Positions 1-64,000 of a stretch of 64,000 nt of DNA are shown here, piece by piece. A program made the position numbers and the translations under genes. Each line of letters opens with the position of its first letter. Position 1 is the first letter of the stretch. The DNA comes from Lachnospiraceae bacterium (GTDB lineage Bacteria; Bacillota; Clostridia; TANB77; CAG-508), in NCBI GenBank assembly GCA_963621995.1, contig CAVFFZ010000005.1, positions 2,930-66,929 on the forward strand. The letters are read 5' to 3'. Below the pieces are notes generated by a model, which made no database searches, was not told the DNA's origin, and saw only the letters and a program-made list of their open reading frames with translations.

Positions 1-92
1 AACAAATTAATCCATTTAGAAATGCTAATATATCAGGAAAATACATATATAATTAAAAACTGGTATAAGTATTGTTAATTGTAAGTGAAAAA

Positions 93-304
93 TGGACCAG
101 TTTATAATTCGATTTTTTAGATAACATAATAATTTTTACAAAGCTCTTAACTGATATAAATTAAAATTTCTTATAAATGTCAATACTTGATTTATCAATT
201 TATTTTAGTATTGACACGTTAAGAAATTTTAATATACTAAAAACATAAGGTTATGTAATCAAGTGGTCCAAATTTCAATTATAAAACGGACCAAAATTGG
301 ACCA
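93..304. repeat. Iteron-like (T)GGACCA repeats: 93-99, 287-293 and 298-304 direct, 264-270 inverted (TGGTCCA)
   Basis: Read directly from the sequence. The last two copies are 11 bp apart. G/C-containing heptamers stand out in otherwise AT-only DNA upstream of a replication-loader gene. Confidence 0.4.
161..239 (+). promoter_or_regulatory. Imperfect 26-27 nt inverted repeat (161-187 / 207-232) overlapping a TTGACA(211-216)-N16-TATACT(233-238) promoter
   Basis: Arms TTAAAATTTCTTA...TGTCAATACT and its reverse complement. The -35/-10 hexamers sit inside and next to the right arm, an operator-over-promoter layout typical of phage/plasmid control regions. Confidence 0.35.
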
Positions 305-545
305 TTTTTCATTTAGAAAATACAAGTATCAAAGTATTGATAAATATGAGAAAATTTTAGAGCAAAATAGAGCAAGACAAAAAAGATTTAGAGATAAGAA
401 AAAAGAAGAAAGTAACGTTACGCAACCGTCAAGTAACGTGGAAGAAGAGAATATAACAGAAAAGAATAAAATAGAAAATAATAGATTAGAAGATGATATA
501 AAGGCAGGTGAAAATGGTAGTGGATTCAAAACAATTGATTTCTGA
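297..545 (+). CDS. Small basic/acidic hypothetical protein. Its tail (NRARQKRFRDKKK..SNVT..SNV) resembles the C-termini of phage DnaD-like replication organisers.
   Basis: 82-aa ORF with a TTG start that overlaps the next gene by 38 nt. Only a loose compositional resemblance, no catalytic motif. Confidence 0.3.
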   Translation: MDHFSFRKYKYQSIDKYEKILEQNRARQKRFRDKKKEESNVTQPSSNVEEENITEKNKIENNRLEDDIKAGENGSGFKTIDF

Positions 546-1383
546 CATAGTTTTAGATACTAATAATAAAATGCACAAGCAGTGCAAATTCTGTGGAAAG
601 TTATTACATATAAATGATTATACTGCACTATATGTCAATATTGTTTATAAAGATATAGCAACTGCATATGAAAGATGTACCTGTAATGAGGCTAGTAAGA
701 TTTGGCAACAATATGATGAATACATTGAAAAAGACAAAATAAGAAAAATCAATTTAAGTAAAATAAACAAATTATTTAAAAATAATAATTTAGGAAAACG
801 TCAATTAAATAGCACATTTAAAAATTATAAAATAACAAATAAGAATAAAAATGCTTATGAAAATGTTAAAAAATATGTAGATAAATTGATAAAAGGAACA
901 ACTAATAAAGGACTTTTTATAACAGGAGCTTATGGTGTAGGTAAAACTTATTTAGCATCATGCATTGCAAATGAAATTATTAAGAACGGAAAATCAGTAA
1001 TATTTGGAACATTAATACAATTGTTAAATTTTATTAGAGATTCATATAGCGATTCAGAAGTTTCTGATAAAGATTATTTGAATTTATATTCGAGTGTTGA
1101 TCTTTTGGTAATTGATGATTTAGGAAAAGAAAAGCCAACAGAATGGGTATTAGAAAAACTATTTTTGATAGTAAATAATAGATATAATAATTATTTGCCG
1201 ATTATTATAACTACAAACTATAACAGAAATCAATTAAGAGAAAGATTATGTGTAAATAAAAATTATAGTATTGTTGATTCAATAATTTCAAGATTATATG
1301 AAATGTGTGCTGGTATTGAGATTAAGGATGATGACCATAGGATGAGTGATTCCCTAATTAGGGAATCACTCCGAAATAGTTGA
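508..1383 (+). CDS. DnaC/IstB-like AAA+ helicase-loader ATPase
   Basis: Walker A GAYGVGKTYLA and Walker B LLVIDDLGKE, with an N-terminal Cys cluster (CKFCGK...CTC). Size and layout are typical of phage/plasmid DnaC-like loaders. The start may be GTG 508 or ATG 514. Confidence 0.8.
   Translation: MKMVVDSKQLISDIVLDTNNKMHKQCKFCGKLLHINDYTALYVNIVYKDIATAYERCTCNEASKIWQQYDEYIEKDKIRKINLSKINKLFKNNNLGKRQLNSTFKNYKITNKNKNAYENVKKYVDKLIKGTTNKGLFITGAYGVGKTYLASCIANEIIKNGKSVIFGTLIQLLNFIRDSYSDSEVSDKDYLNLYSSVDLLVIDDLGKEKPTEWVLEKLFLIVNNRYNNYLPIIITTNYNRNQLRERLCVNKNYSIVDSIISRLYEMCAGIEIKDDDHRMSDSLIRESLRNS
1344..1371. repeat. Perfect 28-bp palindrome GAGTGATTCCCTAA|TTAGGGAATCACTC inside the last codons of the DnaC-like CDS
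   Basis: Read directly: 14+14 nt perfect inverted repeat with no spacer. Confidence 0.9.
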
Positions 1384-1428
1384 GATAACTGGAGTATAAG
1401 CTAAATTACTTTAGATGTAAAATGATTA

Positions 1429-1460
1429 GTGGCAGATAAAAAAGCCACTTTTCTTTTTAT
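1429..1460 (+). terminator. Rho-independent terminator after the DnaC-like gene
   Basis: GTGGC-N10-GCCAC stem followed by TTTTCTTTTT. Confidence 0.6.
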
Positions 1461-1703
1461 ATTGTTTTAGAGAAAAAACTAAAATAAGAGAAATGTTTTT
1501 AGCAAGATTCCCTTTTGTGTACACAAAGTTTTTTGGATAGTTGGGAAAGTCCCAAACCCTTTTATGAAGTGGAGATGATAAATTGAAGAAAGATAAAATT
1601 ATAACAATTAGAGTTAGTGAAAAAGAGAAGAGCGGATTGATTGAGAAAAGTAAAAAAATATGATATATATTTATAAAAGAAATATAAGGAGATGCTATAA
1701 TAA

Positions 1704-4700
1704 TTGAGAATAGAAGAATTAAATAAAATACAAAAAAATGCTATGAGTAAAGAAATAATAAAGGAACATTATGAATGGGAAGATGAAAGATTGATTTCTT
1801 ATATAATAGGGGAAATACCTTTTGAAAGAAAAATATATAGGTATAGTGGTAAAGAATTATCAAAAAAAGAACTAGACCAAAATGATATAATTGAAAAAAT
1901 TAATGAAATTATAAAAAAATATAATTATAATATGAAAATAGAACAATTAGAATTTGATGAACTAGAGAAAGAATATGTAAAATTAGAAAAATATAAAGAG
2001 AAGTTTTATACTTCATATGATGATGTTATTAATGGAATGAAATTCAATAAAGTTCTTATGATAAGTGGACCAGGAGGAATAGGAAAGAGTCAATTTTTAT
2101 TTGAACTTTCAGAAAAAGTAAGTAAAAAATTCAAATATCTATGTTTATATGGAAAATATTGTGAAAATGTAAGCAAGGAAATCTTCACACAAATAAGTAA
2201 AGATATAAAAAATGATAGGTTTTATTTTATCATTGATGCAATTAACGAATTTAGCAAAGATTTAAGAAAGAAAATATATAAATTTATAAATGATAATAAA
2301 GATAATTCAAACTTAAGAATAATAATTTCATTAAGAGATTTTTCAATGGCAGAAAAAGAAATTCAAGAATTAAAAAAGTTAGTTGATGTTGAAGAAACTT
2401 TTACAGGAGTTGATCCAGATAATGCATTAGAAAAAATATCAGAAAAATATAATTTGGACTTATCAATATATGATAGATTATTATATGATAATAATCCATT
2501 GCATTTAAAACTAATAATAAAGTCAATAAGTGAGAATCAATTAACGAATAAAAGGTTAAAGCCAATTACAAAAGGAACATATATTTATGAACATTTTATT
2601 AAGAATGTCCTAACTAAAAATGAATGGAATATTACAAAAGATATAATTGAGGAGATGTTTAAAAACAAGAGTAAAGAAATAAAAGTAGATGAATTGAATA
2701 AATTAGATATAACAGATATTAATGCATATATGAATAAAATGAAAACAAATAATTTTATCGGTACATATGATTATGATAATGATACTTTTGTTTATTTTAT
2801 AAATGAAACTTTAACAGATTATTTAATTGCAAGATTTTTATTTGATAATTTAGTAGGATTGAATATATCTGAAACCGAAGAATATATAAATAAGATTGTA
2901 AAAGTATTTTATAGTATTCATGATCAAGTTATTTTAATGCTATTTGAAAAATATGAAACTAATATAGAAATGGCTATAAAAATAATAAAGGAAACTGATT
3001 TAAATAATTACATGGATATAGAGATTTTTAACGAATTAAATTTAAGTACTGATAATATGGTGAAAATTCAAAAAATGCTTAAAGTAAATAGTTCATTAGA
3101 ACAATTATTAATTCGAGCTGGAGGAAATGAAAGTAATCCATTTAATTGTACAAATTTTTTAAATAATAAATTAAAAAAATTTTACGATAAAAATCAATTA
3201 AATATAGTAGGATATGATGTTAAAAAAATAAGACATAAATTAAAAGTATATGTTCAAACTATTAGCAAATTTAATTATGATAAAAAATACATAGAAGAAA
3301 AATTCTGGTATGCAATTTGGTGTTCATCATCAGTCAATAAATTAACTAGAGCATTAGCTAAAAAGTTGATATTTGAAATAACTAATATTCATTCAGAGTA
3401 TATTAACAAATTGATATCAGTGTATAATGAAGTCAAAGATGAATATATACAAGAAATGGTAATACAAGTATTAAGTTCTTTAAAAAAGAATAATAAAATA
3501 ATAAAGAAATTTTTTAATAGAATAAATGTTAAAGATTTTTGTAATATTAAGAATTTATACTTTATTAGCAACTATCTATATGGAAAAGAAAATTATGAAA
3601 AAATGGAAAAAACAAATTATCTTTTAGATACAGACAAAAAAATAGATAGTAATATTTTAAAATTTTTACATAGAATATTTTTTACATATAAATATGATTA
3701 TGATTTCTTTGGTTTCGAAACTTATAATTCTTCTATAACATTTCAAACTAAGTTTGTGAAGGAAGACAGAAAAGCTGTTATAAAAGTAAATAGATTTATT
3801 CAAAATAACTTTAAATGTTTGAATGATAATGAATGCCATTCAACATATTTTAAAGAGAATTTTATAGATAAAAAATTTTCAATAAATGAAGAAGTAATAG
3901 AGAATAGAGTAATTTATTTAGCATGGCAGAAAATTTTCAAGAGATATATGAAAACATATAATATAAAAATCAAAGATTTAGATAATATACACGTGTATGA
4001 AGAAGATGAGAAAGGAATTATATATAAGGCCTTAGAATTATCACTTTTGAAAATTAATGGCTCTATGACTTGTAACTACTTTACAGATGATTTTGAAATA
4101 TATGGAGACTATAAGGGATATCAATTTAATTGGTATGATAAGTATGATGAAAGAGCTGAAATATATTATCCAGTAGCTGTTTTTAATCAAGATATAGAAA
4201 ATTTAGATAATAAGACTTTGAAAAAAATAGTAATTCCCGAGAAAAAAAATATAAAATGGGTGAAAGACAGCGAATTAAGCTTAAATAATATAAAGAAAAT
4301 TATAGAACCTATAACATATAAAAACGAAAAATATTATATGTTATATGGAAGTGTAAGATTAGATGAAAAATCAGATGATGAATATGGTAATAGTTGGATT
4401 GATACATATATAATAAATCTTGCAATAGATGAAGATTATAATTTATGTGGTGTTAGTGATGAAGATAGAAAATATACAATAGAGACTAATAAATATAGAG
4501 GAAATTTAGAAGACTATAAAAGTAAAAGTTATAAAATGTCAACTAGTTTATATAGTTCAAACGATTTAAGTAACGTATATGTAACAACAGATTTTAATTT
4601 GCCACCGGCAATAATAATAAAAGAATTTAATTTACATTATAATAAATTTTCTTCCTCATGGAATGATATTAATGAAGAAAAAGTCATATTAGTTAATAAC

Positions 4701-5069
4701 AATGAAGGAATGTGGTATAGAAAAGGATGCGTTGGTACTTTATATATAAAGAAAAAATATTACGATATATTAATAAAAAAATATAATTACAAATATTTTT
4801 GCTTTACAGAGAAATATCATCCTAAAACAGGATATTGTCAAGACTCAGCACTTCAAATTCAAATAAATTCTGATGGCAGTATTGAAAAATATAAACATTA
4901 TAAAAGTCATAAACAGCTTCCTAGACAGCAAAACATAGAGTGCAAGAAATGTATAGTATACAAAAAAGAAAAAGAGAATGAGAAAAAGTGGAAGGATAAT
5001 AAATTCTATAATTTATTAATTGATGATATTAAAGAAATTTGGGATGAATATAATGAAAATGATAATTAA
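1704..5069 (+). CDS. Large STAND/NACHT-like P-loop NTPase (1121 aa) with long uncharacterised C-terminal region. Candidate defence sensor.
   Basis: Walker A MISGPGGIGKSQF and Walker B-like FYFIIDAINEF about 60 aa later, then RIIISLRD. About 115-aa coiled N-terminus and about 800 aa of helical/unknown C-terminal sequence. RBS AAGGAGA upstream of TTG 1704. Confidence 0.6.
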   Translation: MRIEELNKIQKNAMSKEIIKEHYEWEDERLISYIIGEIPFERKIYRYSGKELSKKELDQNDIIEKINEIIKKYNYNMKIEQLEFDELEKEYVKLEKYKEKFYTSYDDVINGMKFNKVLMISGPGGIGKSQFLFELSEKVSKKFKYLCLYGKYCENVSKEIFTQISKDIKNDRFYFIIDAINEFSKDLRKKIYKFINDNKDNSNLRIIISLRDFSMAEKEIQELKKLVDVEETFTGVDPDNALEKISEKYNLDLSIYDRLLYDNNPLHLKLIIKSISENQLTNKRLKPITKGTYIYEHFIKNVLTKNEWNITKDIIEEMFKNKSKEIKVDELNKLDITDINAYMNKMKTNNFIGTYDYDNDTFVYFINETLTDYLIARFLFDNLVGLNISETEEYINKIVKVFYSIHDQVILMLFEKYETNIEMAIKIIKETDLNNYMDIEIFNELNLSTDNMVKIQKMLKVNSSLEQLLIRAGGNESNPFNCTNFLNNKLKKFYDKNQLNIVGYDVKKIRHKLKVYVQTISKFNYDKKYIEEKFWYAIWCSSSVNKLTRALAKKLIFEITNIHSEYINKLISVYNEVKDEYIQEMVIQVLSSLKKNNKIIKKFFNRINVKDFCNIKNLYFISNYLYGKENYEKMEKTNYLLDTDKKIDSNILKFLHRIFFTYKYDYDFFGFETYNSSITFQTKFVKEDRKAVIKVNRFIQNNFKCLNDNECHSTYFKENFIDKKFSINEEVIENRVIYLAWQKIFKRYMKTYNIKIKDLDNIHVYEEDEKGIIYKALELSLLKINGSMTCNYFTDDFEIYGDYKGYQFNWYDKYDERAEIYYPVAVFNQDIENLDNKTLKKIVIPEKKNIKWVKDSELSLNNIKKIIEPITYKNEKYYMLYGSVRLDEKSDDEYGNSWIDTYIINLAIDEDYNLCGVSDEDRKYTIETNKYRGNLEDYKSKSYKMSTSLYSSNDLSNVYVTTDFNLPPAIIIKEFNLHYNKFSSSWNDINEEKVILVNNNEGMWYRKGCVGTLYIKKKYYDILIKKYNYKYFCFTEKYHPKTGYCQDSALQIQINSDGSIEKYKHYKSHKQLPRQQNIECKKCIVYKKEKENEKKWKDNKFYNLLIDDIKEIWDEYNENDN

Positions 5070-5135
5070 ATAGTTATTTTATTGTAAAAATTCTATGTTT
5101 ATGATAAAATGACCATAGTTTTGAGAGGTGAAAAT

Positions 5136-6107
5136 ATGCAAAACAAAGTAAAGCCATTTGTAAAATGGGCGGGAGGTAAAGGAAGTCTATTAAATCAGTT
5201 AAATAAGTATTATCCATTAGAACTAAAAAATGGAGAAATAGAATGCTATATAGAACCTTTTGTAGGTGGAGGAGCAGTTTTAATAGATATATTACAAAAT
5301 TATAAAGTAAAGGAAGCATATGCTTTTGATATAAATGAAAATTTAATAAATTCTTATAACATAATAAAAAACAATGTTAATGAATTAATATATAATCTAA
5401 AAATATTAGAAAAAGAATATTTGAGGTTAGAAAAAGATGCAAGAAAAGAATATTTTTATAATATAAGAGAACAGTACAACTCTTATAAGTTAGATAAAGA
5501 TGAAAAGTCATTGCAAAAAGCTGTAGAATTTATTTTTCTCAATAGGACATGTTTTAATGGACTATATAGAGTAAATAAAAATGGCGATTTTAATGTTCCT
5601 ATGGGAAACTATAAGAATCCAACTATATGTGACGAAGAAAATTTAAAGGAATTATCTAGACTTATAAAAAATGTAAAGTTTCAATATGGGGATTATAAGA
5701 CAAGTCAAGAATATATAAAGAAAAATACTTTTGTATATTTTGATCCACCATATAGACCTTTAAATGTTACATCAGGATTTACATCATATACTAAAGAAGA
5801 TTTCGATGATGAAAATCAAAAAGAATTAGCATTATTCTATAAAGAATTAAGTAATAAAAAAGTAAAAGTTATGCTTAGTAATTCTAATCCTAAAAATACA
5901 GATAAAGAAGATTGTTTCTTTGAAAATATTTATAAAGGGTTCAATATTAATGAAGTATATGCCAAAAGGATGATAAATGCTAATTCGAATGGAAGAGGAG
6001 AAATATCTGAACTTCTTATAACAAATTATGAGTCAGATAATTCTTGCTATGGAGAAATAGAATGTATAGAGGGAAATACTATTTTGAAACAGATAATTTC
6101 AAATTAA
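5136..6107 (+). CDS. dpnM: Dam-family N6-adenine DNA methyltransferase (M1.DpnII-like, GATC)
   Basis: N-terminal FVKWAGGK and catalytic FDPPY (FVYFDPPYRP), followed by NRTCFNGLYRVN. RBS GAGAGGTG precedes ATG 5136, and the ORF-track start 5109 lacks an RBS. First gene of a DpnII-type cassette. Confidence 0.85.
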   Translation: MQNKVKPFVKWAGGKGSLLNQLNKYYPLELKNGEIECYIEPFVGGGAVLIDILQNYKVKEAYAFDINENLINSYNIIKNNVNELIYNLKILEKEYLRLEKDARKEYFYNIREQYNSYKLDKDEKSLQKAVEFIFLNRTCFNGLYRVNKNGDFNVPMGNYKNPTICDEENLKELSRLIKNVKFQYGDYKTSQEYIKKNTFVYFDPPYRPLNVTSGFTSYTKEDFDDENQKELALFYKELSNKKVKVMLSNSNPKNTDKEDCFFENIYKGFNINEVYAKRMINANSNGRGEISELLITNYESDNSCYGEIECIEGNTILKQIISN

Positions 6108-6838
6108 TTTATAACGATATATTTAAAGCAATAAAAAAAGTCGAAGATAAAAGTATAGATATGATATTTGCAGATCCACCATATTTTTTATCCAGTGATG
6201 GTATAACTTGTAGTGGGGGGAAAATGGTAAGTGTTAATAAAGGAGAATGGGATAAAACATTATCAATTAAAGAAAAACATAAGTTTAATAAAAAGTGGAT
6301 AAAAGAATGTTATAGAATTTTAAAAGATAATGGTACTATTTGGATAAGTGGAACTTTGCACAACATTTATTCTATAGGAATGGCACTTGAAGAGGAAGAA
6401 TTTAAAATAATAAATAATATTACATGGCAAAAAACAAATCCACCGCCAAATCTAGCATGTAAAACATTTACACATTCTACCGAAACTATTTTATGGGCAA
6501 GAAAAGACTTGAAAAATATTAAATATACATTTAATTATGAAATTATGAAAAAATTAAATAATAATAAACAAATGAAAGATGTCTGGACAACTTCATTAAC
6601 TAAGCCATCAGAGAAAAAACAAGGAAAACATCCAACTCAAAAACCATTAGAAATATTAGATAAAATAATACTTGCTTCAACAAATGAAAATGATTTAGTT
6701 TTAGATCCATTTTGTGGCAGTAGTACAACAGGAATATCAGCAGTTAGATTAAATAGAAGATACATAGGAATAGACAATGAAAAAGAATATTTGGAGATAT
6801 CAAAAAAAAGATTCGAAGAAATAAAGGAGGAGATATAA
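6062..6838 (+). CDS. dpnA: Second N6/N4 DNA methyltransferase of the DpnII cassette (M2.DpnII/DpnA-like, beta class)
   Basis: IFADPPYF near the N-terminus, then HPTQKP and DPFCGSSTTG near the C-terminus (beta-class motif order). Overlaps the dpnM 3' end. RBS GGAGAAA precedes ATG 6062. Confidence 0.85.
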   Translation: MYRGKYYFETDNFKLIYNDIFKAIKKVEDKSIDMIFADPPYFLSSDGITCSGGKMVSVNKGEWDKTLSIKEKHKFNKKWIKECYRILKDNGTIWISGTLHNIYSIGMALEEEEFKIINNITWQKTNPPPNLACKTFTHSTETILWARKDLKNIKYTFNYEIMKKLNNNKQMKDVWTTSLTKPSEKKQGKHPTQKPLEILDKIILASTNENDLVLDPFCGSSTTGISAVRLNRRYIGIDNEKEYLEISKKRFEEIKEEI

Positions 6839-7773
6839 TGTATTTAGAAATGGACTATGATAAATTATCAGAAATATTTGTAAATAATTTATTAGTAACT
6901 AATAGGGGCTTTGATTTTTATGTTGATTGGGAAAATGCGAAAGCGTACAAGGAATTTGAAATAGAATTAAATGCAATGAATGTACTAATAAAAGCAGATA
7001 ATATAAAAGAAAAGTTTTTCAAATTAGTTGAAAAAGTTCCAACTGTTATTGCAACTTTTCCATTATTATTTGCACTTTCCAAAAATGAAAGAAATGAAGT
7101 ATGGAAAGGAAAAAATTTGTTAGCAGTTGTTGGAGATGAAATAGGAAATGCTGAAAATTTAAAATTTTCGTTTGAAGTTGAAAAGCTAAAACAAGGGTTA
7201 TCTAAACAAGAAATAGAAGATTATTATTATTTCTTTGAAAGAATTGGATTAAAAAATTTATGTGAGAATTTAGCAGAAAAAAGTTTAACTGATTATGTTA
7301 TTGGGGTATTAGTAGGTTTAGATTCTAATGGTAGAAAAAATAGAGGTGGTACTGCATTTGAAGATGCATGTGAACCTATAATAAAGAAAATTTGTGATAA
7401 ATATAATGTAACAATGTTATCACAGAAGCAGTTTAAAAAATTAAAGGAATATGGCTTTAGCGTATCTGAAGATATTGCAAATAGAAAAGCAGATTTTATA
7501 TTAATAAAAGACAATAAAGCTTTGAATATAGAAGTTGATTATTTCTTTAGAGGAGGTTCAAAACCTGAAGAAATAATTGATAGTTATATTAATAGACAAC
7601 ATGATTTAGATAAGTTAAATATGGGATTTGTGCTATTAACAGATGGTTTGTGTTGGGATAATAAATCAAAAAATCAATTACAAAAAGGATTTAGAAACAT
7701 GAATTATCTTATGAATTTTTATCTTGCAAAAAATGGAATGCTAGAAGAAGTTATACAAACATATTTTAAATAA
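6838..7773 (+). CDS. dpnB: Type II restriction endonuclease, DpnII/MboI family (GATC)
   Basis: Strong remembered similarity to R.DpnII: DYVIGVLVGLDSNGRKNRGGTAFED, ADFILIKD...IEVDYFFRGGSKPEE and LTDGLCWD. The start overlaps the dpnA stop (TAATG). Confidence 0.85.
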   Translation: MYLEMDYDKLSEIFVNNLLVTNRGFDFYVDWENAKAYKEFEIELNAMNVLIKADNIKEKFFKLVEKVPTVIATFPLLFALSKNERNEVWKGKNLLAVVGDEIGNAENLKFSFEVEKLKQGLSKQEIEDYYYFFERIGLKNLCENLAEKSLTDYVIGVLVGLDSNGRKNRGGTAFEDACEPIIKKICDKYNVTMLSQKQFKKLKEYGFSVSEDIANRKADFILIKDNKALNIEVDYFFRGGSKPEEIIDSYINRQHDLDKLNMGFVLLTDGLCWDNKSKNQLQKGFRNMNYLMNFYLAKNGMLEEVIQTYFK

Positions 7774-7795
7774 AAACATATTATGAAAGTTTTAT

Positions 7796-7826
7796 GGGGG
7801 TAACTTTTTATTAAGGTTACCCTTTT
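7796..7826 (+). terminator. Rho-independent terminator after the DpnII cassette
   Basis: GGGTAACTT...AAGGTTACCC stem followed by a T-run. Confidence 0.7.
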
Positions 7827-7848
7827 ATAATTAAAAGGAGGAATTTAA

Positions 7849-8580
7849 TTGATATATAATCCTAAAAATTTTAAGTTAGAGAATACAAGCATATGGAGTT
7901 TTAAAGAAAGAGGTAATTGGGCTACACATAAAGGGGATTATAGAGGAAATTGTCCACCGCAAGTACCAAGAAATCTAATATTAAAATATACAAGAGAAGA
8001 GGATATCGTTTTGGATCCATTTTGTGGAAGTGGTACATCAATGATAGAATGCAAATTATTAAATAGAAAGGGGATAGGAATTGATGTAAATATAGAATCA
8101 CTAAAATTAGCTAGAGATAGATTAAATTTTGAATATAATAATATTTATGAACCAAAGTTAATACGATCAGATTCAACTAATTTAAAAAAAATAATTCCAG
8201 ATGAAAAAATTGATTTTATCTTTGCTCATCCACCATATTCAGATATAATAAAATATAGTAAAGATATAAAAGAAGATATATCAAGATTAAATTTACAAGA
8301 ATTTTTAAATCAAATGAGTTTATTTTCAAAAGAATGTTTTAGAGTTCTAAAAAAAGACAAAGTTTGTTCAATTTTAATAGGTGATATTAGAAAAAATAAA
8401 AATGTTATTCCATTAGGATTTCATATCATGAATATTTTTATTCAAACAGGTTTCACATTGAAAGAAATAATTATAAAAGAACAACATAATTGTAAGATGA
8501 CAGATTATTGGAAAAATAAAAATAAGGATTTTTATTTATTAGCACATGAATATATATTTGTTTTTACAAAGAAAAATTGA
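7849..8580 (+). CDS. Stand-alone DNA (N6-A/N4-C) methyltransferase with permuted motif order
   Basis: SAM motif LDPFCGSGTS precedes catalytic FAHPPYSD. Before it lies a WSF..H.G.YRGNCPPQVPRNLI segment resembling the HPxxFP region of beta-class enzymes. TTG start with RBS AAGGAGGA. Confidence 0.7.
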   Translation: MIYNPKNFKLENTSIWSFKERGNWATHKGDYRGNCPPQVPRNLILKYTREEDIVLDPFCGSGTSMIECKLLNRKGIGIDVNIESLKLARDRLNFEYNNIYEPKLIRSDSTNLKKIIPDEKIDFIFAHPPYSDIIKYSKDIKEDISRLNLQEFLNQMSLFSKECFRVLKKDKVCSILIGDIRKNKNVIPLGFHIMNIFIQTGFTLKEIIIKEQHNCKMTDYWKNKNKDFYLLAHEYIFVFTKKN

Positions 8581-8628
8581 AAAATTGATAATATTGTGAT
8601 AAAATTTTAAACGAAGGAGAGGTTTTAT

Positions 8629-10338
8629 ATGGATGAATTATTAACTGCAGAAACTAAAAATTTTCAATCTATAATGACAGAATCAAGAAAATTAAAAATA
8701 CCACAATATCAAAGAGATTATTCGTGGAGTGAGGAACAATGGGAAGAACTATTCAACGATATATTAAAAGGAAAAAAGAATAAAAATAAACATTATATGG
8801 GGGCATTAGTATTTATAAATAGAAAAGATAATATACTAGAAGTTGTTGATGGACAGCAAAGATTAACAACAATTGCAATAATGATACATTCTGTTATTAA
8901 ATTTATTAATTATTTAGTAGAAAGTGAAATAAATAAAGAAGAAAATTTAGAAAGAATAAATATTATAAAATCTTATATTGGAAAAAAATCGAGTAAAGAT
9001 CTTACTTGGGAAAACAGATTAGAATTAAATGAAGAAAATAATATTTTTTATAACACATATATAATGAATTTTGAACAAATAACCTCAATTCCAGAAAAAA
9101 TTTCATCAAGTAATAAATTATTGATAAATTGTCAAAATTATTATTATAAAAAAATTCTTGAATATGCTGACATTAAAGATATAAATAAAATTACAGATAA
9201 AAAATTATTTAAAATTATGGAATTAATAGATTATATTGTTGAGAACTTAGTATTTGTAAAAATAGTTGCAACTAATGAATTAAGTGCATATACGATATTT
9301 GAAACTTTAAATGATAGAGGAATAGATTTGTCAATAACAGACTTATTAAAAAATTATTTATTATCACTTTTTCAAAGAAAAAATGATCAGAAATTTGCTA
9401 AAAATAGATGGGATAGTATAGTTGAAAAAGTTGAATTAAAAAATTTTCCGACTTTTTTAAGATATTATTGGATGATTGGTAATAAGGCTATGAAAAAAGA
9501 TGAATTATTTAAAGCTATACGAAACTATATTAAAGATAGAAAGTCGGCTTTAGCATTCTTAAATGAATTAGATGAATATGCTGAAATTTTTTCAGCACTT
9601 CAAGACGAAACATCATATTACTGGAATGACAAAAAGAGTCTAAAAGACATAGTACTAAATTTACATATATTAAAAGTAAAACAATGTTATCCACTATTAA
9701 TGGTTACTTTAAAAAAATTTCCGTCAAAATACTGGATAAATATATTTAGGGCATGTGAAAATATATCTTTTAGATATTTAACAATTTGTGGTAAAAATCC
9801 AAATACTCTTGAAGACATATATAATAAAGTATGTAATAAAATTATTATAGGAGATATAAGCAATTACAGTGATATAAAAAAAGAATTGAATAAAATATAT
9901 ATACAGGATGAAGAGTTTTATAATGATTTCATTAATAAAACAATAAATACAAAAGGAAATCAGAGAATTGCTAAGTATATTTTGATAAAATTAAATACTC
10001 ATATTTCTACTGAAAAAATTGATTTAGATATAAATAAAAATAGTCTTACATTAGAACATATATTGCCAGAAACTCCAACTAATTATTGGAGCGAAATTTT
10101 TCCAAAAGATATAATAGATGACTATATTTATAAGATTGGAAATTTTACATTATTGTCTCAAAAAAGAAATCAAAATATTGCTAATAGTGATTTTAATAAA
10201 AAAATAGAAATATATAGTAAAAGTGAAATATTAATTACAAAGAATGTTTCAAAATATTATACTGAATGGAATAAAAACAACATAGACAGAAGACAAATGT
10301 TTATGGCAGAAAAAGCTAAAGACATCTGGAAAATATAG
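8629..10338 (+). CDS. DUF262 + DUF1524 protein (GmrSD-family type IV restriction nuclease-like)
   Basis: N-terminal IPQYQRDYSW and DGQQRLTT (ParB-like DUF262). C-terminal LEHILPE...GNFTLLSQKRNQNIAN (His-Me finger DUF1524). Confidence 0.8.
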   Translation: MDELLTAETKNFQSIMTESRKLKIPQYQRDYSWSEEQWEELFNDILKGKKNKNKHYMGALVFINRKDNILEVVDGQQRLTTIAIMIHSVIKFINYLVESEINKEENLERINIIKSYIGKKSSKDLTWENRLELNEENNIFYNTYIMNFEQITSIPEKISSSNKLLINCQNYYYKKILEYADIKDINKITDKKLFKIMELIDYIVENLVFVKIVATNELSAYTIFETLNDRGIDLSITDLLKNYLLSLFQRKNDQKFAKNRWDSIVEKVELKNFPTFLRYYWMIGNKAMKKDELFKAIRNYIKDRKSALAFLNELDEYAEIFSALQDETSYYWNDKKSLKDIVLNLHILKVKQCYPLLMVTLKKFPSKYWINIFRACENISFRYLTICGKNPNTLEDIYNKVCNKIIIGDISNYSDIKKELNKIYIQDEEFYNDFINKTINTKGNQRIAKYILIKLNTHISTEKIDLDINKNSLTLEHILPETPTNYWSEIFPKDIIDDYIYKIGNFTLLSQKRNQNIANSDFNKKIEIYSKSEILITKNVSKYYTEWNKNNIDRRQMFMAEKAKDIWKI

Positions 10339-10339
10339 A

Positions 10340-10361
10340 AAAAGCCCAATAGGGCTTTTTT
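10340..10361. terminator. Bidirectional terminator between convergent genes
   Basis: AAAAAGCCC-AATA-GGGCTTTTTT. Confidence 0.8.
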
Positions 10362-10649
10362 CTACACCAACTTAACCTCCTCCATCACAAACTCATCCAC
10401 CATCTCCTGAATCATATTCAAATACCTAACTTGCTCAACAAAACTCTCATTCTCAGAAGGAGCAGGAAACTTTTCTCTAAGTTCAAACTCAACCAAATTA
10501 GCATAACTCTTCAAATGATATTCAAACTCCAACAAATAATCCATAACAGAACCATCCATAACCAAACGAGAAAACTTAAAAGGCTTATACTCTTCCAAAT
10601 ACTTCTTAGCACAAACACCATATTTACCTAGTTTCAAATTTACCACCAC
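10362..10649 (-). CDS. TnpV-like transposon-associated small protein
   Basis: LGKYGVCAKKYLEEYKPFKF..L..G...DYL, then an acidic helical tail. This matches the GKYG..R.KYLKEH.P pattern I remember for clostridial TnpV proteins. Confidence 0.5.
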   Translation of the reverse strand: MVVNLKLGKYGVCAKKYLEEYKPFKFSRLVMDGSVMDYLLEFEYHLKSYANLVEFELREKFPAPSENESFVEQVRYLNMIQEMVDEFVMEEVKLV

Positions 10650-10947
10650 CCAAACTCATAATAACTAAATTCAAGCAATCACCAAAACCAGCCCTATAAT
10701 ATTTATCATTCCAATAACCAATATAATCAAGATAATTCTCATCAAGCTTGTCCAATTGCCTTTGAACATACTTCTTATTACAACTTGCAACATTTTTCAA
10801 AATATTATCACAATACTTATCAAATTCAATTAAATGTCCTTTATCTTCTTCAGTAATTTTGCTCAAACACTCATCTCTAAAAATTATCCATTCTTTCATC
10901 AAATCATTAACTTTATTATCTAAATCCATAAAAATCATTCCTTTCAA
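10624..10947 (-). CDS. Hypothetical protein (107 aa) overlapping the TnpV-like ORF by 26 nt
   Basis: ORF with coding-like composition and no recognisable motif. It could be the N-terminal part of a frameshifted fusion with 10362-10649. Confidence 0.4.
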   Translation of the reverse strand: MKGMIFMDLDNKVNDLMKEWIIFRDECLSKITEEDKGHLIEFDKYCDNILKNVASCNKKYVQRQLDKLDENYLDYIGYWNDKYYRAGFGDCLNLVIMSLGGGKFETR

Positions 10948-11109
10948 AATTTAATCAAAAATCTAAAATAGTCATAAAAATTTATTAAAAAACTAATCAA
11001 AATCGTAAAAAAATAAATTTAATTGCTATTTAAAATCAAATGTAATTATTAGAAAATTCCTAAAACTTTCTAATAAAAATCAAACGAAATTAATACAAAT
11101 CTCCTAAAA

Positions 11110-11168
11110 TCTCCCAACAAAAATTGGGGAGAAATTGGGGATCAAATTCTCAAAATCACCCCAATTTT
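11110..11168. promoter_or_regulatory. Two adjacent hairpins built from AATTGGGG(A) / CCCCAATT elements. Alternative pairings are possible.
   Basis: TCTCCCAA-N6-TTGGGGAGA (11110-11132) and AAATTGGGG-N18-CCCCAATTT (11132-11167). On the minus strand the first reads as stem + UUUU. Confidence 0.3.
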
Positions 11169-11472
11169 AACAAAATTGCACACTAAATAAAAAAACAGAA
11201 AAGCACTAATATCACTAGCATACAATACAATTCAACATATCCAATAAAATATGTTATGTAACCCTCATAACCCGAAGGCCTACACTCACACAAATCACCA
11301 TTAAAAAACAAAACTGAATCCAATTAATCTTACACAAAAATAACAAAAATTATATGATATAATAAACAAAACCACAATATAAAAACATTTAAAAAAAGAA
11401 AAACAAAAAGAAATATAAAAAATAAGAAAACAAAATATGCAATTATAGGGTAAAAAAAATATGGAGTAAAAT

Positions 11473-12459
11473 ATGGAAAGGTTTGAAATAAGATCTAAAA
11501 TCTTTAAAAAATATCACTTAGTAAACGGACAAAAAATTACAATAAAACAACTTAAAAAAATTTCAGAAAACGAAAAAATTGAATTAAAAGATTTAATACT
11601 AATATTAAACTGTTATAAAAATGCAAAATATAAAAATCTAGAATCTTGGACTACTATAAAAATAAAACAAGAATGTACAAAAAGAGAAATAGTAAACCTA
11701 ATAAAAATTGAGTTAAAATATCTACCGCAATATGGTAGTAGAATGTATAGTAAGAAAGAATTAAACAATATATGTCAAAAATATAGAATCAATATTGATG
11801 ACTTTTTAACCTATGTATATAAATATAAAATTTGCTATTATGAAAATGCTTATATTCTATCAATGAATAAAAATGGAATTTGGATAGGAGAAAATACAAA
11901 ATTATCAGTTGAATTTTTGAATGATAATTATTTGAAACTATATAAAAAAGTAGAAAAAATTGCAAATAAAATGTCAATTTTGTATAATTCTAAAATAACA
12001 AAAGATGAAATGATAGATGTAGGAATAAATTATATTTTAGACCAAGGAAGAATAGAAAAAAATATGTCTTTTAATAATGAAAGAGCTATTGGAAAATTAG
12101 TTTATAAAGCGAAATACAAAATGTTAGAACAAGTAATAAAAGCATTTAAAGAAAGTAACTTAGATGATATTATGGATTTCATGGGAGATTACGATAAAGT
12201 AGAGCAAAAGAGTAAAATAGATAATTGGTTATATACAATAAAATGGAGAAAAATTGAAAGAATAATTATTGATAGTATCCAAACAAATATAGAAGAAATT
12301 ATAAAAAATAGAAAGTGCGGACTGCGTATGCTAGCTAAAAGATTAAATATGGAGTATAAAGAACTTTATCAAAACATAGAAAATATTTCTGAAAAATTAA
12401 TAAAAGGAAATAAGGCAAAGGTTTGTAGAGATGGAAGGGTAGTGATTATGAATGAATAA
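11473..12459 (+). CDS. Hypothetical cytosolic protein (328 aa), possibly HTH/sigma-like. First gene of a coupled three-gene operon.
   Basis: No catalytic motif. The C-terminal segment GLRMLAKRLNMEYKELYQNIENISEKL looks like an HTH. Its stop overlaps the next start by 8 nt. Confidence 0.45.
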   Translation: MERFEIRSKIFKKYHLVNGQKITIKQLKKISENEKIELKDLILILNCYKNAKYKNLESWTTIKIKQECTKREIVNLIKIELKYLPQYGSRMYSKKELNNICQKYRINIDDFLTYVYKYKICYYENAYILSMNKNGIWIGENTKLSVEFLNDNYLKLYKKVEKIANKMSILYNSKITKDEMIDVGINYILDQGRIEKNMSFNNERAIGKLVYKAKYKMLEQVIKAFKESNLDDIMDFMGDYDKVEQKSKIDNWLYTIKWRKIERIIIDSIQTNIEEIIKNRKCGLRMLAKRLNMEYKELYQNIENISEKLIKGNKAKVCRDGRVVIMNE

Positions 12460-12859
12460 ATATAAAATAAAAGGTACTAAAGTAACAGATGAAATAATAA
12501 GAATATTTGAAGAAAATAGTTTAAAAGTAATGACAATTAAAGACATGAGAAGTGTTGTAAATAAAATAATTATAGTAGGTATCTTTTATTTTTGTATTTC
12601 TTTTATATTAGAAAAAATACCATTAGCCAATCTAATATTTTTAGCTATTTTTGTATTCGTAACTATTGGATATATGTTTATCAAATTTAATAATATTTTA
12701 TATTTTAGAAGTAATAAAATAGGAAGTAAACCATATAAAATTTTTTCAAAGAATAAATATTATGAAATTAACAAACATAATAGAAAAATAATTTCAAAGA
12801 GTGAAGTTAAATTAATAAAAAAGATTTTAAAAAGTAATAATATGTATAATATTGAGTGA
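12452..12859 (+). CDS. Small membrane protein (135 aa, two predicted TM helices)
   Basis: Hydrophobic stretches IIIVGIFYFCISFIL and LANLIFLAIFVFVTIGYMFI. Translationally coupled on both sides. Confidence 0.5.
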   Translation: MNKYKIKGTKVTDEIIRIFEENSLKVMTIKDMRSVVNKIIIVGIFYFCISFILEKIPLANLIFLAIFVFVTIGYMFIKFNNILYFRSNKIGSKPYKIFSKNKYYEINKHNRKIISKSEVKLIKKILKSNNMYNIE

Positions 12860-13213
12860 ATGAAAGAATTAAGAGATTACTTTAAATATAACAAGAAGAC
12901 CGATAAATATGATGAAGCAGGATTTGCACAAATAGTAGTAGGAATGTATGTAATTCCAATTACTTTCAATATAATTAGCATATATACTGCAATAAGTAAA
13001 AATGAATTGCAAAAAAATATCATAGATATTGGTTACATTATAGTTTTTGCAATTACAGTAGTTGCAATTATATACATAATATACATTATAAAGAAAATAA
13101 AAATGTTATCAATTACTAATTCATATACATATCCAATTTTTATAGAGACTTTAACTGATTTTATTATATTAGAATCTAGAGAAAGTAAAGAGGTTCTAAG
13201 AATTAAAGGATAA
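12860..13213 (+). CDS. Small membrane protein (117 aa, two predicted TM helices)
   Basis: Hydrophobic stretches FAQIVVGMYVIPITFNIISIYTAI and IGYIIVFAITVVAIIYIIYII. The ATG directly abuts the previous TGA. Confidence 0.5.
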   Translation: MKELRDYFKYNKKTDKYDEAGFAQIVVGMYVIPITFNIISIYTAISKNELQKNIIDIGYIIVFAITVVAIIYIIYIIKKIKMLSITNSYTYPIFIETLTDFIILESRESKEVLRIKG

Positions 13214-13388
13214 ATGCTACCGACTTTTTATTAATTATATTATTTTATAGTTATCTAAAATAATCAATAATATAAAAATATAGAAATAATCATATTTAAT
13301 GACAAATTTCGACAAAAAATACAATATAAATATGTTAAATTAAAATCATATAGTATTGAGCAAAAAATAGTAAAAGAGGAACAAAAAT

Positions 13389-15680
13389 ATGGAAAAATTA
13401 GACGAAAATAAGTATATTAGTTATAATGAATATGAAAATTTCTGCAAAAGTAACAATATAGAAGAAGACAAGGACTTGTTAAATAGAAAAAATAATAAAT
13501 TTATTGAAGAAAAACTAGTCGAATTTAAAGAATATTTTGATCATATTTTTACAGATGTAGGAGAAAATATAAATTTAGATGAAGAGCAAAGAAAAATTAT
13601 TCTAAGAGATGATGACTATTGTTTAATAAATGCAGGGGCTGGATCAGGTAAGAGTACAACTATGGCTGCAAAGGTAAAATATTTAGTAGATAAATTAAAT
13701 ATTAAACCAGAGGAAATAATAATGCTAACATTTACAAAAAAATCTAGTGAAGATTTAGATGAAAAGGTAAATGCTTCATTAGATCTAGGAATACCTGTTT
13801 CTACATTTCATTCATTAGGAATGAAATTTATAAAAAAATTTTATCCATATCCAATTCAAGTAGTAGGAGCAGATGAACAAAAACAGATTATTTGCAATTA
13901 TATTAAAGAATTATTTAAAGATAAGGCTAAGTTAAAAGAATTAGTTGAATTATTTCAAAAATATGAAGACAAAAGTTATATTGCAAAAGGATTTATAGAA
14001 AACTTTGAAAAATTTGATACATTTGAAAAATATTTTGAAGATTATAAAAAAAGAAAATATTTAGCAGAAAATAATAAAGTAGGTGGAATACATCAATATT
14101 TAATAAATAGATTAAGTTTAAGAAATTCACTTTACACAATTAAGGGAGAAAAGGTAAAATCAATAGGTGAAGTTAGAATTGCAAATTTCCTATATATTAA
14201 TGGTATAGATTACTCATATGAAAAAATATATGAGGAGAAAGTTAATGAAGATACAACATATGTTCCGGATTTTACAATAGAATATCAAGGGAAGAATATT
14301 TATATAGAATATTTTGGATTATCAACTTGTTATAATGAAAAAAATGAGCTTAATAGAAAGGAAATTGCAAAATATAATAGGACAAGAAAAATTAAAGAAA
14401 GATTTCAAGAAGGCAATAATAATGATTTTATCAATTTAGATTATAAAACACCAGACGGAGGTTTTATAACAACATTAGAACGAGAATTGTTAAGCAGAAA
14501 TATCAAATTTGAAAGAAAAAATGATAAAGAAATTTTTGATAGAATTTTAGATAACAACTTAAATGCTGAATTTTTTAGATTTACTGATTTAGTAATAAAT
14601 TTTATAAATATTTTTAAAAATATGTTAGTAGATGACGAAAACTATATGTTTAATAAAAGAATGTCTGAAATTAAAGAAGAAAATTTTAAATATTACTATT
14701 ATTATGAAAACAGACAAAAAGAAGCTGAATCTAGAATAAAGGCATTAGAATATTTAAAAGAAATTTATAAGTATTACCAACAATATCTATCAGATAAACA
14801 TATGATAGATTATAGTGATATGATTAATATTTCTTATAAACATATAATAAAAGAAGTTAAAAATAAATATTCAGAGTTAAATTATAAATATATTATAGTA
14901 GATGAATATCAAGATATTACATTTCAAAGATTTTTATTTGTAAAAAGATTAATAGAATATTTTGATGCTAAACTAATTGCAGTTGGTGATGATTGGCAAT
15001 CTATTTATGCTTTTGCAGGTTCGAGATTAGAACTATTTAATAAATTTAGTGAACTATTTTTAAATTCAAAGGATGATATGTATCTTTCAACAACATATAG
15101 ATATGGACAAGAATTAGCAGATATAACGAGTAAATTTATTCTTGAAAATTATGAACAAAGTAGGAAAAATATAAAATCAGTAAAAAATTTAGCGCATCCT
15201 ATAGAACTTTGTGAATATAGTGGATATGAAGAATATGAGGAAATAAATAAGATAGTACATAAGTTATATATGGAAAATAAAAATGATAATATTTTAATTT
15301 TAGCTAGGACTAATGAATGCTTAAATAAATTAGCAAAAAGTGAATTTTTTACAAAAGGAATAAACGATGTATTAATATGTAAAGAATTACCGGATGCTAA
15401 AATAGAAGCATTAACTATGCATCGTTCAAAAGGATTGACATCAGATCAAGTAATAGTATTTGGATTGAGGGAAAAATTATTTCCAAGCAAAGGTAGACCA
15501 TCTCATTGGATATTCGAATATTTTAAACTAGATTCAATAAGTGAACAAATGCCATTCGCAGAAGAAAGAAGATTATTTTATGTGGCATTAACAAGAACTA
15601 GAAATAAAGTTTATTTAGTAGTTCCTAATAATAGAATTAATAAAAGTGAGTTCATTAATGAACTTGAAGAGATGCTATAA
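13389..15680 (+). CDS. SF1 UvrD/Rep/helicase IV-like helicase with an inserted PD-(D/E)xK/Vsr-like nuclease-type segment
   Basis: Helicase motifs NAGAGSGKSTT (I), IIVDEYQD (II), VGDDWQSIYAFAGS (III), TYRYG (IV), TMHRSKGL (V) and FYVALTRTRNKVYL (VI). Between I and II lies E..IANFLYINGIDYSYE...YVPDFTIEY...IYIEYFG. Confidence 0.75.
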   Translation: MEKLDENKYISYNEYENFCKSNNIEEDKDLLNRKNNKFIEEKLVEFKEYFDHIFTDVGENINLDEEQRKIILRDDDYCLINAGAGSGKSTTMAAKVKYLVDKLNIKPEEIIMLTFTKKSSEDLDEKVNASLDLGIPVSTFHSLGMKFIKKFYPYPIQVVGADEQKQIICNYIKELFKDKAKLKELVELFQKYEDKSYIAKGFIENFEKFDTFEKYFEDYKKRKYLAENNKVGGIHQYLINRLSLRNSLYTIKGEKVKSIGEVRIANFLYINGIDYSYEKIYEEKVNEDTTYVPDFTIEYQGKNIYIEYFGLSTCYNEKNELNRKEIAKYNRTRKIKERFQEGNNNDFINLDYKTPDGGFITTLERELLSRNIKFERKNDKEIFDRILDNNLNAEFFRFTDLVINFINIFKNMLVDDENYMFNKRMSEIKEENFKYYYYYENRQKEAESRIKALEYLKEIYKYYQQYLSDKHMIDYSDMINISYKHIIKEVKNKYSELNYKYIIVDEYQDITFQRFLFVKRLIEYFDAKLIAVGDDWQSIYAFAGSRLELFNKFSELFLNSKDDMYLSTTYRYGQELADITSKFILENYEQSRKNIKSVKNLAHPIELCEYSGYEEYEEINKIVHKLYMENKNDNILILARTNECLNKLAKSEFFTKGINDVLICKELPDAKIEALTMHRSKGLTSDQVIVFGLREKLFPSKGRPSHWIFEYFKLDSISEQMPFAEERRLFYVALTRTRNKVYLVVPNNRINKSEFINELEEML

Positions 15681-15878
15681 AAACACTAAAATTTTAAAAT
15701 TTATAAAAAAAGACTTAGTAAAAAAAGAAAAAACTTTAACTAAAAAAGAAATTAAAAAGTCTAAAACTTTTGAGTTTTGTGAAAAAAATCATAAGGCTCA
15801 AAACTTTTTTCATAATTTTGAAAAAACTTGACTATAATAATAAAAGATAGTATAATTATTATAGTTAGGAGGAGATTT

Positions 15879-17108
15879 ATGGAAAGAATAAGTAGAGAAA
15901 ATTATTTATCTATATTAAAAAATTTCAAAGATCAACAAATAATAAAAGTTATTACAGGAATAAGAAGATGTGGGAAATCAACATTACTTGAAATTTTTCA
16001 AGATTACTTAAAAGAAACTGGAGTAGAAGAAAAACAAATAATATCAATAAATTTTGAAAATGCAGATTATGAGGAATTACAAGACAGAAAGAAATTATAT
16101 GAATATATAAAAGAAAGATTAGTAAAAGGAAAAAAGACATACGTTTTTCTAGATGAAATTCAAAATGTAAAAGAATTTGAAAAAACAGTAGATAGCCTAT
16201 TTATAAATAAAGATGTAGACTTATATATAACAGGTTCAAATGCATATTTATTATCTTCAGAATTAGCAACATTGCTTACAGGAAGATATATAGAAATAAA
16301 AATGTTGCCATTATCGTTTAAAGAATATTTATCAAGCTTTGAAGATAAAACAGACTTGTCAAGAAAATTTAGAGATTATCTAAAATATAGTTCATTTCCT
16401 CAAGCAATTGAATTATATAAAATAAACCCAGAAAACATAAATTTATTTTTAGATGGAATATATAATACTATTTTGTTTAAAGATGTAATGCAAAGAAAAG
16501 GAATAACAGATAAGAATGTCTTAGAAAGAGTTACAAAATATTTGTATGACAACATAGGCAATAGAACAAGTATGAAAAGCATAAGTGATAATATTGAAGG
16601 AATAGAAAAAAATTCATCATATAATACAATTTCAAACTATGTAGATGCATTAATAGATAGTTACTTAATATTTAAAGCCAACAGATATGATATTAAAGGA
16701 AAAGAGTTTTTAAAAACTCAAGAAAAATATTATGCAATAGATATAGGATTAAGATATTATATGTTAGGACAAGGCTCTGGTCGAGATATGGGACATATAT
16801 TAGAAAATATTGTGTATCTTGAATTGTTGAGACGAGGATATGAAGTATATATAGGAAAATATGATGATTTAGAAGTTGACTTTGTAGCAAGAAAGCCAGA
16901 AAATATTATATATTATCAAGTTGCACTTACAACTAGAGGAGAAAATGAAGAGGACAATAAAATACTAGAAAGAGAATTAACTCCATTGAAGAAAATAAAT
17001 GATAATTATCCTAAATACATTTTGACATTAGATGATGATTTAGATGCTGATTTTGATGGAATAAAGAAGATAAATGTGTTGGATTGGTTATTGGAAGATA
17101 AAAGGTAA
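15879..17108 (+). CDS. AAA-type ATPase with DUF4143-like C-terminal domain
   Basis: Walker A TGIRRCGKSTL and Walker B YVFLDEIQ. C-terminal LE..VY.EL.RRGYEVYIGK....EVDFVA (restriction-endonuclease-like fold typical of DUF4143 proteins). Own promoter TTGACT-N17-TATAAT and RBS AGGAGGAG before ATG 15879. Confidence 0.75.
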   Translation: MERISRENYLSILKNFKDQQIIKVITGIRRCGKSTLLEIFQDYLKETGVEEKQIISINFENADYEELQDRKKLYEYIKERLVKGKKTYVFLDEIQNVKEFEKTVDSLFINKDVDLYITGSNAYLLSSELATLLTGRYIEIKMLPLSFKEYLSSFEDKTDLSRKFRDYLKYSSFPQAIELYKINPENINLFLDGIYNTILFKDVMQRKGITDKNVLERVTKYLYDNIGNRTSMKSISDNIEGIEKNSSYNTISNYVDALIDSYLIFKANRYDIKGKEFLKTQEKYYAIDIGLRYYMLGQGSGRDMGHILENIVYLELLRRGYEVYIGKYDDLEVDFVARKPENIIYYQVALTTRGENEEDNKILERELTPLKKINDNYPKYILTLDDDLDADFDGIKKINVLDWLLEDKR

Positions 17109-17167
17109 AATTTATATTGATATAATTATGTAAAATAATAAAGAAAAATTAGTAGAAGGAGTAAATT

Positions 17168-18961
17168 ATGGCAAAGTTTGATGTAAATAATGTTAGTATA
17201 GAATCACTATTGGGATATGTAAAAGATGGTACAATTGCAATACCTGAAATTCAAAGACCTTTTGTATGGGACACAACAAAGGTAAGAGATTTAATGGATT
17301 CCTTATATAATGAATATCCAGTGGGTTATATAATTACATGGAAAAGTCCAGATGTAAAACTAAAAGATGGAAGTGCATCAGAAGGAAAACAAATATTAAT
17401 TGATGGGCAACAAAGAATAACGGCATTAAGTGCTGCATTATTGGGAGAGGAAGTATTAGACTCAAATTATAAAAAGAAAAGAATTAAGATAGCATTTAAT
17501 TTGCAAACAGAGGAGTTTCAAACTAATAACCCTGCTATTGAAAAACAAGAAGAATGGATATCAGATATTGTAGAGGTTATGAAACCAGGATTTGATACAT
17601 TTGAATTTGTAAAAAATTATTCGGATAAATTTAATTTAAATGCTAATGAAGTTAGCAAAAAAGTCACAAAACTACAATCGATAAAAAATATCATGATAGG
17701 AAGAATCGAGTTGGGTTCATCACTAGATATAGAAACAGTTACGGAGATATTTGTTAGAATAAATTCAAAAGGTGAATCACTTTCACAAGCAGATTTTGCA
17801 ATGTCGAAAATTAGTGTAAATGAAACATATGCAGGAAATGATATTAGAAAAACAATTGACTATTTTTGTCATTTTGCAAAAACACCTGCGGATTTTGAGA
17901 ATATAAAAAGGAACGATGTTATATTTAGTAAAAAAGATATATTTAATAAAATAGCATGGATAAAAGATAAAAATGAAGATTTATACTTACCATCTTATAC
18001 AGATATGTTAAGAGTTGCTTTTACATATAAATTTAAAAGAGGAAAATTAGCAGATTTAGTGAGCTTACTATCTGGACGTGATTTTGAAACAAGAGAGTAT
18101 AAAGAAGAGATTATTGAAGATAGTTATAAGAAATTATATGAGGGAGTTAAAGCTTTTATAAATCAAACAAATTTTGAAAGATATGTAATGATATTAAAAT
18201 CAGCTGGGATTATAGATGAATCACTTATTAGATCCCAGAACGTATTAAATTTTGGATATATTTTATTCTTGTTTTTAAAAGAAAGAGGATTATATCCAGA
18301 AAAAATTGAAACATTAGTTAAGAGATGGGTTATTATGTCTATAATTACTCAAAGATATACATCATCTCCTGAGTCACAATTTGATTTAGATATTAGAAGA
18401 TTAAATGAATCTACAGATATAGAACAATACATTAAAGAAGAAGAAGAAAGAAGATTGAGTGACACATTCTGGAATAATATTTTAGTTGAAAATTTTAATA
18501 CATCTGTAGCAAGTTCACCATATTGGAAGACATATTTAATTGCACAAATATTTTTAAATGATTCTGCATTTTTATCTAAAGACATGAAAATAAAAACATT
18601 AGTGGAAGGAAGAGGAGATGTCCATCATATTTTTCCAAAAGATTATCTAAAGAAAAATGGTAAGAATAATAGAACAATATATAATCAAATTGCAAACTTT
18701 TCACTAATACAAACGGAGGTAAATTTACAGATAACTAATAAAGCACCAAATAAATATATGGAGGAAGTAAATAATCAGTGTGAAAATAAAAATCCTACAA
18801 TTGGATCAATTACAGATAAAGCGATTTTACAGGAAAATTTAAAAATAAATTGTATTCCTGAAGGATTCGGAAAGATGACAATTGATAATTTTGAGGAATT
18901 TTTGAAACAACGTAGAATATTAATGGCAAATAAAATAAAAGAGTACTTTTATAAATTATAA
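17168..18961 (+). CDS. Second DUF262 + DUF1524/HNH-like protein (GmrSD-family-like)
   Basis: IPEIQRPFVW and IDGQQRITA at the N-terminus. GDVHHIFPKDYL...IANFSLIQTEVN at the C-terminus. Confidence 0.75.
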   Translation: MAKFDVNNVSIESLLGYVKDGTIAIPEIQRPFVWDTTKVRDLMDSLYNEYPVGYIITWKSPDVKLKDGSASEGKQILIDGQQRITALSAALLGEEVLDSNYKKKRIKIAFNLQTEEFQTNNPAIEKQEEWISDIVEVMKPGFDTFEFVKNYSDKFNLNANEVSKKVTKLQSIKNIMIGRIELGSSLDIETVTEIFVRINSKGESLSQADFAMSKISVNETYAGNDIRKTIDYFCHFAKTPADFENIKRNDVIFSKKDIFNKIAWIKDKNEDLYLPSYTDMLRVAFTYKFKRGKLADLVSLLSGRDFETREYKEEIIEDSYKKLYEGVKAFINQTNFERYVMILKSAGIIDESLIRSQNVLNFGYILFLFLKERGLYPEKIETLVKRWVIMSIITQRYTSSPESQFDLDIRRLNESTDIEQYIKEEEERRLSDTFWNNILVENFNTSVASSPYWKTYLIAQIFLNDSAFLSKDMKIKTLVEGRGDVHHIFPKDYLKKNGKNNRTIYNQIANFSLIQTEVNLQITNKAPNKYMEEVNNQCENKNPTIGSITDKAILQENLKINCIPEGFGKMTIDNFEEFLKQRRILMANKIKEYFYKL

Positions 18962-18970
18962 AAGTAAAGA

Positions 18971-19020
18971 AAAGCAAGATATCAATGTAATTGAAAATTA
19001 CAGAAATATTTTGCTTTTTT
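18971..19020. terminator. Long hairpin terminator between convergent genes
   Basis: AAAGCAAGATAT..TGTAATT-GAA-AATTACA..ATATTTTGCTTTTTT. Confidence 0.65.
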
Positions 19021-19034
19021 GATACAATTTTACA

Positions 19035-19472
19035 AAATTCGACAATATATGCAAAAATATTATGAGATAATGAAATAAGGATATTTAGAATTTGGCAATC
19101 TGTAGGTCTGCAATTATCTCTTTCAATAATTATTTTTTCATCGAATAGTAAAACGACAAATTTTATATTATAATTCTTAAATTTTTCTTTAAGAATATTA
19201 AAATTTACAGGGAGGATTATATAATTAAATATAACATCGTAACCAGCTTTTAAATATGTATCAATTGTATCTATACATATTTTCCAAAAAATATCCAAAT
19301 GATTTCCTTGTTTCCATGCAGGAACATAGCCACCAATGACTTGATGGTAAATATCATCACCTTCTATAAGGACAGACTTTTCTTTATTAATTGCAACTTT
19401 CTTAGAAATAGTGCTTTTACCAACTCCTGCAGGGCCAGTAATTATATATAAATATTATTTATTTAATTTCAT
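19035..19472 (-). pseudogene. Decayed P-loop kinase/AAA-family ATPase gene, with an in-frame TAA at codon 6 and a degenerate 3' end
   Basis: The minus strand reads MKLNK*YLYIITGPAGVGKSTISKKVAINKEKSVLIEGDDIYHQV...DVIFNYI...FVVLLFDE..IIERD. The reading frame then runs without homology-like sequence into the 3' end of the convergent gene. Confidence 0.55.
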
Positions 19473-19578
19473 CTCCAATATTTATATAATAAATACCACA
19501 AGAACAATATAATTACAAGAAAAGTATAGAAATATCCACAATAAGTGATATAATTGTGAAAAAAAGTAGGAGGTAATT

Positions 19579-19974
19579 ATGAACAAAGATGAGTTAATAA
19601 AATTAGTAGAGAGTTTAAATTTCCCTAATAACGAGTATTATATTTTATCAAGCGGATGTTTACTATTATACGGACTAAGAGAAAAAGCAGGTGATTTGGA
19701 TTTATGTATTTCAGAAAAATTATTTAATGAAATAAAAGAAAAATTTAATTTGACAGAAGATAAGAAAAACAAATATGGATTTTATAAATTGAATGATAAA
19801 ATAGAGGTTGTTGTTGATTCTCCTGAAGAGTTTATAAATCAATATGATATAAAAGATGGATATCAGGTACAGAAACTTGAAATAATTTTAAGAGATAAAA
19901 AGAAAAGAAATTTACCTAAAGACCAAATTGATATTAAAAATATTGAAAGGTATATAAAAAATAAAAATAAGTAA
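19579..19974 (+). CDS. Small nucleotidyltransferase-fold-like protein (131 aa)
   Basis: SSGCLLLYGLREKAGDLDL resembles the G[SG]-X9-13-DxD motif of Pol-beta-type NTases. Good RBS AGGAGG. Confidence 0.4.
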   Translation: MNKDELIKLVESLNFPNNEYYILSSGCLLLYGLREKAGDLDLCISEKLFNEIKEKFNLTEDKKNKYGFYKLNDKIEVVVDSPEEFINQYDIKDGYQVQKLEIILRDKKKRNLPKDQIDIKNIERYIKNKNK

Positions 19975-19985
19975 AAGGAGCAATT

Positions 19986-20465
19986 ATGAAAAATCGAGAA
20001 TACATAGAATATACATACAAACATAGGAAAATAGTTATATATTTAGCAAATAAATATGTAAAAAAAGATAAAGAAAAAGTATTAAAGCAAATAGAAAATC
20101 ATGACATAGATAAACTTTTTGCTTATTTATTTTACAACAAAAAAGATGTGTCAAAAATACATAGAAATTCATCTTTACACCATCAAAATGAACTAGAAAA
20201 GAATAATATAGATTATATAGAAATGGTGCTAGATTGGGAAAGCGCAAGATATACAAAACCAGATAAACCACTAAACGCATATGATACTTTGTACAAATAT
20301 TACCCTAATATGGAAGAAAAAATCTTACCAATATTAAAAGAATTTGGAATAGATAAAACTAATTTGCCAATGGAAGAAGATGTATTAAAATACGCAAATA
20401 GTATAAAGAATGTAACAATCGATGAAATAAAGAATGAAATGATAGAGTATATAAAGAAAATTTAA
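19986..20465 (+). CDS. HD-motif protein (DUF5662-like), 159 aa
   Basis: ENHDIDK and SLHHQNE motifs, starting 11 nt after the preceding gene. The assignment is weak. Confidence 0.35.
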   Translation: MKNREYIEYTYKHRKIVIYLANKYVKKDKEKVLKQIENHDIDKLFAYLFYNKKDVSKIHRNSSLHHQNELEKNNIDYIEMVLDWESARYTKPDKPLNAYDTLYKYYPNMEEKILPILKEFGIDKTNLPMEEDVLKYANSIKNVTIDEIKNEMIEYIKKI

Positions 20466-20526
20466 TCCTTCTCCTTACACCTACTCCCACCTAGACTCCA
20501 TCAAAAATGTGAAATTTTTGTGAATT

Positions 20527-20568
20527 TTAGCACTCTACTATTGACACTGCTAAAAATAGATGTATAAT
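20527..20568 (+). promoter_or_regulatory. CIRCE-like inverted repeat overlapping a sigma-A promoter upstream of hsp20
   Basis: TTAGCACTC-N9-CACTGCTAA (20527-20553), compared with the CIRCE consensus TTAGCACTC-N9-GAGTGCTAA (2 mismatches). TTGACA 20541-20546, N16, TATAAT 20563-20568. Confidence 0.55.
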
Positions 20569-20660
20569 ATTTATGAAAATGATAAATAATACTTATCATA
20601 AATATGTGCCACTCCCATCAAGTGTCAACACATAAATAAAAATTAAAGGAGTTGATTTTT

Positions 20661-21077
20661 ATGATGATGATACCAAGAAGACATGATTTCGATTTATTTG
20701 ATGACGTATTTGGAGATGCATTTTTCAATGAGGGAGCAAGTAAGCTAATGAAAACAGACATTAAAGAGAAAAAGGACAAATATGTAATAGACATTGACTT
20801 ACCAGGATACGAAAAAGAAGGAATAAAATTAAACATTCAAGATGGATATTTAACAGTCCATGCAGTAGTAAATAAAGATGAAAAAGATGAAGAAAAAGGC
20901 AAATTTGTACGTAGAGAAAGATTCTCTGGAGAATGTTCTAGAAGCTTCTATGTTGGAGAAAATGTAACTGAAGATGAGATTAAGGCTAAATTTAAAAACG
21001 GAACATTAACAATTGAAGTACCTAAAAAAGAAGAGAAAAAAGAATTGCCAGAAAAGAAATATATTCCAATTGAGTAA
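20661..21077 (+). CDS. Small heat-shock protein, Hsp20/alpha-crystallin family
   Basis: Alpha-crystallin core KTDIKEKKDKYVIDIDLPGYEKEGIKL...GYLTV...RRERFSGECSRSFYV...I.AKFKNGTLTIEVPK. RBS AAAGGAG 9 nt before ATG 20661. Confidence 0.9.
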   Translation: MMMIPRRHDFDLFDDVFGDAFFNEGASKLMKTDIKEKKDKYVIDIDLPGYEKEGIKLNIQDGYLTVHAVVNKDEKDEEKGKFVRRERFSGECSRSFYVGENVTEDEIKAKFKNGTLTIEVPKKEEKKELPEKKYIPIE

Positions 21078-21246
21078 AATTTAAAACAAAAATACACATT
21101 GAATAAGCGAACTAAAGGGATACCCAATAAGGTATCTCTTTTAATGTATAATAAAAAAATAAAAAGAGAAAAAAGCTTTTAATAATCCACATCAAATGAT
21201 ATAATTGTGGAAATTTGATATAAAATAAATCAAAAAGGAGAATGAA

Positions 21247-22068
21247 ATGATAATATTTGGAATTGATATAAGAATATATTTTTTACTATTTATGACATAT
21301 GCAATTTTAGGATGGTGTATGGAAGTAACATGCAAACTAATTCAATATAAAAGATTTATAAATAGAGGATTTTTAATAGGTCCATATTGTCCAATATATG
21401 GATATGGAGCAATATTAATAACATTTTTACTAAAAAAATACACAGATGATCCAATAATATTATTCTTTATGGCAATAATAATTTGCGGAACACTAGAATA
21501 TTTAACAAGTTATTTTATGGAAAAAATATTTAAAGCAAGATGGTGGGATTATAGTCAAAAGAAATTTAATATTAATGGAAGAGTATGCTTAAATACAATA
21601 GTTCCATTTGGATTACTAGGACTATTTATTATGTATGTTTCTAATCCGTTCTTTATTAGTAAAATACAGCTATTACCAGAAATATGGTTAAATATACTAT
21701 TTTGGACATTATTAATAATATATATTGTAGATAATATTGTATCTGGAATAGTAATTAGATATGTAAAAAAGACCGAAAAGATTGTAGGAAAAGACTTAGA
21801 CAATACAGAAGAAATAACTAAAAAAGTAAAAGAAGTATTACAAAACAAATCTGTATTACACAGAAGATTATTAAATGCTTATCCTAGTTTAGAAGCAGTG
21901 AAGATTAAAATAAAAGAGCAAAGAGAAGAAATAAAAGAAAAAGTAGAAGAACAACGTGAGGAATTTACAAACAAAGTGGAACAACAAAAGAGAGAATTTG
22001 AGAATAAGGTAGAAAAGAAAAAGAGAGAAATTGAAAATAAAGCATATAGAAAAAGATGGAGAATATAA
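21247..22068 (+). CDS. Polytopic membrane protein (putative ABC-transporter type IV / DUF1113-like) with repetitive charged C-terminal tail
   Basis: About 6 hydrophobic helices, with a YAILGWCMEV..C start typical of that family. The tail is KEQREEIKEKVEEQREEFTNKVEQQKREFENKVEKKKREIENK. Confidence 0.6.
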   Translation: MIIFGIDIRIYFLLFMTYAILGWCMEVTCKLIQYKRFINRGFLIGPYCPIYGYGAILITFLLKKYTDDPIILFFMAIIICGTLEYLTSYFMEKIFKARWWDYSQKKFNINGRVCLNTIVPFGLLGLFIMYVSNPFFISKIQLLPEIWLNILFWTLLIIYIVDNIVSGIVIRYVKKTEKIVGKDLDNTEEITKKVKEVLQNKSVLHRRLLNAYPSLEAVKIKIKEQREEIKEKVEEQREEFTNKVEQQKREFENKVEKKKREIENKAYRKRWRI

Positions 22069-22297
22069 AGAAATTTTAGATTGTGATACTGCAGAAGTGT
22101 ATTTTAGAGATATGACTGAAAAAGAAATAGAAGACTGGGTTGATTCAGGAGAAGCAATGGACAAGGCTGGAGCATATGCAGTACAAGGAAAATTTATGGT
22201 ATTTATAGATAAAATAGAAGGAAATTATCAGACTGTAATGGGACTTCCAGTTCATAAATTATATGGTCATTTAAAAAGTTTAGGTGTTATAGAATAA
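22031..22297 (+). pseudogene. maf: 3' fragment of maf (nucleotide pyrophosphatase / septum formation protein), roughly the last 70-85 codons only
   Basis: TAEVYFRDMTEKEIEDWVDSGEAMDKAGAYAVQGKFMVFIDKIEGNYQTVMGLPVHKLYGHL aligns with the C-terminal third of B. subtilis Maf (..PMDKAGAYGIQG...IDGDYYSVMGLP..). The N-terminal two thirds, about 115 aa, are absent. Confidence 0.8.
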
Positions 22298-22500
22298 AAT
22301 TAATTCACAGTCCTTTCATAAAATTGTTACTAAACTAATAAAAATTCATCAAAAAAAAGACATAATTAAATAGTACAATTTAAATAGTGAAAGGAAGTGG
22401 ATGCCTATAGGTATATTAAAAACAATTTAAGCATGAGAGAAAAACACAATATAAAAAAATTTGAAAAACGCTATATATAAAATATATGGCGTTTTTTGTT

Positions 22501-22533
22501 GTTCATAATTAGTTCATTTTCAGATTGTATAAT
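22501..22533 (+). promoter_or_regulatory. Direct-repeat response-regulator-type site plus -10: GTTCAT-N5-GTTCAT-N10-TATAAT upstream of the MMPL operon
   Basis: GTTCAT at 22501-22506 and 22512-22517 (11-bp phasing), TATAAT at 22528-22533. The geometry is the same at 26850-26882. Confidence 0.5.
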
Positions 22534-22610
22534 AAGCAAAGTTGGGAATTGTATCAATTACACTTCAAAATTAAATAGTTTGGTACAAAAACAGGAAAGG
22601 AGAAGAGATT

Positions 22611-24680
22611 ATGCATAAAGTAGCAAAAGCAATATGCAAACACAGAAAATTAATTCTAATAATAGCACTTTTATTATTAATACCATCAATAATAGGAATG
22701 AAAGCAACTAGAATTAATTACGACATATTAGTATATCTTCCAGAAGACATTGAAACCATAAAAGGCGAAAATATACTATCAGAAGATTTTAATATGGGTG
22801 GATTCTCAGTAGTTTTACTAGAGGACATGAGTACAAAAGATATAATTAAATTAGAGGAAAAAATAAGGAAAATAGATAATGTAGAAAAAGTAGTAAGCAT
22901 AGCAGATGTATTAGGGTCAAACATCCCAGTAGAAATGCTACCAGATGATATAAAAGACAAGGTTTACAAAGATAATGAAACATTAATGTTAGTTACATTT
23001 AAAGAACAAATATCATCAGATGCAACAATGAATAGTGTAGAAGAATTAAGAAAAATAACAGATGAACATTGTAAAATAAGTGGCATGACAGCAACAGTAT
23101 TAGACACAAGAAACTTATCAGATTCAGAAGTTGTAATCTATGTAATAATTGCTGTAATTCTATGCTTAATAGTACTAGAACTTGCATTAGACTCATATGT
23201 AGCCCCAGTATTATTACTATTAAATATAGGAATAGCAATACTTTATAACATGGGAACAAATATATTTATGGGTCAAATTTCATATATAACAAAGGCAATA
23301 AGTGCAGTACTTCAACTAGGAGTAACAATGGACTTTGCAATATTCCTATACCATAGTTATATGCAAGAAAAAGGAAAAACAAATGATAACAACGAAGCAA
23401 TGGCAAATGCAATTTCTAAAACTTTTGTATCTGTATTAGGAAGTTCACTTACAACAATAGCAGGATTTTTAGCATTATGTAGTATGAATTTAACACTTGG
23501 AAAAGACATTGGTATAGTTATGGCAAAAGGTGTTTTATTAGGAGTTATTTCAGTAGTAACAATACTTCCTGCAATGATACTAGAATTAAACAATTTAATA
23601 GAAAAAACAAAACACAAAGAAATATTACCTAAATTTACTAAAGTTAAAAACTTTGTAATGCAACACCATAAAGCAATAGCAATAGCATTTTTAATTATCT
23701 TACCAGTAGCATTTTATGGATATCAAAATACAAAAATATACTACAACCTAGATAAATCTTTACCTACAACACTAGATAGTGTAGTTGCAAATACAGAACT
23801 AAAAGATAAATTTAATATGACATCTATGGAATTACTATTAGTAGACAAAGATATGCCAGATTATGAAGTAAATAAAATGGTAGAAGAAATAGAAAAAGTA
23901 GAAGGCATTGAATGGACACTAGATTATTCAAAAATTGGAAGTATGGGAGTGCCAAAAGAAGCATTGCCAGATGATATAGTAAGTATTTTCCAAAGTGATA
24001 AATATCAAATGATACTTATAAATTCAAAATATGAAATGGCAACAGACGAGTTAAATGCACAAGTAGAAACAATAAATCAAATTATTAAAAAATATGATGA
24101 AAATGCAATACTTGCAGGTGAAGGACCTTTAATGAAGGACTTAGTAGAAATAAGTAACCATGACTTTAACAGTGTAAATACAGTATCAATAGTAATTATA
24201 TTTGTAATAATGATAGTTGTACTAAAATCAATCTCATTACCTGTAATACTTATAGCCGTAATAGAATTTGCAATATTTATAAATATGGGAATTCCATATT
24301 ATACAAATACAATATTACCATTTATTGCTTCAATAGTAATAGGAACAATACAATTAGGAGCAACAATAGATTATGCAATATTAATTACAACTAAATATAT
24401 AACAGAAAGAAAAGAAGGAAAAGATAAGAAAGAGGCAGTAGATGAAGCTTTAGGAACATCTATAGGTTCAATAGTAGTTAGTGGATTATGCTTTTTTGGA
24501 GCAACCTTTGGTGTAGGTGTATATTCAAAAATAGAAATGATAGGTTCTCTATGTACACTAATGTCAAGAGGTGCAATAGTAAGTATGGTATGCGTTATAG
24601 CAGTACTACCATCATTCTTAATGATATTTGATAAATTAATTTGTAAAACAACAATTGGAATGAGAAAAATAAATAATTAG
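22611..24680 (+). CDS. MMPL/RND-superfamily membrane transporter
   Basis: 689 aa with two-fold architecture: TM1 + extracytoplasmic loop + 5 TM, repeated. Typical MMPL-family sequence character. Strong RBS AAAGGAGAAG. Confidence 0.7.
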   Translation: MHKVAKAICKHRKLILIIALLLLIPSIIGMKATRINYDILVYLPEDIETIKGENILSEDFNMGGFSVVLLEDMSTKDIIKLEEKIRKIDNVEKVVSIADVLGSNIPVEMLPDDIKDKVYKDNETLMLVTFKEQISSDATMNSVEELRKITDEHCKISGMTATVLDTRNLSDSEVVIYVIIAVILCLIVLELALDSYVAPVLLLLNIGIAILYNMGTNIFMGQISYITKAISAVLQLGVTMDFAIFLYHSYMQEKGKTNDNNEAMANAISKTFVSVLGSSLTTIAGFLALCSMNLTLGKDIGIVMAKGVLLGVISVVTILPAMILELNNLIEKTKHKEILPKFTKVKNFVMQHHKAIAIAFLIILPVAFYGYQNTKIYYNLDKSLPTTLDSVVANTELKDKFNMTSMELLLVDKDMPDYEVNKMVEEIEKVEGIEWTLDYSKIGSMGVPKEALPDDIVSIFQSDKYQMILINSKYEMATDELNAQVETINQIIKKYDENAILAGEGPLMKDLVEISNHDFNSVNTVSIVIIFVIMIVVLKSISLPVILIAVIEFAIFINMGIPYYTNTILPFIASIVIGTIQLGATIDYAILITTKYITERKEGKDKKEAVDEALGTSIGSIVVSGLCFFGATFGVGVYSKIEMIGSLCTLMSRGAIVSMVCVIAVLPSFLMIFDKLICKTTIGMRKINN

Positions 24681-24700
24681 AAAGAAAGGAAGTAAAGAAC

Positions 24701-26797
24701 ATGAGTGATAAAAAAATAATTTCAAAAGTTACATCAGGTGTGCTATTAGGAACAATGCTTGTATACCAAGCACCAGTATTTGCTTTTACAAAAGACGAAA
24801 CTGTATATTCTAAATTAGATGCAACTGGAAATGCTTACAATACAATAGTAAGCGAACATATAATAAATACTGAAAAAGAAAAAATAATTAATGATATAAC
24901 AGATTTATTAAACCTAAAAAATAATGGAGAACAAGAGTATACTGAAGATGGTAATAAATTAGTATGGAATGCAAACGAAAGTGATATATATTACCAAGGT
25001 GAATCTCAAAAAGAATTGCCAATAGAATGTAGTATTAAATATGAATTAGACGGAAAAGAAGTATCTGCAAAGGAAATTGCAGGAAAATCCGGAAACGTAA
25101 AAATTACTATAGAATACACAAACAAAGATAAGCACATTGTAAATATAAATGGAAAAAATGAAACATTATATACACCATTTGTTGTAGTATGTGGGGCAAT
25201 TATAAATAATGAAAATAACAAAAATATAGAAATTACAAATGGTAAAATGATAGACAATGGGAACAAAACAACTGTTATAGGAATTACATTACCAGGAATG
25301 CAAGAAAGTTTGGGAATATCTAAAGATAAATTAGAAATTCCAAATAAAGTAGAAATTACTATGGAAGCTTCAAACTTTGAAATGAGCAATATAGTAACCT
25401 ATGTTACACCAAAAATAATAGAATCAAGTGATTTAGATATACTAAATGATATAGATGAAATATACAGTAAAGTAAATGAATTACAAAGTTCAAGTGAACA
25501 AATAGAAGAAGGAGCAAATAAATTAAAAGATGGTTCAAGTCAATTAGTAGATGGAGTAAAAGAACTGAAAGATGGAACAAGTACAGCATATAGTGGATCT
25601 AAAATGATTGAAAATGCAGTTGTAAGTAGTACAAAAAGTTTACAATCAGATAAATCAGAAGCAATAGACAGTACAACATTAGAAGCAATTAAAAATCAAG
25701 CAGAATCATCTGCAACATTATCAGAAGCACAAAAAACAGCAATAAAAGCACAAGCAGAAGAAGGGGCAACATTAACAGAGGCACAAAAAACAGCAATAAA
25801 AGCTCAAGCAGAAGCGGAAGCAACACTAACAGAAGCACAAAAAACAGCAATAAAGGCACAGGCAGAAGCGGGAGCAACATTAACAGAAGCACAAAAAACA
25901 GCAATTAAAACACAGGCAGAATCATCTGCAACATTATCAGAAACACAAAAAACAGCAATTAAAAAACAAGCAACATTTACAGAGGCACAAAAAACAGCAA
26001 TAATAACAAGTGCACAAAGCAAATATCCAGCAACATTAACAGAAGCAGAAAAACAATTAATAATATCAGTAGCACAAGAAACAGCATATACATCAGCTAT
26101 AGAAGCAGCACAAGCATCTGCAAAACAAGCAGCAGGAGAAACAGCAGTGCAAACAGCAGAAACAATAGCAAAGCAAGTAGCAGGAGAAACAGCAGTGCAA
26201 ACAGCAGAAACAATAGCAAAACAAGCAGCAGGAACTACAGCAGTACAAGTAGCTGGTCAAACAGCAAAACAAGCAGCAGGAACTACTGCAGTACAAGTAG
26301 CAGGAACAACAGCAAAACAAGTAGCAGGTCAAACAGCAACAACTACAGCAACACAAGTTGGAAACCAAGCAAAACAAAAATTTACAAATCAAGTAGTTTC
26401 TCAAATGACTACATTAGGTGAATCTTTAGGAGAATTAACAGAAGGATTATCAACATTAGATAGTGGAGTAGAAAAATTATCAGCAGGAACAAATGAACTA
26501 GACTCAGGAATAACAGAACTAGCAGATGGAATAACAAAATTCAATACAGAAGGAATAGATAAAATTTGCAATTATATAAATGGAGACTTAAAAGATATAA
26601 CAACAAGAATAGATAAATTAGAAGAATTAGCAAATAACTATAATAACTTTACAATGCTAAACAGCGGAGACGAAGGAAACGTAAAATTCATAATGATATC
26701 AGATGGAATAAAAAGTGAAGAAGACAGCAAAGAAAAGATGATTGTAGAAAATAACTCAAATGAAATTAAGCAAGAAGAATCAGAAAATAAAGATTAG
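24701..26797 (+). CDS. YhgE/Pip-like surface/membrane-associated protein with X-X-X-L-X-X-G heptad segments and a central tandem-repeat region
   Basis: N-terminal signal/TM. LKDGSSQLVDGVKELKDGTS and LGELTEGLSTLDSGVEKLSAGTNELDSGITELADGI heptads flank Ala/Thr/Gln-rich repeats. Immediately downstream of the MMPL gene. Confidence 0.55.
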   Translation: MSDKKIISKVTSGVLLGTMLVYQAPVFAFTKDETVYSKLDATGNAYNTIVSEHIINTEKEKIINDITDLLNLKNNGEQEYTEDGNKLVWNANESDIYYQGESQKELPIECSIKYELDGKEVSAKEIAGKSGNVKITIEYTNKDKHIVNINGKNETLYTPFVVVCGAIINNENNKNIEITNGKMIDNGNKTTVIGITLPGMQESLGISKDKLEIPNKVEITMEASNFEMSNIVTYVTPKIIESSDLDILNDIDEIYSKVNELQSSSEQIEEGANKLKDGSSQLVDGVKELKDGTSTAYSGSKMIENAVVSSTKSLQSDKSEAIDSTTLEAIKNQAESSATLSEAQKTAIKAQAEEGATLTEAQKTAIKAQAEAEATLTEAQKTAIKAQAEAGATLTEAQKTAIKTQAESSATLSETQKTAIKKQATFTEAQKTAIITSAQSKYPATLTEAEKQLIISVAQETAYTSAIEAAQASAKQAAGETAVQTAETIAKQVAGETAVQTAETIAKQAAGTTAVQVAGQTAKQAAGTTAVQVAGTTAKQVAGQTATTTATQVGNQAKQKFTNQVVSQMTTLGESLGELTEGLSTLDSGVEKLSAGTNELDSGITELADGITKFNTEGIDKICNYINGDLKDITTRIDKLEELANNYNNFTMLNSGDEGNVKFIMISDGIKSEEDSKEKMIVENNSNEIKQEESENKD
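25697..25966 (+). repeat. Five in-frame 54-bp tandem repeats (QAExxATL[ST]E[AT]QKTAIK[AKT])
   Basis: Read directly. Further degenerate copies follow up to about 26060. Confidence 0.9.
26120..26359 (+). repeat. About five in-frame 48-bp tandem repeats (AKQ[AV]AG[ET]TAVQ[TV]A[EG].[IT])
   Basis: Read directly. Unit boundaries at 26120, 26168, 26216, 26264 and 26312. Confidence 0.85.
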
Positions 26798-26803
26798 ATA
26801 AAA

Positions 26804-26839
26804 ATGTCAATAGGGGTGTTCCTTATTGACATTTTTTTT
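26804..26839 (+). terminator. Rho-independent terminator after the YhgE-like gene
   Basis: ATGTCAATAGG-GGTGTT-CCTTATTGACAT followed by T8. Confidence 0.85.
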
Positions 26840-26849
26840 GTTATAATTT

Positions 26850-26882
26850 ATTCATATAAAGTTCATATTTAACTAGTATAAT
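26850..26882 (+). promoter_or_regulatory. ATTCAT-N5-GTTCAT-N10-TATAAT upstream of the response-regulator gene
   Basis: Hexamers at 26850-26855 and 26861-26866, TATAAT at 26877-26882. Spacing is identical to the site at 22501-22533. Confidence 0.5.
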
Positions 26883-26967
26883 AAAAAAATGAAAAAATAT
26901 ATTAGTAATTTGTCAAAATTAAAAGACAATAAATTAACACATAATATTAATAAAAATGGAGGAAATT

Positions 26968-27663
26968 ATGTTTAATATTTTAGTTGTAGAAGACGATAAA
27001 AATTTAAGAAAATTAATTGTAACTTGCTTAAAGAGAGAAAACTATAATACATACGAAGCAACAAATGGATTAGAAGCACTAAATGTATTAGATGAGCAAT
27101 ATATAGATTTAATAGTAACAGACATAATGATGCCACAAATGGATGGATATGAGTTAATAAGAGAACTGAGAGAAGCAAATTATTCAATGTCAATATTATT
27201 GGTAACAGCTAAAAGTACTTTGTCAGATAAAAAAGAAGGATTTTTATTAGGGGCAGATGACTATATGGTAAAACCTATAGATATAGAGGAATTGCCATTA
27301 AGAGTAAAAGCATTATTAAAAAGATCGAATCAAGCAAGTGAGAAAAGAATAGAAATAGGAAAACTCACAATAGATTACAATAAATTATCTGTTACAAGGG
27401 ACGGAAAAGAATATCAACTAGCACAAAAAGAATTTTATTTATTATACAAATTAGTAAGTACTCCAGATACAATCTTAACAAGACAAGAACTAATAGAGGA
27501 AGTCTGGGGGTTAGATAGTGAATCAGATTTTAGAACTGTTGATGTTCATATAAAAAGATTAAGAGAAAAATTATATGATGTAGATGAAATAGAAATCGAA
27601 ACAATTAGAGGAATAGGATATAAATTAGTAATAAAAGGTGAAAATAAATGTTTAAAAAAATAG
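26968..27663 (+). CDS. OmpR/PhoB-family response regulator
   Basis: Receiver domain ILVVEDD...DLIVTDIMMPQMDG...LLVTAK. Winged-helix C-terminus VDVHIKRLREKL...IETIRGIGYKL. RBS GGAGGA before ATG 26968. Confidence 0.9.
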   Translation: MFNILVVEDDKNLRKLIVTCLKRENYNTYEATNGLEALNVLDEQYIDLIVTDIMMPQMDGYELIRELREANYSMSILLVTAKSTLSDKKEGFLLGADDYMVKPIDIEELPLRVKALLKRSNQASEKRIEIGKLTIDYNKLSVTRDGKEYQLAQKEFYLLYKLVSTPDTILTRQELIEEVWGLDSESDFRTVDVHIKRLREKLYDVDEIEIETIRGIGYKLVIKGENKCLKK

Positions 27664-28775
27664 TACAAAAAATATTTGGAAAAAGGAATTCAATGCAAAG
27701 AAGTTTAATGAGAAGTTTTATTATTGCACTAGTGCTAGTAGCAATACTAACAGTAATAGAATTTTCAGTATTTGTAGTTCCAACAATGCAAGATAAATTA
27801 ATAGAAATAAATATTCACGACAAAGAACAAATAGATAGTCTTATATACATAACAAGAAAAATTTGTGGATTTGCAATACTAAATATAGTAATTATAAGTG
27901 CAGTATTAGTAAGAATAAATTTAAAAAATATATTTAGACCAATAGAACAAATAAACGAGGCAACTAAAAAGGTGGCTTTAGGTGAATACGATATAGAACT
28001 AGAAACAAAAAGAGAGGATGAAATAGGCGAATTAACAAACAATTTTAACAAAATGACGCGTGGTTTAAAAAGCACAGAAAATTTACAAAAAGAATTTATA
28101 AATAATGTATCACATGAAATTAAAACTCCTGTATCTTCAATAGAAGGATTTGCAAAATTCTTAAAAGATAAAAATTTAACAGATGAAGAAAGAGAAGAAT
28201 ATGCCAATATTATCATAGAAGAAGCAAAAAGATTAGAAAATTTAACAGGAAAAATATTAAAATTAAGTAAATTAAACAACCAAGAAATAATCACAAATAA
28301 ACAAGAAATAGAAGTAGCAGAACAAATAAGAAAGGCCATAAGTTTATTAGAGCCAAAGTGGGCTAAAAAAGATATAAAAATAAATGTAAGTTTAGAAGAA
28401 AAAATATTTCTAGGAGATGAAGACCTAATATTCCAAGTATGGGTAAATATAATAGATAATGCTATAAAATTTTCAAATATTGGGGAAAGTATAGATATAA
28501 AAATATATGAAAAAGATAGCAATATTAATGTAGAAATAAAAGACCACGGCATTGGAATGAAGGAAGAAGAGATAGAAAAAGTATATGATAGATTTTATCA
28601 AATAGATAAGTCACATTCAAAAGAAGGAAGTGGACTTGGACTAGCAATAGTAAAAAGAATAGTAGAATTATCTGAAGGAAAAATAGAAATAAAAAGTAAA
28701 GAAAACAAAGGAACAACAGTTATTGTAAAATTGCCAATAGCAGGTGAAAAAAATAATAAAATAATAATAAAATAA
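27648..28775 (+). CDS. Sensor histidine kinase (2 TM, HAMP, HisKA, HATPase_c)
   Basis: H-box FINNVSHEIKTPVSSI, N-box WVNIIDNAIKFS, G-boxes DHGIGM and GSGLGLAIV. Overlaps the regulator gene's 3' end. Confidence 0.9.
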   Translation: MFKKIVQKIFGKRNSMQRSLMRSFIIALVLVAILTVIEFSVFVVPTMQDKLIEINIHDKEQIDSLIYITRKICGFAILNIVIISAVLVRINLKNIFRPIEQINEATKKVALGEYDIELETKREDEIGELTNNFNKMTRGLKSTENLQKEFINNVSHEIKTPVSSIEGFAKFLKDKNLTDEEREEYANIIIEEAKRLENLTGKILKLSKLNNQEIITNKQEIEVAEQIRKAISLLEPKWAKKDIKINVSLEEKIFLGDEDLIFQVWVNIIDNAIKFSNIGESIDIKIYEKDSNINVEIKDHGIGMKEEEIEKVYDRFYQIDKSHSKEGSGLGLAIVKRIVELSEGKIEIKSKENKGTTVIVKLPIAGEKNNKIIIK

Positions 28776-28824
28776 TATAAAAATGACGCAAAATGGAAAA
28801 GTTCCTAATGTGTCATTTTTAGTA

Positions 28825-28865
28825 TTTCATACAATAGGAAAGTTATCCTTTCCTATTGTATGAAA
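28825..28865. terminator. Perfect 18-bp-stem hairpin between convergent genes
   Basis: TTTCATACAATAGGAAAG-TTATC-CTTTCCTATTGTATGAAA. Confidence 0.7.
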
Positions 28866-28997
28866 AGGGCTTTGCTCTAAAAATTGCACAGAAATTTTCT
28901 TAAGGAAAATTTCGCACAAGAACAAATTTACGGAAAGCTTCAATGTTTTTATTTTGTTGCTAATATTAGTAGTTTTTTATAACATACTATAAATTTA

Positions 28998-30254
28998 TTA
29001 GCTTTCCGATTTGTTCTGCTTTTTCTCATATAATTCTTTTGCAACTTCAGGGTTATGAGCCCCTGTAAAATCTTTAATTGGTGCAAATTCATTTTCTACT
29101 TCTACCTGTAATAGTTCAATGTCATTAAAAAAAGAAAAAGCATCAAAAATAAAAGTTTCAAATTTAAAAGTATTAGGTGTTTCTGGTACCTGTTTCATCC
29201 CTTCATCATTTATAAAAGTATTTTTCTTGAAAGCTCTGTGATAAGGCAATTTGGTATTACAAATTTTATCGATAGCAGAAACATGAAATAAATGTGCCAA
29301 CATATTCGTTTGTCTATACAAATATTTACCTTCAGCATTTTTAGCAACTTTCATACTATCTGTTAAGTGGCAACTATTTATAATAGCAGGTTTACCATTT
29401 CTCCTAGCAAATATCCAATCTTTGTCGTTAGCATTTTCTTTAAATAATGTTTTTGAAGCTATTAATTTATTGTTGTGAATTGTCAAACCTAAAAATAAAG
29501 GATCAACAATTTCTAAAATAACATTATCTACACCACTAAATGAAAGCCATTCTATTTTCTTATTATAAATATCTTCTAAAATTCCATCAACTTTCATAGA
29601 AGCGAAAACATCGCCATTTCCATTAGAAGCTTCTTTTATTTTATAAAGTTCCTCTAATATTAAATTGCTATTTATATCTATTAAAGGAAGTTGGGATTGC
29701 TTGAAAAATTTTATATATTCTTTAGGGTAGCCAAAGTAATTTTTTTCTTCAAAAAAATCTTTAGTTGCTTTATCATTATAAATACTGGTCATAATATACC
29801 AAGGAATAATTACATTATATTTTTTACAAGCCTCTTTTAGCATATCACATAGAATTTCAAAAAGAGATTTTTTAGGGATAATATCTAATTCAAAAGTACC
29901 CTTTGGACCTTTATATCCAAGTCGAGTGCCTTGGCCACCAGCCATTGTTACAACAGCAAATTTTCCATTTTTAATTGTTTCTTCGCCAATATTCTTATAT
30001 ATAACAGCATCTTCTTTAGGAAGTCTATTTTTTATGGAATAAGGTAAAGGGGCAATTAAGTTATGGGAAATTACTTCATCTATTTTAGAAGCTTCATATA
30101 AGTTAAAAATTTGTTCAAAGTTAATATTACAAATTTGATTAACTAAAAACTCTTTTTCTTCATTATTCAATTCATTATAAAAAGCAAGTAAGTGTTCTTG
30201 ATGATATTTTTTCAAGATTTCTTTTGCTTTTTCCAAATTTTGTACCATAAACAT
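28998..30254 (-). CDS. UDPGP-family (UAP1-like) UDP-sugar / UDP-N-acetylhexosamine pyrophosphorylase
   Basis: MAGGQGTRLGYKGPKGTF nucleotide-binding loop and about 418 aa, with the overall look of the eukaryote-type UDPGP family (PF01704). Confidence 0.7.
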   Translation of the reverse strand: MFMVQNLEKAKEILKKYHQEHLLAFYNELNNEEKEFLVNQICNINFEQIFNLYEASKIDEVISHNLIAPLPYSIKNRLPKEDAVIYKNIGEETIKNGKFAVVTMAGGQGTRLGYKGPKGTFELDIIPKKSLFEILCDMLKEACKKYNVIIPWYIMTSIYNDKATKDFFEEKNYFGYPKEYIKFFKQSQLPLIDINSNLILEELYKIKEASNGNGDVFASMKVDGILEDIYNKKIEWLSFSGVDNVILEIVDPLFLGLTIHNNKLIASKTLFKENANDKDWIFARRNGKPAIINSCHLTDSMKVAKNAEGKYLYRQTNMLAHLFHVSAIDKICNTKLPYHRAFKKNTFINDEGMKQVPETPNTFKFETFIFDAFSFFNDIELLQVEVENEFAPIKDFTGAHNPEVAKELYEKKQNKSES

Positions 30255-30291
30255 CTAATCCTTTTATATATCATATACAACAAATTTCAAA

Positions 30292-31086
30292 TTAGTGATT
30301 TGCTGTTCTCAAAGATTGAATAATAATTTCTTTATTAGGCATGTCAGAATCTTTTAAGTATTCAATTTCTTTTTCTATATTGTAAGGAAGACGAACTAAA
30401 GTAAAACATATAGAAGAAAGTTTTTTAGAGTCAAGTTCACCTTCTAATATAATATAAGAAGCCATAGTTGAAAATTTAGAAGTTTCATTTTCTTCACCTT
30501 CATTAGCCATTTCAACAGGAACGCCAACACTTCCAACATTAAAAATAGTTTTATTTTTAAATCTAAAAATATTTGGTGTATGTAAGTGACCATAACCTAT
30601 TACATCAGGAATAGGGTCATTTTCAGTCTTACCAATAAATTCTGTATTTTTAAATAAATCTTCAGGATTACTAATAATCTTATTAAAGTAAATTGTATCT
30701 GAATTTGGATACATTGGGTTAAAAATATGTTCTAAACTAAAAGGAGAAGCATGAAATAAACGTATTAAATGTCCACTTAGATAAAATTCATAAGAAACAG
30801 GGCAATTATAAAGAAATTTAGCTCTTTCTTCTCCAATTCGGTCCCTAGTCCAAAATCTTCCGTATTCAATTCCAGGTCTGCAAATAATTTCATCGCAATT
30901 ACCTAAAAGAATGACCTCACATTTTTTACGTAATAAATCTATAACTTTGTCCGGATTTGCACACTTAATAACGCTATCTCCAAGACAGAATATCTTTTTG
31001 ATACCCCTTCTTTCAATATCACTTATAACTGCTTTTAAAGCAGTTATATTACCATGTACATCAGATAAAATTGCAATTCTTTCCAT
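30292..31086 (-). CDS. Calcineurin-like metallophosphoesterase
   Basis: ILSDVHGN, CLGD, GNCD and GYGHLH motifs in canonical order. Confidence 0.8.
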   Translation of the reverse strand: MERIAILSDVHGNITALKAVISDIERRGIKKIFCLGDSVIKCANPDKVIDLLRKKCEVILLGNCDEIICRPGIEYGRFWTRDRIGEERAKFLYNCPVSYEFYLSGHLIRLFHASPFSLEHIFNPMYPNSDTIYFNKIISNPEDLFKNTEFIGKTENDPIPDVIGYGHLHTPNIFRFKNKTIFNVGSVGVPVEMANEGEENETSKFSTMASYIILEGELDSKKLSSICFTLVRLPYNIEKEIEYLKDSDMPNKEIIIQSLRTANH

Positions 31087-31212
31087 AAATTTCTCCTTTA
31101 ACTGAGGATAATTATATAATAAAAAAAATATATTTACAATAAATTACCATAATAATCTAGTAAAAAATTACTTTGTAATTGGAATTTAAGAGCCTATGCA
31201 ATAGTTTTTATA

Positions 31213-32706
31213 TTAAAATTTTAAATCAGACTTAACAAGACCTTTAAATAAGGCAACAATTATAAAATAAAAAACAACAAATAATAGAATTTGTGTAATT
31301 AATTCAAAAATAGAATTGCAGTAAAAATTTCTAACAATAAGATTTAATAAAATAGTAGCCAATCCGGGTTTAAAAATCCAATTAACAAAATCAATTTTAA
31401 CTTTAGTTTCTTTTATTAGTAATCCTAAACTAACAAGACCATTTAAAATTTCACTTACAAATAAAACGACAATATATCCTTTAATTCCTTGTATAGGAAG
31501 TAAAAAATAAATTAAAGTAACACTAGTTAATAAATCTAAAATATTAATTCCCATAACAGAAACTTGTTTATCAAGTCCCTTTAAAATTCCATCAACAATA
31601 TTATCCACATACATAAGAACAATTAAAGGAGATAAAACTTTTATAAAAACACAGGCACTTTCCTCGTTATAAATATAGAAAGAAAGTTCATCTGAAAAGC
31701 ACCAAAAAATTCCCATAATTAGAAAAGAAAAAATAAAGCAAAATTTTAAAATTTTACAAATAGCAAAATTAATTTTTTCATAATTCCTTTTAGCATTTAA
31801 ATAAGAAAATTCAGGTATAAGAAGCATACTAAAAGAAGAAATAAAAGTGCAAGGAAACATTATAAGAGGCATAGCCATACCGTTTACAATGCCGTATTTA
31901 GACAATGCATTTTCACAAGAAAGCCCAGATTTCTCTAAGCGGGTAGGTATTAAAATTTGTTTTAAAGTAGAAAGTCCAGATCTAATGTATGAAGTAAAAG
32001 CAATAGGAAGAGTTATCTTTAAAATCTGCTTAGTAAATGAATTGTTTTTTAATGGTATAGAAGTATTATTTCTAAAATCTTTTTTATAAAAAATAAAAAG
32101 AGCAAAGAAAGATAATACCTCTGAAATACAACTACCTAAAACAAGGCAAACACATGCTGTTTCAATAGTAGAAACTGTGAAAATATTCATAAAAAATATA
32201 ATTAAACCAATCTTTAGAACTTGTTCAAAAACTTGGCAAAAAGCAGTTTTTTTAACATTACGAATAGCAGAAAAATAGCCGTTAATGCTAGAGCTCATAG
32301 CCAAAAAAGGAAGACTTATTCCCATAATTTGAAGGCAAATTGAACTAACTTTTCCATGTAACCAATAATTAGAAATTAAAGGGGCAAGGAAAAATAAAAG
32401 TAAAAAAGAAGAAAAGCCAGTAATAAAGCTATATATTACACATTTTTTAACAGCATTTTTAATATGCTTATCATTACCAAAAGCAAGCTGTTCTGAAACA
32501 ATTCTAGAAGTGGCAAGGTGAATACCAGAACTTGCAAAAGTAACAAAAAGCATATAAACAGACATAATTAAAGAATAGACACCAACTGCACTACTTCCTA
32601 TTTTGTTAGAAATATATATACCAAAAAACATACCAATACTTCTTAAAACTAAAGAAGTAATAGTAAGTAAAATACCATTAAATAAAAATAATTTAACTTT
32701 TCTCAA
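31213..32706 (-). CDS. spoVB: MOP-superfamily flippase, stage V sporulation protein B-like
   Basis: 497 aa, about 14 TM. The N-terminus ...LRSIGMFFGIYISNKIGSSAVGVYSLIMSVY.....SGIHLATSRIVSE resembles SpoVB/MurJ-type proteins. Confidence 0.6.
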   Translation of the reverse strand: MRKVKLFLFNGILLTITSLVLRSIGMFFGIYISNKIGSSAVGVYSLIMSVYMLFVTFASSGIHLATSRIVSEQLAFGNDKHIKNAVKKCVIYSFITGFSSFLLLFFLAPLISNYWLHGKVSSICLQIMGISLPFLAMSSSINGYFSAIRNVKKTAFCQVFEQVLKIGLIIFFMNIFTVSTIETACVCLVLGSCISEVLSFFALFIFYKKDFRNNTSIPLKNNSFTKQILKITLPIAFTSYIRSGLSTLKQILIPTRLEKSGLSCENALSKYGIVNGMAMPLIMFPCTFISSFSMLLIPEFSYLNAKRNYEKINFAICKILKFCFIFSFLIMGIFWCFSDELSFYIYNEESACVFIKVLSPLIVLMYVDNIVDGILKGLDKQVSVMGINILDLLTSVTLIYFLLPIQGIKGYIVVLFVSEILNGLVSLGLLIKETKVKIDFVNWIFKPGLATILLNLIVRNFYCNSIFELITQILLFVVFYFIIVALFKGLVKSDLKF

Positions 32707-32907
32707 AAAATCACCTAACTAATTTTATGAACCAAAAATAAAAAAATGACGCATCTTTTAACTCTGTTACAAATCAAATATTTGTAGAATTAAACAATAT
32801 AGCAAATTCAAATCTAATTTATGTTAGAAGTACAATTAGAATATAGTAAGCACCAAACGACATATAACGACATAAAATATAATATATAACATGAAAGTAG
32901 GTGCAAT

Positions 32908-33651
32908 ATGAAAGAAGTATTAAAAGTTAAAAATATATCAAAGATATATCAAGCAGAAAATGGTGAAGTTGAAGCGGTAAGAGATGTTAGTTTTAGTGTG
33001 GAAGAAGGCGAATTTGTTAGCTTAATTGGACCAAGTGGATGTGGTAAGTCTACTGTGCTTTCTATTATTGCAGGTCTAGAGGAAAAGACTTCCGGAAATA
33101 TTGAAATAGACGGGCAGATAGGCTATATGCTTCAAAAAGATAGTTTGCTTGAATGGCTTACAATTTATAAAAATGTGTTATTTGGATTAGAAATTAAAAA
33201 TATAAAAACCACAGAGAATGTAAAATATGTGGAAAACTTACTTAAGAAATATAATCTATATGAATTTAAAGATAAATATCCAAATCAATTATCTGGAGGA
33301 ATGAGGCAAAGAACAGCTTTAATTAGAACTTTAGCAATAAAACCAAAAATATTACTATTAGACGAAGCATTTTCAGCACTTGATTATCAAACAAGAATAA
33401 TGGTTACCAAAGATATTTATGATATTTTGAAAAACGAGCATATTACGGCACTAATTGTAACACATGATATTTCAGAAGCAATAAGTATGTCAGACAGAGT
33501 AATTGTATTATCTAATAGACCTGCTGTTGTTAAAGAAATTCATACAATAGACTTTGAAATGGAAGATAGAACACCATTAAATTGTAGAGAAAGTCCAAAG
33601 TTTAGTAAATACTTTGATACTATATGGAAAGGACTGAATGTACATGAATAA
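32908..33651 (+). CDS. ABC transporter ATP-binding protein (NitT/TauT-type)
   Basis: Walker A GPSGCGKST, signature LSGGMRQR and Walker B LLLDEAFSALD. Confidence 0.9.
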   Translation: MKEVLKVKNISKIYQAENGEVEAVRDVSFSVEEGEFVSLIGPSGCGKSTVLSIIAGLEEKTSGNIEIDGQIGYMLQKDSLLEWLTIYKNVLFGLEIKNIKTTENVKYVENLLKKYNLYEFKDKYPNQLSGGMRQRTALIRTLAIKPKILLLDEAFSALDYQTRIMVTKDIYDILKNEHITALIVTHDISEAISMSDRVIVLSNRPAVVKEIHTIDFEMEDRTPLNCRESPKFSKYFDTIWKGLNVHE

Positions 33652-34445
33652 AGAAAAAACAATGTCAAATGACAGAAGAAAATACTTAAAAAGAAACAAA
33701 ACAGAAAAAATTGTTATAAAAATAGTTCAATTTAGCATAGTTATTGGATTAATAGTATTATGGGAAGTTTTAGCAAATAAAGGAATTATAGATAGTTTTA
33801 TTATGAGTCAACCTAGTAGAATACTAAAAACTTTTTTAAATCTATCACAAAATAATTTGCTAGAACATTTAAAAGTAACTTGTTTAGAAACATTAATAGG
33901 CTTCTTACTAGGAACATTTTTAGGAGCAATTATAGCAATACTTTTATGGTGGTCTAAATTTTTATCTAAAGTTTCAGAACCATTTTTAGTAGTATTAAAC
34001 AGTTTGCCAAAAGTAGCTCTTCGGACCAGTAATTATTATATGGGTAGGAGCTGGAATGCCAGCAATAATTGTAATGGCACTTGCAATATCTTTAATAGTA
34101 ACAATTTTAGAAATATTAAATGGCTTTTTGAATACAGACAAAGAATTAATAAAAATGGCTCAAACATTTCATGCCAACAAATTTCAAATACTAATAAGAA
34201 TAATAATACCCGCAAATAAACACACATTTTTTAACTCATTAAAGGTAAATATAGGATTATCTTTAGTAGGTGTAATAACAGGAGAATTTTTAGTATCAAA
34301 AGCAGGACTTGGATATTTAATAGTATATGGAGGGCAAGTATTCCAATTAGACTTAGTAATGACAAGTGTTATAATACTTGCAGTTGTGGCATATTTAATG
34401 TATCAAGCAGTAGTAATTCTTGAAAAAATATTTGTAAAAAGATAA
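33638..34445 (+). pseudogene. ABC transporter permease interrupted by a +1 frameshift at about 34022 (or a sequencing error)
   Basis: Frame 1 ends ...LNSLPKVAL|RTSNYY. Removing C34022 gives LNSLPKVAL-GPVIIIWVGAGMPAIIVMALAISL..., continuous with ORF 34056-34445, a typical BPD-type permease. Confidence 0.75.
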
Positions 34446-34453
34446 AATCACAA

Positions 34454-34532
34454 AGGACAATTGGGGACGGGTCACTTTTGTCCTTTACATAATTTTGACT
34501 AAGGACAAAAGTGACCCGTCCCCAATTGTCCT
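34454..34532. repeat. Perfect 31-bp inverted repeat (AGGACAATTGGGGACGGGTCACTTTTGTCCT) with a 17-nt loop
   Basis: Left arm 34454-34484, right arm 34502-34532, exact reverse complements. Conspicuously GC-rich against the AT-rich background. Lies between the permease and binding-protein genes. Confidence 0.9.
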
Positions 34533-34631
34533 GAATAGAGTTATTAAAATAAAAATAGGAACAACTGGGCAAGCAAATGAATAAAATATAACATAATGTT
34601 TTTACATTCAAAATAAATAGAAAGGGGAATA

Positions 34632-35645
34632 ATGATGAAAAAATATTTTATCATCGCAATTGTAATTATACTTGTAGCTGTGGGTCTTATTTGCTATTTT
34701 ACTACAAGGGATAATTCAAAAGAAGTAGCACTTCAAAAAGTAAGAGTAAATGAAGTAACAAGATCTGTTTTTTATGCACCTCAATATGTAGCAATAGCTA
34801 AAGGATTTATGAAAGAAGAAGGCTTAGAGGTAGAGTTAACAACAGGGCAAGGAGCAGACAAAGTTATGACTGCAGTCTTAGCAAATCAAAGTGACATAGG
34901 TTTTGCAGGGCCAGAAGCAAGTATATACGTATATAACGAAGGAAAAGAAGATTATTGTGAAGTATTTGCACAATTAACACAAAAAGATGGCTCTTTTTTA
35001 GTTTCAAGAGAAAAAACAGAAAATTTTAGTTGGCAAGATTTAAAAGGAAAAACAATTATACCAGGAAGAAAAGGTGGAGTTCCATACATGACATTTGAGT
35101 ATGTATTAAAGAAAAATGGAATAAACCCTGAAACAGATTTAGTATTAGATGATAGCATTAAATTTGATTTAATGGCAGGAGCATTTTCAGGAGGCACAGC
35201 AGACTATGTAACATTATTTGAACCTACAGCAACAATGACTGAAAATGCTGGAAAGGGTTATGTTGTAGCATCTGTTGGAGAAGCTTCAGGAGAAATACCA
35301 TACACAGCATATTTTGCTAAAAAAAGTTATATTGAAAATAATAGTGAAACAATCCAAAAATTTACAAACGCAATATATAAAGGGCAAAAATGGGTGGAAG
35401 AACATAGTATGAAAGAAGTTGCAGAAGCAATAAAAAGTTTCTTCCCAGATACAGATGTAGAGCTATTAGCAACTGTATTACAAAGCTATAAAGACATAGA
35501 TGCTTGGAAAACTACACCAGTAATGAAAGAAGAATCATATAATTTATTACAAACTGTAATGGAAGAAGCAGGAGAATTAAAACAAAAAGCACCATTTAAT
35601 AAAGTAATAAACAATTCATATGCTAAAAAAGCAATAAAAAAATAA
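34632..35645 (+). CDS. ABC transporter substrate-binding protein (NMT1/THI5-like, NitT/TauT family)
   Basis: N-terminal TM/signal anchor, then VRVNEVTRSVFYAPQYVA..KGF..EEGL.VEL...G. Genomic context with the ATPase and permease genes. Confidence 0.75.
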   Translation: MMKKYFIIAIVIILVAVGLICYFTTRDNSKEVALQKVRVNEVTRSVFYAPQYVAIAKGFMKEEGLEVELTTGQGADKVMTAVLANQSDIGFAGPEASIYVYNEGKEDYCEVFAQLTQKDGSFLVSREKTENFSWQDLKGKTIIPGRKGGVPYMTFEYVLKKNGINPETDLVLDDSIKFDLMAGAFSGGTADYVTLFEPTATMTENAGKGYVVASVGEASGEIPYTAYFAKKSYIENNSETIQKFTNAIYKGQKWVEEHSMKEVAEAIKSFFPDTDVELLATVLQSYKDIDAWKTTPVMKEESYNLLQTVMEEAGELKQKAPFNKVINNSYAKKAIKK

Positions 35646-35715
35646 CTTCTTTGGGGATAAAGAAAAAAACAGCTAAAAAAAATTGGCTGTTTTTTTGCCC
35701 CGCCCCCAAAAACAG

Positions 35716-36339
35716 TTATTTATATAACAACTTAATTTTATTTCCATTTTTGGCTATAAAGCCTTCATCAATTAGATTTTTAAGTTCCCTCATCATAGCA
35801 CTTCTATCTACACTTAAATAATCTGCTAAATTTGTAAAAGAAAAAGGAATAGTAACAGATTTACTAAAGTCCTTGCTGGAGAGAATTGAAAGATATGTTA
35901 AAATTTTTTCTCTGATAGTTCGTTTAGATAAAACTTCAATTCTTGTATTTTGATGTACGGCATTTCTTAAAGTTAATTCTAATATAATAGAAGATAAAGT
36001 AGAATGAAATTTACAATTTTCTTTGCAATTATATGCAATGTCATCATGTAATAAAAATAAAACATCACAAGGAGAAATAGCTGTAACCGTAAGTTCATTA
36101 TTGGTATGGACAGGATAAAATGCTTCACCAAAAATGTCTGAGGTATTAAATTTATCTACAATATCTTGATTGCCATTTAAAGCAAATCTAATTAAGTCAG
36201 CCCTTCCATCAAGCATAATACAAATTTGATTTCTTTTTTGAATATATGTAGTTATAGTTTCATTTTTATTAAAATGCTTTTTTTGAACTTTGGAACAGCC
36301 GTGTTCTAAAGTATTTATTAAATCAAAAATTTCAGACAT
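35716..36339 (-). CDS. Crp/Fnr-family transcriptional regulator
   Basis: cNMP-binding-like beta-roll N-terminal domain (..GEAF..) and a C-terminal HTH (FTNLADYLSVDRSAMMRELKNLIDEG). Confidence 0.75.
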   Translation of the reverse strand: MSEIFDLINTLEHGCSKVQKKHFNKNETITTYIQKRNQICIMLDGRADLIRFALNGNQDIVDKFNTSDIFGEAFYPVHTNNELTVTAISPCDVLFLLHDDIAYNCKENCKFHSTLSSIILELTLRNAVHQNTRIEVLSKRTIREKILTYLSILSSKDFSKSVTIPFSFTNLADYLSVDRSAMMRELKNLIDEGFIAKNGNKIKLLYK

Positions 36340-36548
36340 AGTATATAATCACATCACTTTCAAAAACTATATATTATATGAAAAAAGTTTGTCTCGAAAT
36401 AACGGTTTTATTTATGTTAAGATTATACCCTAAAATCCGCAGTATTGCAACAAAATTTGACAAAAAATATTTGTAATCTAAATGTAATAAAAGAAATCAA
36501 TTTAGAACGCCAAGAGATACAAATTATTTAAAAAATAAATTTTATTAT

Positions 36549-36595
36549 TGTTGCATTTGCAACAGAAAAATAAAAAACTTAATATATAATAAGTT
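36549..36595 (+). promoter_or_regulatory. Two palindromic candidate operators upstream of nrdD: TGTTGCATTTGCAACA (36549-36564) and AACTTAATATATAATAAGTT (36576-36595, NrdR-box-like, overlaps a TATAAT)
   Basis: Read directly. The second is an AT-rich near-palindrome at the position where NrdR boxes usually lie in nrd promoters. The first could serve the divergent Crp/Fnr regulator. Confidence 0.3.
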
Positions 36596-36626
36596 CATAA
36601 ACAAAAACGGAAGGGGAAACGAAACA

Positions 36627-38753
36627 ATGAAGGTAATAAAAAGAGATGGCAGAGCAGTAGATTATAATAGAGAAAAAATCCTCACTGCAATTGAAAAAGC
36701 AAACAAAGAAGTAAAACCAAAAGAAAGAGTAACAAAAGAAGAAATTAAAGAAATAACAAAATATATAGAGGAACTAGATAAAAAAAGAATATTAGTAGAA
36801 GATATTCAAGACATTATAGAAGAACAATTAATGGACTTAAAAAAATTTGAACTTGCTAAAAAATATATGATTTATCGTTATACAAGAGCATTAGTAAGAA
36901 AAGCAAACACAACAGATGAATCAATATTAGGATTAATTAAAAATCAAAACAAAGAACTATTAGAAGAAAATTCAAACAAAAATGCAGTTTTAGCTTCAAC
37001 ACAAAGAGATTACATAGCAGGAGAAGTTTCTAAAGATTTAACTAAAAGAATTTTATTGCCTGAAAAAATAACAAAAGCACACGAAGATGGAATTCTACAT
37101 TTTCATGATATGGACTACTTCTTACAACCAATATTCAACTGTTGTTTAATAAACATAGGAGACATGTTGGATAACGGTACAGTAATGAATGGTAAATTAA
37201 TAGAATCACCAAAAAGTTTCCAAGTAGCTTGTACAGTAATGACACAAATAATTGCTGCAGTAGCATCTAACCAATATGGTGGACAATCTGTAGATATTAG
37301 CCATTTAGGAAAGTATGTAAGAAAAAGTTATGAAAAATTTAGAAAAACTTTTGAAAAAGAATTTGGAAATGAATTGTCAGAAGATATAATAGAAAGATTA
37401 ACACAGCAAAGACTTAAAAAAGAAATAGCAGCAGGAGTACAAACAATTCAATATCAAATAAATACATTAATGACAACAAATGGACAATCTCCATTTGTAA
37501 CAATATTCTTAAACTTAAAGAAAGATGATCCATACATTAAAGAAAATGCAATGGTAATTGAAGAAGTTATCAGACAAAGATATGAAGGAATTAAAAATGA
37601 AAAAGGTGTATATGTTACACCAGCTTTCCCTAAATTAATATATGTACTAGACGAACACAACTGCTTAAAAGGTGGAGAATATGACTATTTAACAAAACTT
37701 GCAGTAAAATGTTCAGCAAAAAGATTATACCCAGATTATATTTCAGCTAAAAAAATGCGTGAAAACTATGAAGGAAATGTATTTAGCCCAATGGGATGCA
37801 GAAGTTTCTTATCTCCATGGAAAGATGAAAATGGAAACTACAAATTTGAAGGAAGATTTAACCAAGGTGTTGTTAGTATTAACTTACCTCAAATTGGTAT
37901 TATTGCAGATGGCAACGAAGAAAAATTCTGGAAACTATTAGATGAAAGATTAGATATATGTAAAGAAGCATTAATGTGCAGACACTATGCTTTACTTGGA
38001 ACACTTTCTAACACAAGTCCAATACACTGGAGATATGGAGCAATAGCTCGTATGGAACCAGGAGAAAAAATAGATGAATTATTAAAAGGTGGATATTCAA
38101 CACTTTCATTAGGATATATAGGTATTTATGAAACTACAAAATTAATAAAAGGTGTATCACACACTACTCCAGAAGGACATGATTTTGCAATTAAAGTAAT
38201 GAAACGTTTAAGAGATGCAACAGCAGAATGGAAAAAAGAAACAGGACTTGGATTTGCATTATATGGAACACCAGCAGAAAGTCTATGTTATAGATTTGCA
38301 AGAATAGATAAAGAAAAATTTGGAGAAATAAAAGACATAACAGACAAAGGATATTATACAAATTCTTATCATGTAGACGTTAGAGAAAAAATTGACGCAT
38401 TTTCAAAACTAAAATTTGAAAGTGAATTCCAAGAATTATCACTTGGAGGAGCAATTTCTTATGTTGAAATACCAAATATGAGAAATAACTTAAAAGCTCT
38501 AGAAGATTTAGTAAAATTCATTTACGATAATATTCAATATGCAGAATTTAATACAAAATCAGATTACTGCCATGTTTGTGGATTTGACGGAGAAATAATA
38601 ATAAATGATAACCTAGAATGGGAATGCCCAAATTGCGGAAATAAAGATAAAAACAAAATGAACGTAACAAGAAGAACATGTGGCTACTTAGGAGAAAACT
38701 TCTGGAATGAAGGAAAAACAAAAGAAATTAAATCAAGAGTATTACATTTATAA
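36627..38753 (+). CDS. nrdD: Anaerobic ribonucleoside-triphosphate reductase
   Basis: N-terminal ATP-cone (VIKRDGR.V.YN..KI), C-terminal Zn ribbon CHVCG...CPNCG and glycyl-radical motif RRTCGYLG. Confidence 0.95.
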   Translation: MKVIKRDGRAVDYNREKILTAIEKANKEVKPKERVTKEEIKEITKYIEELDKKRILVEDIQDIIEEQLMDLKKFELAKKYMIYRYTRALVRKANTTDESILGLIKNQNKELLEENSNKNAVLASTQRDYIAGEVSKDLTKRILLPEKITKAHEDGILHFHDMDYFLQPIFNCCLINIGDMLDNGTVMNGKLIESPKSFQVACTVMTQIIAAVASNQYGGQSVDISHLGKYVRKSYEKFRKTFEKEFGNELSEDIIERLTQQRLKKEIAAGVQTIQYQINTLMTTNGQSPFVTIFLNLKKDDPYIKENAMVIEEVIRQRYEGIKNEKGVYVTPAFPKLIYVLDEHNCLKGGEYDYLTKLAVKCSAKRLYPDYISAKKMRENYEGNVFSPMGCRSFLSPWKDENGNYKFEGRFNQGVVSINLPQIGIIADGNEEKFWKLLDERLDICKEALMCRHYALLGTLSNTSPIHWRYGAIARMEPGEKIDELLKGGYSTLSLGYIGIYETTKLIKGVSHTTPEGHDFAIKVMKRLRDATAEWKKETGLGFALYGTPAESLCYRFARIDKEKFGEIKDITDKGYYTNSYHVDVREKIDAFSKLKFESEFQELSLGGAISYVEIPNMRNNLKALEDLVKFIYDNIQYAEFNTKSDYCHVCGFDGEIIINDNLEWECPNCGNKDKNKMNVTRRTCGYLGENFWNEGKTKEIKSRVLHL

Positions 38754-38834
38754 TATGAAAGTTGAAAATTAGAATTTAGACATATATCTAAAGTCTAAAT
38801 TCTAACCTTCTTCTTTCAATAGAAAGGGTAAAAA

Positions 38835-39380
38835 ATGAAATATGCAAAAATAAAAAATTGTGATGTAGCAAATGGACCAGGAGTTAGAGTTTCATTATTT
38901 GTAAGCGGATGCAATCACCATTGCAAAAACTGTTTTAATAGAGAAGCATGGGACTTTAACTATGGAAATGATTTTACAGAAAAAGAAGAAAAAGAAATAA
39001 TAGATGATTTAAAACCAGAATATATTACAGGATTAAGTCTTCTAGGTGGGGAACCCTTTGAAAAAACAAACCAAGAAGGATTAGTTCCACTAATAAAAAA
39101 AGTAAAAGAAACATATCCAAACAAAAAAATTTGGTGTTATACAGGATTTACATTTGATAAACAAATACTAGGACAAATGATAGGCGAAGAACATAGAAAA
39201 ATTACAAAAGAAATGTTAGATAACATAGACTATATAGTAGACGGAAGATTTGTAGATGAATTAAGAGATCCAAAATTGAGATTTAGAGGTTCTTCAAACC
39301 AAAGAATTATAGATGTAAAGAAGAGTTTAGCCAAAAATGAAGTAGTAATTTGGGACGGTCTTGATAAAGACGTAGGATAA
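38835..39380 (+). CDS. nrdG: Anaerobic ribonucleotide reductase activating protein (radical SAM)
   Basis: DVANGPGVRVSLFVSGCNHHCKNCFN cluster motif. Immediately downstream of nrdD. Confidence 0.9.
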   Translation: MKYAKIKNCDVANGPGVRVSLFVSGCNHHCKNCFNREAWDFNYGNDFTEKEEKEIIDDLKPEYITGLSLLGGEPFEKTNQEGLVPLIKKVKETYPNKKIWCYTGFTFDKQILGQMIGEEHRKITKEMLDNIDYIVDGRFVDELRDPKLRFRGSSNQRIIDVKKSLAKNEVVIWDGLDKDVG

Positions 39381-39513
39381 ATTTCTGTACATGTATTGAC
39401 AAAAAGCAACTAATTAAGGTATAATACAAACTGCGTAGGTAGAAAAAAGTAAAAATCTACCAATTACATCCCACACTAAGTAAGTGTAGTTACCGGAAGG
39501 AGGGGAACACTAA

Positions 39514-39684
39514 ATGTCAGAGATTAAAGTTAATAATGGAAATATAGAAGACGCCTTAAAAAGATTTAAAAGACAATGCGCAAGAAATGGCGTATTGCAA
39601 GAGGTACGTAAAAGAGAACATTATGAAAAACCAAGCGTAAAGAGAAAGAAAAAATCAGAGGCTGCAAGAAAAAGAAAATTTTAA
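39514..39684 (+). CDS. rpsU: 30S ribosomal protein S21 (not in the ORF track, under 60 aa)
   Basis: My translation is [56 protein letters not shown], nearly identical in its C-terminal half to B. subtilis S21. RBS GGAAGGAGG. Confidence 0.9.
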
Positions 39685-39768
39685 TTAGAAATGGGGGTTG
39701 GAAATTAGGGATTACACTAATAATTTCCAGCCTTTTTGTATGTTAAACATAATTAAGGAGGAATTTAT

Positions 39769-40209
39769 ATGTTAAAAGAAAAATTATTAGAAGATATGAA
39801 AGTATCAATGAGAGACAAAAAAATAATTAGAAAAAATGTTATTCAAATGGTAAGAGCAGCAATATTACAAGTAGAAAAAGATAAACAAATAGAACTAAAT
39901 GATGAACAAATTACAGAAATAATAGCAAAAGAATCTAAAAAAAGAAAAGACTCATTAGCAGATTATGAAAAAAGTGGAAGACAAGACTTAATAGATCAAA
40001 TAAATGAAGAAATAGAAATACTTTCAGAATATTTACCAAAACCATTAACAACAGAAGAAATAGAAAAAATAGTAGAAGATGTTATAGCTTCAACAGGAGC
40101 AAGCACAATGAAAGATATGGGAATAGTTATGAAAGAAGCAAAAGCCAAAATAGGACCAGCAGCAGATGGAAAAACAATTAATGAAATAGTAAAACAAAAA
40201 TTAAATTAA
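39769..40209 (+). CDS. yqeY: GatB/YqeY domain protein
   Basis: LKEKLLEDMKVSMRDK...SKKRKDSLADYEKSGRQDL....EIEILSEYLP..L...E....V......GAS.MKDMG.VM matches YqeY. The rpsU-yqeY synteny is as in Bacillus. Confidence 0.85.
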   Translation: MLKEKLLEDMKVSMRDKKIIRKNVIQMVRAAILQVEKDKQIELNDEQITEIIAKESKKRKDSLADYEKSGRQDLIDQINEEIEILSEYLPKPLTTEEIEKIVEDVIASTGASTMKDMGIVMKEAKAKIGPAADGKTINEIVKQKLN

Positions 40210-40242
40210 CAACCAAAATGTAAATGTTTTGTCAATAAATGT

Positions 40243-40278
40243 GGAAAAAATATACAAGGTGCCTTGTATATTTTTTCC
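40243..40278 (+). terminator. Rho-independent terminator after yqeY
   Basis: GGAAAAAATATACAAGG-TG-CCTTGTATATTTTTTCC. Confidence 0.85.
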
Positions 40279-40401
40279 ATTTTGTATTATAATATTAAAA
40301 AATGATGGATTGAGGACTTTTCATTTAACATTATAAGAATAATGCCAAACGGAACAGATTAACTTTTTGGAAACGTCCCAAAAGAGTAGTAGGAGGGAAA
40401 T

Positions 40402-41664
40402 ATGCTAGATAAAAAACATGAAATAAAAGGAGGAATTACGTTCCACCAAATAGAAACAAATAAATTTAAAACAGATTTATTTGCAACTTTCTTAACTGTA
40501 CCTTTAAATAGAGAAACAGTTACAAAAAATGCATTACTTGCAGCAGTTTTAAGAAGAGGAACTAAAGAGTTGCCTTCTCAAGAATTAATAAGCAAAGAAC
40601 TAGAAGAAATGTACGGAGCTTCTTTCGATTGTGGTATAGAAAAATCAGGAGATTACCATACTTTTAAGTTTTACCTAGAAACAATAAACAATAGTTATTT
40701 GCCGGAAAATGAAAATTTAAGTAAAAAAGGACTAGAATTGTTACTTTCTATAGTATTTAACCCATATACAGAAAATGGAGCTTTCAAAGAAGAATATTTA
40801 AAAGGGGAAAAAGAAAATTTAAAACAAATAATAGAAGGAAAAATAGATAATAAAGCAATATATGCATTAGACAGATGTATAGAGGAAATGTACAAAAATA
40901 AACCATATGGACTTTACAAATATGGATATATAGAAGATATAGACAAAATATCAGCAAAAGAATTATATGAATATTATTTAGAAGTAATAAAAGAGTGTAA
41001 AATAGATATTTTTGCATCAGGTGAAAATATTGAAGAACTACAAAAAACAATAAAAGAAAATAAATATTTACAAAAATTAGAACAAAGAAAGCCTAAAATT
41101 ATTAAAGAAGAACAAAAACAAGAAGTAAAAGAACAAAAAATAATAAAAGAAAGTATGGATGTAACACAAGGGAAATTAATAATGGGATTAGACGTAATAT
41201 CTAAAACTAAAAATGCAAGTTATATAACAATGGTATATAATACAATTTTAGGAGTAGGAGCAAATTCAAAACTATTCCAAAATGTAAGAGAAAAGGCGAG
41301 TTTAGCATATACATGTGGCTCAAACTTTGTTAAAAGAAAACAAATAATATTAATAAGAGCTGGAATAGAAATAGAAAACTATGAAAAAGCTGTAAATATT
41401 ATAAATGAACAATTAAAAGACATGAAGAAAGGCAATTTTACAGAAGAAAATTTGGAAAGTGCTAAAAATTTAATTTATGCAACTATTAACAACATAGAAG
41501 AAGAACAAGATACTGAAATTAGTTACTATTTTGGTCAAGAATTATCAGGAAATAATGTTACAATAGAAGAATACAAAGATAAAATAAGAAATGTAACTAA
41601 AGAAGAAGTTATTGAAGTTGCACAAAATATAAAACCAAATATAATTTACTTTTTAAAGGATTAA
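40402..41664 (+). CDS. M16-family (insulinase-like) protein lacking the HxxEH zinc motif (YmfF/YfmF-type partner)
   Basis: M16 fold-like sequence with no HxxEH. Paired with an active-type M16 gene downstream. Confidence 0.65.
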   Translation: MLDKKHEIKGGITFHQIETNKFKTDLFATFLTVPLNRETVTKNALLAAVLRRGTKELPSQELISKELEEMYGASFDCGIEKSGDYHTFKFYLETINNSYLPENENLSKKGLELLLSIVFNPYTENGAFKEEYLKGEKENLKQIIEGKIDNKAIYALDRCIEEMYKNKPYGLYKYGYIEDIDKISAKELYEYYLEVIKECKIDIFASGENIEELQKTIKENKYLQKLEQRKPKIIKEEQKQEVKEQKIIKESMDVTQGKLIMGLDVISKTKNASYITMVYNTILGVGANSKLFQNVREKASLAYTCGSNFVKRKQIILIRAGIEIENYEKAVNIINEQLKDMKKGNFTEENLESAKNLIYATINNIEEEQDTEISYYFGQELSGNNVTIEEYKDKIRNVTKEEVIEVAQNIKPNIIYFLKD

Positions 41665-41738
41665 AAAAGTATAAAATGCAAGGAAAGGAGAGTATAATGT
41701 ATTTTAATTTTAAACAAAATATGTTATACAAATAAAAA

Positions 41739-43007
41739 ATGAAAGTTATAGAAAGCCTTAAAATAAAAGAAAAAATATATATGGAAAAACTAGAAAATGG
41801 ATTAACAATTATGATAGTTCCTAAAAATACAACAAATAAAAAATATGTAATTTGGGGTACACATTTTGGATCTATAGATAATCATTTTATTATGCCAAAT
41901 ACAAAAGAAGAAGTGTCTGTACCAGATGGGGTGGCACATTTCCTAGAACATAAAATGTTTGAACAAGAAAATGGAAGAAATAGTTTAGATGTTCTAATGG
42001 GCTTAGGAGTAGATGCAAACGCATATACAACCAATAACCATACAGCATATCTTTTTGAAACAACAGAAAACTTCTATGAAGCATTAGACGAACTAATGGA
42101 TTATGTGCAACATCCATACTTTACAGATGAAAATGTAGAAAAAGAAAAAGGTATTATAGGCCAAGAAATAGGAATGTATGATGACGACCCAGGCTGGAGA
42201 TTATACATGAATGCTTTGGATTGCTTATATCATGATAATGTTATAAAAATAGATATAGCTGGAACTGTAGAATCTATTAGTAAAATAGACAAAGATGTTT
42301 TATATAAATGCTATAATACATTTTATAATCCTTCAAACATGGTAATGGTAGTGTGTGGAGATTTTGAACCCCAAAAAATGTTAGAAGAAATAAAGAAAAG
42401 ATTAGTAGAAAAGCCAAAACAAGGTGAAATAAAAAGAATTTATGCACAAGAGAAAAAAGAAATTCACATGCCATACAAAGAAGACACTATGGAAGTAAGT
42501 TCTCCAATATTTATGGTTGGATTTAAAGATGAAATAGAAGAAAAAAATAAAGTTCAAAGACATATAGCAATAGAAATATTAATGAATATGCTAATTGGAA
42601 AAAGCTCACCTTTATACCAAAAATTGTATAATGAAGGATTACTAATGAACCAGCCAGACTTAGATTATGAATTTTCTAACGATTATGCACATGTATTAAT
42701 TGCAAGCCAATCAAAAGAGCCTAAAAAAATTCAAGAAGAATTATTAAAAGAAATAAAAAGGCTACAAGAAAATTTTGATGAAGCACATTTCAATAGAATA
42801 AGAAAAAAAATATATGGAGATTATGTAGCAGAATATAACAATGTAGCAGATATTTCCAGAATGTTATTATCAGATTATTTTAAAGGAGTTCAAACTTTTG
42901 ATTATATAGAACAATTTTCAACAGTAACTTTAGAATATACTAGACAAATTCTACAAGAAGTTTTTGATGAAAAAAGATGTATTTTGTCAGTTATTAAAAC
43001 AAAATAA
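41739..43007 (+). CDS. M16-family zinc peptidase (YmfH/YfmH-type)
   Basis: HFLEH zinc-binding motif (GVAHFLEHKMFE), downstream E of the NAYT...T.Y region, 422 aa. Confidence 0.75.
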   Translation: MKVIESLKIKEKIYMEKLENGLTIMIVPKNTTNKKYVIWGTHFGSIDNHFIMPNTKEEVSVPDGVAHFLEHKMFEQENGRNSLDVLMGLGVDANAYTTNNHTAYLFETTENFYEALDELMDYVQHPYFTDENVEKEKGIIGQEIGMYDDDPGWRLYMNALDCLYHDNVIKIDIAGTVESISKIDKDVLYKCYNTFYNPSNMVMVVCGDFEPQKMLEEIKKRLVEKPKQGEIKRIYAQEKKEIHMPYKEDTMEVSSPIFMVGFKDEIEEKNKVQRHIAIEILMNMLIGKSSPLYQKLYNEGLLMNQPDLDYEFSNDYAHVLIASQSKEPKKIQEELLKEIKRLQENFDEAHFNRIRKKIYGDYVAEYNNVADISRMLLSDYFKGVQTFDYIEQFSTVTLEYTRQILQEVFDEKRCILSVIKTK

Positions 43008-43165
43008 AATAATATGTCGAAAAAAGTAAAAAAACGTAAAAAGATGACATACGAAAATTTTAAAAAAACTCAGAAATAGGGTTTTTTTTATTGACTAAAT
43101 TGTAAAAATATGGTAGTTTATAATTAAAGTAAAAGAAAAAGCAATAAAAATAGAGGAGGGGTTAT

Positions 43166-43345
43166 ATGTTAAATGATGAAATTTGTAAATTAAGAGATAA
43201 ATTAAATGAAAGTATAGTTTCAGGGCAAGATTATAGTATAACCTATAAATTAAGTGTAGAGTTAGATGAATTAATTGCTAAATACTACCGAAGAAATAAA
43301 GAACTACAAAAGCAGAGAGAAGAAAGTTGTGTATTAGTAAAATAA
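43166..43345 (+). CDS. Spo0E-family aspartyl-phosphate phosphatase-like small protein (59 aa, not in the ORF track)
   Basis: My translation is MLNDEICKLRDKLNESIVSGQDYSITYKLSVELDELIAKYYRRNKELQKQREESCVLVK. It shows the Spo0E-like I..LR..L...........LS.ELD.LI pattern. RBS GAGGAGGGG, with a terminator following. Confidence 0.6.
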   Translation: MLNDEICKLRDKLNESIVSGQDYSITYKLSVELDELIAKYYRRNKELQKQREESCVLVK

Positions 43346-43353
43346 AATGAAAG

Positions 43354-43388
43354 GTCTTATTACATTAAAAAGTGTAATAAGACTTTTT
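43354..43388 (+). terminator. Rho-independent terminator
   Basis: GTCTTATTACA-N8-TGTAATAAGAC followed by TTTTT. Confidence 0.8.
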
Positions 43389-43463
43389 ATTTGGGAAAAA
43401 GTTGAAAAATAAAATTAAATAAGTTATAATTATAGTATAACGAAAAATTGGAGGAAATAACAT

Positions 43464-43865
43464 ATGAAGAATACAAAAAAAATGAGTGTAATACAAATAA
43501 TAATAATGATTATTGCTTTAATTATGACATTAGGAACAACTGTATTTGCAGGACCGTATACTGATTTAGATGATAGTGACTATCAACAAATAGTAACTGA
43601 TAATTATAAACCACGCGAATTAACAACAGCAGATTATCAGACTGCTTTTAATATGGCTTCAACTATAGTAGGGGCACTTACAACTGTTGGAACAGTTATA
43701 GCAGTTGTTGGAATTATAATATTAGGACTTAAATATATGATGGGAAGCGTAGAGCAAAAAGCAGATTATAAAAAGACAATGATACCATATTTAGTTGGCT
43801 GTATATTGATTTTCTGCATATCAACAATTGTATCTATTATATACAAATTGGCATCACAATTATAA
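43464..43865 (+). CDS. VirB2/TrbC-like T4SS pilin-family membrane protein, paralog 1
   Basis: Signal peptide, then two TM helices separated by KYMMGSVEQKADYKKTMIPYLVG. Shares this core with the next two genes. Confidence 0.65.
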   Translation: MKNTKKMSVIQIIIMIIALIMTLGTTVFAGPYTDLDDSDYQQIVTDNYKPRELTTADYQTAFNMASTIVGALTTVGTVIAVVGIIILGLKYMMGSVEQKADYKKTMIPYLVGCILIFCISTIVSIIYKLASQL

Positions 43866-43934
43866 AAAATAGTAGTAAATAAACAATAAATATAAAATTT
43901 ATTTATACCTTTTAAGAAAGGAGAATTATAAGAA

Positions 43935-44336
43935 ATGAAAAAAATAAAAATAGTAACAGTCATATTGTTAATATTACTAAGTATAATAACTATAACTAAA
44001 CCAATATATGCAGCAGATACTGTTGAAAAACATACTGCAGGGGAAATTATACAAGAAGGAAAAAAATTTATAACAATAGGAGAAAAAGAAGCAGATAAAA
44101 TTAGCCAAGATAATTTAATAAATATGTCAGATACAATATATAATATTCTATTAGTAGCAGGTATAATTATAGCAATTATTGTAGGATTAATAATGGGTAT
44201 AAAATTTATAATGGGTGGAATAGAGGAAAAGGCAGAAATAAAGGCAATGCTTATACCATATATAATTGGTTGTGTAGTTGTATTTGGAGCTTTTACAATA
44301 TGGAAGGTTGTTGTAGATATATTACAATCAGTGTAA
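43935..44336 (+). CDS. VirB2/TrbC-like T4SS pilin-family membrane protein, paralog 2
   Basis: Signal peptide and the core GIKFIMGGIEEKAEIKAMLIPYIIG between two TM helices. Confidence 0.65.
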   Translation: MKKIKIVTVILLILLSIITITKPIYAADTVEKHTAGEIIQEGKKFITIGEKEADKISQDNLINMSDTIYNILLVAGIIIAIIVGLIMGIKFIMGGIEEKAEIKAMLIPYIIGCVVVFGAFTIWKVVVDILQSV

Positions 44337-44425
44337 AATTTAGAAAAATACGTAGAAAATGGTTGAAAAATAAAAAAATATATATTATAATAAAAATAAC
44401 AATGTAAAAGAGGAGGAGAAATCAT

Positions 44426-44803
44426 ATGAAAAAACAAGTAAAAGTACTTTCTATAGCATTAATAGTATTAACTGTATTATTGGCTATAAGCAATGTTGTA
44501 TTAGCTACAGACATATCAGGAAAAATAGATCAAATTGCACAAGGTAACCCAAGTGCAGATACATCAAAAGTAGTTAATTTAGGTGCAACAATAGTTACTA
44601 TTATGCAAACAGTAGGTATAGTTGTAGCAGTTGTAGTACTATTAATATTAGGTATTAAATATATGATGGGTAGTGCAGAAGAGAAAGCAGAATACAAGAA
44701 AACAATGATACCATATCTTGTAGGAGCTGTATTAATATTTGCTGCAACTACAATAGTTAACGTAGTATACCAGATGGCAAACGGATTAAATTCAACAAAA
44801 TAA
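44426..44803 (+). CDS. VirB2/TrbC-like T4SS pilin-family membrane protein, paralog 3
   Basis: Signal peptide and the core GIKYMMGSAEEKAEYKKTMIPYLVG between two TM helices. Confidence 0.65.
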   Translation: MKKQVKVLSIALIVLTVLLAISNVVLATDISGKIDQIAQGNPSADTSKVVNLGATIVTIMQTVGIVVAVVVLLILGIKYMMGSAEEKAEYKKTMIPYLVGAVLIFAATTIVNVVYQMANGLNSTK

Positions 44804-44811
44804 TAAATAAT

Positions 44812-44840
44812 AAAAAGCTAGCTTTAAGCTAGTTTTTTTG
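44812..44840 (+). terminator. Hairpin + T-run directly after the third pilin gene
   Basis: AAAAGCTAGCT-TTA-AGCTAGTTTTTTT. Confidence 0.6.
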
Positions 44841-44895
44841 TGAATAATTTTACAAAAACATAACAAATATATTACAGAAATATTAAAAATATATT

Positions 44896-44923
44896 AAAAA
44901 TGCACAAAAGTGCATTTTTTTTT
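44896..44923 (+). terminator. Second hairpin + T-run
   Basis: AAAAATGCAC-AAAA-GTGCATTTTTTTTT. It lies inside the 5' end of track ORF 44900-45358, which argues for the later ATG 45011 start. Confidence 0.6.
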
Positions 44924-45010
44924 GCTTTTTTGTTACATTTTGTAAGACTTTCTGTTATAATATATGTAAGTGTAATTAGATATAAAACAAAAGAAAGGAA
45001 ATATATTTGT

Positions 45011-45358
45011 ATGGGAACTTATAATATACCTAGAAATGTTAAAGGAGAGGGAAGAATTTTATTCATATTCTCTGTTAAAAGTATGATTTATTCTGCTATA
45101 GGAGCAGTACTTGGCTTGCCATTCTATTTTATATTTTCAGTATTTAAATTAAATATTGTAGGAATTGCAATAATGGCCTTTATAGCTTTAATAGGATTTA
45201 TAATAGGAACATTTAAATTCCCAGAAATTAACTCACTTAAATTTACTAAAAAAGTAGGCGGAGAAAATATAGACGATATTATAAAACGTGCAATAATGTT
45301 TAAGAAACATGGAAATAGAATTTATCTATATACAAAGGAGGAAGAAAAGAATGGATAG
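45011..45358 (+). CDS. PrgI/TcpE/VirB3-like small T4SS membrane protein
   Basis: YNIPRNVKGEGRILFIFS... followed by two TM helices, with position immediately upstream of the VirB4 region. RBS AAAGGAAA before ATG 45011. Confidence 0.55.
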   Translation: MGTYNIPRNVKGEGRILFIFSVKSMIYSAIGAVLGLPFYFIFSVFKLNIVGIAIMAFIALIGFIIGTFKFPEINSLKFTKKVGGENIDDIIKRAIMFKKHGNRIYLYTKEEEKNG

Positions 45359-46556
45359 TATCAAATTACTTACAATCATTTTAACAGTAGTACTTGGAAT
45401 AATGTTTTTACTTTTAGTAGTATTAGCATTTATGTACATATCTTCAAAAATGAAAAAGAAGGAAAGCAAAGAACAAACAGTTACACCAGATGGAAAAACA
45501 AAAACAAGAAAGTATAAAGAATATAGAACAGAATCAATAATGGACTTTATGGAATTTGATACTGTTATAGATAATATGATTTCTCAAAAAGATGGTATGC
45601 GTTATATTATGGTGGTAGAATGTCAAGGTATTAACTATGATTTAATGTCAGAAGTAGAAAAAAACTCTGTAGAAGAAGGTTTTATACAATTTTTAAATAC
45701 TTTACGTCACCCTATACAAATATATACACAAACAAGAACAATTAACTTAGATAGTAGTATACAAACATACAAAGAGAAAGTAAAAGAAATTCAATATGCA
45801 TTAGAAAAACAAGAAATGCAATATAACCAAATGGTTCGTTCAGAAGCTTATACTCAAGAGCAATTAAACAAAGTATATTTTGAACTAACAAAACAAAGAA
45901 ATCTTTACGAATATGGAAAAGATATTATTTACAACACAGAAAAGATGAGCTTAAACAAAAATGTATTAAACAAGAAATATTATGTGGTAATTCCATATTT
46001 CCTAGAAGAACTTGGTGATAACCACTTTGATAAAGAAGAACAAAGAAATATGGCATTTTCTGAACTATATACAAGAGCACAATCCGTGGTAAGAACTTTA
46101 GGAGTTTGTGGAATAAATGCAAAAGTAATGTCATCAAATGAATTAGTAGAGTTATTATATGTAGCATATAACAGAGATGAAGCAGAAGTATATGGTCTAG
46201 ACAAAGCATTAAAAGCAGGATATGATGAACTTTATAGTACAGCACAAGATGTTGTAGAAAAACAAATGAAAGCATTAGATAAAGAAATAGAAGAAGAAGC
46301 ATTAGAAAAAGCTAGAACGAAAGTAACAGAAGCAAGATCTGAAAAACAAAAAGTATTACAAGAGAAAAAAGATAATAAACGTGACTTAATAGATGAACTT
46401 GCAAAATTAATTATTGAAGAAAATACTCAAATACTTGGAGCAGATATTGCAGAAGATGCAATAGAAAAAATAGATAATGAAAAAGAAGGAGGAACAAAAG
46501 ATAATGTGGAAAAACAAGAAACAAAAAGAGCTAGACAAACAAAGAAAGCTCAATAA
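45351..46556 (+). CDS. Membrane-anchored protein resembling the non-ATPase N-terminal domain of VirB4-type proteins, with a coiled-coil tail and no P-loop
   Basis: N-terminal TM. F.EFDTVIDNMISQKDGMRYIMVVECQGINYDLMSEVEKNSVEEGFIQFLNTLRHPIQIYTQTR follows the same pattern as the start of VirB4/TrsE proteins. The ATG overlaps the previous stop (ATGGATAG). Confidence 0.5.
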   Translation: MDSIKLLTIILTVVLGIMFLLLVVLAFMYISSKMKKKESKEQTVTPDGKTKTRKYKEYRTESIMDFMEFDTVIDNMISQKDGMRYIMVVECQGINYDLMSEVEKNSVEEGFIQFLNTLRHPIQIYTQTRTINLDSSIQTYKEKVKEIQYALEKQEMQYNQMVRSEAYTQEQLNKVYFELTKQRNLYEYGKDIIYNTEKMSLNKNVLNKKYYVVIPYFLEELGDNHFDKEEQRNMAFSELYTRAQSVVRTLGVCGINAKVMSSNELVELLYVAYNRDEAEVYGLDKALKAGYDELYSTAQDVVEKQMKALDKEIEEEALEKARTKVTEARSEKQKVLQEKKDNKRDLIDELAKLIIEENTQILGADIAEDAIEKIDNEKEGGTKDNVEKQETKRARQTKKAQ

Positions 46557-48486
46557 TAATAATGATTATTCAAATCCAGATGAATATCAAATTTTAAAAA
46601 AGAAAACCATAAAAGAACTAATAGCTCCTTCAGGAATAGATGCAAGCAATATAGATCATTTAGAAATAATTTCAAATGTTACAAGATATGCAAGAAGTTT
46701 CTTTGTTTCTGAATTACCAAGAATGGCAACATTCCCAGAATTATTTAGGGATATGTACTTATTCGGAGATATAAATACTTCTATATATATAAACCCAATT
46801 GCAGAATCTAGATCACAAAATGAGTTAAATAGAACTATTAACGAACTTGAAACAGAAAGAATTGTAGCAGCAGATAGAGGAAACATAAACAGAGAAAGTA
46901 CATTAGGACAAAAAAGATGGGAAGCAGAACAATTAAGAGATGAAATTGCAGCAGGTTATAATAAACTATTTGAAGCATCAGTAGTATCTACATTATTTGC
47001 ATATAGCCTAGAAGATTTGGACAGATACACAAAACTTTTAGCATCTGAAATGTCCAAATCATTAGTTGGTATAAAAAGTGCATGGGGAATACAAGAGGAA
47101 GCATTCCAAAGCAATTTACCATTAATGAAAGATAAAGTAAAAAAAACACATACATTTGATAGACGTTCAATGGGAACAGTATTCCCATTTACAACATCAG
47201 AAGTTGGGCATCCAACAGGTATACCACTTGGATTTAACAAACAAACTGGTGTGCCAATATTATTTGATAACTTCCATTCATCACTTGCAAACTATAATAT
47301 GGTTATATTTGCGAAATCTGGTGCTGGTAAATCTGTAACAATGAAAACACTAATTTCTCGTAGCGCAGTATTAATGGGAATTCAAAGTTTAGCACTAGAT
47401 GCCGAAGGCGAATATACAATAGTAGCAGAAAGTTTAGGTGGAATAAATGTAGTTATTAGCCCAACTTCTAAAACAGTTATTAACTTATTTGATATAGAGC
47501 CAGAGGTAATTAGAGACGAAATAACAGGAAAGTCAAGAAGTGTAGTTAATGTGGAAAGTAAAGTTGAAGATGTTACACAAGCGTTACTTACAATGGCAAG
47601 AGGTAGTACAAGATCTCAAGAAGTAAACGAACTTACAAAACAAATTATATCAGAATCTGTTGCAGAGGAATATGCAGCAAACCATATTACAAGTGACCCA
47701 GCAAGTTTATATGAATCAAATGCAATTATGAGTGGAGATGTACTTGGAAAGAAAAAGAAAAATATGCCAACTATAGGTTCATGGTACAAAAGAATACTAA
47801 GAAAAGCAGAAGAAAATAAAAACGTAGATTACCAATTCCATTATAGCTATTTAATTAAGGTTATGAAACAATATATTCGTGAATATAACGGACAAATGGC
47901 GTATTTTGATGGACAATCTACATTTGATTTATTAGATGGAACATTGTTTGTTAACTTAGATATTTCTCAACTAGAGGAAAGGTTTGCAAGACCACTTGCA
48001 CAACAAATTTTACTTTCTTGGATTTGGGAAAAATATGTTAAGAAAAATAGTGAAGATAGAACAAAAGCTTATAAAAAAAGAGTATTAGTTGATGAGGCTT
48101 GGATGTTGCTTCCATACCCAGAAGCCGTAGACTTTTTAAATACAATGGCACGTCGTGCCAGAAAAAGAAATGTATCTTTGGCAATTATTTCTCAAAGATT
48201 CCAAGATTTCTATGAGAAACCAGAGGCACAAGCAGTTTTAACTTCATCTGATACAAAGTTATTTTTAGCACAAGATAAATCTGAAATACAATATTTAAAA
48301 GAAGTATTTAAATTAAGCTCTGGAGAAGCTAACTTCTTAGTAACATGTTTTAAAGGAGAAGGTCTTTTAAAAGTAGGAGCAGATACAGCAATTATTCAGA
48401 TAAAGCCAACTGCAAAAGAATTTGAATTTGTTGAAACAAATATCAATAAGTTGGTTCAAATGAACAAAAAGAAAGAGGAGTACTAA
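46504..48486 (+). CDS. VirB4/TrsE/PrgJ/TcpF-type T4SS ATPase
   Basis: Walker A IFAKSGAGKSVTMK and Walker B RVLVDEAWMLL, then ARRARKRNVSLAIISQ. N-terminal LIAPSGID......LEI......R.FFV..LP domain. The track start is 46477. I prefer ATG 46504, which has GGAGGA 10 nt upstream. Confidence 0.85.
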   Translation: MWKNKKQKELDKQRKLNNNNDYSNPDEYQILKKKTIKELIAPSGIDASNIDHLEIISNVTRYARSFFVSELPRMATFPELFRDMYLFGDINTSIYINPIAESRSQNELNRTINELETERIVAADRGNINRESTLGQKRWEAEQLRDEIAAGYNKLFEASVVSTLFAYSLEDLDRYTKLLASEMSKSLVGIKSAWGIQEEAFQSNLPLMKDKVKKTHTFDRRSMGTVFPFTTSEVGHPTGIPLGFNKQTGVPILFDNFHSSLANYNMVIFAKSGAGKSVTMKTLISRSAVLMGIQSLALDAEGEYTIVAESLGGINVVISPTSKTVINLFDIEPEVIRDEITGKSRSVVNVESKVEDVTQALLTMARGSTRSQEVNELTKQIISESVAEEYAANHITSDPASLYESNAIMSGDVLGKKKKNMPTIGSWYKRILRKAEENKNVDYQFHYSYLIKVMKQYIREYNGQMAYFDGQSTFDLLDGTLFVNLDISQLEERFARPLAQQILLSWIWEKYVKKNSEDRTKAYKKRVLVDEAWMLLPYPEAVDFLNTMARRARKRNVSLAIISQRFQDFYEKPEAQAVLTSSDTKLFLAQDKSEIQYLKEVFKLSSGEANFLVTCFKGEGLLKVGADTAIIQIKPTAKEFEFVETNINKLVQMNKKKEEY

Positions 48487-48501
48487 AAGGAGAGAAATAG
48501 T

Positions 48502-51015
48502 ATGAAAAAAATTACAAAAAAAAGCATACTACAAAAGATAACAATTTCAATATTAAGCATAATGCTACTTTTTAATTTCATAGTGCCAACTTATTCTCAT
48601 GCAGGACTAGGAGGAATATTAACTGATCCAATATTTGATTTTGTAGCGCTTTTGGGAGATACAATAATAGGACTTGTACAAGGAGCTATGAACCTTTCTA
48701 TTGGGGAAGAATTTTCCGCATCTAATAATGCATATATGGTAGATGTAGAAGATTTTAATACAGATTCGAAATATGCAGATTTCAAAAAAACGGGAGACTC
48801 AAAGATTAAAAGAACGATAGATACATCAGAGTTAAATTTAGGTTGGAGTGGAAAAAGTTATCAAGTACCACTATCAAGGTTAAGTCCAGAAGAAATTTTT
48901 GGTGGAAAAGTAGCTGCGCTTGATATTAATTTTATTAATCCTGATAAAGCAACTTGGGGAACTACAACAGATTCAGAAGGAGAAGAAATTGTAGCAAGTT
49001 CTGCAGGACAATTGCAAAAGACAATAGCATCTTGGTATATTGCTCTTAGAAATTTATCAGTAGTAGGACTTTTATCAATATTAGTATATATAGGAATTAG
49101 AATTATATTATCAAGTAACTCGAATGATAAAGCAAAATATAAACAAATGCTTACGGACTGGCTAATAGCTTTATGTTTATTATTCTTTATGCATTATATA
49201 ATGTCTTTTATAATAACCATGACAGAATCTATAACAACGGCAATATTGGGAAGCAGTAATGGAAATATAGCTGTTACTGTAAATTCTTCAAATAATGCAG
49301 CATCTACAGCATTTACGACAAATTTAATGGGATTTGCAAGATTTCAAATACAAAAAAATACGATATTAGAAAAATTTACATATCTTATAATATATGGATT
49401 TTTGCTATATTATACAATAATGTTTGCTTGGAAATATTTAAAAAGGATGGTAATGATGGCATTTTTAACTATAATAGCACCATTAGTTGTACTTACATAT
49501 CCAATAGATAAAATAAGTGACGGGAAAGCCCAAGCATTTGATTCATGGCTTAAAGAGTATATATTTAATGCGTTATTACAGCCTTTTCATTTAATTATTT
49601 ATTATGTATTTGTACTTTCAGCAATGGATTTAGCAACAAATAATATTCTATATACAATAGTTGTTTTATGGTTTATACCAAAAGCAGAAGGAATATTACG
49701 TAAATTCTTTGGATTTGATAAGGCACCATCATTAGGAAGCACAATGGCAGGATTTGCAGGCGGATTAGGATTTTCTAAATTAATGAGCGGAAAAGGTGGC
49801 TCAAAAGGAAAAACTTCAGGCGGAAATTCTTCAAATGAAGGAAACAAACCACCTAGATTTAATAAAGGTACAAATGTAAATGATCTTCCAGGAGGTAGCG
49901 ATAGTGCAGGAGAACAAGAAACACCAGATAATGATCAAGAAGTAGATAACCCATATGAACAACCAAATTATGGAGAACAAGAAGGACAATTATCTCCAGA
50001 AGAAATGGCAGAACAAGATCCAAATTATATGTATATGCATCCTGAGTTATTTGATGATAGGAACAGCCAAACTCCAGAATCATCACAACAAGCACAACAA
50101 GGACAACAGGCAAATCAAGGACAACAGGAAAATCAAGGACAACAGGCAAATCAAGGACAAGATGAATCAGAACAACAAAGTGGTGATGATGATACAAAGG
50201 AAAAGAAAGAAAGCAAGATAAAGCAATATACAAAGAACGGGGTAAGAGGACATGGCGGAGCAGGGAATATGGCTAAAAGAGCAATTAAAGGAACAGCAAG
50301 ATTTGCTACTAAAACAGCATTTACACTTGGTGGAGGTATGGCAGGTGCAATTTTAGGAGCAGCACAAGGAAAGGGAATATCTGGAATGGTATTAGGAGCA
50401 TATGCCGGAGGAAAATCTGGAAATGTAGCTGCAAATCCTGTAATAGGACTAGGCGGAAAAGCATGGAATGCAGGAGAAAGAGTAGTAGGAGCAGTTGGTG
50501 CTGGAAAAGGAAATAGGGCGGCTACATTATTAGGAGGAACAGCACTAGGAAGAGAACTAGATTTAGCACATGGAAATACAAAATTTCAAGATGCAGCTAG
50601 TTCAAAAGAAATAAAAACAAATAAAGATAATGTACAATATGTAAGAGATTATTTAACAGATAAAAATGGTGGTAGAGCACCATCAAATAAAGAAATTAAA
50701 GCGCAAATGAATTCATTAGATCCATATATTGAAAAAGGATTTAGTGATATAAAAGATATGATAAAATCACAAAAAGCAGCACAAAAACTAGGATTAAGTG
50801 ACTCTCAAGCAGCAATTATAGCAGCTATAGGAAAGAAAAATAATATCACACCTGAAAGATTAAATGATGATAAAAAAGCACAAGCAGATCGTAATAATTT
50901 AGTATATCAATTACAAGGAGCAGGAAATTCAAAAGAAAATGCTGAGAAGAGAGCAGATCTAGCAATGAACTATTTGAAAGAAAAAGAGGGAGTAAAAAAT
51001 AGTTCTAGAAAATAA
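48502..51015 (+). CDS. VirB6/TrbL/TcpH-like polytopic T4SS membrane protein with a long Q/N/G-rich C-terminal extension
   Basis: Signal/TM plus at least 6 TM helices in the first about 420 aa. A disordered Gln-rich and Gly-rich tail follows. Size (837 aa) and position match TcpH-like proteins. Confidence 0.6.
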   Translation: MKKITKKSILQKITISILSIMLLFNFIVPTYSHAGLGGILTDPIFDFVALLGDTIIGLVQGAMNLSIGEEFSASNNAYMVDVEDFNTDSKYADFKKTGDSKIKRTIDTSELNLGWSGKSYQVPLSRLSPEEIFGGKVAALDINFINPDKATWGTTTDSEGEEIVASSAGQLQKTIASWYIALRNLSVVGLLSILVYIGIRIILSSNSNDKAKYKQMLTDWLIALCLLFFMHYIMSFIITMTESITTAILGSSNGNIAVTVNSSNNAASTAFTTNLMGFARFQIQKNTILEKFTYLIIYGFLLYYTIMFAWKYLKRMVMMAFLTIIAPLVVLTYPIDKISDGKAQAFDSWLKEYIFNALLQPFHLIIYYVFVLSAMDLATNNILYTIVVLWFIPKAEGILRKFFGFDKAPSLGSTMAGFAGGLGFSKLMSGKGGSKGKTSGGNSSNEGNKPPRFNKGTNVNDLPGGSDSAGEQETPDNDQEVDNPYEQPNYGEQEGQLSPEEMAEQDPNYMYMHPELFDDRNSQTPESSQQAQQGQQANQGQQENQGQQANQGQDESEQQSGDDDTKEKKESKIKQYTKNGVRGHGGAGNMAKRAIKGTARFATKTAFTLGGGMAGAILGAAQGKGISGMVLGAYAGGKSGNVAANPVIGLGGKAWNAGERVVGAVGAGKGNRAATLLGGTALGRELDLAHGNTKFQDAASSKEIKTNKDNVQYVRDYLTDKNGGRAPSNKEIKAQMNSLDPYIEKGFSDIKDMIKSQKAAQKLGLSDSQAAIIAAIGKKNNITPERLNDDKKAQADRNNLVYQLQGAGNSKENAEKRADLAMNYLKEKEGVKNSSRK
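50098..50160 (+). repeat. In-frame 18-bp tandem repeats (GQQ[AE]NQ) x3.5
   Basis: GGACAACAGGCAAATCAA / GGACAACAGGAAAATCAA / GGACAACAGGCAAATCAA / GGACAA. Confidence 0.9.
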
Positions 51016-51038
51016 AAAAATGAGGAGGAGCAATTGCA

Positions 51039-51980
51039 ATGAATAAAATTATACGTTTTTGGAATCAAAATAGAAAATCTATTGTGACTATAATGGTTGC
51101 AATTGCTTTTCTTCTTATTATTATCCAAGTACTAAATCAATTTGCAAAAAATAATAATGAAAAGAGTAGTGAAAAAACAAAAGAAATTGTAGAAGGGTTA
51201 CCAACAAAATCTATTATAGGTGGACAAGATATTTCAGTAGAAACAACAAAGAACAATGTAGAAGAAATAGAAACTTTTATTAAAAAATGTAATAGTGGAG
51301 ATATAGAAGGCGCATATAACATGCTTACAGATAATTGTAAAAATGTGCTTTTTGCGAACAAATTGGAAAATTTTAAAGTAGGGTATTATGATATTATATT
51401 TTCTAGTAAAAGGACAGGAGACATAGAAAATTTTATAAGCAGTAATAAGAGATATACTTATAGAGTGAAATTTTATGAAGATATGTTAGCTTCTGGAAGT
51501 ACGCAAAATAAAGAATCATATCAAGATTATATTACAATAGATGAAAACATGTCTGCAGGAAAGCTAAGCATAAATTCTTTAGTGTATACAAAAGAAATAA
51601 ATAAAGAAAGTGAATTAAATGGAGTTAAAGTAATTGTATTATCCCAACAAATATATAAAGACTATGAAAAATATGAAGTTAAATTTGAAAATACAACAAG
51701 TAACAGAATTTTAATAGACACAAGAACACAAACAAAATCTGTATACATTCTTGGAAGTAATGGGGTATCATATGGCTCTAATATTTCAGAAATATCAAGT
51801 TCTTTATGTGAAATACCAGCAAACTTCTATAGAACATATACAATAACGTTCAATAAAACATATAGTTCAGGAGTACAAACAAAAGGAATTGCGTTTACAG
51901 ATATAGTACCAGATTATGAAACATATAAACAAAATACAAAAGATTATAATCAAAGATTAAGAATAAGTGTTTCTATGTAA
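51039..51980 (+). CDS. N-terminally anchored extracytoplasmic protein, candidate VirB8/TcpC-like T4SS component
   Basis: Single N-terminal TM, a soluble domain of about 270 aa, and position within the T4SS operon. No sequence motif recognised. Confidence 0.35.
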   Translation: MNKIIRFWNQNRKSIVTIMVAIAFLLIIIQVLNQFAKNNNEKSSEKTKEIVEGLPTKSIIGGQDISVETTKNNVEEIETFIKKCNSGDIEGAYNMLTDNCKNVLFANKLENFKVGYYDIIFSSKRTGDIENFISSNKRYTYRVKFYEDMLASGSTQNKESYQDYITIDENMSAGKLSINSLVYTKEINKESELNGVKVIVLSQQIYKDYEKYEVKFENTTSNRILIDTRTQTKSVYILGSNGVSYGSNISEISSSLCEIPANFYRTYTITFNKTYSSGVQTKGIAFTDIVPDYETYKQNTKDYNQRLRISVSM

Positions 51981-51994
51981 AGGTGGTGGCGGGT

Positions 51995-54900
51995 ATGGAA
52001 AATAATGAAAAAACAAATATAGTAGAAAAAGCAAAAGAAGAAATAGAAGCTGCAAAACAAGATATAGAAAGTGTAAAAAAAATAGCTGCCAAATTAGCAA
52101 CAGGAGGAAAATTAGGTGCAGCAAAAGAAGCTATAAAAATGGCTCTAAGGAATTTTAAAAGTAGGATAAAAAAATTTTTAATAGCAACTTTGATGAAATT
52201 ATTACCAATTATTATAGCAGCTGTTATAGTAGCTGGAATAGTTAGTGCTATAAAAGACAAGATGGTAATGCTAATGGCCGGATTATCAAAAGTAGGAGGA
52301 TTCTTTGTAGAGGCATGGCAATGGCTTACAAATGATTATTGGACAGATATAAACCAAAAAATTGAATATGTGGTTGATGCAAATACAGGAGAAACCTTAG
52401 GAACAGAAGAATCTATAAAACAAACATATGTAGATGATGAAACAGGATATATATATGATTATTACGGAAATAGACATGATGAAGCTGGAAATATTTTAGA
52501 TAGTAATGGAGAAATAAGAGAAATTACAACTAGAAGTTACACATTAGTAGATGAATATGTAAGAGAATTAGGAAATAATGGAGTATCAATAAAAGAACTA
52601 CGCCTATTAGGAGATGCAAATTATGAAGATTATGATACTATTGAAAAACTACTAGAAGATGAAAATAATAAAGAATTGGTAGAAAAATATATAGCAGAAT
52701 TCATAAGAGCAGATATTATTTCACAACAACCACATAGAAATATAAAAACAGAGGCAGTTGTGAATCCTAATAATCAATATCAGGTTGATGGTGGAGTGTA
52801 CTTTTACAGAAATATAAGAGATTCAGAATTAAAAGAAGAGGATTTTGATAAAGGTGAATATAATGAAAAAGATGTAGAAGTAAATGAAAAAGATTACAAA
52901 AAAATGGAATATTTAACACCTGAAGAATTTATGAAAGTATTAGGAAAAGAAGGAAGTAGTTTATCAGATTTAGTAAGCAGTGGTGAGATTATAAAGACAA
53001 ACAACAAATCTGTTGGAGAAGAATTAAGATATAGCTTTACAATAGATCCTGAGACAGAAAATATGGTTTTATTGGAAATAAAAACAATAAATACCAAAGA
53101 GTCAGAAGTTGATAGTAAGTTAGGATGGCTACAAGGATTAGTAAAATGGTATAAAGAGACAACTTCTTCTAGCACAGAATATGAGTTAAAAGTGGTAGAA
53201 AAAGATTATAAAAGTCTAATTTCAAAATATACAATGCCATATGAATTTTTAATAAATCTTTGCGAAATAACACAAAATCCTGAATTTGTATATCATGTTG
53301 CATTGCTAGCAAGAGATACAAAAATAACATTAGTAATTCAAGATAATACAGTTCAAATAGTTGAGACGGAAGAAAAAGAAGATGATTGGGAAAAATGGAG
53401 AAACAGTGAAGAATCTGGAGGAAGCTTTGAAGGAGCTAGTTTAGAAGATTCTTGGACTAAAAAAAATAGAAAAGTAACGACAACTATAACCAATGCACCT
53501 GTATTAAGGATATATTCAGCAGATACTTGGAGCTTTTATGAAAAATTTAAATATACTAAAGATATAAAAGGAACTATCGATGATGGGGAAGTAATAACAA
53601 CAACTTTTTCAAAACCATCAAAGTTATCACAACATGTGGAAGGACATTACGTGAACCAATATATGTCAGATTCTTTTTCAGAATCAATATGGGAAGATGG
53701 ATATTATTGGGACGAGTTTATAGTAGAAGAAAGAACGAAAACGCAAATTATTACTTCAGAAATTACATATAATGAGGCAACAATAGCACAATCTGTTGAA
53801 AAATCTAAACAATTTTTAGGATTACTAATAAATGAAACAGGAGAGTGTAGTTATGATTGCTCAAGCGACAAAGTATCTACAATATATAATCCAATTGCAT
53901 TATATTGTGCAAGAAACGCTGTATTTGACGATGTAAATAAAGAGTGTGGTAATAAAGTTAAATATAGAATTCCTAATATGACTATTACAGAAGAGCCATA
54001 TAATAAACTAGTAAGTGGTATACAAATGTTATATGCAGCACTTCAATCAAATAGTACAGGATATAATGGAAAAAAACTAACTACAGAGGTTATAGATGAT
54101 TCTGGTAAAGTAACTGAAGTTGAAGTGGATGAAAAAGATAGGTACAATTTACAAAAACAATATATGTCAGAGACTGATTATGAAAGTGCATATGTAGTAA
54201 AAATGCAAGGTCTTGTAGAGCATTTACAACATTTAATGACATTGCCAGATGAGGATGATTATAATCCAGAATATTTAGAAGATAGTACCGAAGAAAATAC
54301 TGAAGAAAATACTGAAGAAAATACCGAAGAAAATACCGAAGAAAATACGGAGGAAAATACAGAAGATAATAATTATGAAGAAGAAATAATTTCAGGGGCA
54401 GAATTCTGGTGGCCACTAGATGAAAATGCAGCGTGTACAATAAGCTCATATTATGGAAAGAGAAAGGCACCAACAACGGGGGCTTCTACAGATCATAAGG
54501 GAATAGATATTGCAGCAAATCAAGGCACAGCAATTATAGCCTCTGCTGATGGAGTTGTAACAATAGCAGGTTATAGCAAAACAGCAGGAAATTGGATAGT
54601 AATAGATCATGAAAACGGTTATGTAACAAAGTATATGCATTGCCAAAGTATTTTAGTTTCACCAGGAGAAAGGGTAAGTAGGGGACAAGTTATAGGGTAT
54701 GTAGGAAGTACTGGAAATTCAACGGGGCCACACTTACACTTCCAAATAGAATTTAATGGGGAACCTCAAAATCCTTTGGATTATGTAAGTATGAAAACTA
54801 AAAGACCAACTGAAACAACTGAAGGAGAAAAGGTTACAGTAGATGATGCTACAAAATTAGATGTAATATATGCAGTTGTTGCTACAGAATGTGCTGAGAA

Positions 54901-64000: not shown

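Follow-up and report, generated by a model that had tools for sequence, protein, structure and literature searches.

The locus considered here raises the question whether a 1121-aa P-loop protein, encoded in a window of 64,000 nucleotides (the whole stretch of DNA analysed), is an antiviral sensor, and which part of it would then act on the infected cell. Antiviral STAND/NLR-like proteins form hundreds of clades, and nearly every one characterised so far is, to our knowledge, a proteobacterial protein with an obvious effector. Judging from sequence and predicted structure, the present gene is real and intact and encodes an NLR-like (NACHT-type STAND) ATPase, one of a small family that is found in gut Firmicutes and has no name. 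On a slight balance of probability it is a single-gene NACHT-type STAND antiviral sensor. The protein is a new, uncharacterised addition to an already known class of STAND sensors.

The open reading frame begins with a TTG codon (Table 1). The start call is supported by the homologues, which start at the same position, and the arrangement of AGGAG and TTG is kept in eight homologous loci. The reading frame and the motifs GPGGIGKSQF, FYFIIDAINEF, RIIISLRD and CKKCIVY were all found where the first-pass annotation, made from the letters alone, had placed them.

Table 1. Features of the STAND gene and of its immediate neighbours. Positions are those of the window, residues those of the 1121-aa protein.
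Feature	Residues	Position (nt)	Strand	Evidence
IstB/IS21-like ATPase, upstream of the STAND gene		508-1383		
Ribosome-binding site AAGGAG, 11 nt 5' of the TTG start		1687..1692	+	direct reading
CDS, complete, 1121 aa, predicted NACHT-type STAND NTPase, family unnamed	1-1121	1704..5069	+	ORF reading, homologues, AF2, Foldseek
N-terminal helical module, family-specific	1-113	1704..2042	+	AF2 secondary structure, profile search
P-loop nucleotide-binding domain	114-236	2043..2411	+	motifs, AF2, sub-threshold Pfam
Walker A GPGGIGKSQF	122-131	2067-2096	+	sequence
Walker B FYFIIDAINEF	173-183	2220-2252	+	sequence
RIIISLRD	205-212	2316-2339	+	sequence
Helical and winged-helix domains	237-386	2412..2861	+	AF2 topology, hhalign
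NNPLHLK motif in helical/winged-helix region		2490-2510	+	
LTDYLIAR motif in helical/winged-helix region		2811-2834	+	
All-alpha arm	387-820	2862..4163	+	AF2, alignment
Invariant low-pLDDT loop AGGNESNPFNC in alpha arm		3117-3149	+	
Invariant CX5C (C705 and C711) in alpha arm		3807-3836	+	
Beta-rich alpha/beta C-terminal domain (CTD), putative ligand sensor	821-1068	4164..4907	+	domain model, Foldseek
C-terminal helical tail	1069-1121	4908..5066	+	AF2, alignment
CKKCIVY, with invariant CxxC (C1080 and C1083)	1080-1086	4941-4961	+	
Two methyltransferases and DpnII endonuclease, directly downstream		5109-7773		

According to the AF2 topology, residues 114-386 form a module of nucleotide-binding (NBD), helical (HD) and winged-helix (WHD) domains. 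The Walker A and B motifs, the RhhhSxR motif and NPLHLK are all invariant in the alignment of homologues, and G122, G124, G125, G127, K128, D178, A179, N181, E182 and R211 are the same in all 22 homologues, whose identity goes down to 30%. In hhalign the module is aligned with an annotated NACHT protein of S. copri (WP_006848580.1) over aa 115-386 (probability 96%, E = 2.7e-9), and the alignment with a SMEK/STAND protein (probability 92%) ends at about aa 386. The best matches of the whole protein in Foldseek are NLRC4, Avs4, the STAND-TPR protein 6mfv, MalT and Apaf-1, with ORC/Cdc6 also among the matches. Motifs and model together indicate that the protein is a STAND NTPase, with a Walker A/B P-loop followed by helical and winged-helix domains. 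At the level of profiles and predicted fold, residues 114-386 are shown to be homologous to NACHT/STAND modules. The STAND/NACHT-like NTPase proposed in the first-pass annotation is thus borne out by Foldseek, hhalign and the invariant motifs.

In Pfam, sub-threshold matches to nSTAND5, NPHP3_N and AAA_14 occur in 15-16 of the 22 members (best E = 6e-7). The best NBD matches in most members, nSTAND_NTPase5 (PF25199), nSTAND3 (PF20720) and NPHP3_N (PF24883), comprise only a P-loop core of ~100 aa, and the scores of the window protein are all below the curated cut-offs (21.6 bits for nSTAND_NTPase5, against a cut-off of 34 bits). The gathering threshold of Pfam NACHT (PF05729) is not reached, one of the 22 members matching with E = 0.0084. 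Scans of the whole protein against Pfam, NCBIfam and PADLOC gave only sub-threshold P-loop matches and coiled-coil noise, and a PDB search with the sequence profile of the whole family gave nothing real.

GxGKS, RhhhSxR and NPLxLK are common to the bNACHT proteins and the present one. The Walker B motifs agree in part, the NACHT signature being D[GAS]hDE (Koonin & Aravind 2000, quoted by Kibby et al., bioRxiv 10.1101/2022.07.19.500537) and the motif found here D-A-h-N-E (D178-A-I-N181-E182). The latter has the small residue and ends in Glu as the signature does, whereas an invariant Asn takes the place of the first acid of the closing D-E pair, the second acid of the whole signature.

The N-terminal module consists of a conserved head of 50 aa, in which N7 and W25 are invariant, and a helical extension (residues 54-112). 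The Pfam scan of aa 1-114 yielded coiled-coil noise only, as did PDB. A search of 5.8 billion proteins with a profile of the N-terminus alone retrieved only fragments of the same family and no other architecture. An effector domain (nuclease, protease, SIR2, TIR etc.) was sought in aa 1-113, and no domain match was obtained. Earlier descriptions of this end as a short coiled N-terminus, helical as predicted, and as one bearing no recognisable effector therefore both hold. The absence of an effector is not exceptional, because bNACHT01 and many of the catalogued NACHT architectures also have none (Kibby et al., bioRxiv 10.1101/2022.07.19.500537). In bNACHT01, an anti-phage NACHT of clade 14, the Walker A lysine is K115 (Kibby et al.), and about 115 aa precede Walker A in the 1121-aa protein; neither has an enzymatic effector. 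The two differ at the other end, bNACHT01 having a short, rapidly diversifying SNaCT, whereas here a C-terminal region of 735 aa is under strong purifying selection and is most constrained at the C-terminus. The N-terminal helical module is a candidate adaptor or output module, or a candidate part of a ligand cavity.

The 735 aa that follow the WHD are made up of an all-alpha arm and the alpha/beta CTD. No real match was found in a Pfam scan of aa 383-819, and no internal repeats were detected by sequence in aa 387-820, in line with the earlier statement that none are recognisable after the NTPase. In the whole-model Foldseek search the alignments with Avs4 (8dgf) and the STAND-TPR protein (6mfv) have 943 and 648 columns (their coordinates not being reported), and are thus long enough to extend past the NTPase module. 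C1080 and C1083, like the NTPase residues, are conserved throughout the 22 homologues down to 30% identity; together with C705 and C711 they possibly form a zinc site.

The first-pass annotation had sought the missing effector in the C-terminal third of the protein. The AF2 domain model of the CTD has a pLDDT of 81, and its sole significant PDB fold match in Foldseek is the SeAvs3-terminase structure 8dgc_A (E = 1.8e-6), the next match having E = 0.05. The alignment comprises 271 columns with a TM of 0.34 and an rmsd of 12 Å, over a stretch of the 2,028-aa chain that is left unspecified by the Foldseek output; 8dgc is absent from the top 50 matches of the whole-protein search. Avs3 and Avs2 bind the terminase ATPase by a C-terminal sensor, rich in beta structure, that is common to both (PMC13601566), and EcCap4 (7YIB) and DUF4297 are structural look-alikes of the Avs3 nuclease (PMC11291478). 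Since Cap4/DUF4297 nuclease structures were not found in the Foldseek list of the CTD, the match probably falls on the sensor rather than on the nuclease, and the modelled CTD looks like a ligand-sensing domain, not a hidden effector.

It is considered unlikely that the protein is a C-terminal-effector NLR, i.e. an antiviral STAND with its effector at about aa 750-1121. The CTD is the most conserved segment outside the NTPase, many of its polar and aromatic residues being invariant, and has the lowest dN/dS (0.07-0.17); its first elements are ordered alpha-beta-beta-beta-alpha-beta, like the PD-(D/E)xK core. The four invariant cysteines at 705, 711, 1080 and 1083 also speak for this reading, as do the effectors that some bacterial NACHT proteins have at the extreme C-terminus (Kibby et al., bioRxiv 10.1101/2022.07.19.500537), and the Foldseek output of the CTD is compatible with a match on the nuclease domain of Avs3. 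However, the CTD matches no enzyme in Pfam, in PADLOC, in PDB by sequence, or by fold. The Pfam scan of aa 820-1121 and the PDB search with the CTD sequence profile gave nothing real, 14 CTD sequences matched no Avs or effector model of PADLOC, and the CTD-only profile search of the 5.8 billion proteins found fragments of the same family and no other architecture. PD-(D/E)xK, Cap4 and DUF4297 structures are many in PDB, and none is among the CTD matches. Moreover, the place of the CTD after a long alpha arm is that of the C-terminal sensor in Avs2 and Avs3 (PMC13601566). The D...(D/E)xK triad is not conserved, D900 being followed by T-Y, not x-K, and being N in P0054; with neither a conserved triad nor a nuclease fold match, the PD-(D/E)xK reading of the CTD was rejected. 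For aa 821-1068, the earlier proposal of an effector in the C-terminal third is not upheld.

No arms-race signal is seen in dN/dS, the sensor region being without diversifying selection. The constraint on the CTD is compatible with recognition of an immutable target, and equally with a catalytic or structural role.

The order of parts (helical extension, NBD-HD-WHD, alpha-helical arm, beta-rich CTD) is the same as in SeAvs3 (8DGC) and EcAvs2 (PMC13601566). In contrast to Avs3, with its Cap4-type nuclease, and Avs2, with an uncharacterised effector of ~230 aa, the 1121-aa protein has no N-terminal effector; it is about half the size of Avs3, its NTPase looks NACHT-like, and it has no sequence-level similarity to either beyond the P-loop region. 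Avs2 is the only PADLOC family matched (10 of the 22 members, best E = 1.2e-5), and in the window protein the Avs2 model PDLC02166 covers aa 62-141, i.e. the helical extension and Walker A (E = 0.0034). Such weak matches lack specificity: the IstB-like neighbour, an unrelated protein, matches an Avs2 model too (E = 2e-4). The PADLOC models, to which the first-pass annotation had pointed, thus returned a weak Avs2 match but no full-length match to Avs1-5. The architectures NACHT+HEAT+NCC-H+NCAB1 and NACHT+NCAB2 have a similar outline (helical region, Cys motifs, C-terminal alpha/beta domain).

The gene is not the orphan it was first taken for: the protein belongs to a conserved family, with 54 relatives that are close and about 240 matches by profile. 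Full-length clusters that share its plan of ~1,100 aa number about 50 and are found in gut Clostridia, Bacilli and Erysipelothrix. The family is unnamed in Pfam, NCBIfam and PADLOC, and its accessions were not found in the text of Table S1 of Kibby et al. (bioRxiv 10.1101/2022.07.19.500537). Selection on it is uniformly purifying, its distribution is patchy, and its flanking genes vary. It was not found in the phage or viral collections searched, and the plasmid search gave two weak matches to the NTPase module only. There is a single BFVD match (A0A2H4PQT3).

Both the defence-island setting and the mobile-element context upstream, as first described, are present in the window. The defence genes (DpnII RM, GmrSD/HEC-06, a GajB-like helicase, PDC-S01 and HEC-05) continue to about 19 kb, and the gene upstream is the IstB/IS21-like ATPase. 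Other loci of the family have a type I RM directly upstream, OLD and a KAP NTPase nearby, or an AlwI RM nearby; AbiL, AriA-like, methylase and recombinase genes are among the 114 neighbours in 14 loci. No conserved partner gene was found across the loci, the downstream genes of ~260 aa being unrelated to one another. The STAND gene is stand-alone, as had been supposed, and repeatedly resident in defence islands, as are the bNACHT genes.

The suggestion that it is one part of a multi-gene system, with output from the DpnII RM or GmrSD nucleases or from a UvrD-like helicase downstream in two distant loci, has but a slender chance of being right. The distance to the downstream Dam-type methylase is 40 nt, with no terminator detected, and the STAND-DpnII arrangement is also found in loci L009 and L010. 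These are, however, near relatives (88% identical), to which the DpnII linkage is confined, L018 (93%) ending at the gene; other loci carry radical-SAM, FtsK, type I RM or unrelated genes. The locus of a 55%-identical homologue (L001) has a helicase one gene downstream that is 37% identical to that of the window, but of the 114 neighbouring ORFs no more than 2 have UvrD-type helicase domains (AAA_19, AAA_30). The helicase, recurring in two loci only, was rejected as a partner, and so was the downstream gene of L012, which is unrelated.

It is also very unlikely that the protein is a non-immune STAND NTPase serving a mobile element or the host, either as a MalT/AfsR-type regulator or as an element-maintenance ATPase tied to the IstB/IS21-like gene next to it. 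Its fold matches include MalT and ORC/Cdc6, and selection is uniformly purifying, whereas many immune sensors typically diversify; but no DNA-binding or other output domain is present. An IstB-like gene adjoins both the window gene and a remnant (P0161), yet these two IstB-like genes share no more than 25% identity over 110 aa. The near absence of the family from plasmids and its absence from the viral collections also weigh against such a role, together with its variable flanks, patchy distribution, recurrent RM/Abi/OLD neighbours and lack of a fixed operon.

If the protein is a single-gene antiviral sensor, the alpha arm and the CTD, perhaps with the N-terminal helical extension, would make a pocket for a conserved phage protein. 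The leading candidate for this ligand would be the large terminase of the phage, or a P-loop ATPase like it, since the CTD resembles SeAvs3 only, whose C-terminal sensor clamps the terminase ATPase. Binding of the ligand would release autoinhibition; the protein would then oligomerise through its NACHT module in an ATP-dependent manner, and the clustering of the N-terminal modules would make the infected cell stop growing or die. Because there is no enzymatic effector, two options for the output may be considered: the N-terminal helical module of ~50-110 aa may act when clustered or recruit a host factor, or the protein may work like the effector-less bNACHT01.

A more specific proposal, quite unlikely in its entirety, is that a Gram-positive effector-less NACHT receptor with an Avs1-3-like C-terminal sensor recognises the large terminase of a phage (or an ATPase like it) and stops infection by a mechanism undescribed for STANDs. 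Either a clustered helical head of ~50 aa would be active or recruit a host factor, or the packaging motor would be trapped stoichiometrically, and cysteines 705, 711, 1080 and 1083 would lock the sensor pocket as a zinc clasp.

The family is compact, confined to gut Firmicutes and without an effector domain. If it is defensive, it would be a tractable case for asking how an NLR-like receptor that lacks an enzymatic effector produces its output, a question also raised by the effector of EcAvs2 and by bNACHT01. If the link to the C-terminal sensor of Avs2 and Avs3 holds, Gram-positive bacteria would have put the terminase-binding module to new use on a NACHT-type chassis. As to annotation, a 'hypothetical protein' becomes a candidate single-gene defence system. 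A weak start codon (TTG or GTG) is kept in nine loci, which is in keeping with tight dosage control of a toxic protein.

The STAND gene is an intact ORF. Its family is new and uncharacterised but of a well-established kind, the antiviral STAND/NACHT proteins. The ORF and all motifs quoted in the first-pass annotation were each found where it had placed them (see the table). Its description of the gene as an orphan did not hold: a search of 5.8 billion proteins gave 54 relatives (31-92% identity, mostly full length, 1,100-1,128 aa), and when 1.84 billion cluster representatives were searched with a profile, 240 matches came up, of which about 50 are full-length with the same architecture end to end, the remainder being contig-truncated fragments. 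None of the 54 relatives bears an informative name, the sole source name being 'hypothetical protein'. Among species-representative genomes, the hosts are MAGs of gut Clostridia and Bacilli and Erysipelothrix inopinata DSM 15511 (WP_187534659.1, 'hypothetical protein'). No member was found in the phage records or viral contigs searched, and tblastn against plasmids gave two weak matches, to the NTPase module only. A 2026 catalogue of 589 STAND clades (PMC13581612) may already include the family.

Features of the STAND protein and of the surrounding island
Feature	Window position	Residues	Remark
IstB/IS21-like (DnaC-like) AAA+ ATPase	508-1383		upstream of STAND gene
Mini-ORF, 26 aa (LKKDKIITIRVSEKEKSGLIEKSKKI)	1583-1663		own GGAG site, just upstream of STAND gene
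STAND gene	1704-5069 (+)	1121 aa	TTG start
Helical N-terminus		1-113	AlphaFold2 model
Alpha/beta P-loop domain (NBD)		114-236	AlphaFold2 model
GPGGIGKSQF		122-131	Walker A
FYFIIDAINEF		173-183	Walker B
RIIISLRD		205-212	
Helical domain and winged helix		237-386	AlphaFold2 model
All-alpha arm		387-820	AlphaFold2 model
AGGNESNPFNC loop	3117-3149	472-482	
Beta-rich alpha/beta domain (CTD)		821-1068	AlphaFold2 model
Helical tail		1069-1121	AlphaFold2 model
CKKCIVY		1080-1086	
DpnII-type cassette	5109-7773		two methyltransferases and endonuclease, directly downstream of STAND gene
Third methyltransferase	7849-8580		after DpnII cassette
Complete GmrSD protein	8629-10338		HEC-06
Small minus-strand ORFs	10362-10649, 10624-10947		
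ORFs preceding helicase	11473-12459, 12452-12859, 12860-13213		
GajB-like UvrD helicase	13389-15680		
AAA_14 + DUF4143 ATPase	15828-17108		PDC-S01
Second GmrSD-family protein	17168-18961		HEC-05-like

An AlphaFold2 model was built from 22 homologues (pLDDT 76, pTM 0.73). Its top PDB matches in Foldseek are NLRC4, Avs4, the archaeal STAND-TPR protein 6mfv, MalT and Apaf-1, with ORC/Cdc6 and other AAA+ proteins ranking below the STAND-type structures. Sub-threshold Pfam matches are consistent among the 22 members (NPHP3_N and AAA_14 in 16, nSTAND5 in 15, nSTAND3 and NACHT in a few). For aa 115-386, hhalign confirms homology to the two annotated NTPase-module relatives from the plasmid search, a 'NACHT domain-containing protein' of Segatella copri (prob 96%) and a 'SMEK domain-containing protein' of Staphylococcus equorum (prob 92%), and the similarity ends exactly where the winged helix ends. 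The Walker B sequence D-A-I-N-E is close to the D[GAS]hDE signature that Kibby et al. quote for NACHT proteins, an invariant Asn replacing the first acidic residue. Therefore, much as had been proposed from the sequence, the protein is classed as a NACHT-type STAND NTPase, and it lies below every curated family threshold.

The first-pass annotation had suggested that an effector may lie in the C-terminal third. This is not borne out, since the CTD has no conserved catalytic motif and matched no enzyme fold, and the only significant PDB match of aa 820-1121, modelled separately (pLDDT 81), is SeAvs3 with phage terminase (8dgc; E 1.8e-6, prob 1.0; 271 alignment columns, the aligned Avs3 residues not being given by the output). 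The runner-up has E 0.05; 8dgc is not among the 50 best fold matches when the whole protein is the query. The N-terminal nuclease of Avs3 is closely similar to EcCap4 (7YIB) and DUF4297 (PMC11291478), and both structures are absent from the fold matches of aa 820-1121. SeAvs3 and EcAvs2, which sense phage terminase, have in common a 'beta-strand-rich C-terminal sensor', located after a TPR arm, to which the ATPase domain of terminase binds, and in EcAvs2 a helical extension ahead of the ATPase completes the pocket (PMC13601566). The order of parts in the STAND protein is the same. Avs2 is the only family touched by PADLOC (10 of 22 members), the match of the window protein covering the helical extension and Walker A; these matches are weak and resemble one obtained with an unrelated AAA+ neighbour. 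The CTD has no sequence-level similarity to anything searched, and in BFVD one unnamed viral protein also matches its model (E 7.8e-5). Reuse of the Avs2/3 C-terminal sensor is possible.

In profile searches, neither the N-terminal module nor the CTD was seen outside the family. No internal repeats were detected in the arm, in agreement with the earlier statement that none is recognisable after the NTPase. The protein is evenly conserved over its length, with mean pairwise identities of 0.59 in the NBD, 0.54-0.55 in the arm and 0.59 in the CTD. Close relatives give a dN/dS of 0.15-0.2 for the whole protein, and the CTD has the lowest values (0.07-0.17). Five cysteines (C482, C705, C711, C1080 and C1083) are invariant, from which a putative CX5C...CX2C zinc site joining the tail to the arm may reasonably be inferred. 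The almost invariant AGGNESNPFNC loop (G473, G474, P479, N481 and C482 invariant) falls where the model has its lowest confidence (pLDDT ~40); it is a candidate for contact with a ligand or nucleotide.

The homologues reside in varied neighbourhoods: a serine-recombinase island with a UvrD-like helicase (P0042), an OLD nuclease with a KAP NTPase and FtsK (P0004), prophage remnants, AlwI RM or MutH with radical-SAM genes (P0050), and, for the most divergent member (P0054), the position directly after a type I RM hsdS-hsdR pair. Recurrent families among 114 neighbouring ORFs of 14 loci are methyltransferases, ResIII, SNF2 and DEAD helicases, AAA_15/AAA_21 with RloB (AbiL), AriA-like ATPases, serine recombinases and integrases. 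No adjacent gene is conserved across the homologous loci compared, and linkage to DpnII is limited to 88%-identical relatives (L009 and L010). This pattern is typical of a self-contained defence gene moving between islands. Two ~93-kb contigs from two samples (L021/L022, 6001-7755) carry a 584-aa ORF (P0161) adjoining an IstB/IS21 gene, in which a glycine-rich transmembrane N-terminus, tape-measure-like as we take it by appearance, is joined to the last ~150 aa of the CTD; it is probably a rearranged remnant and not an assembly chimera.

The STAND gene may well encode a single-gene NLR-like receptor. Observed are its domain architecture, its homologous NTPase module, its setting in a defence island and the fact that no partner gene goes with it. 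The arm and CTD would bind a conserved phage protein, for which the large terminase or a similar ATPase is the leading, if rather unlikely, candidate; ATP-dependent oligomerisation via the NACHT module would then cluster the N-termini. The absence of an effector has precedent, because bNACHT01, whose N-terminus is similarly short (Walker A K115), defends without one, and an N-terminal effector is missing from many of the bacterial NACHT architectures that have been catalogued. What makes the family interesting is its occurrence in Gram-positive bacteria, the lack of an effector and the sensor that it may have reused.

The TTG start codon lies 11 nt past an AAGGAG site, and homologues start at the identical residue. 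Of nine loci (window 1704, L001, L004, L006, L009, L010, L012, L014 and L018), eight begin with TTG (55-93% protein identity) and one with GTG; ATG occurs only in L017 and L023, the two most divergent members compared. Most of the starts follow an AGGAG-type RBS. That the weak start codon is conserved points to selection for low expression, and a weak start behind a strong RBS fits tight control of a protein harmful when abundant.

The island is very AT-rich (GC ~20-26%) and extends to ~19 kb. The RM cassette downstream and the mobile-element remnant upstream that had been noted correspond to the DpnII cassette and the IstB/IS21-like ATPase. No IstA transposase is visible beside the latter in the window; it matches the PADLOC models DrmD, Avs2 and BrxC weakly through its P-loop, and such matches are thus unspecific. 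The mini-ORF looks like a truncated protein of ribbon-helix-helix or mobilisation type, of which the N-terminus is left; this also fits a mobile-element remnant. In the third methyltransferase, the best-matching stretch (aa 11-88, at the N-terminus) corresponds to positions 139-219 of the N6_N4_Mtase profile, its C-terminal part only, and the product may be a permuted, truncated or orphan methylase. The two GmrSD-family type IV restriction proteins differ in that one is complete (GmrSD_N and GmrSD_C; E 2e-179) and the other has the N-terminal DUF262-type domain only. For the AAA_14 + DUF4143 ATPase, the match to PDC-S01, a candidate system in PADLOC, covers nearly the whole length (E 7e-155). 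Positions 10001-12000, the sole stretch of the island with an inverted GC skew (-0.29), hold the minus-strand ORFs, which have no family matches; the stretch may mark the boundary of an insertion or encode a pair of regulators. The three ORFs preceding the UvrD helicase have no Pfam or PADLOC match, and with it they may form a separate, undescribed helicase-based module; in L001 (12380-14563), a helicase with 37% full-length identity to it (E 2e-116) is found one gene downstream of a distant STAND homologue.
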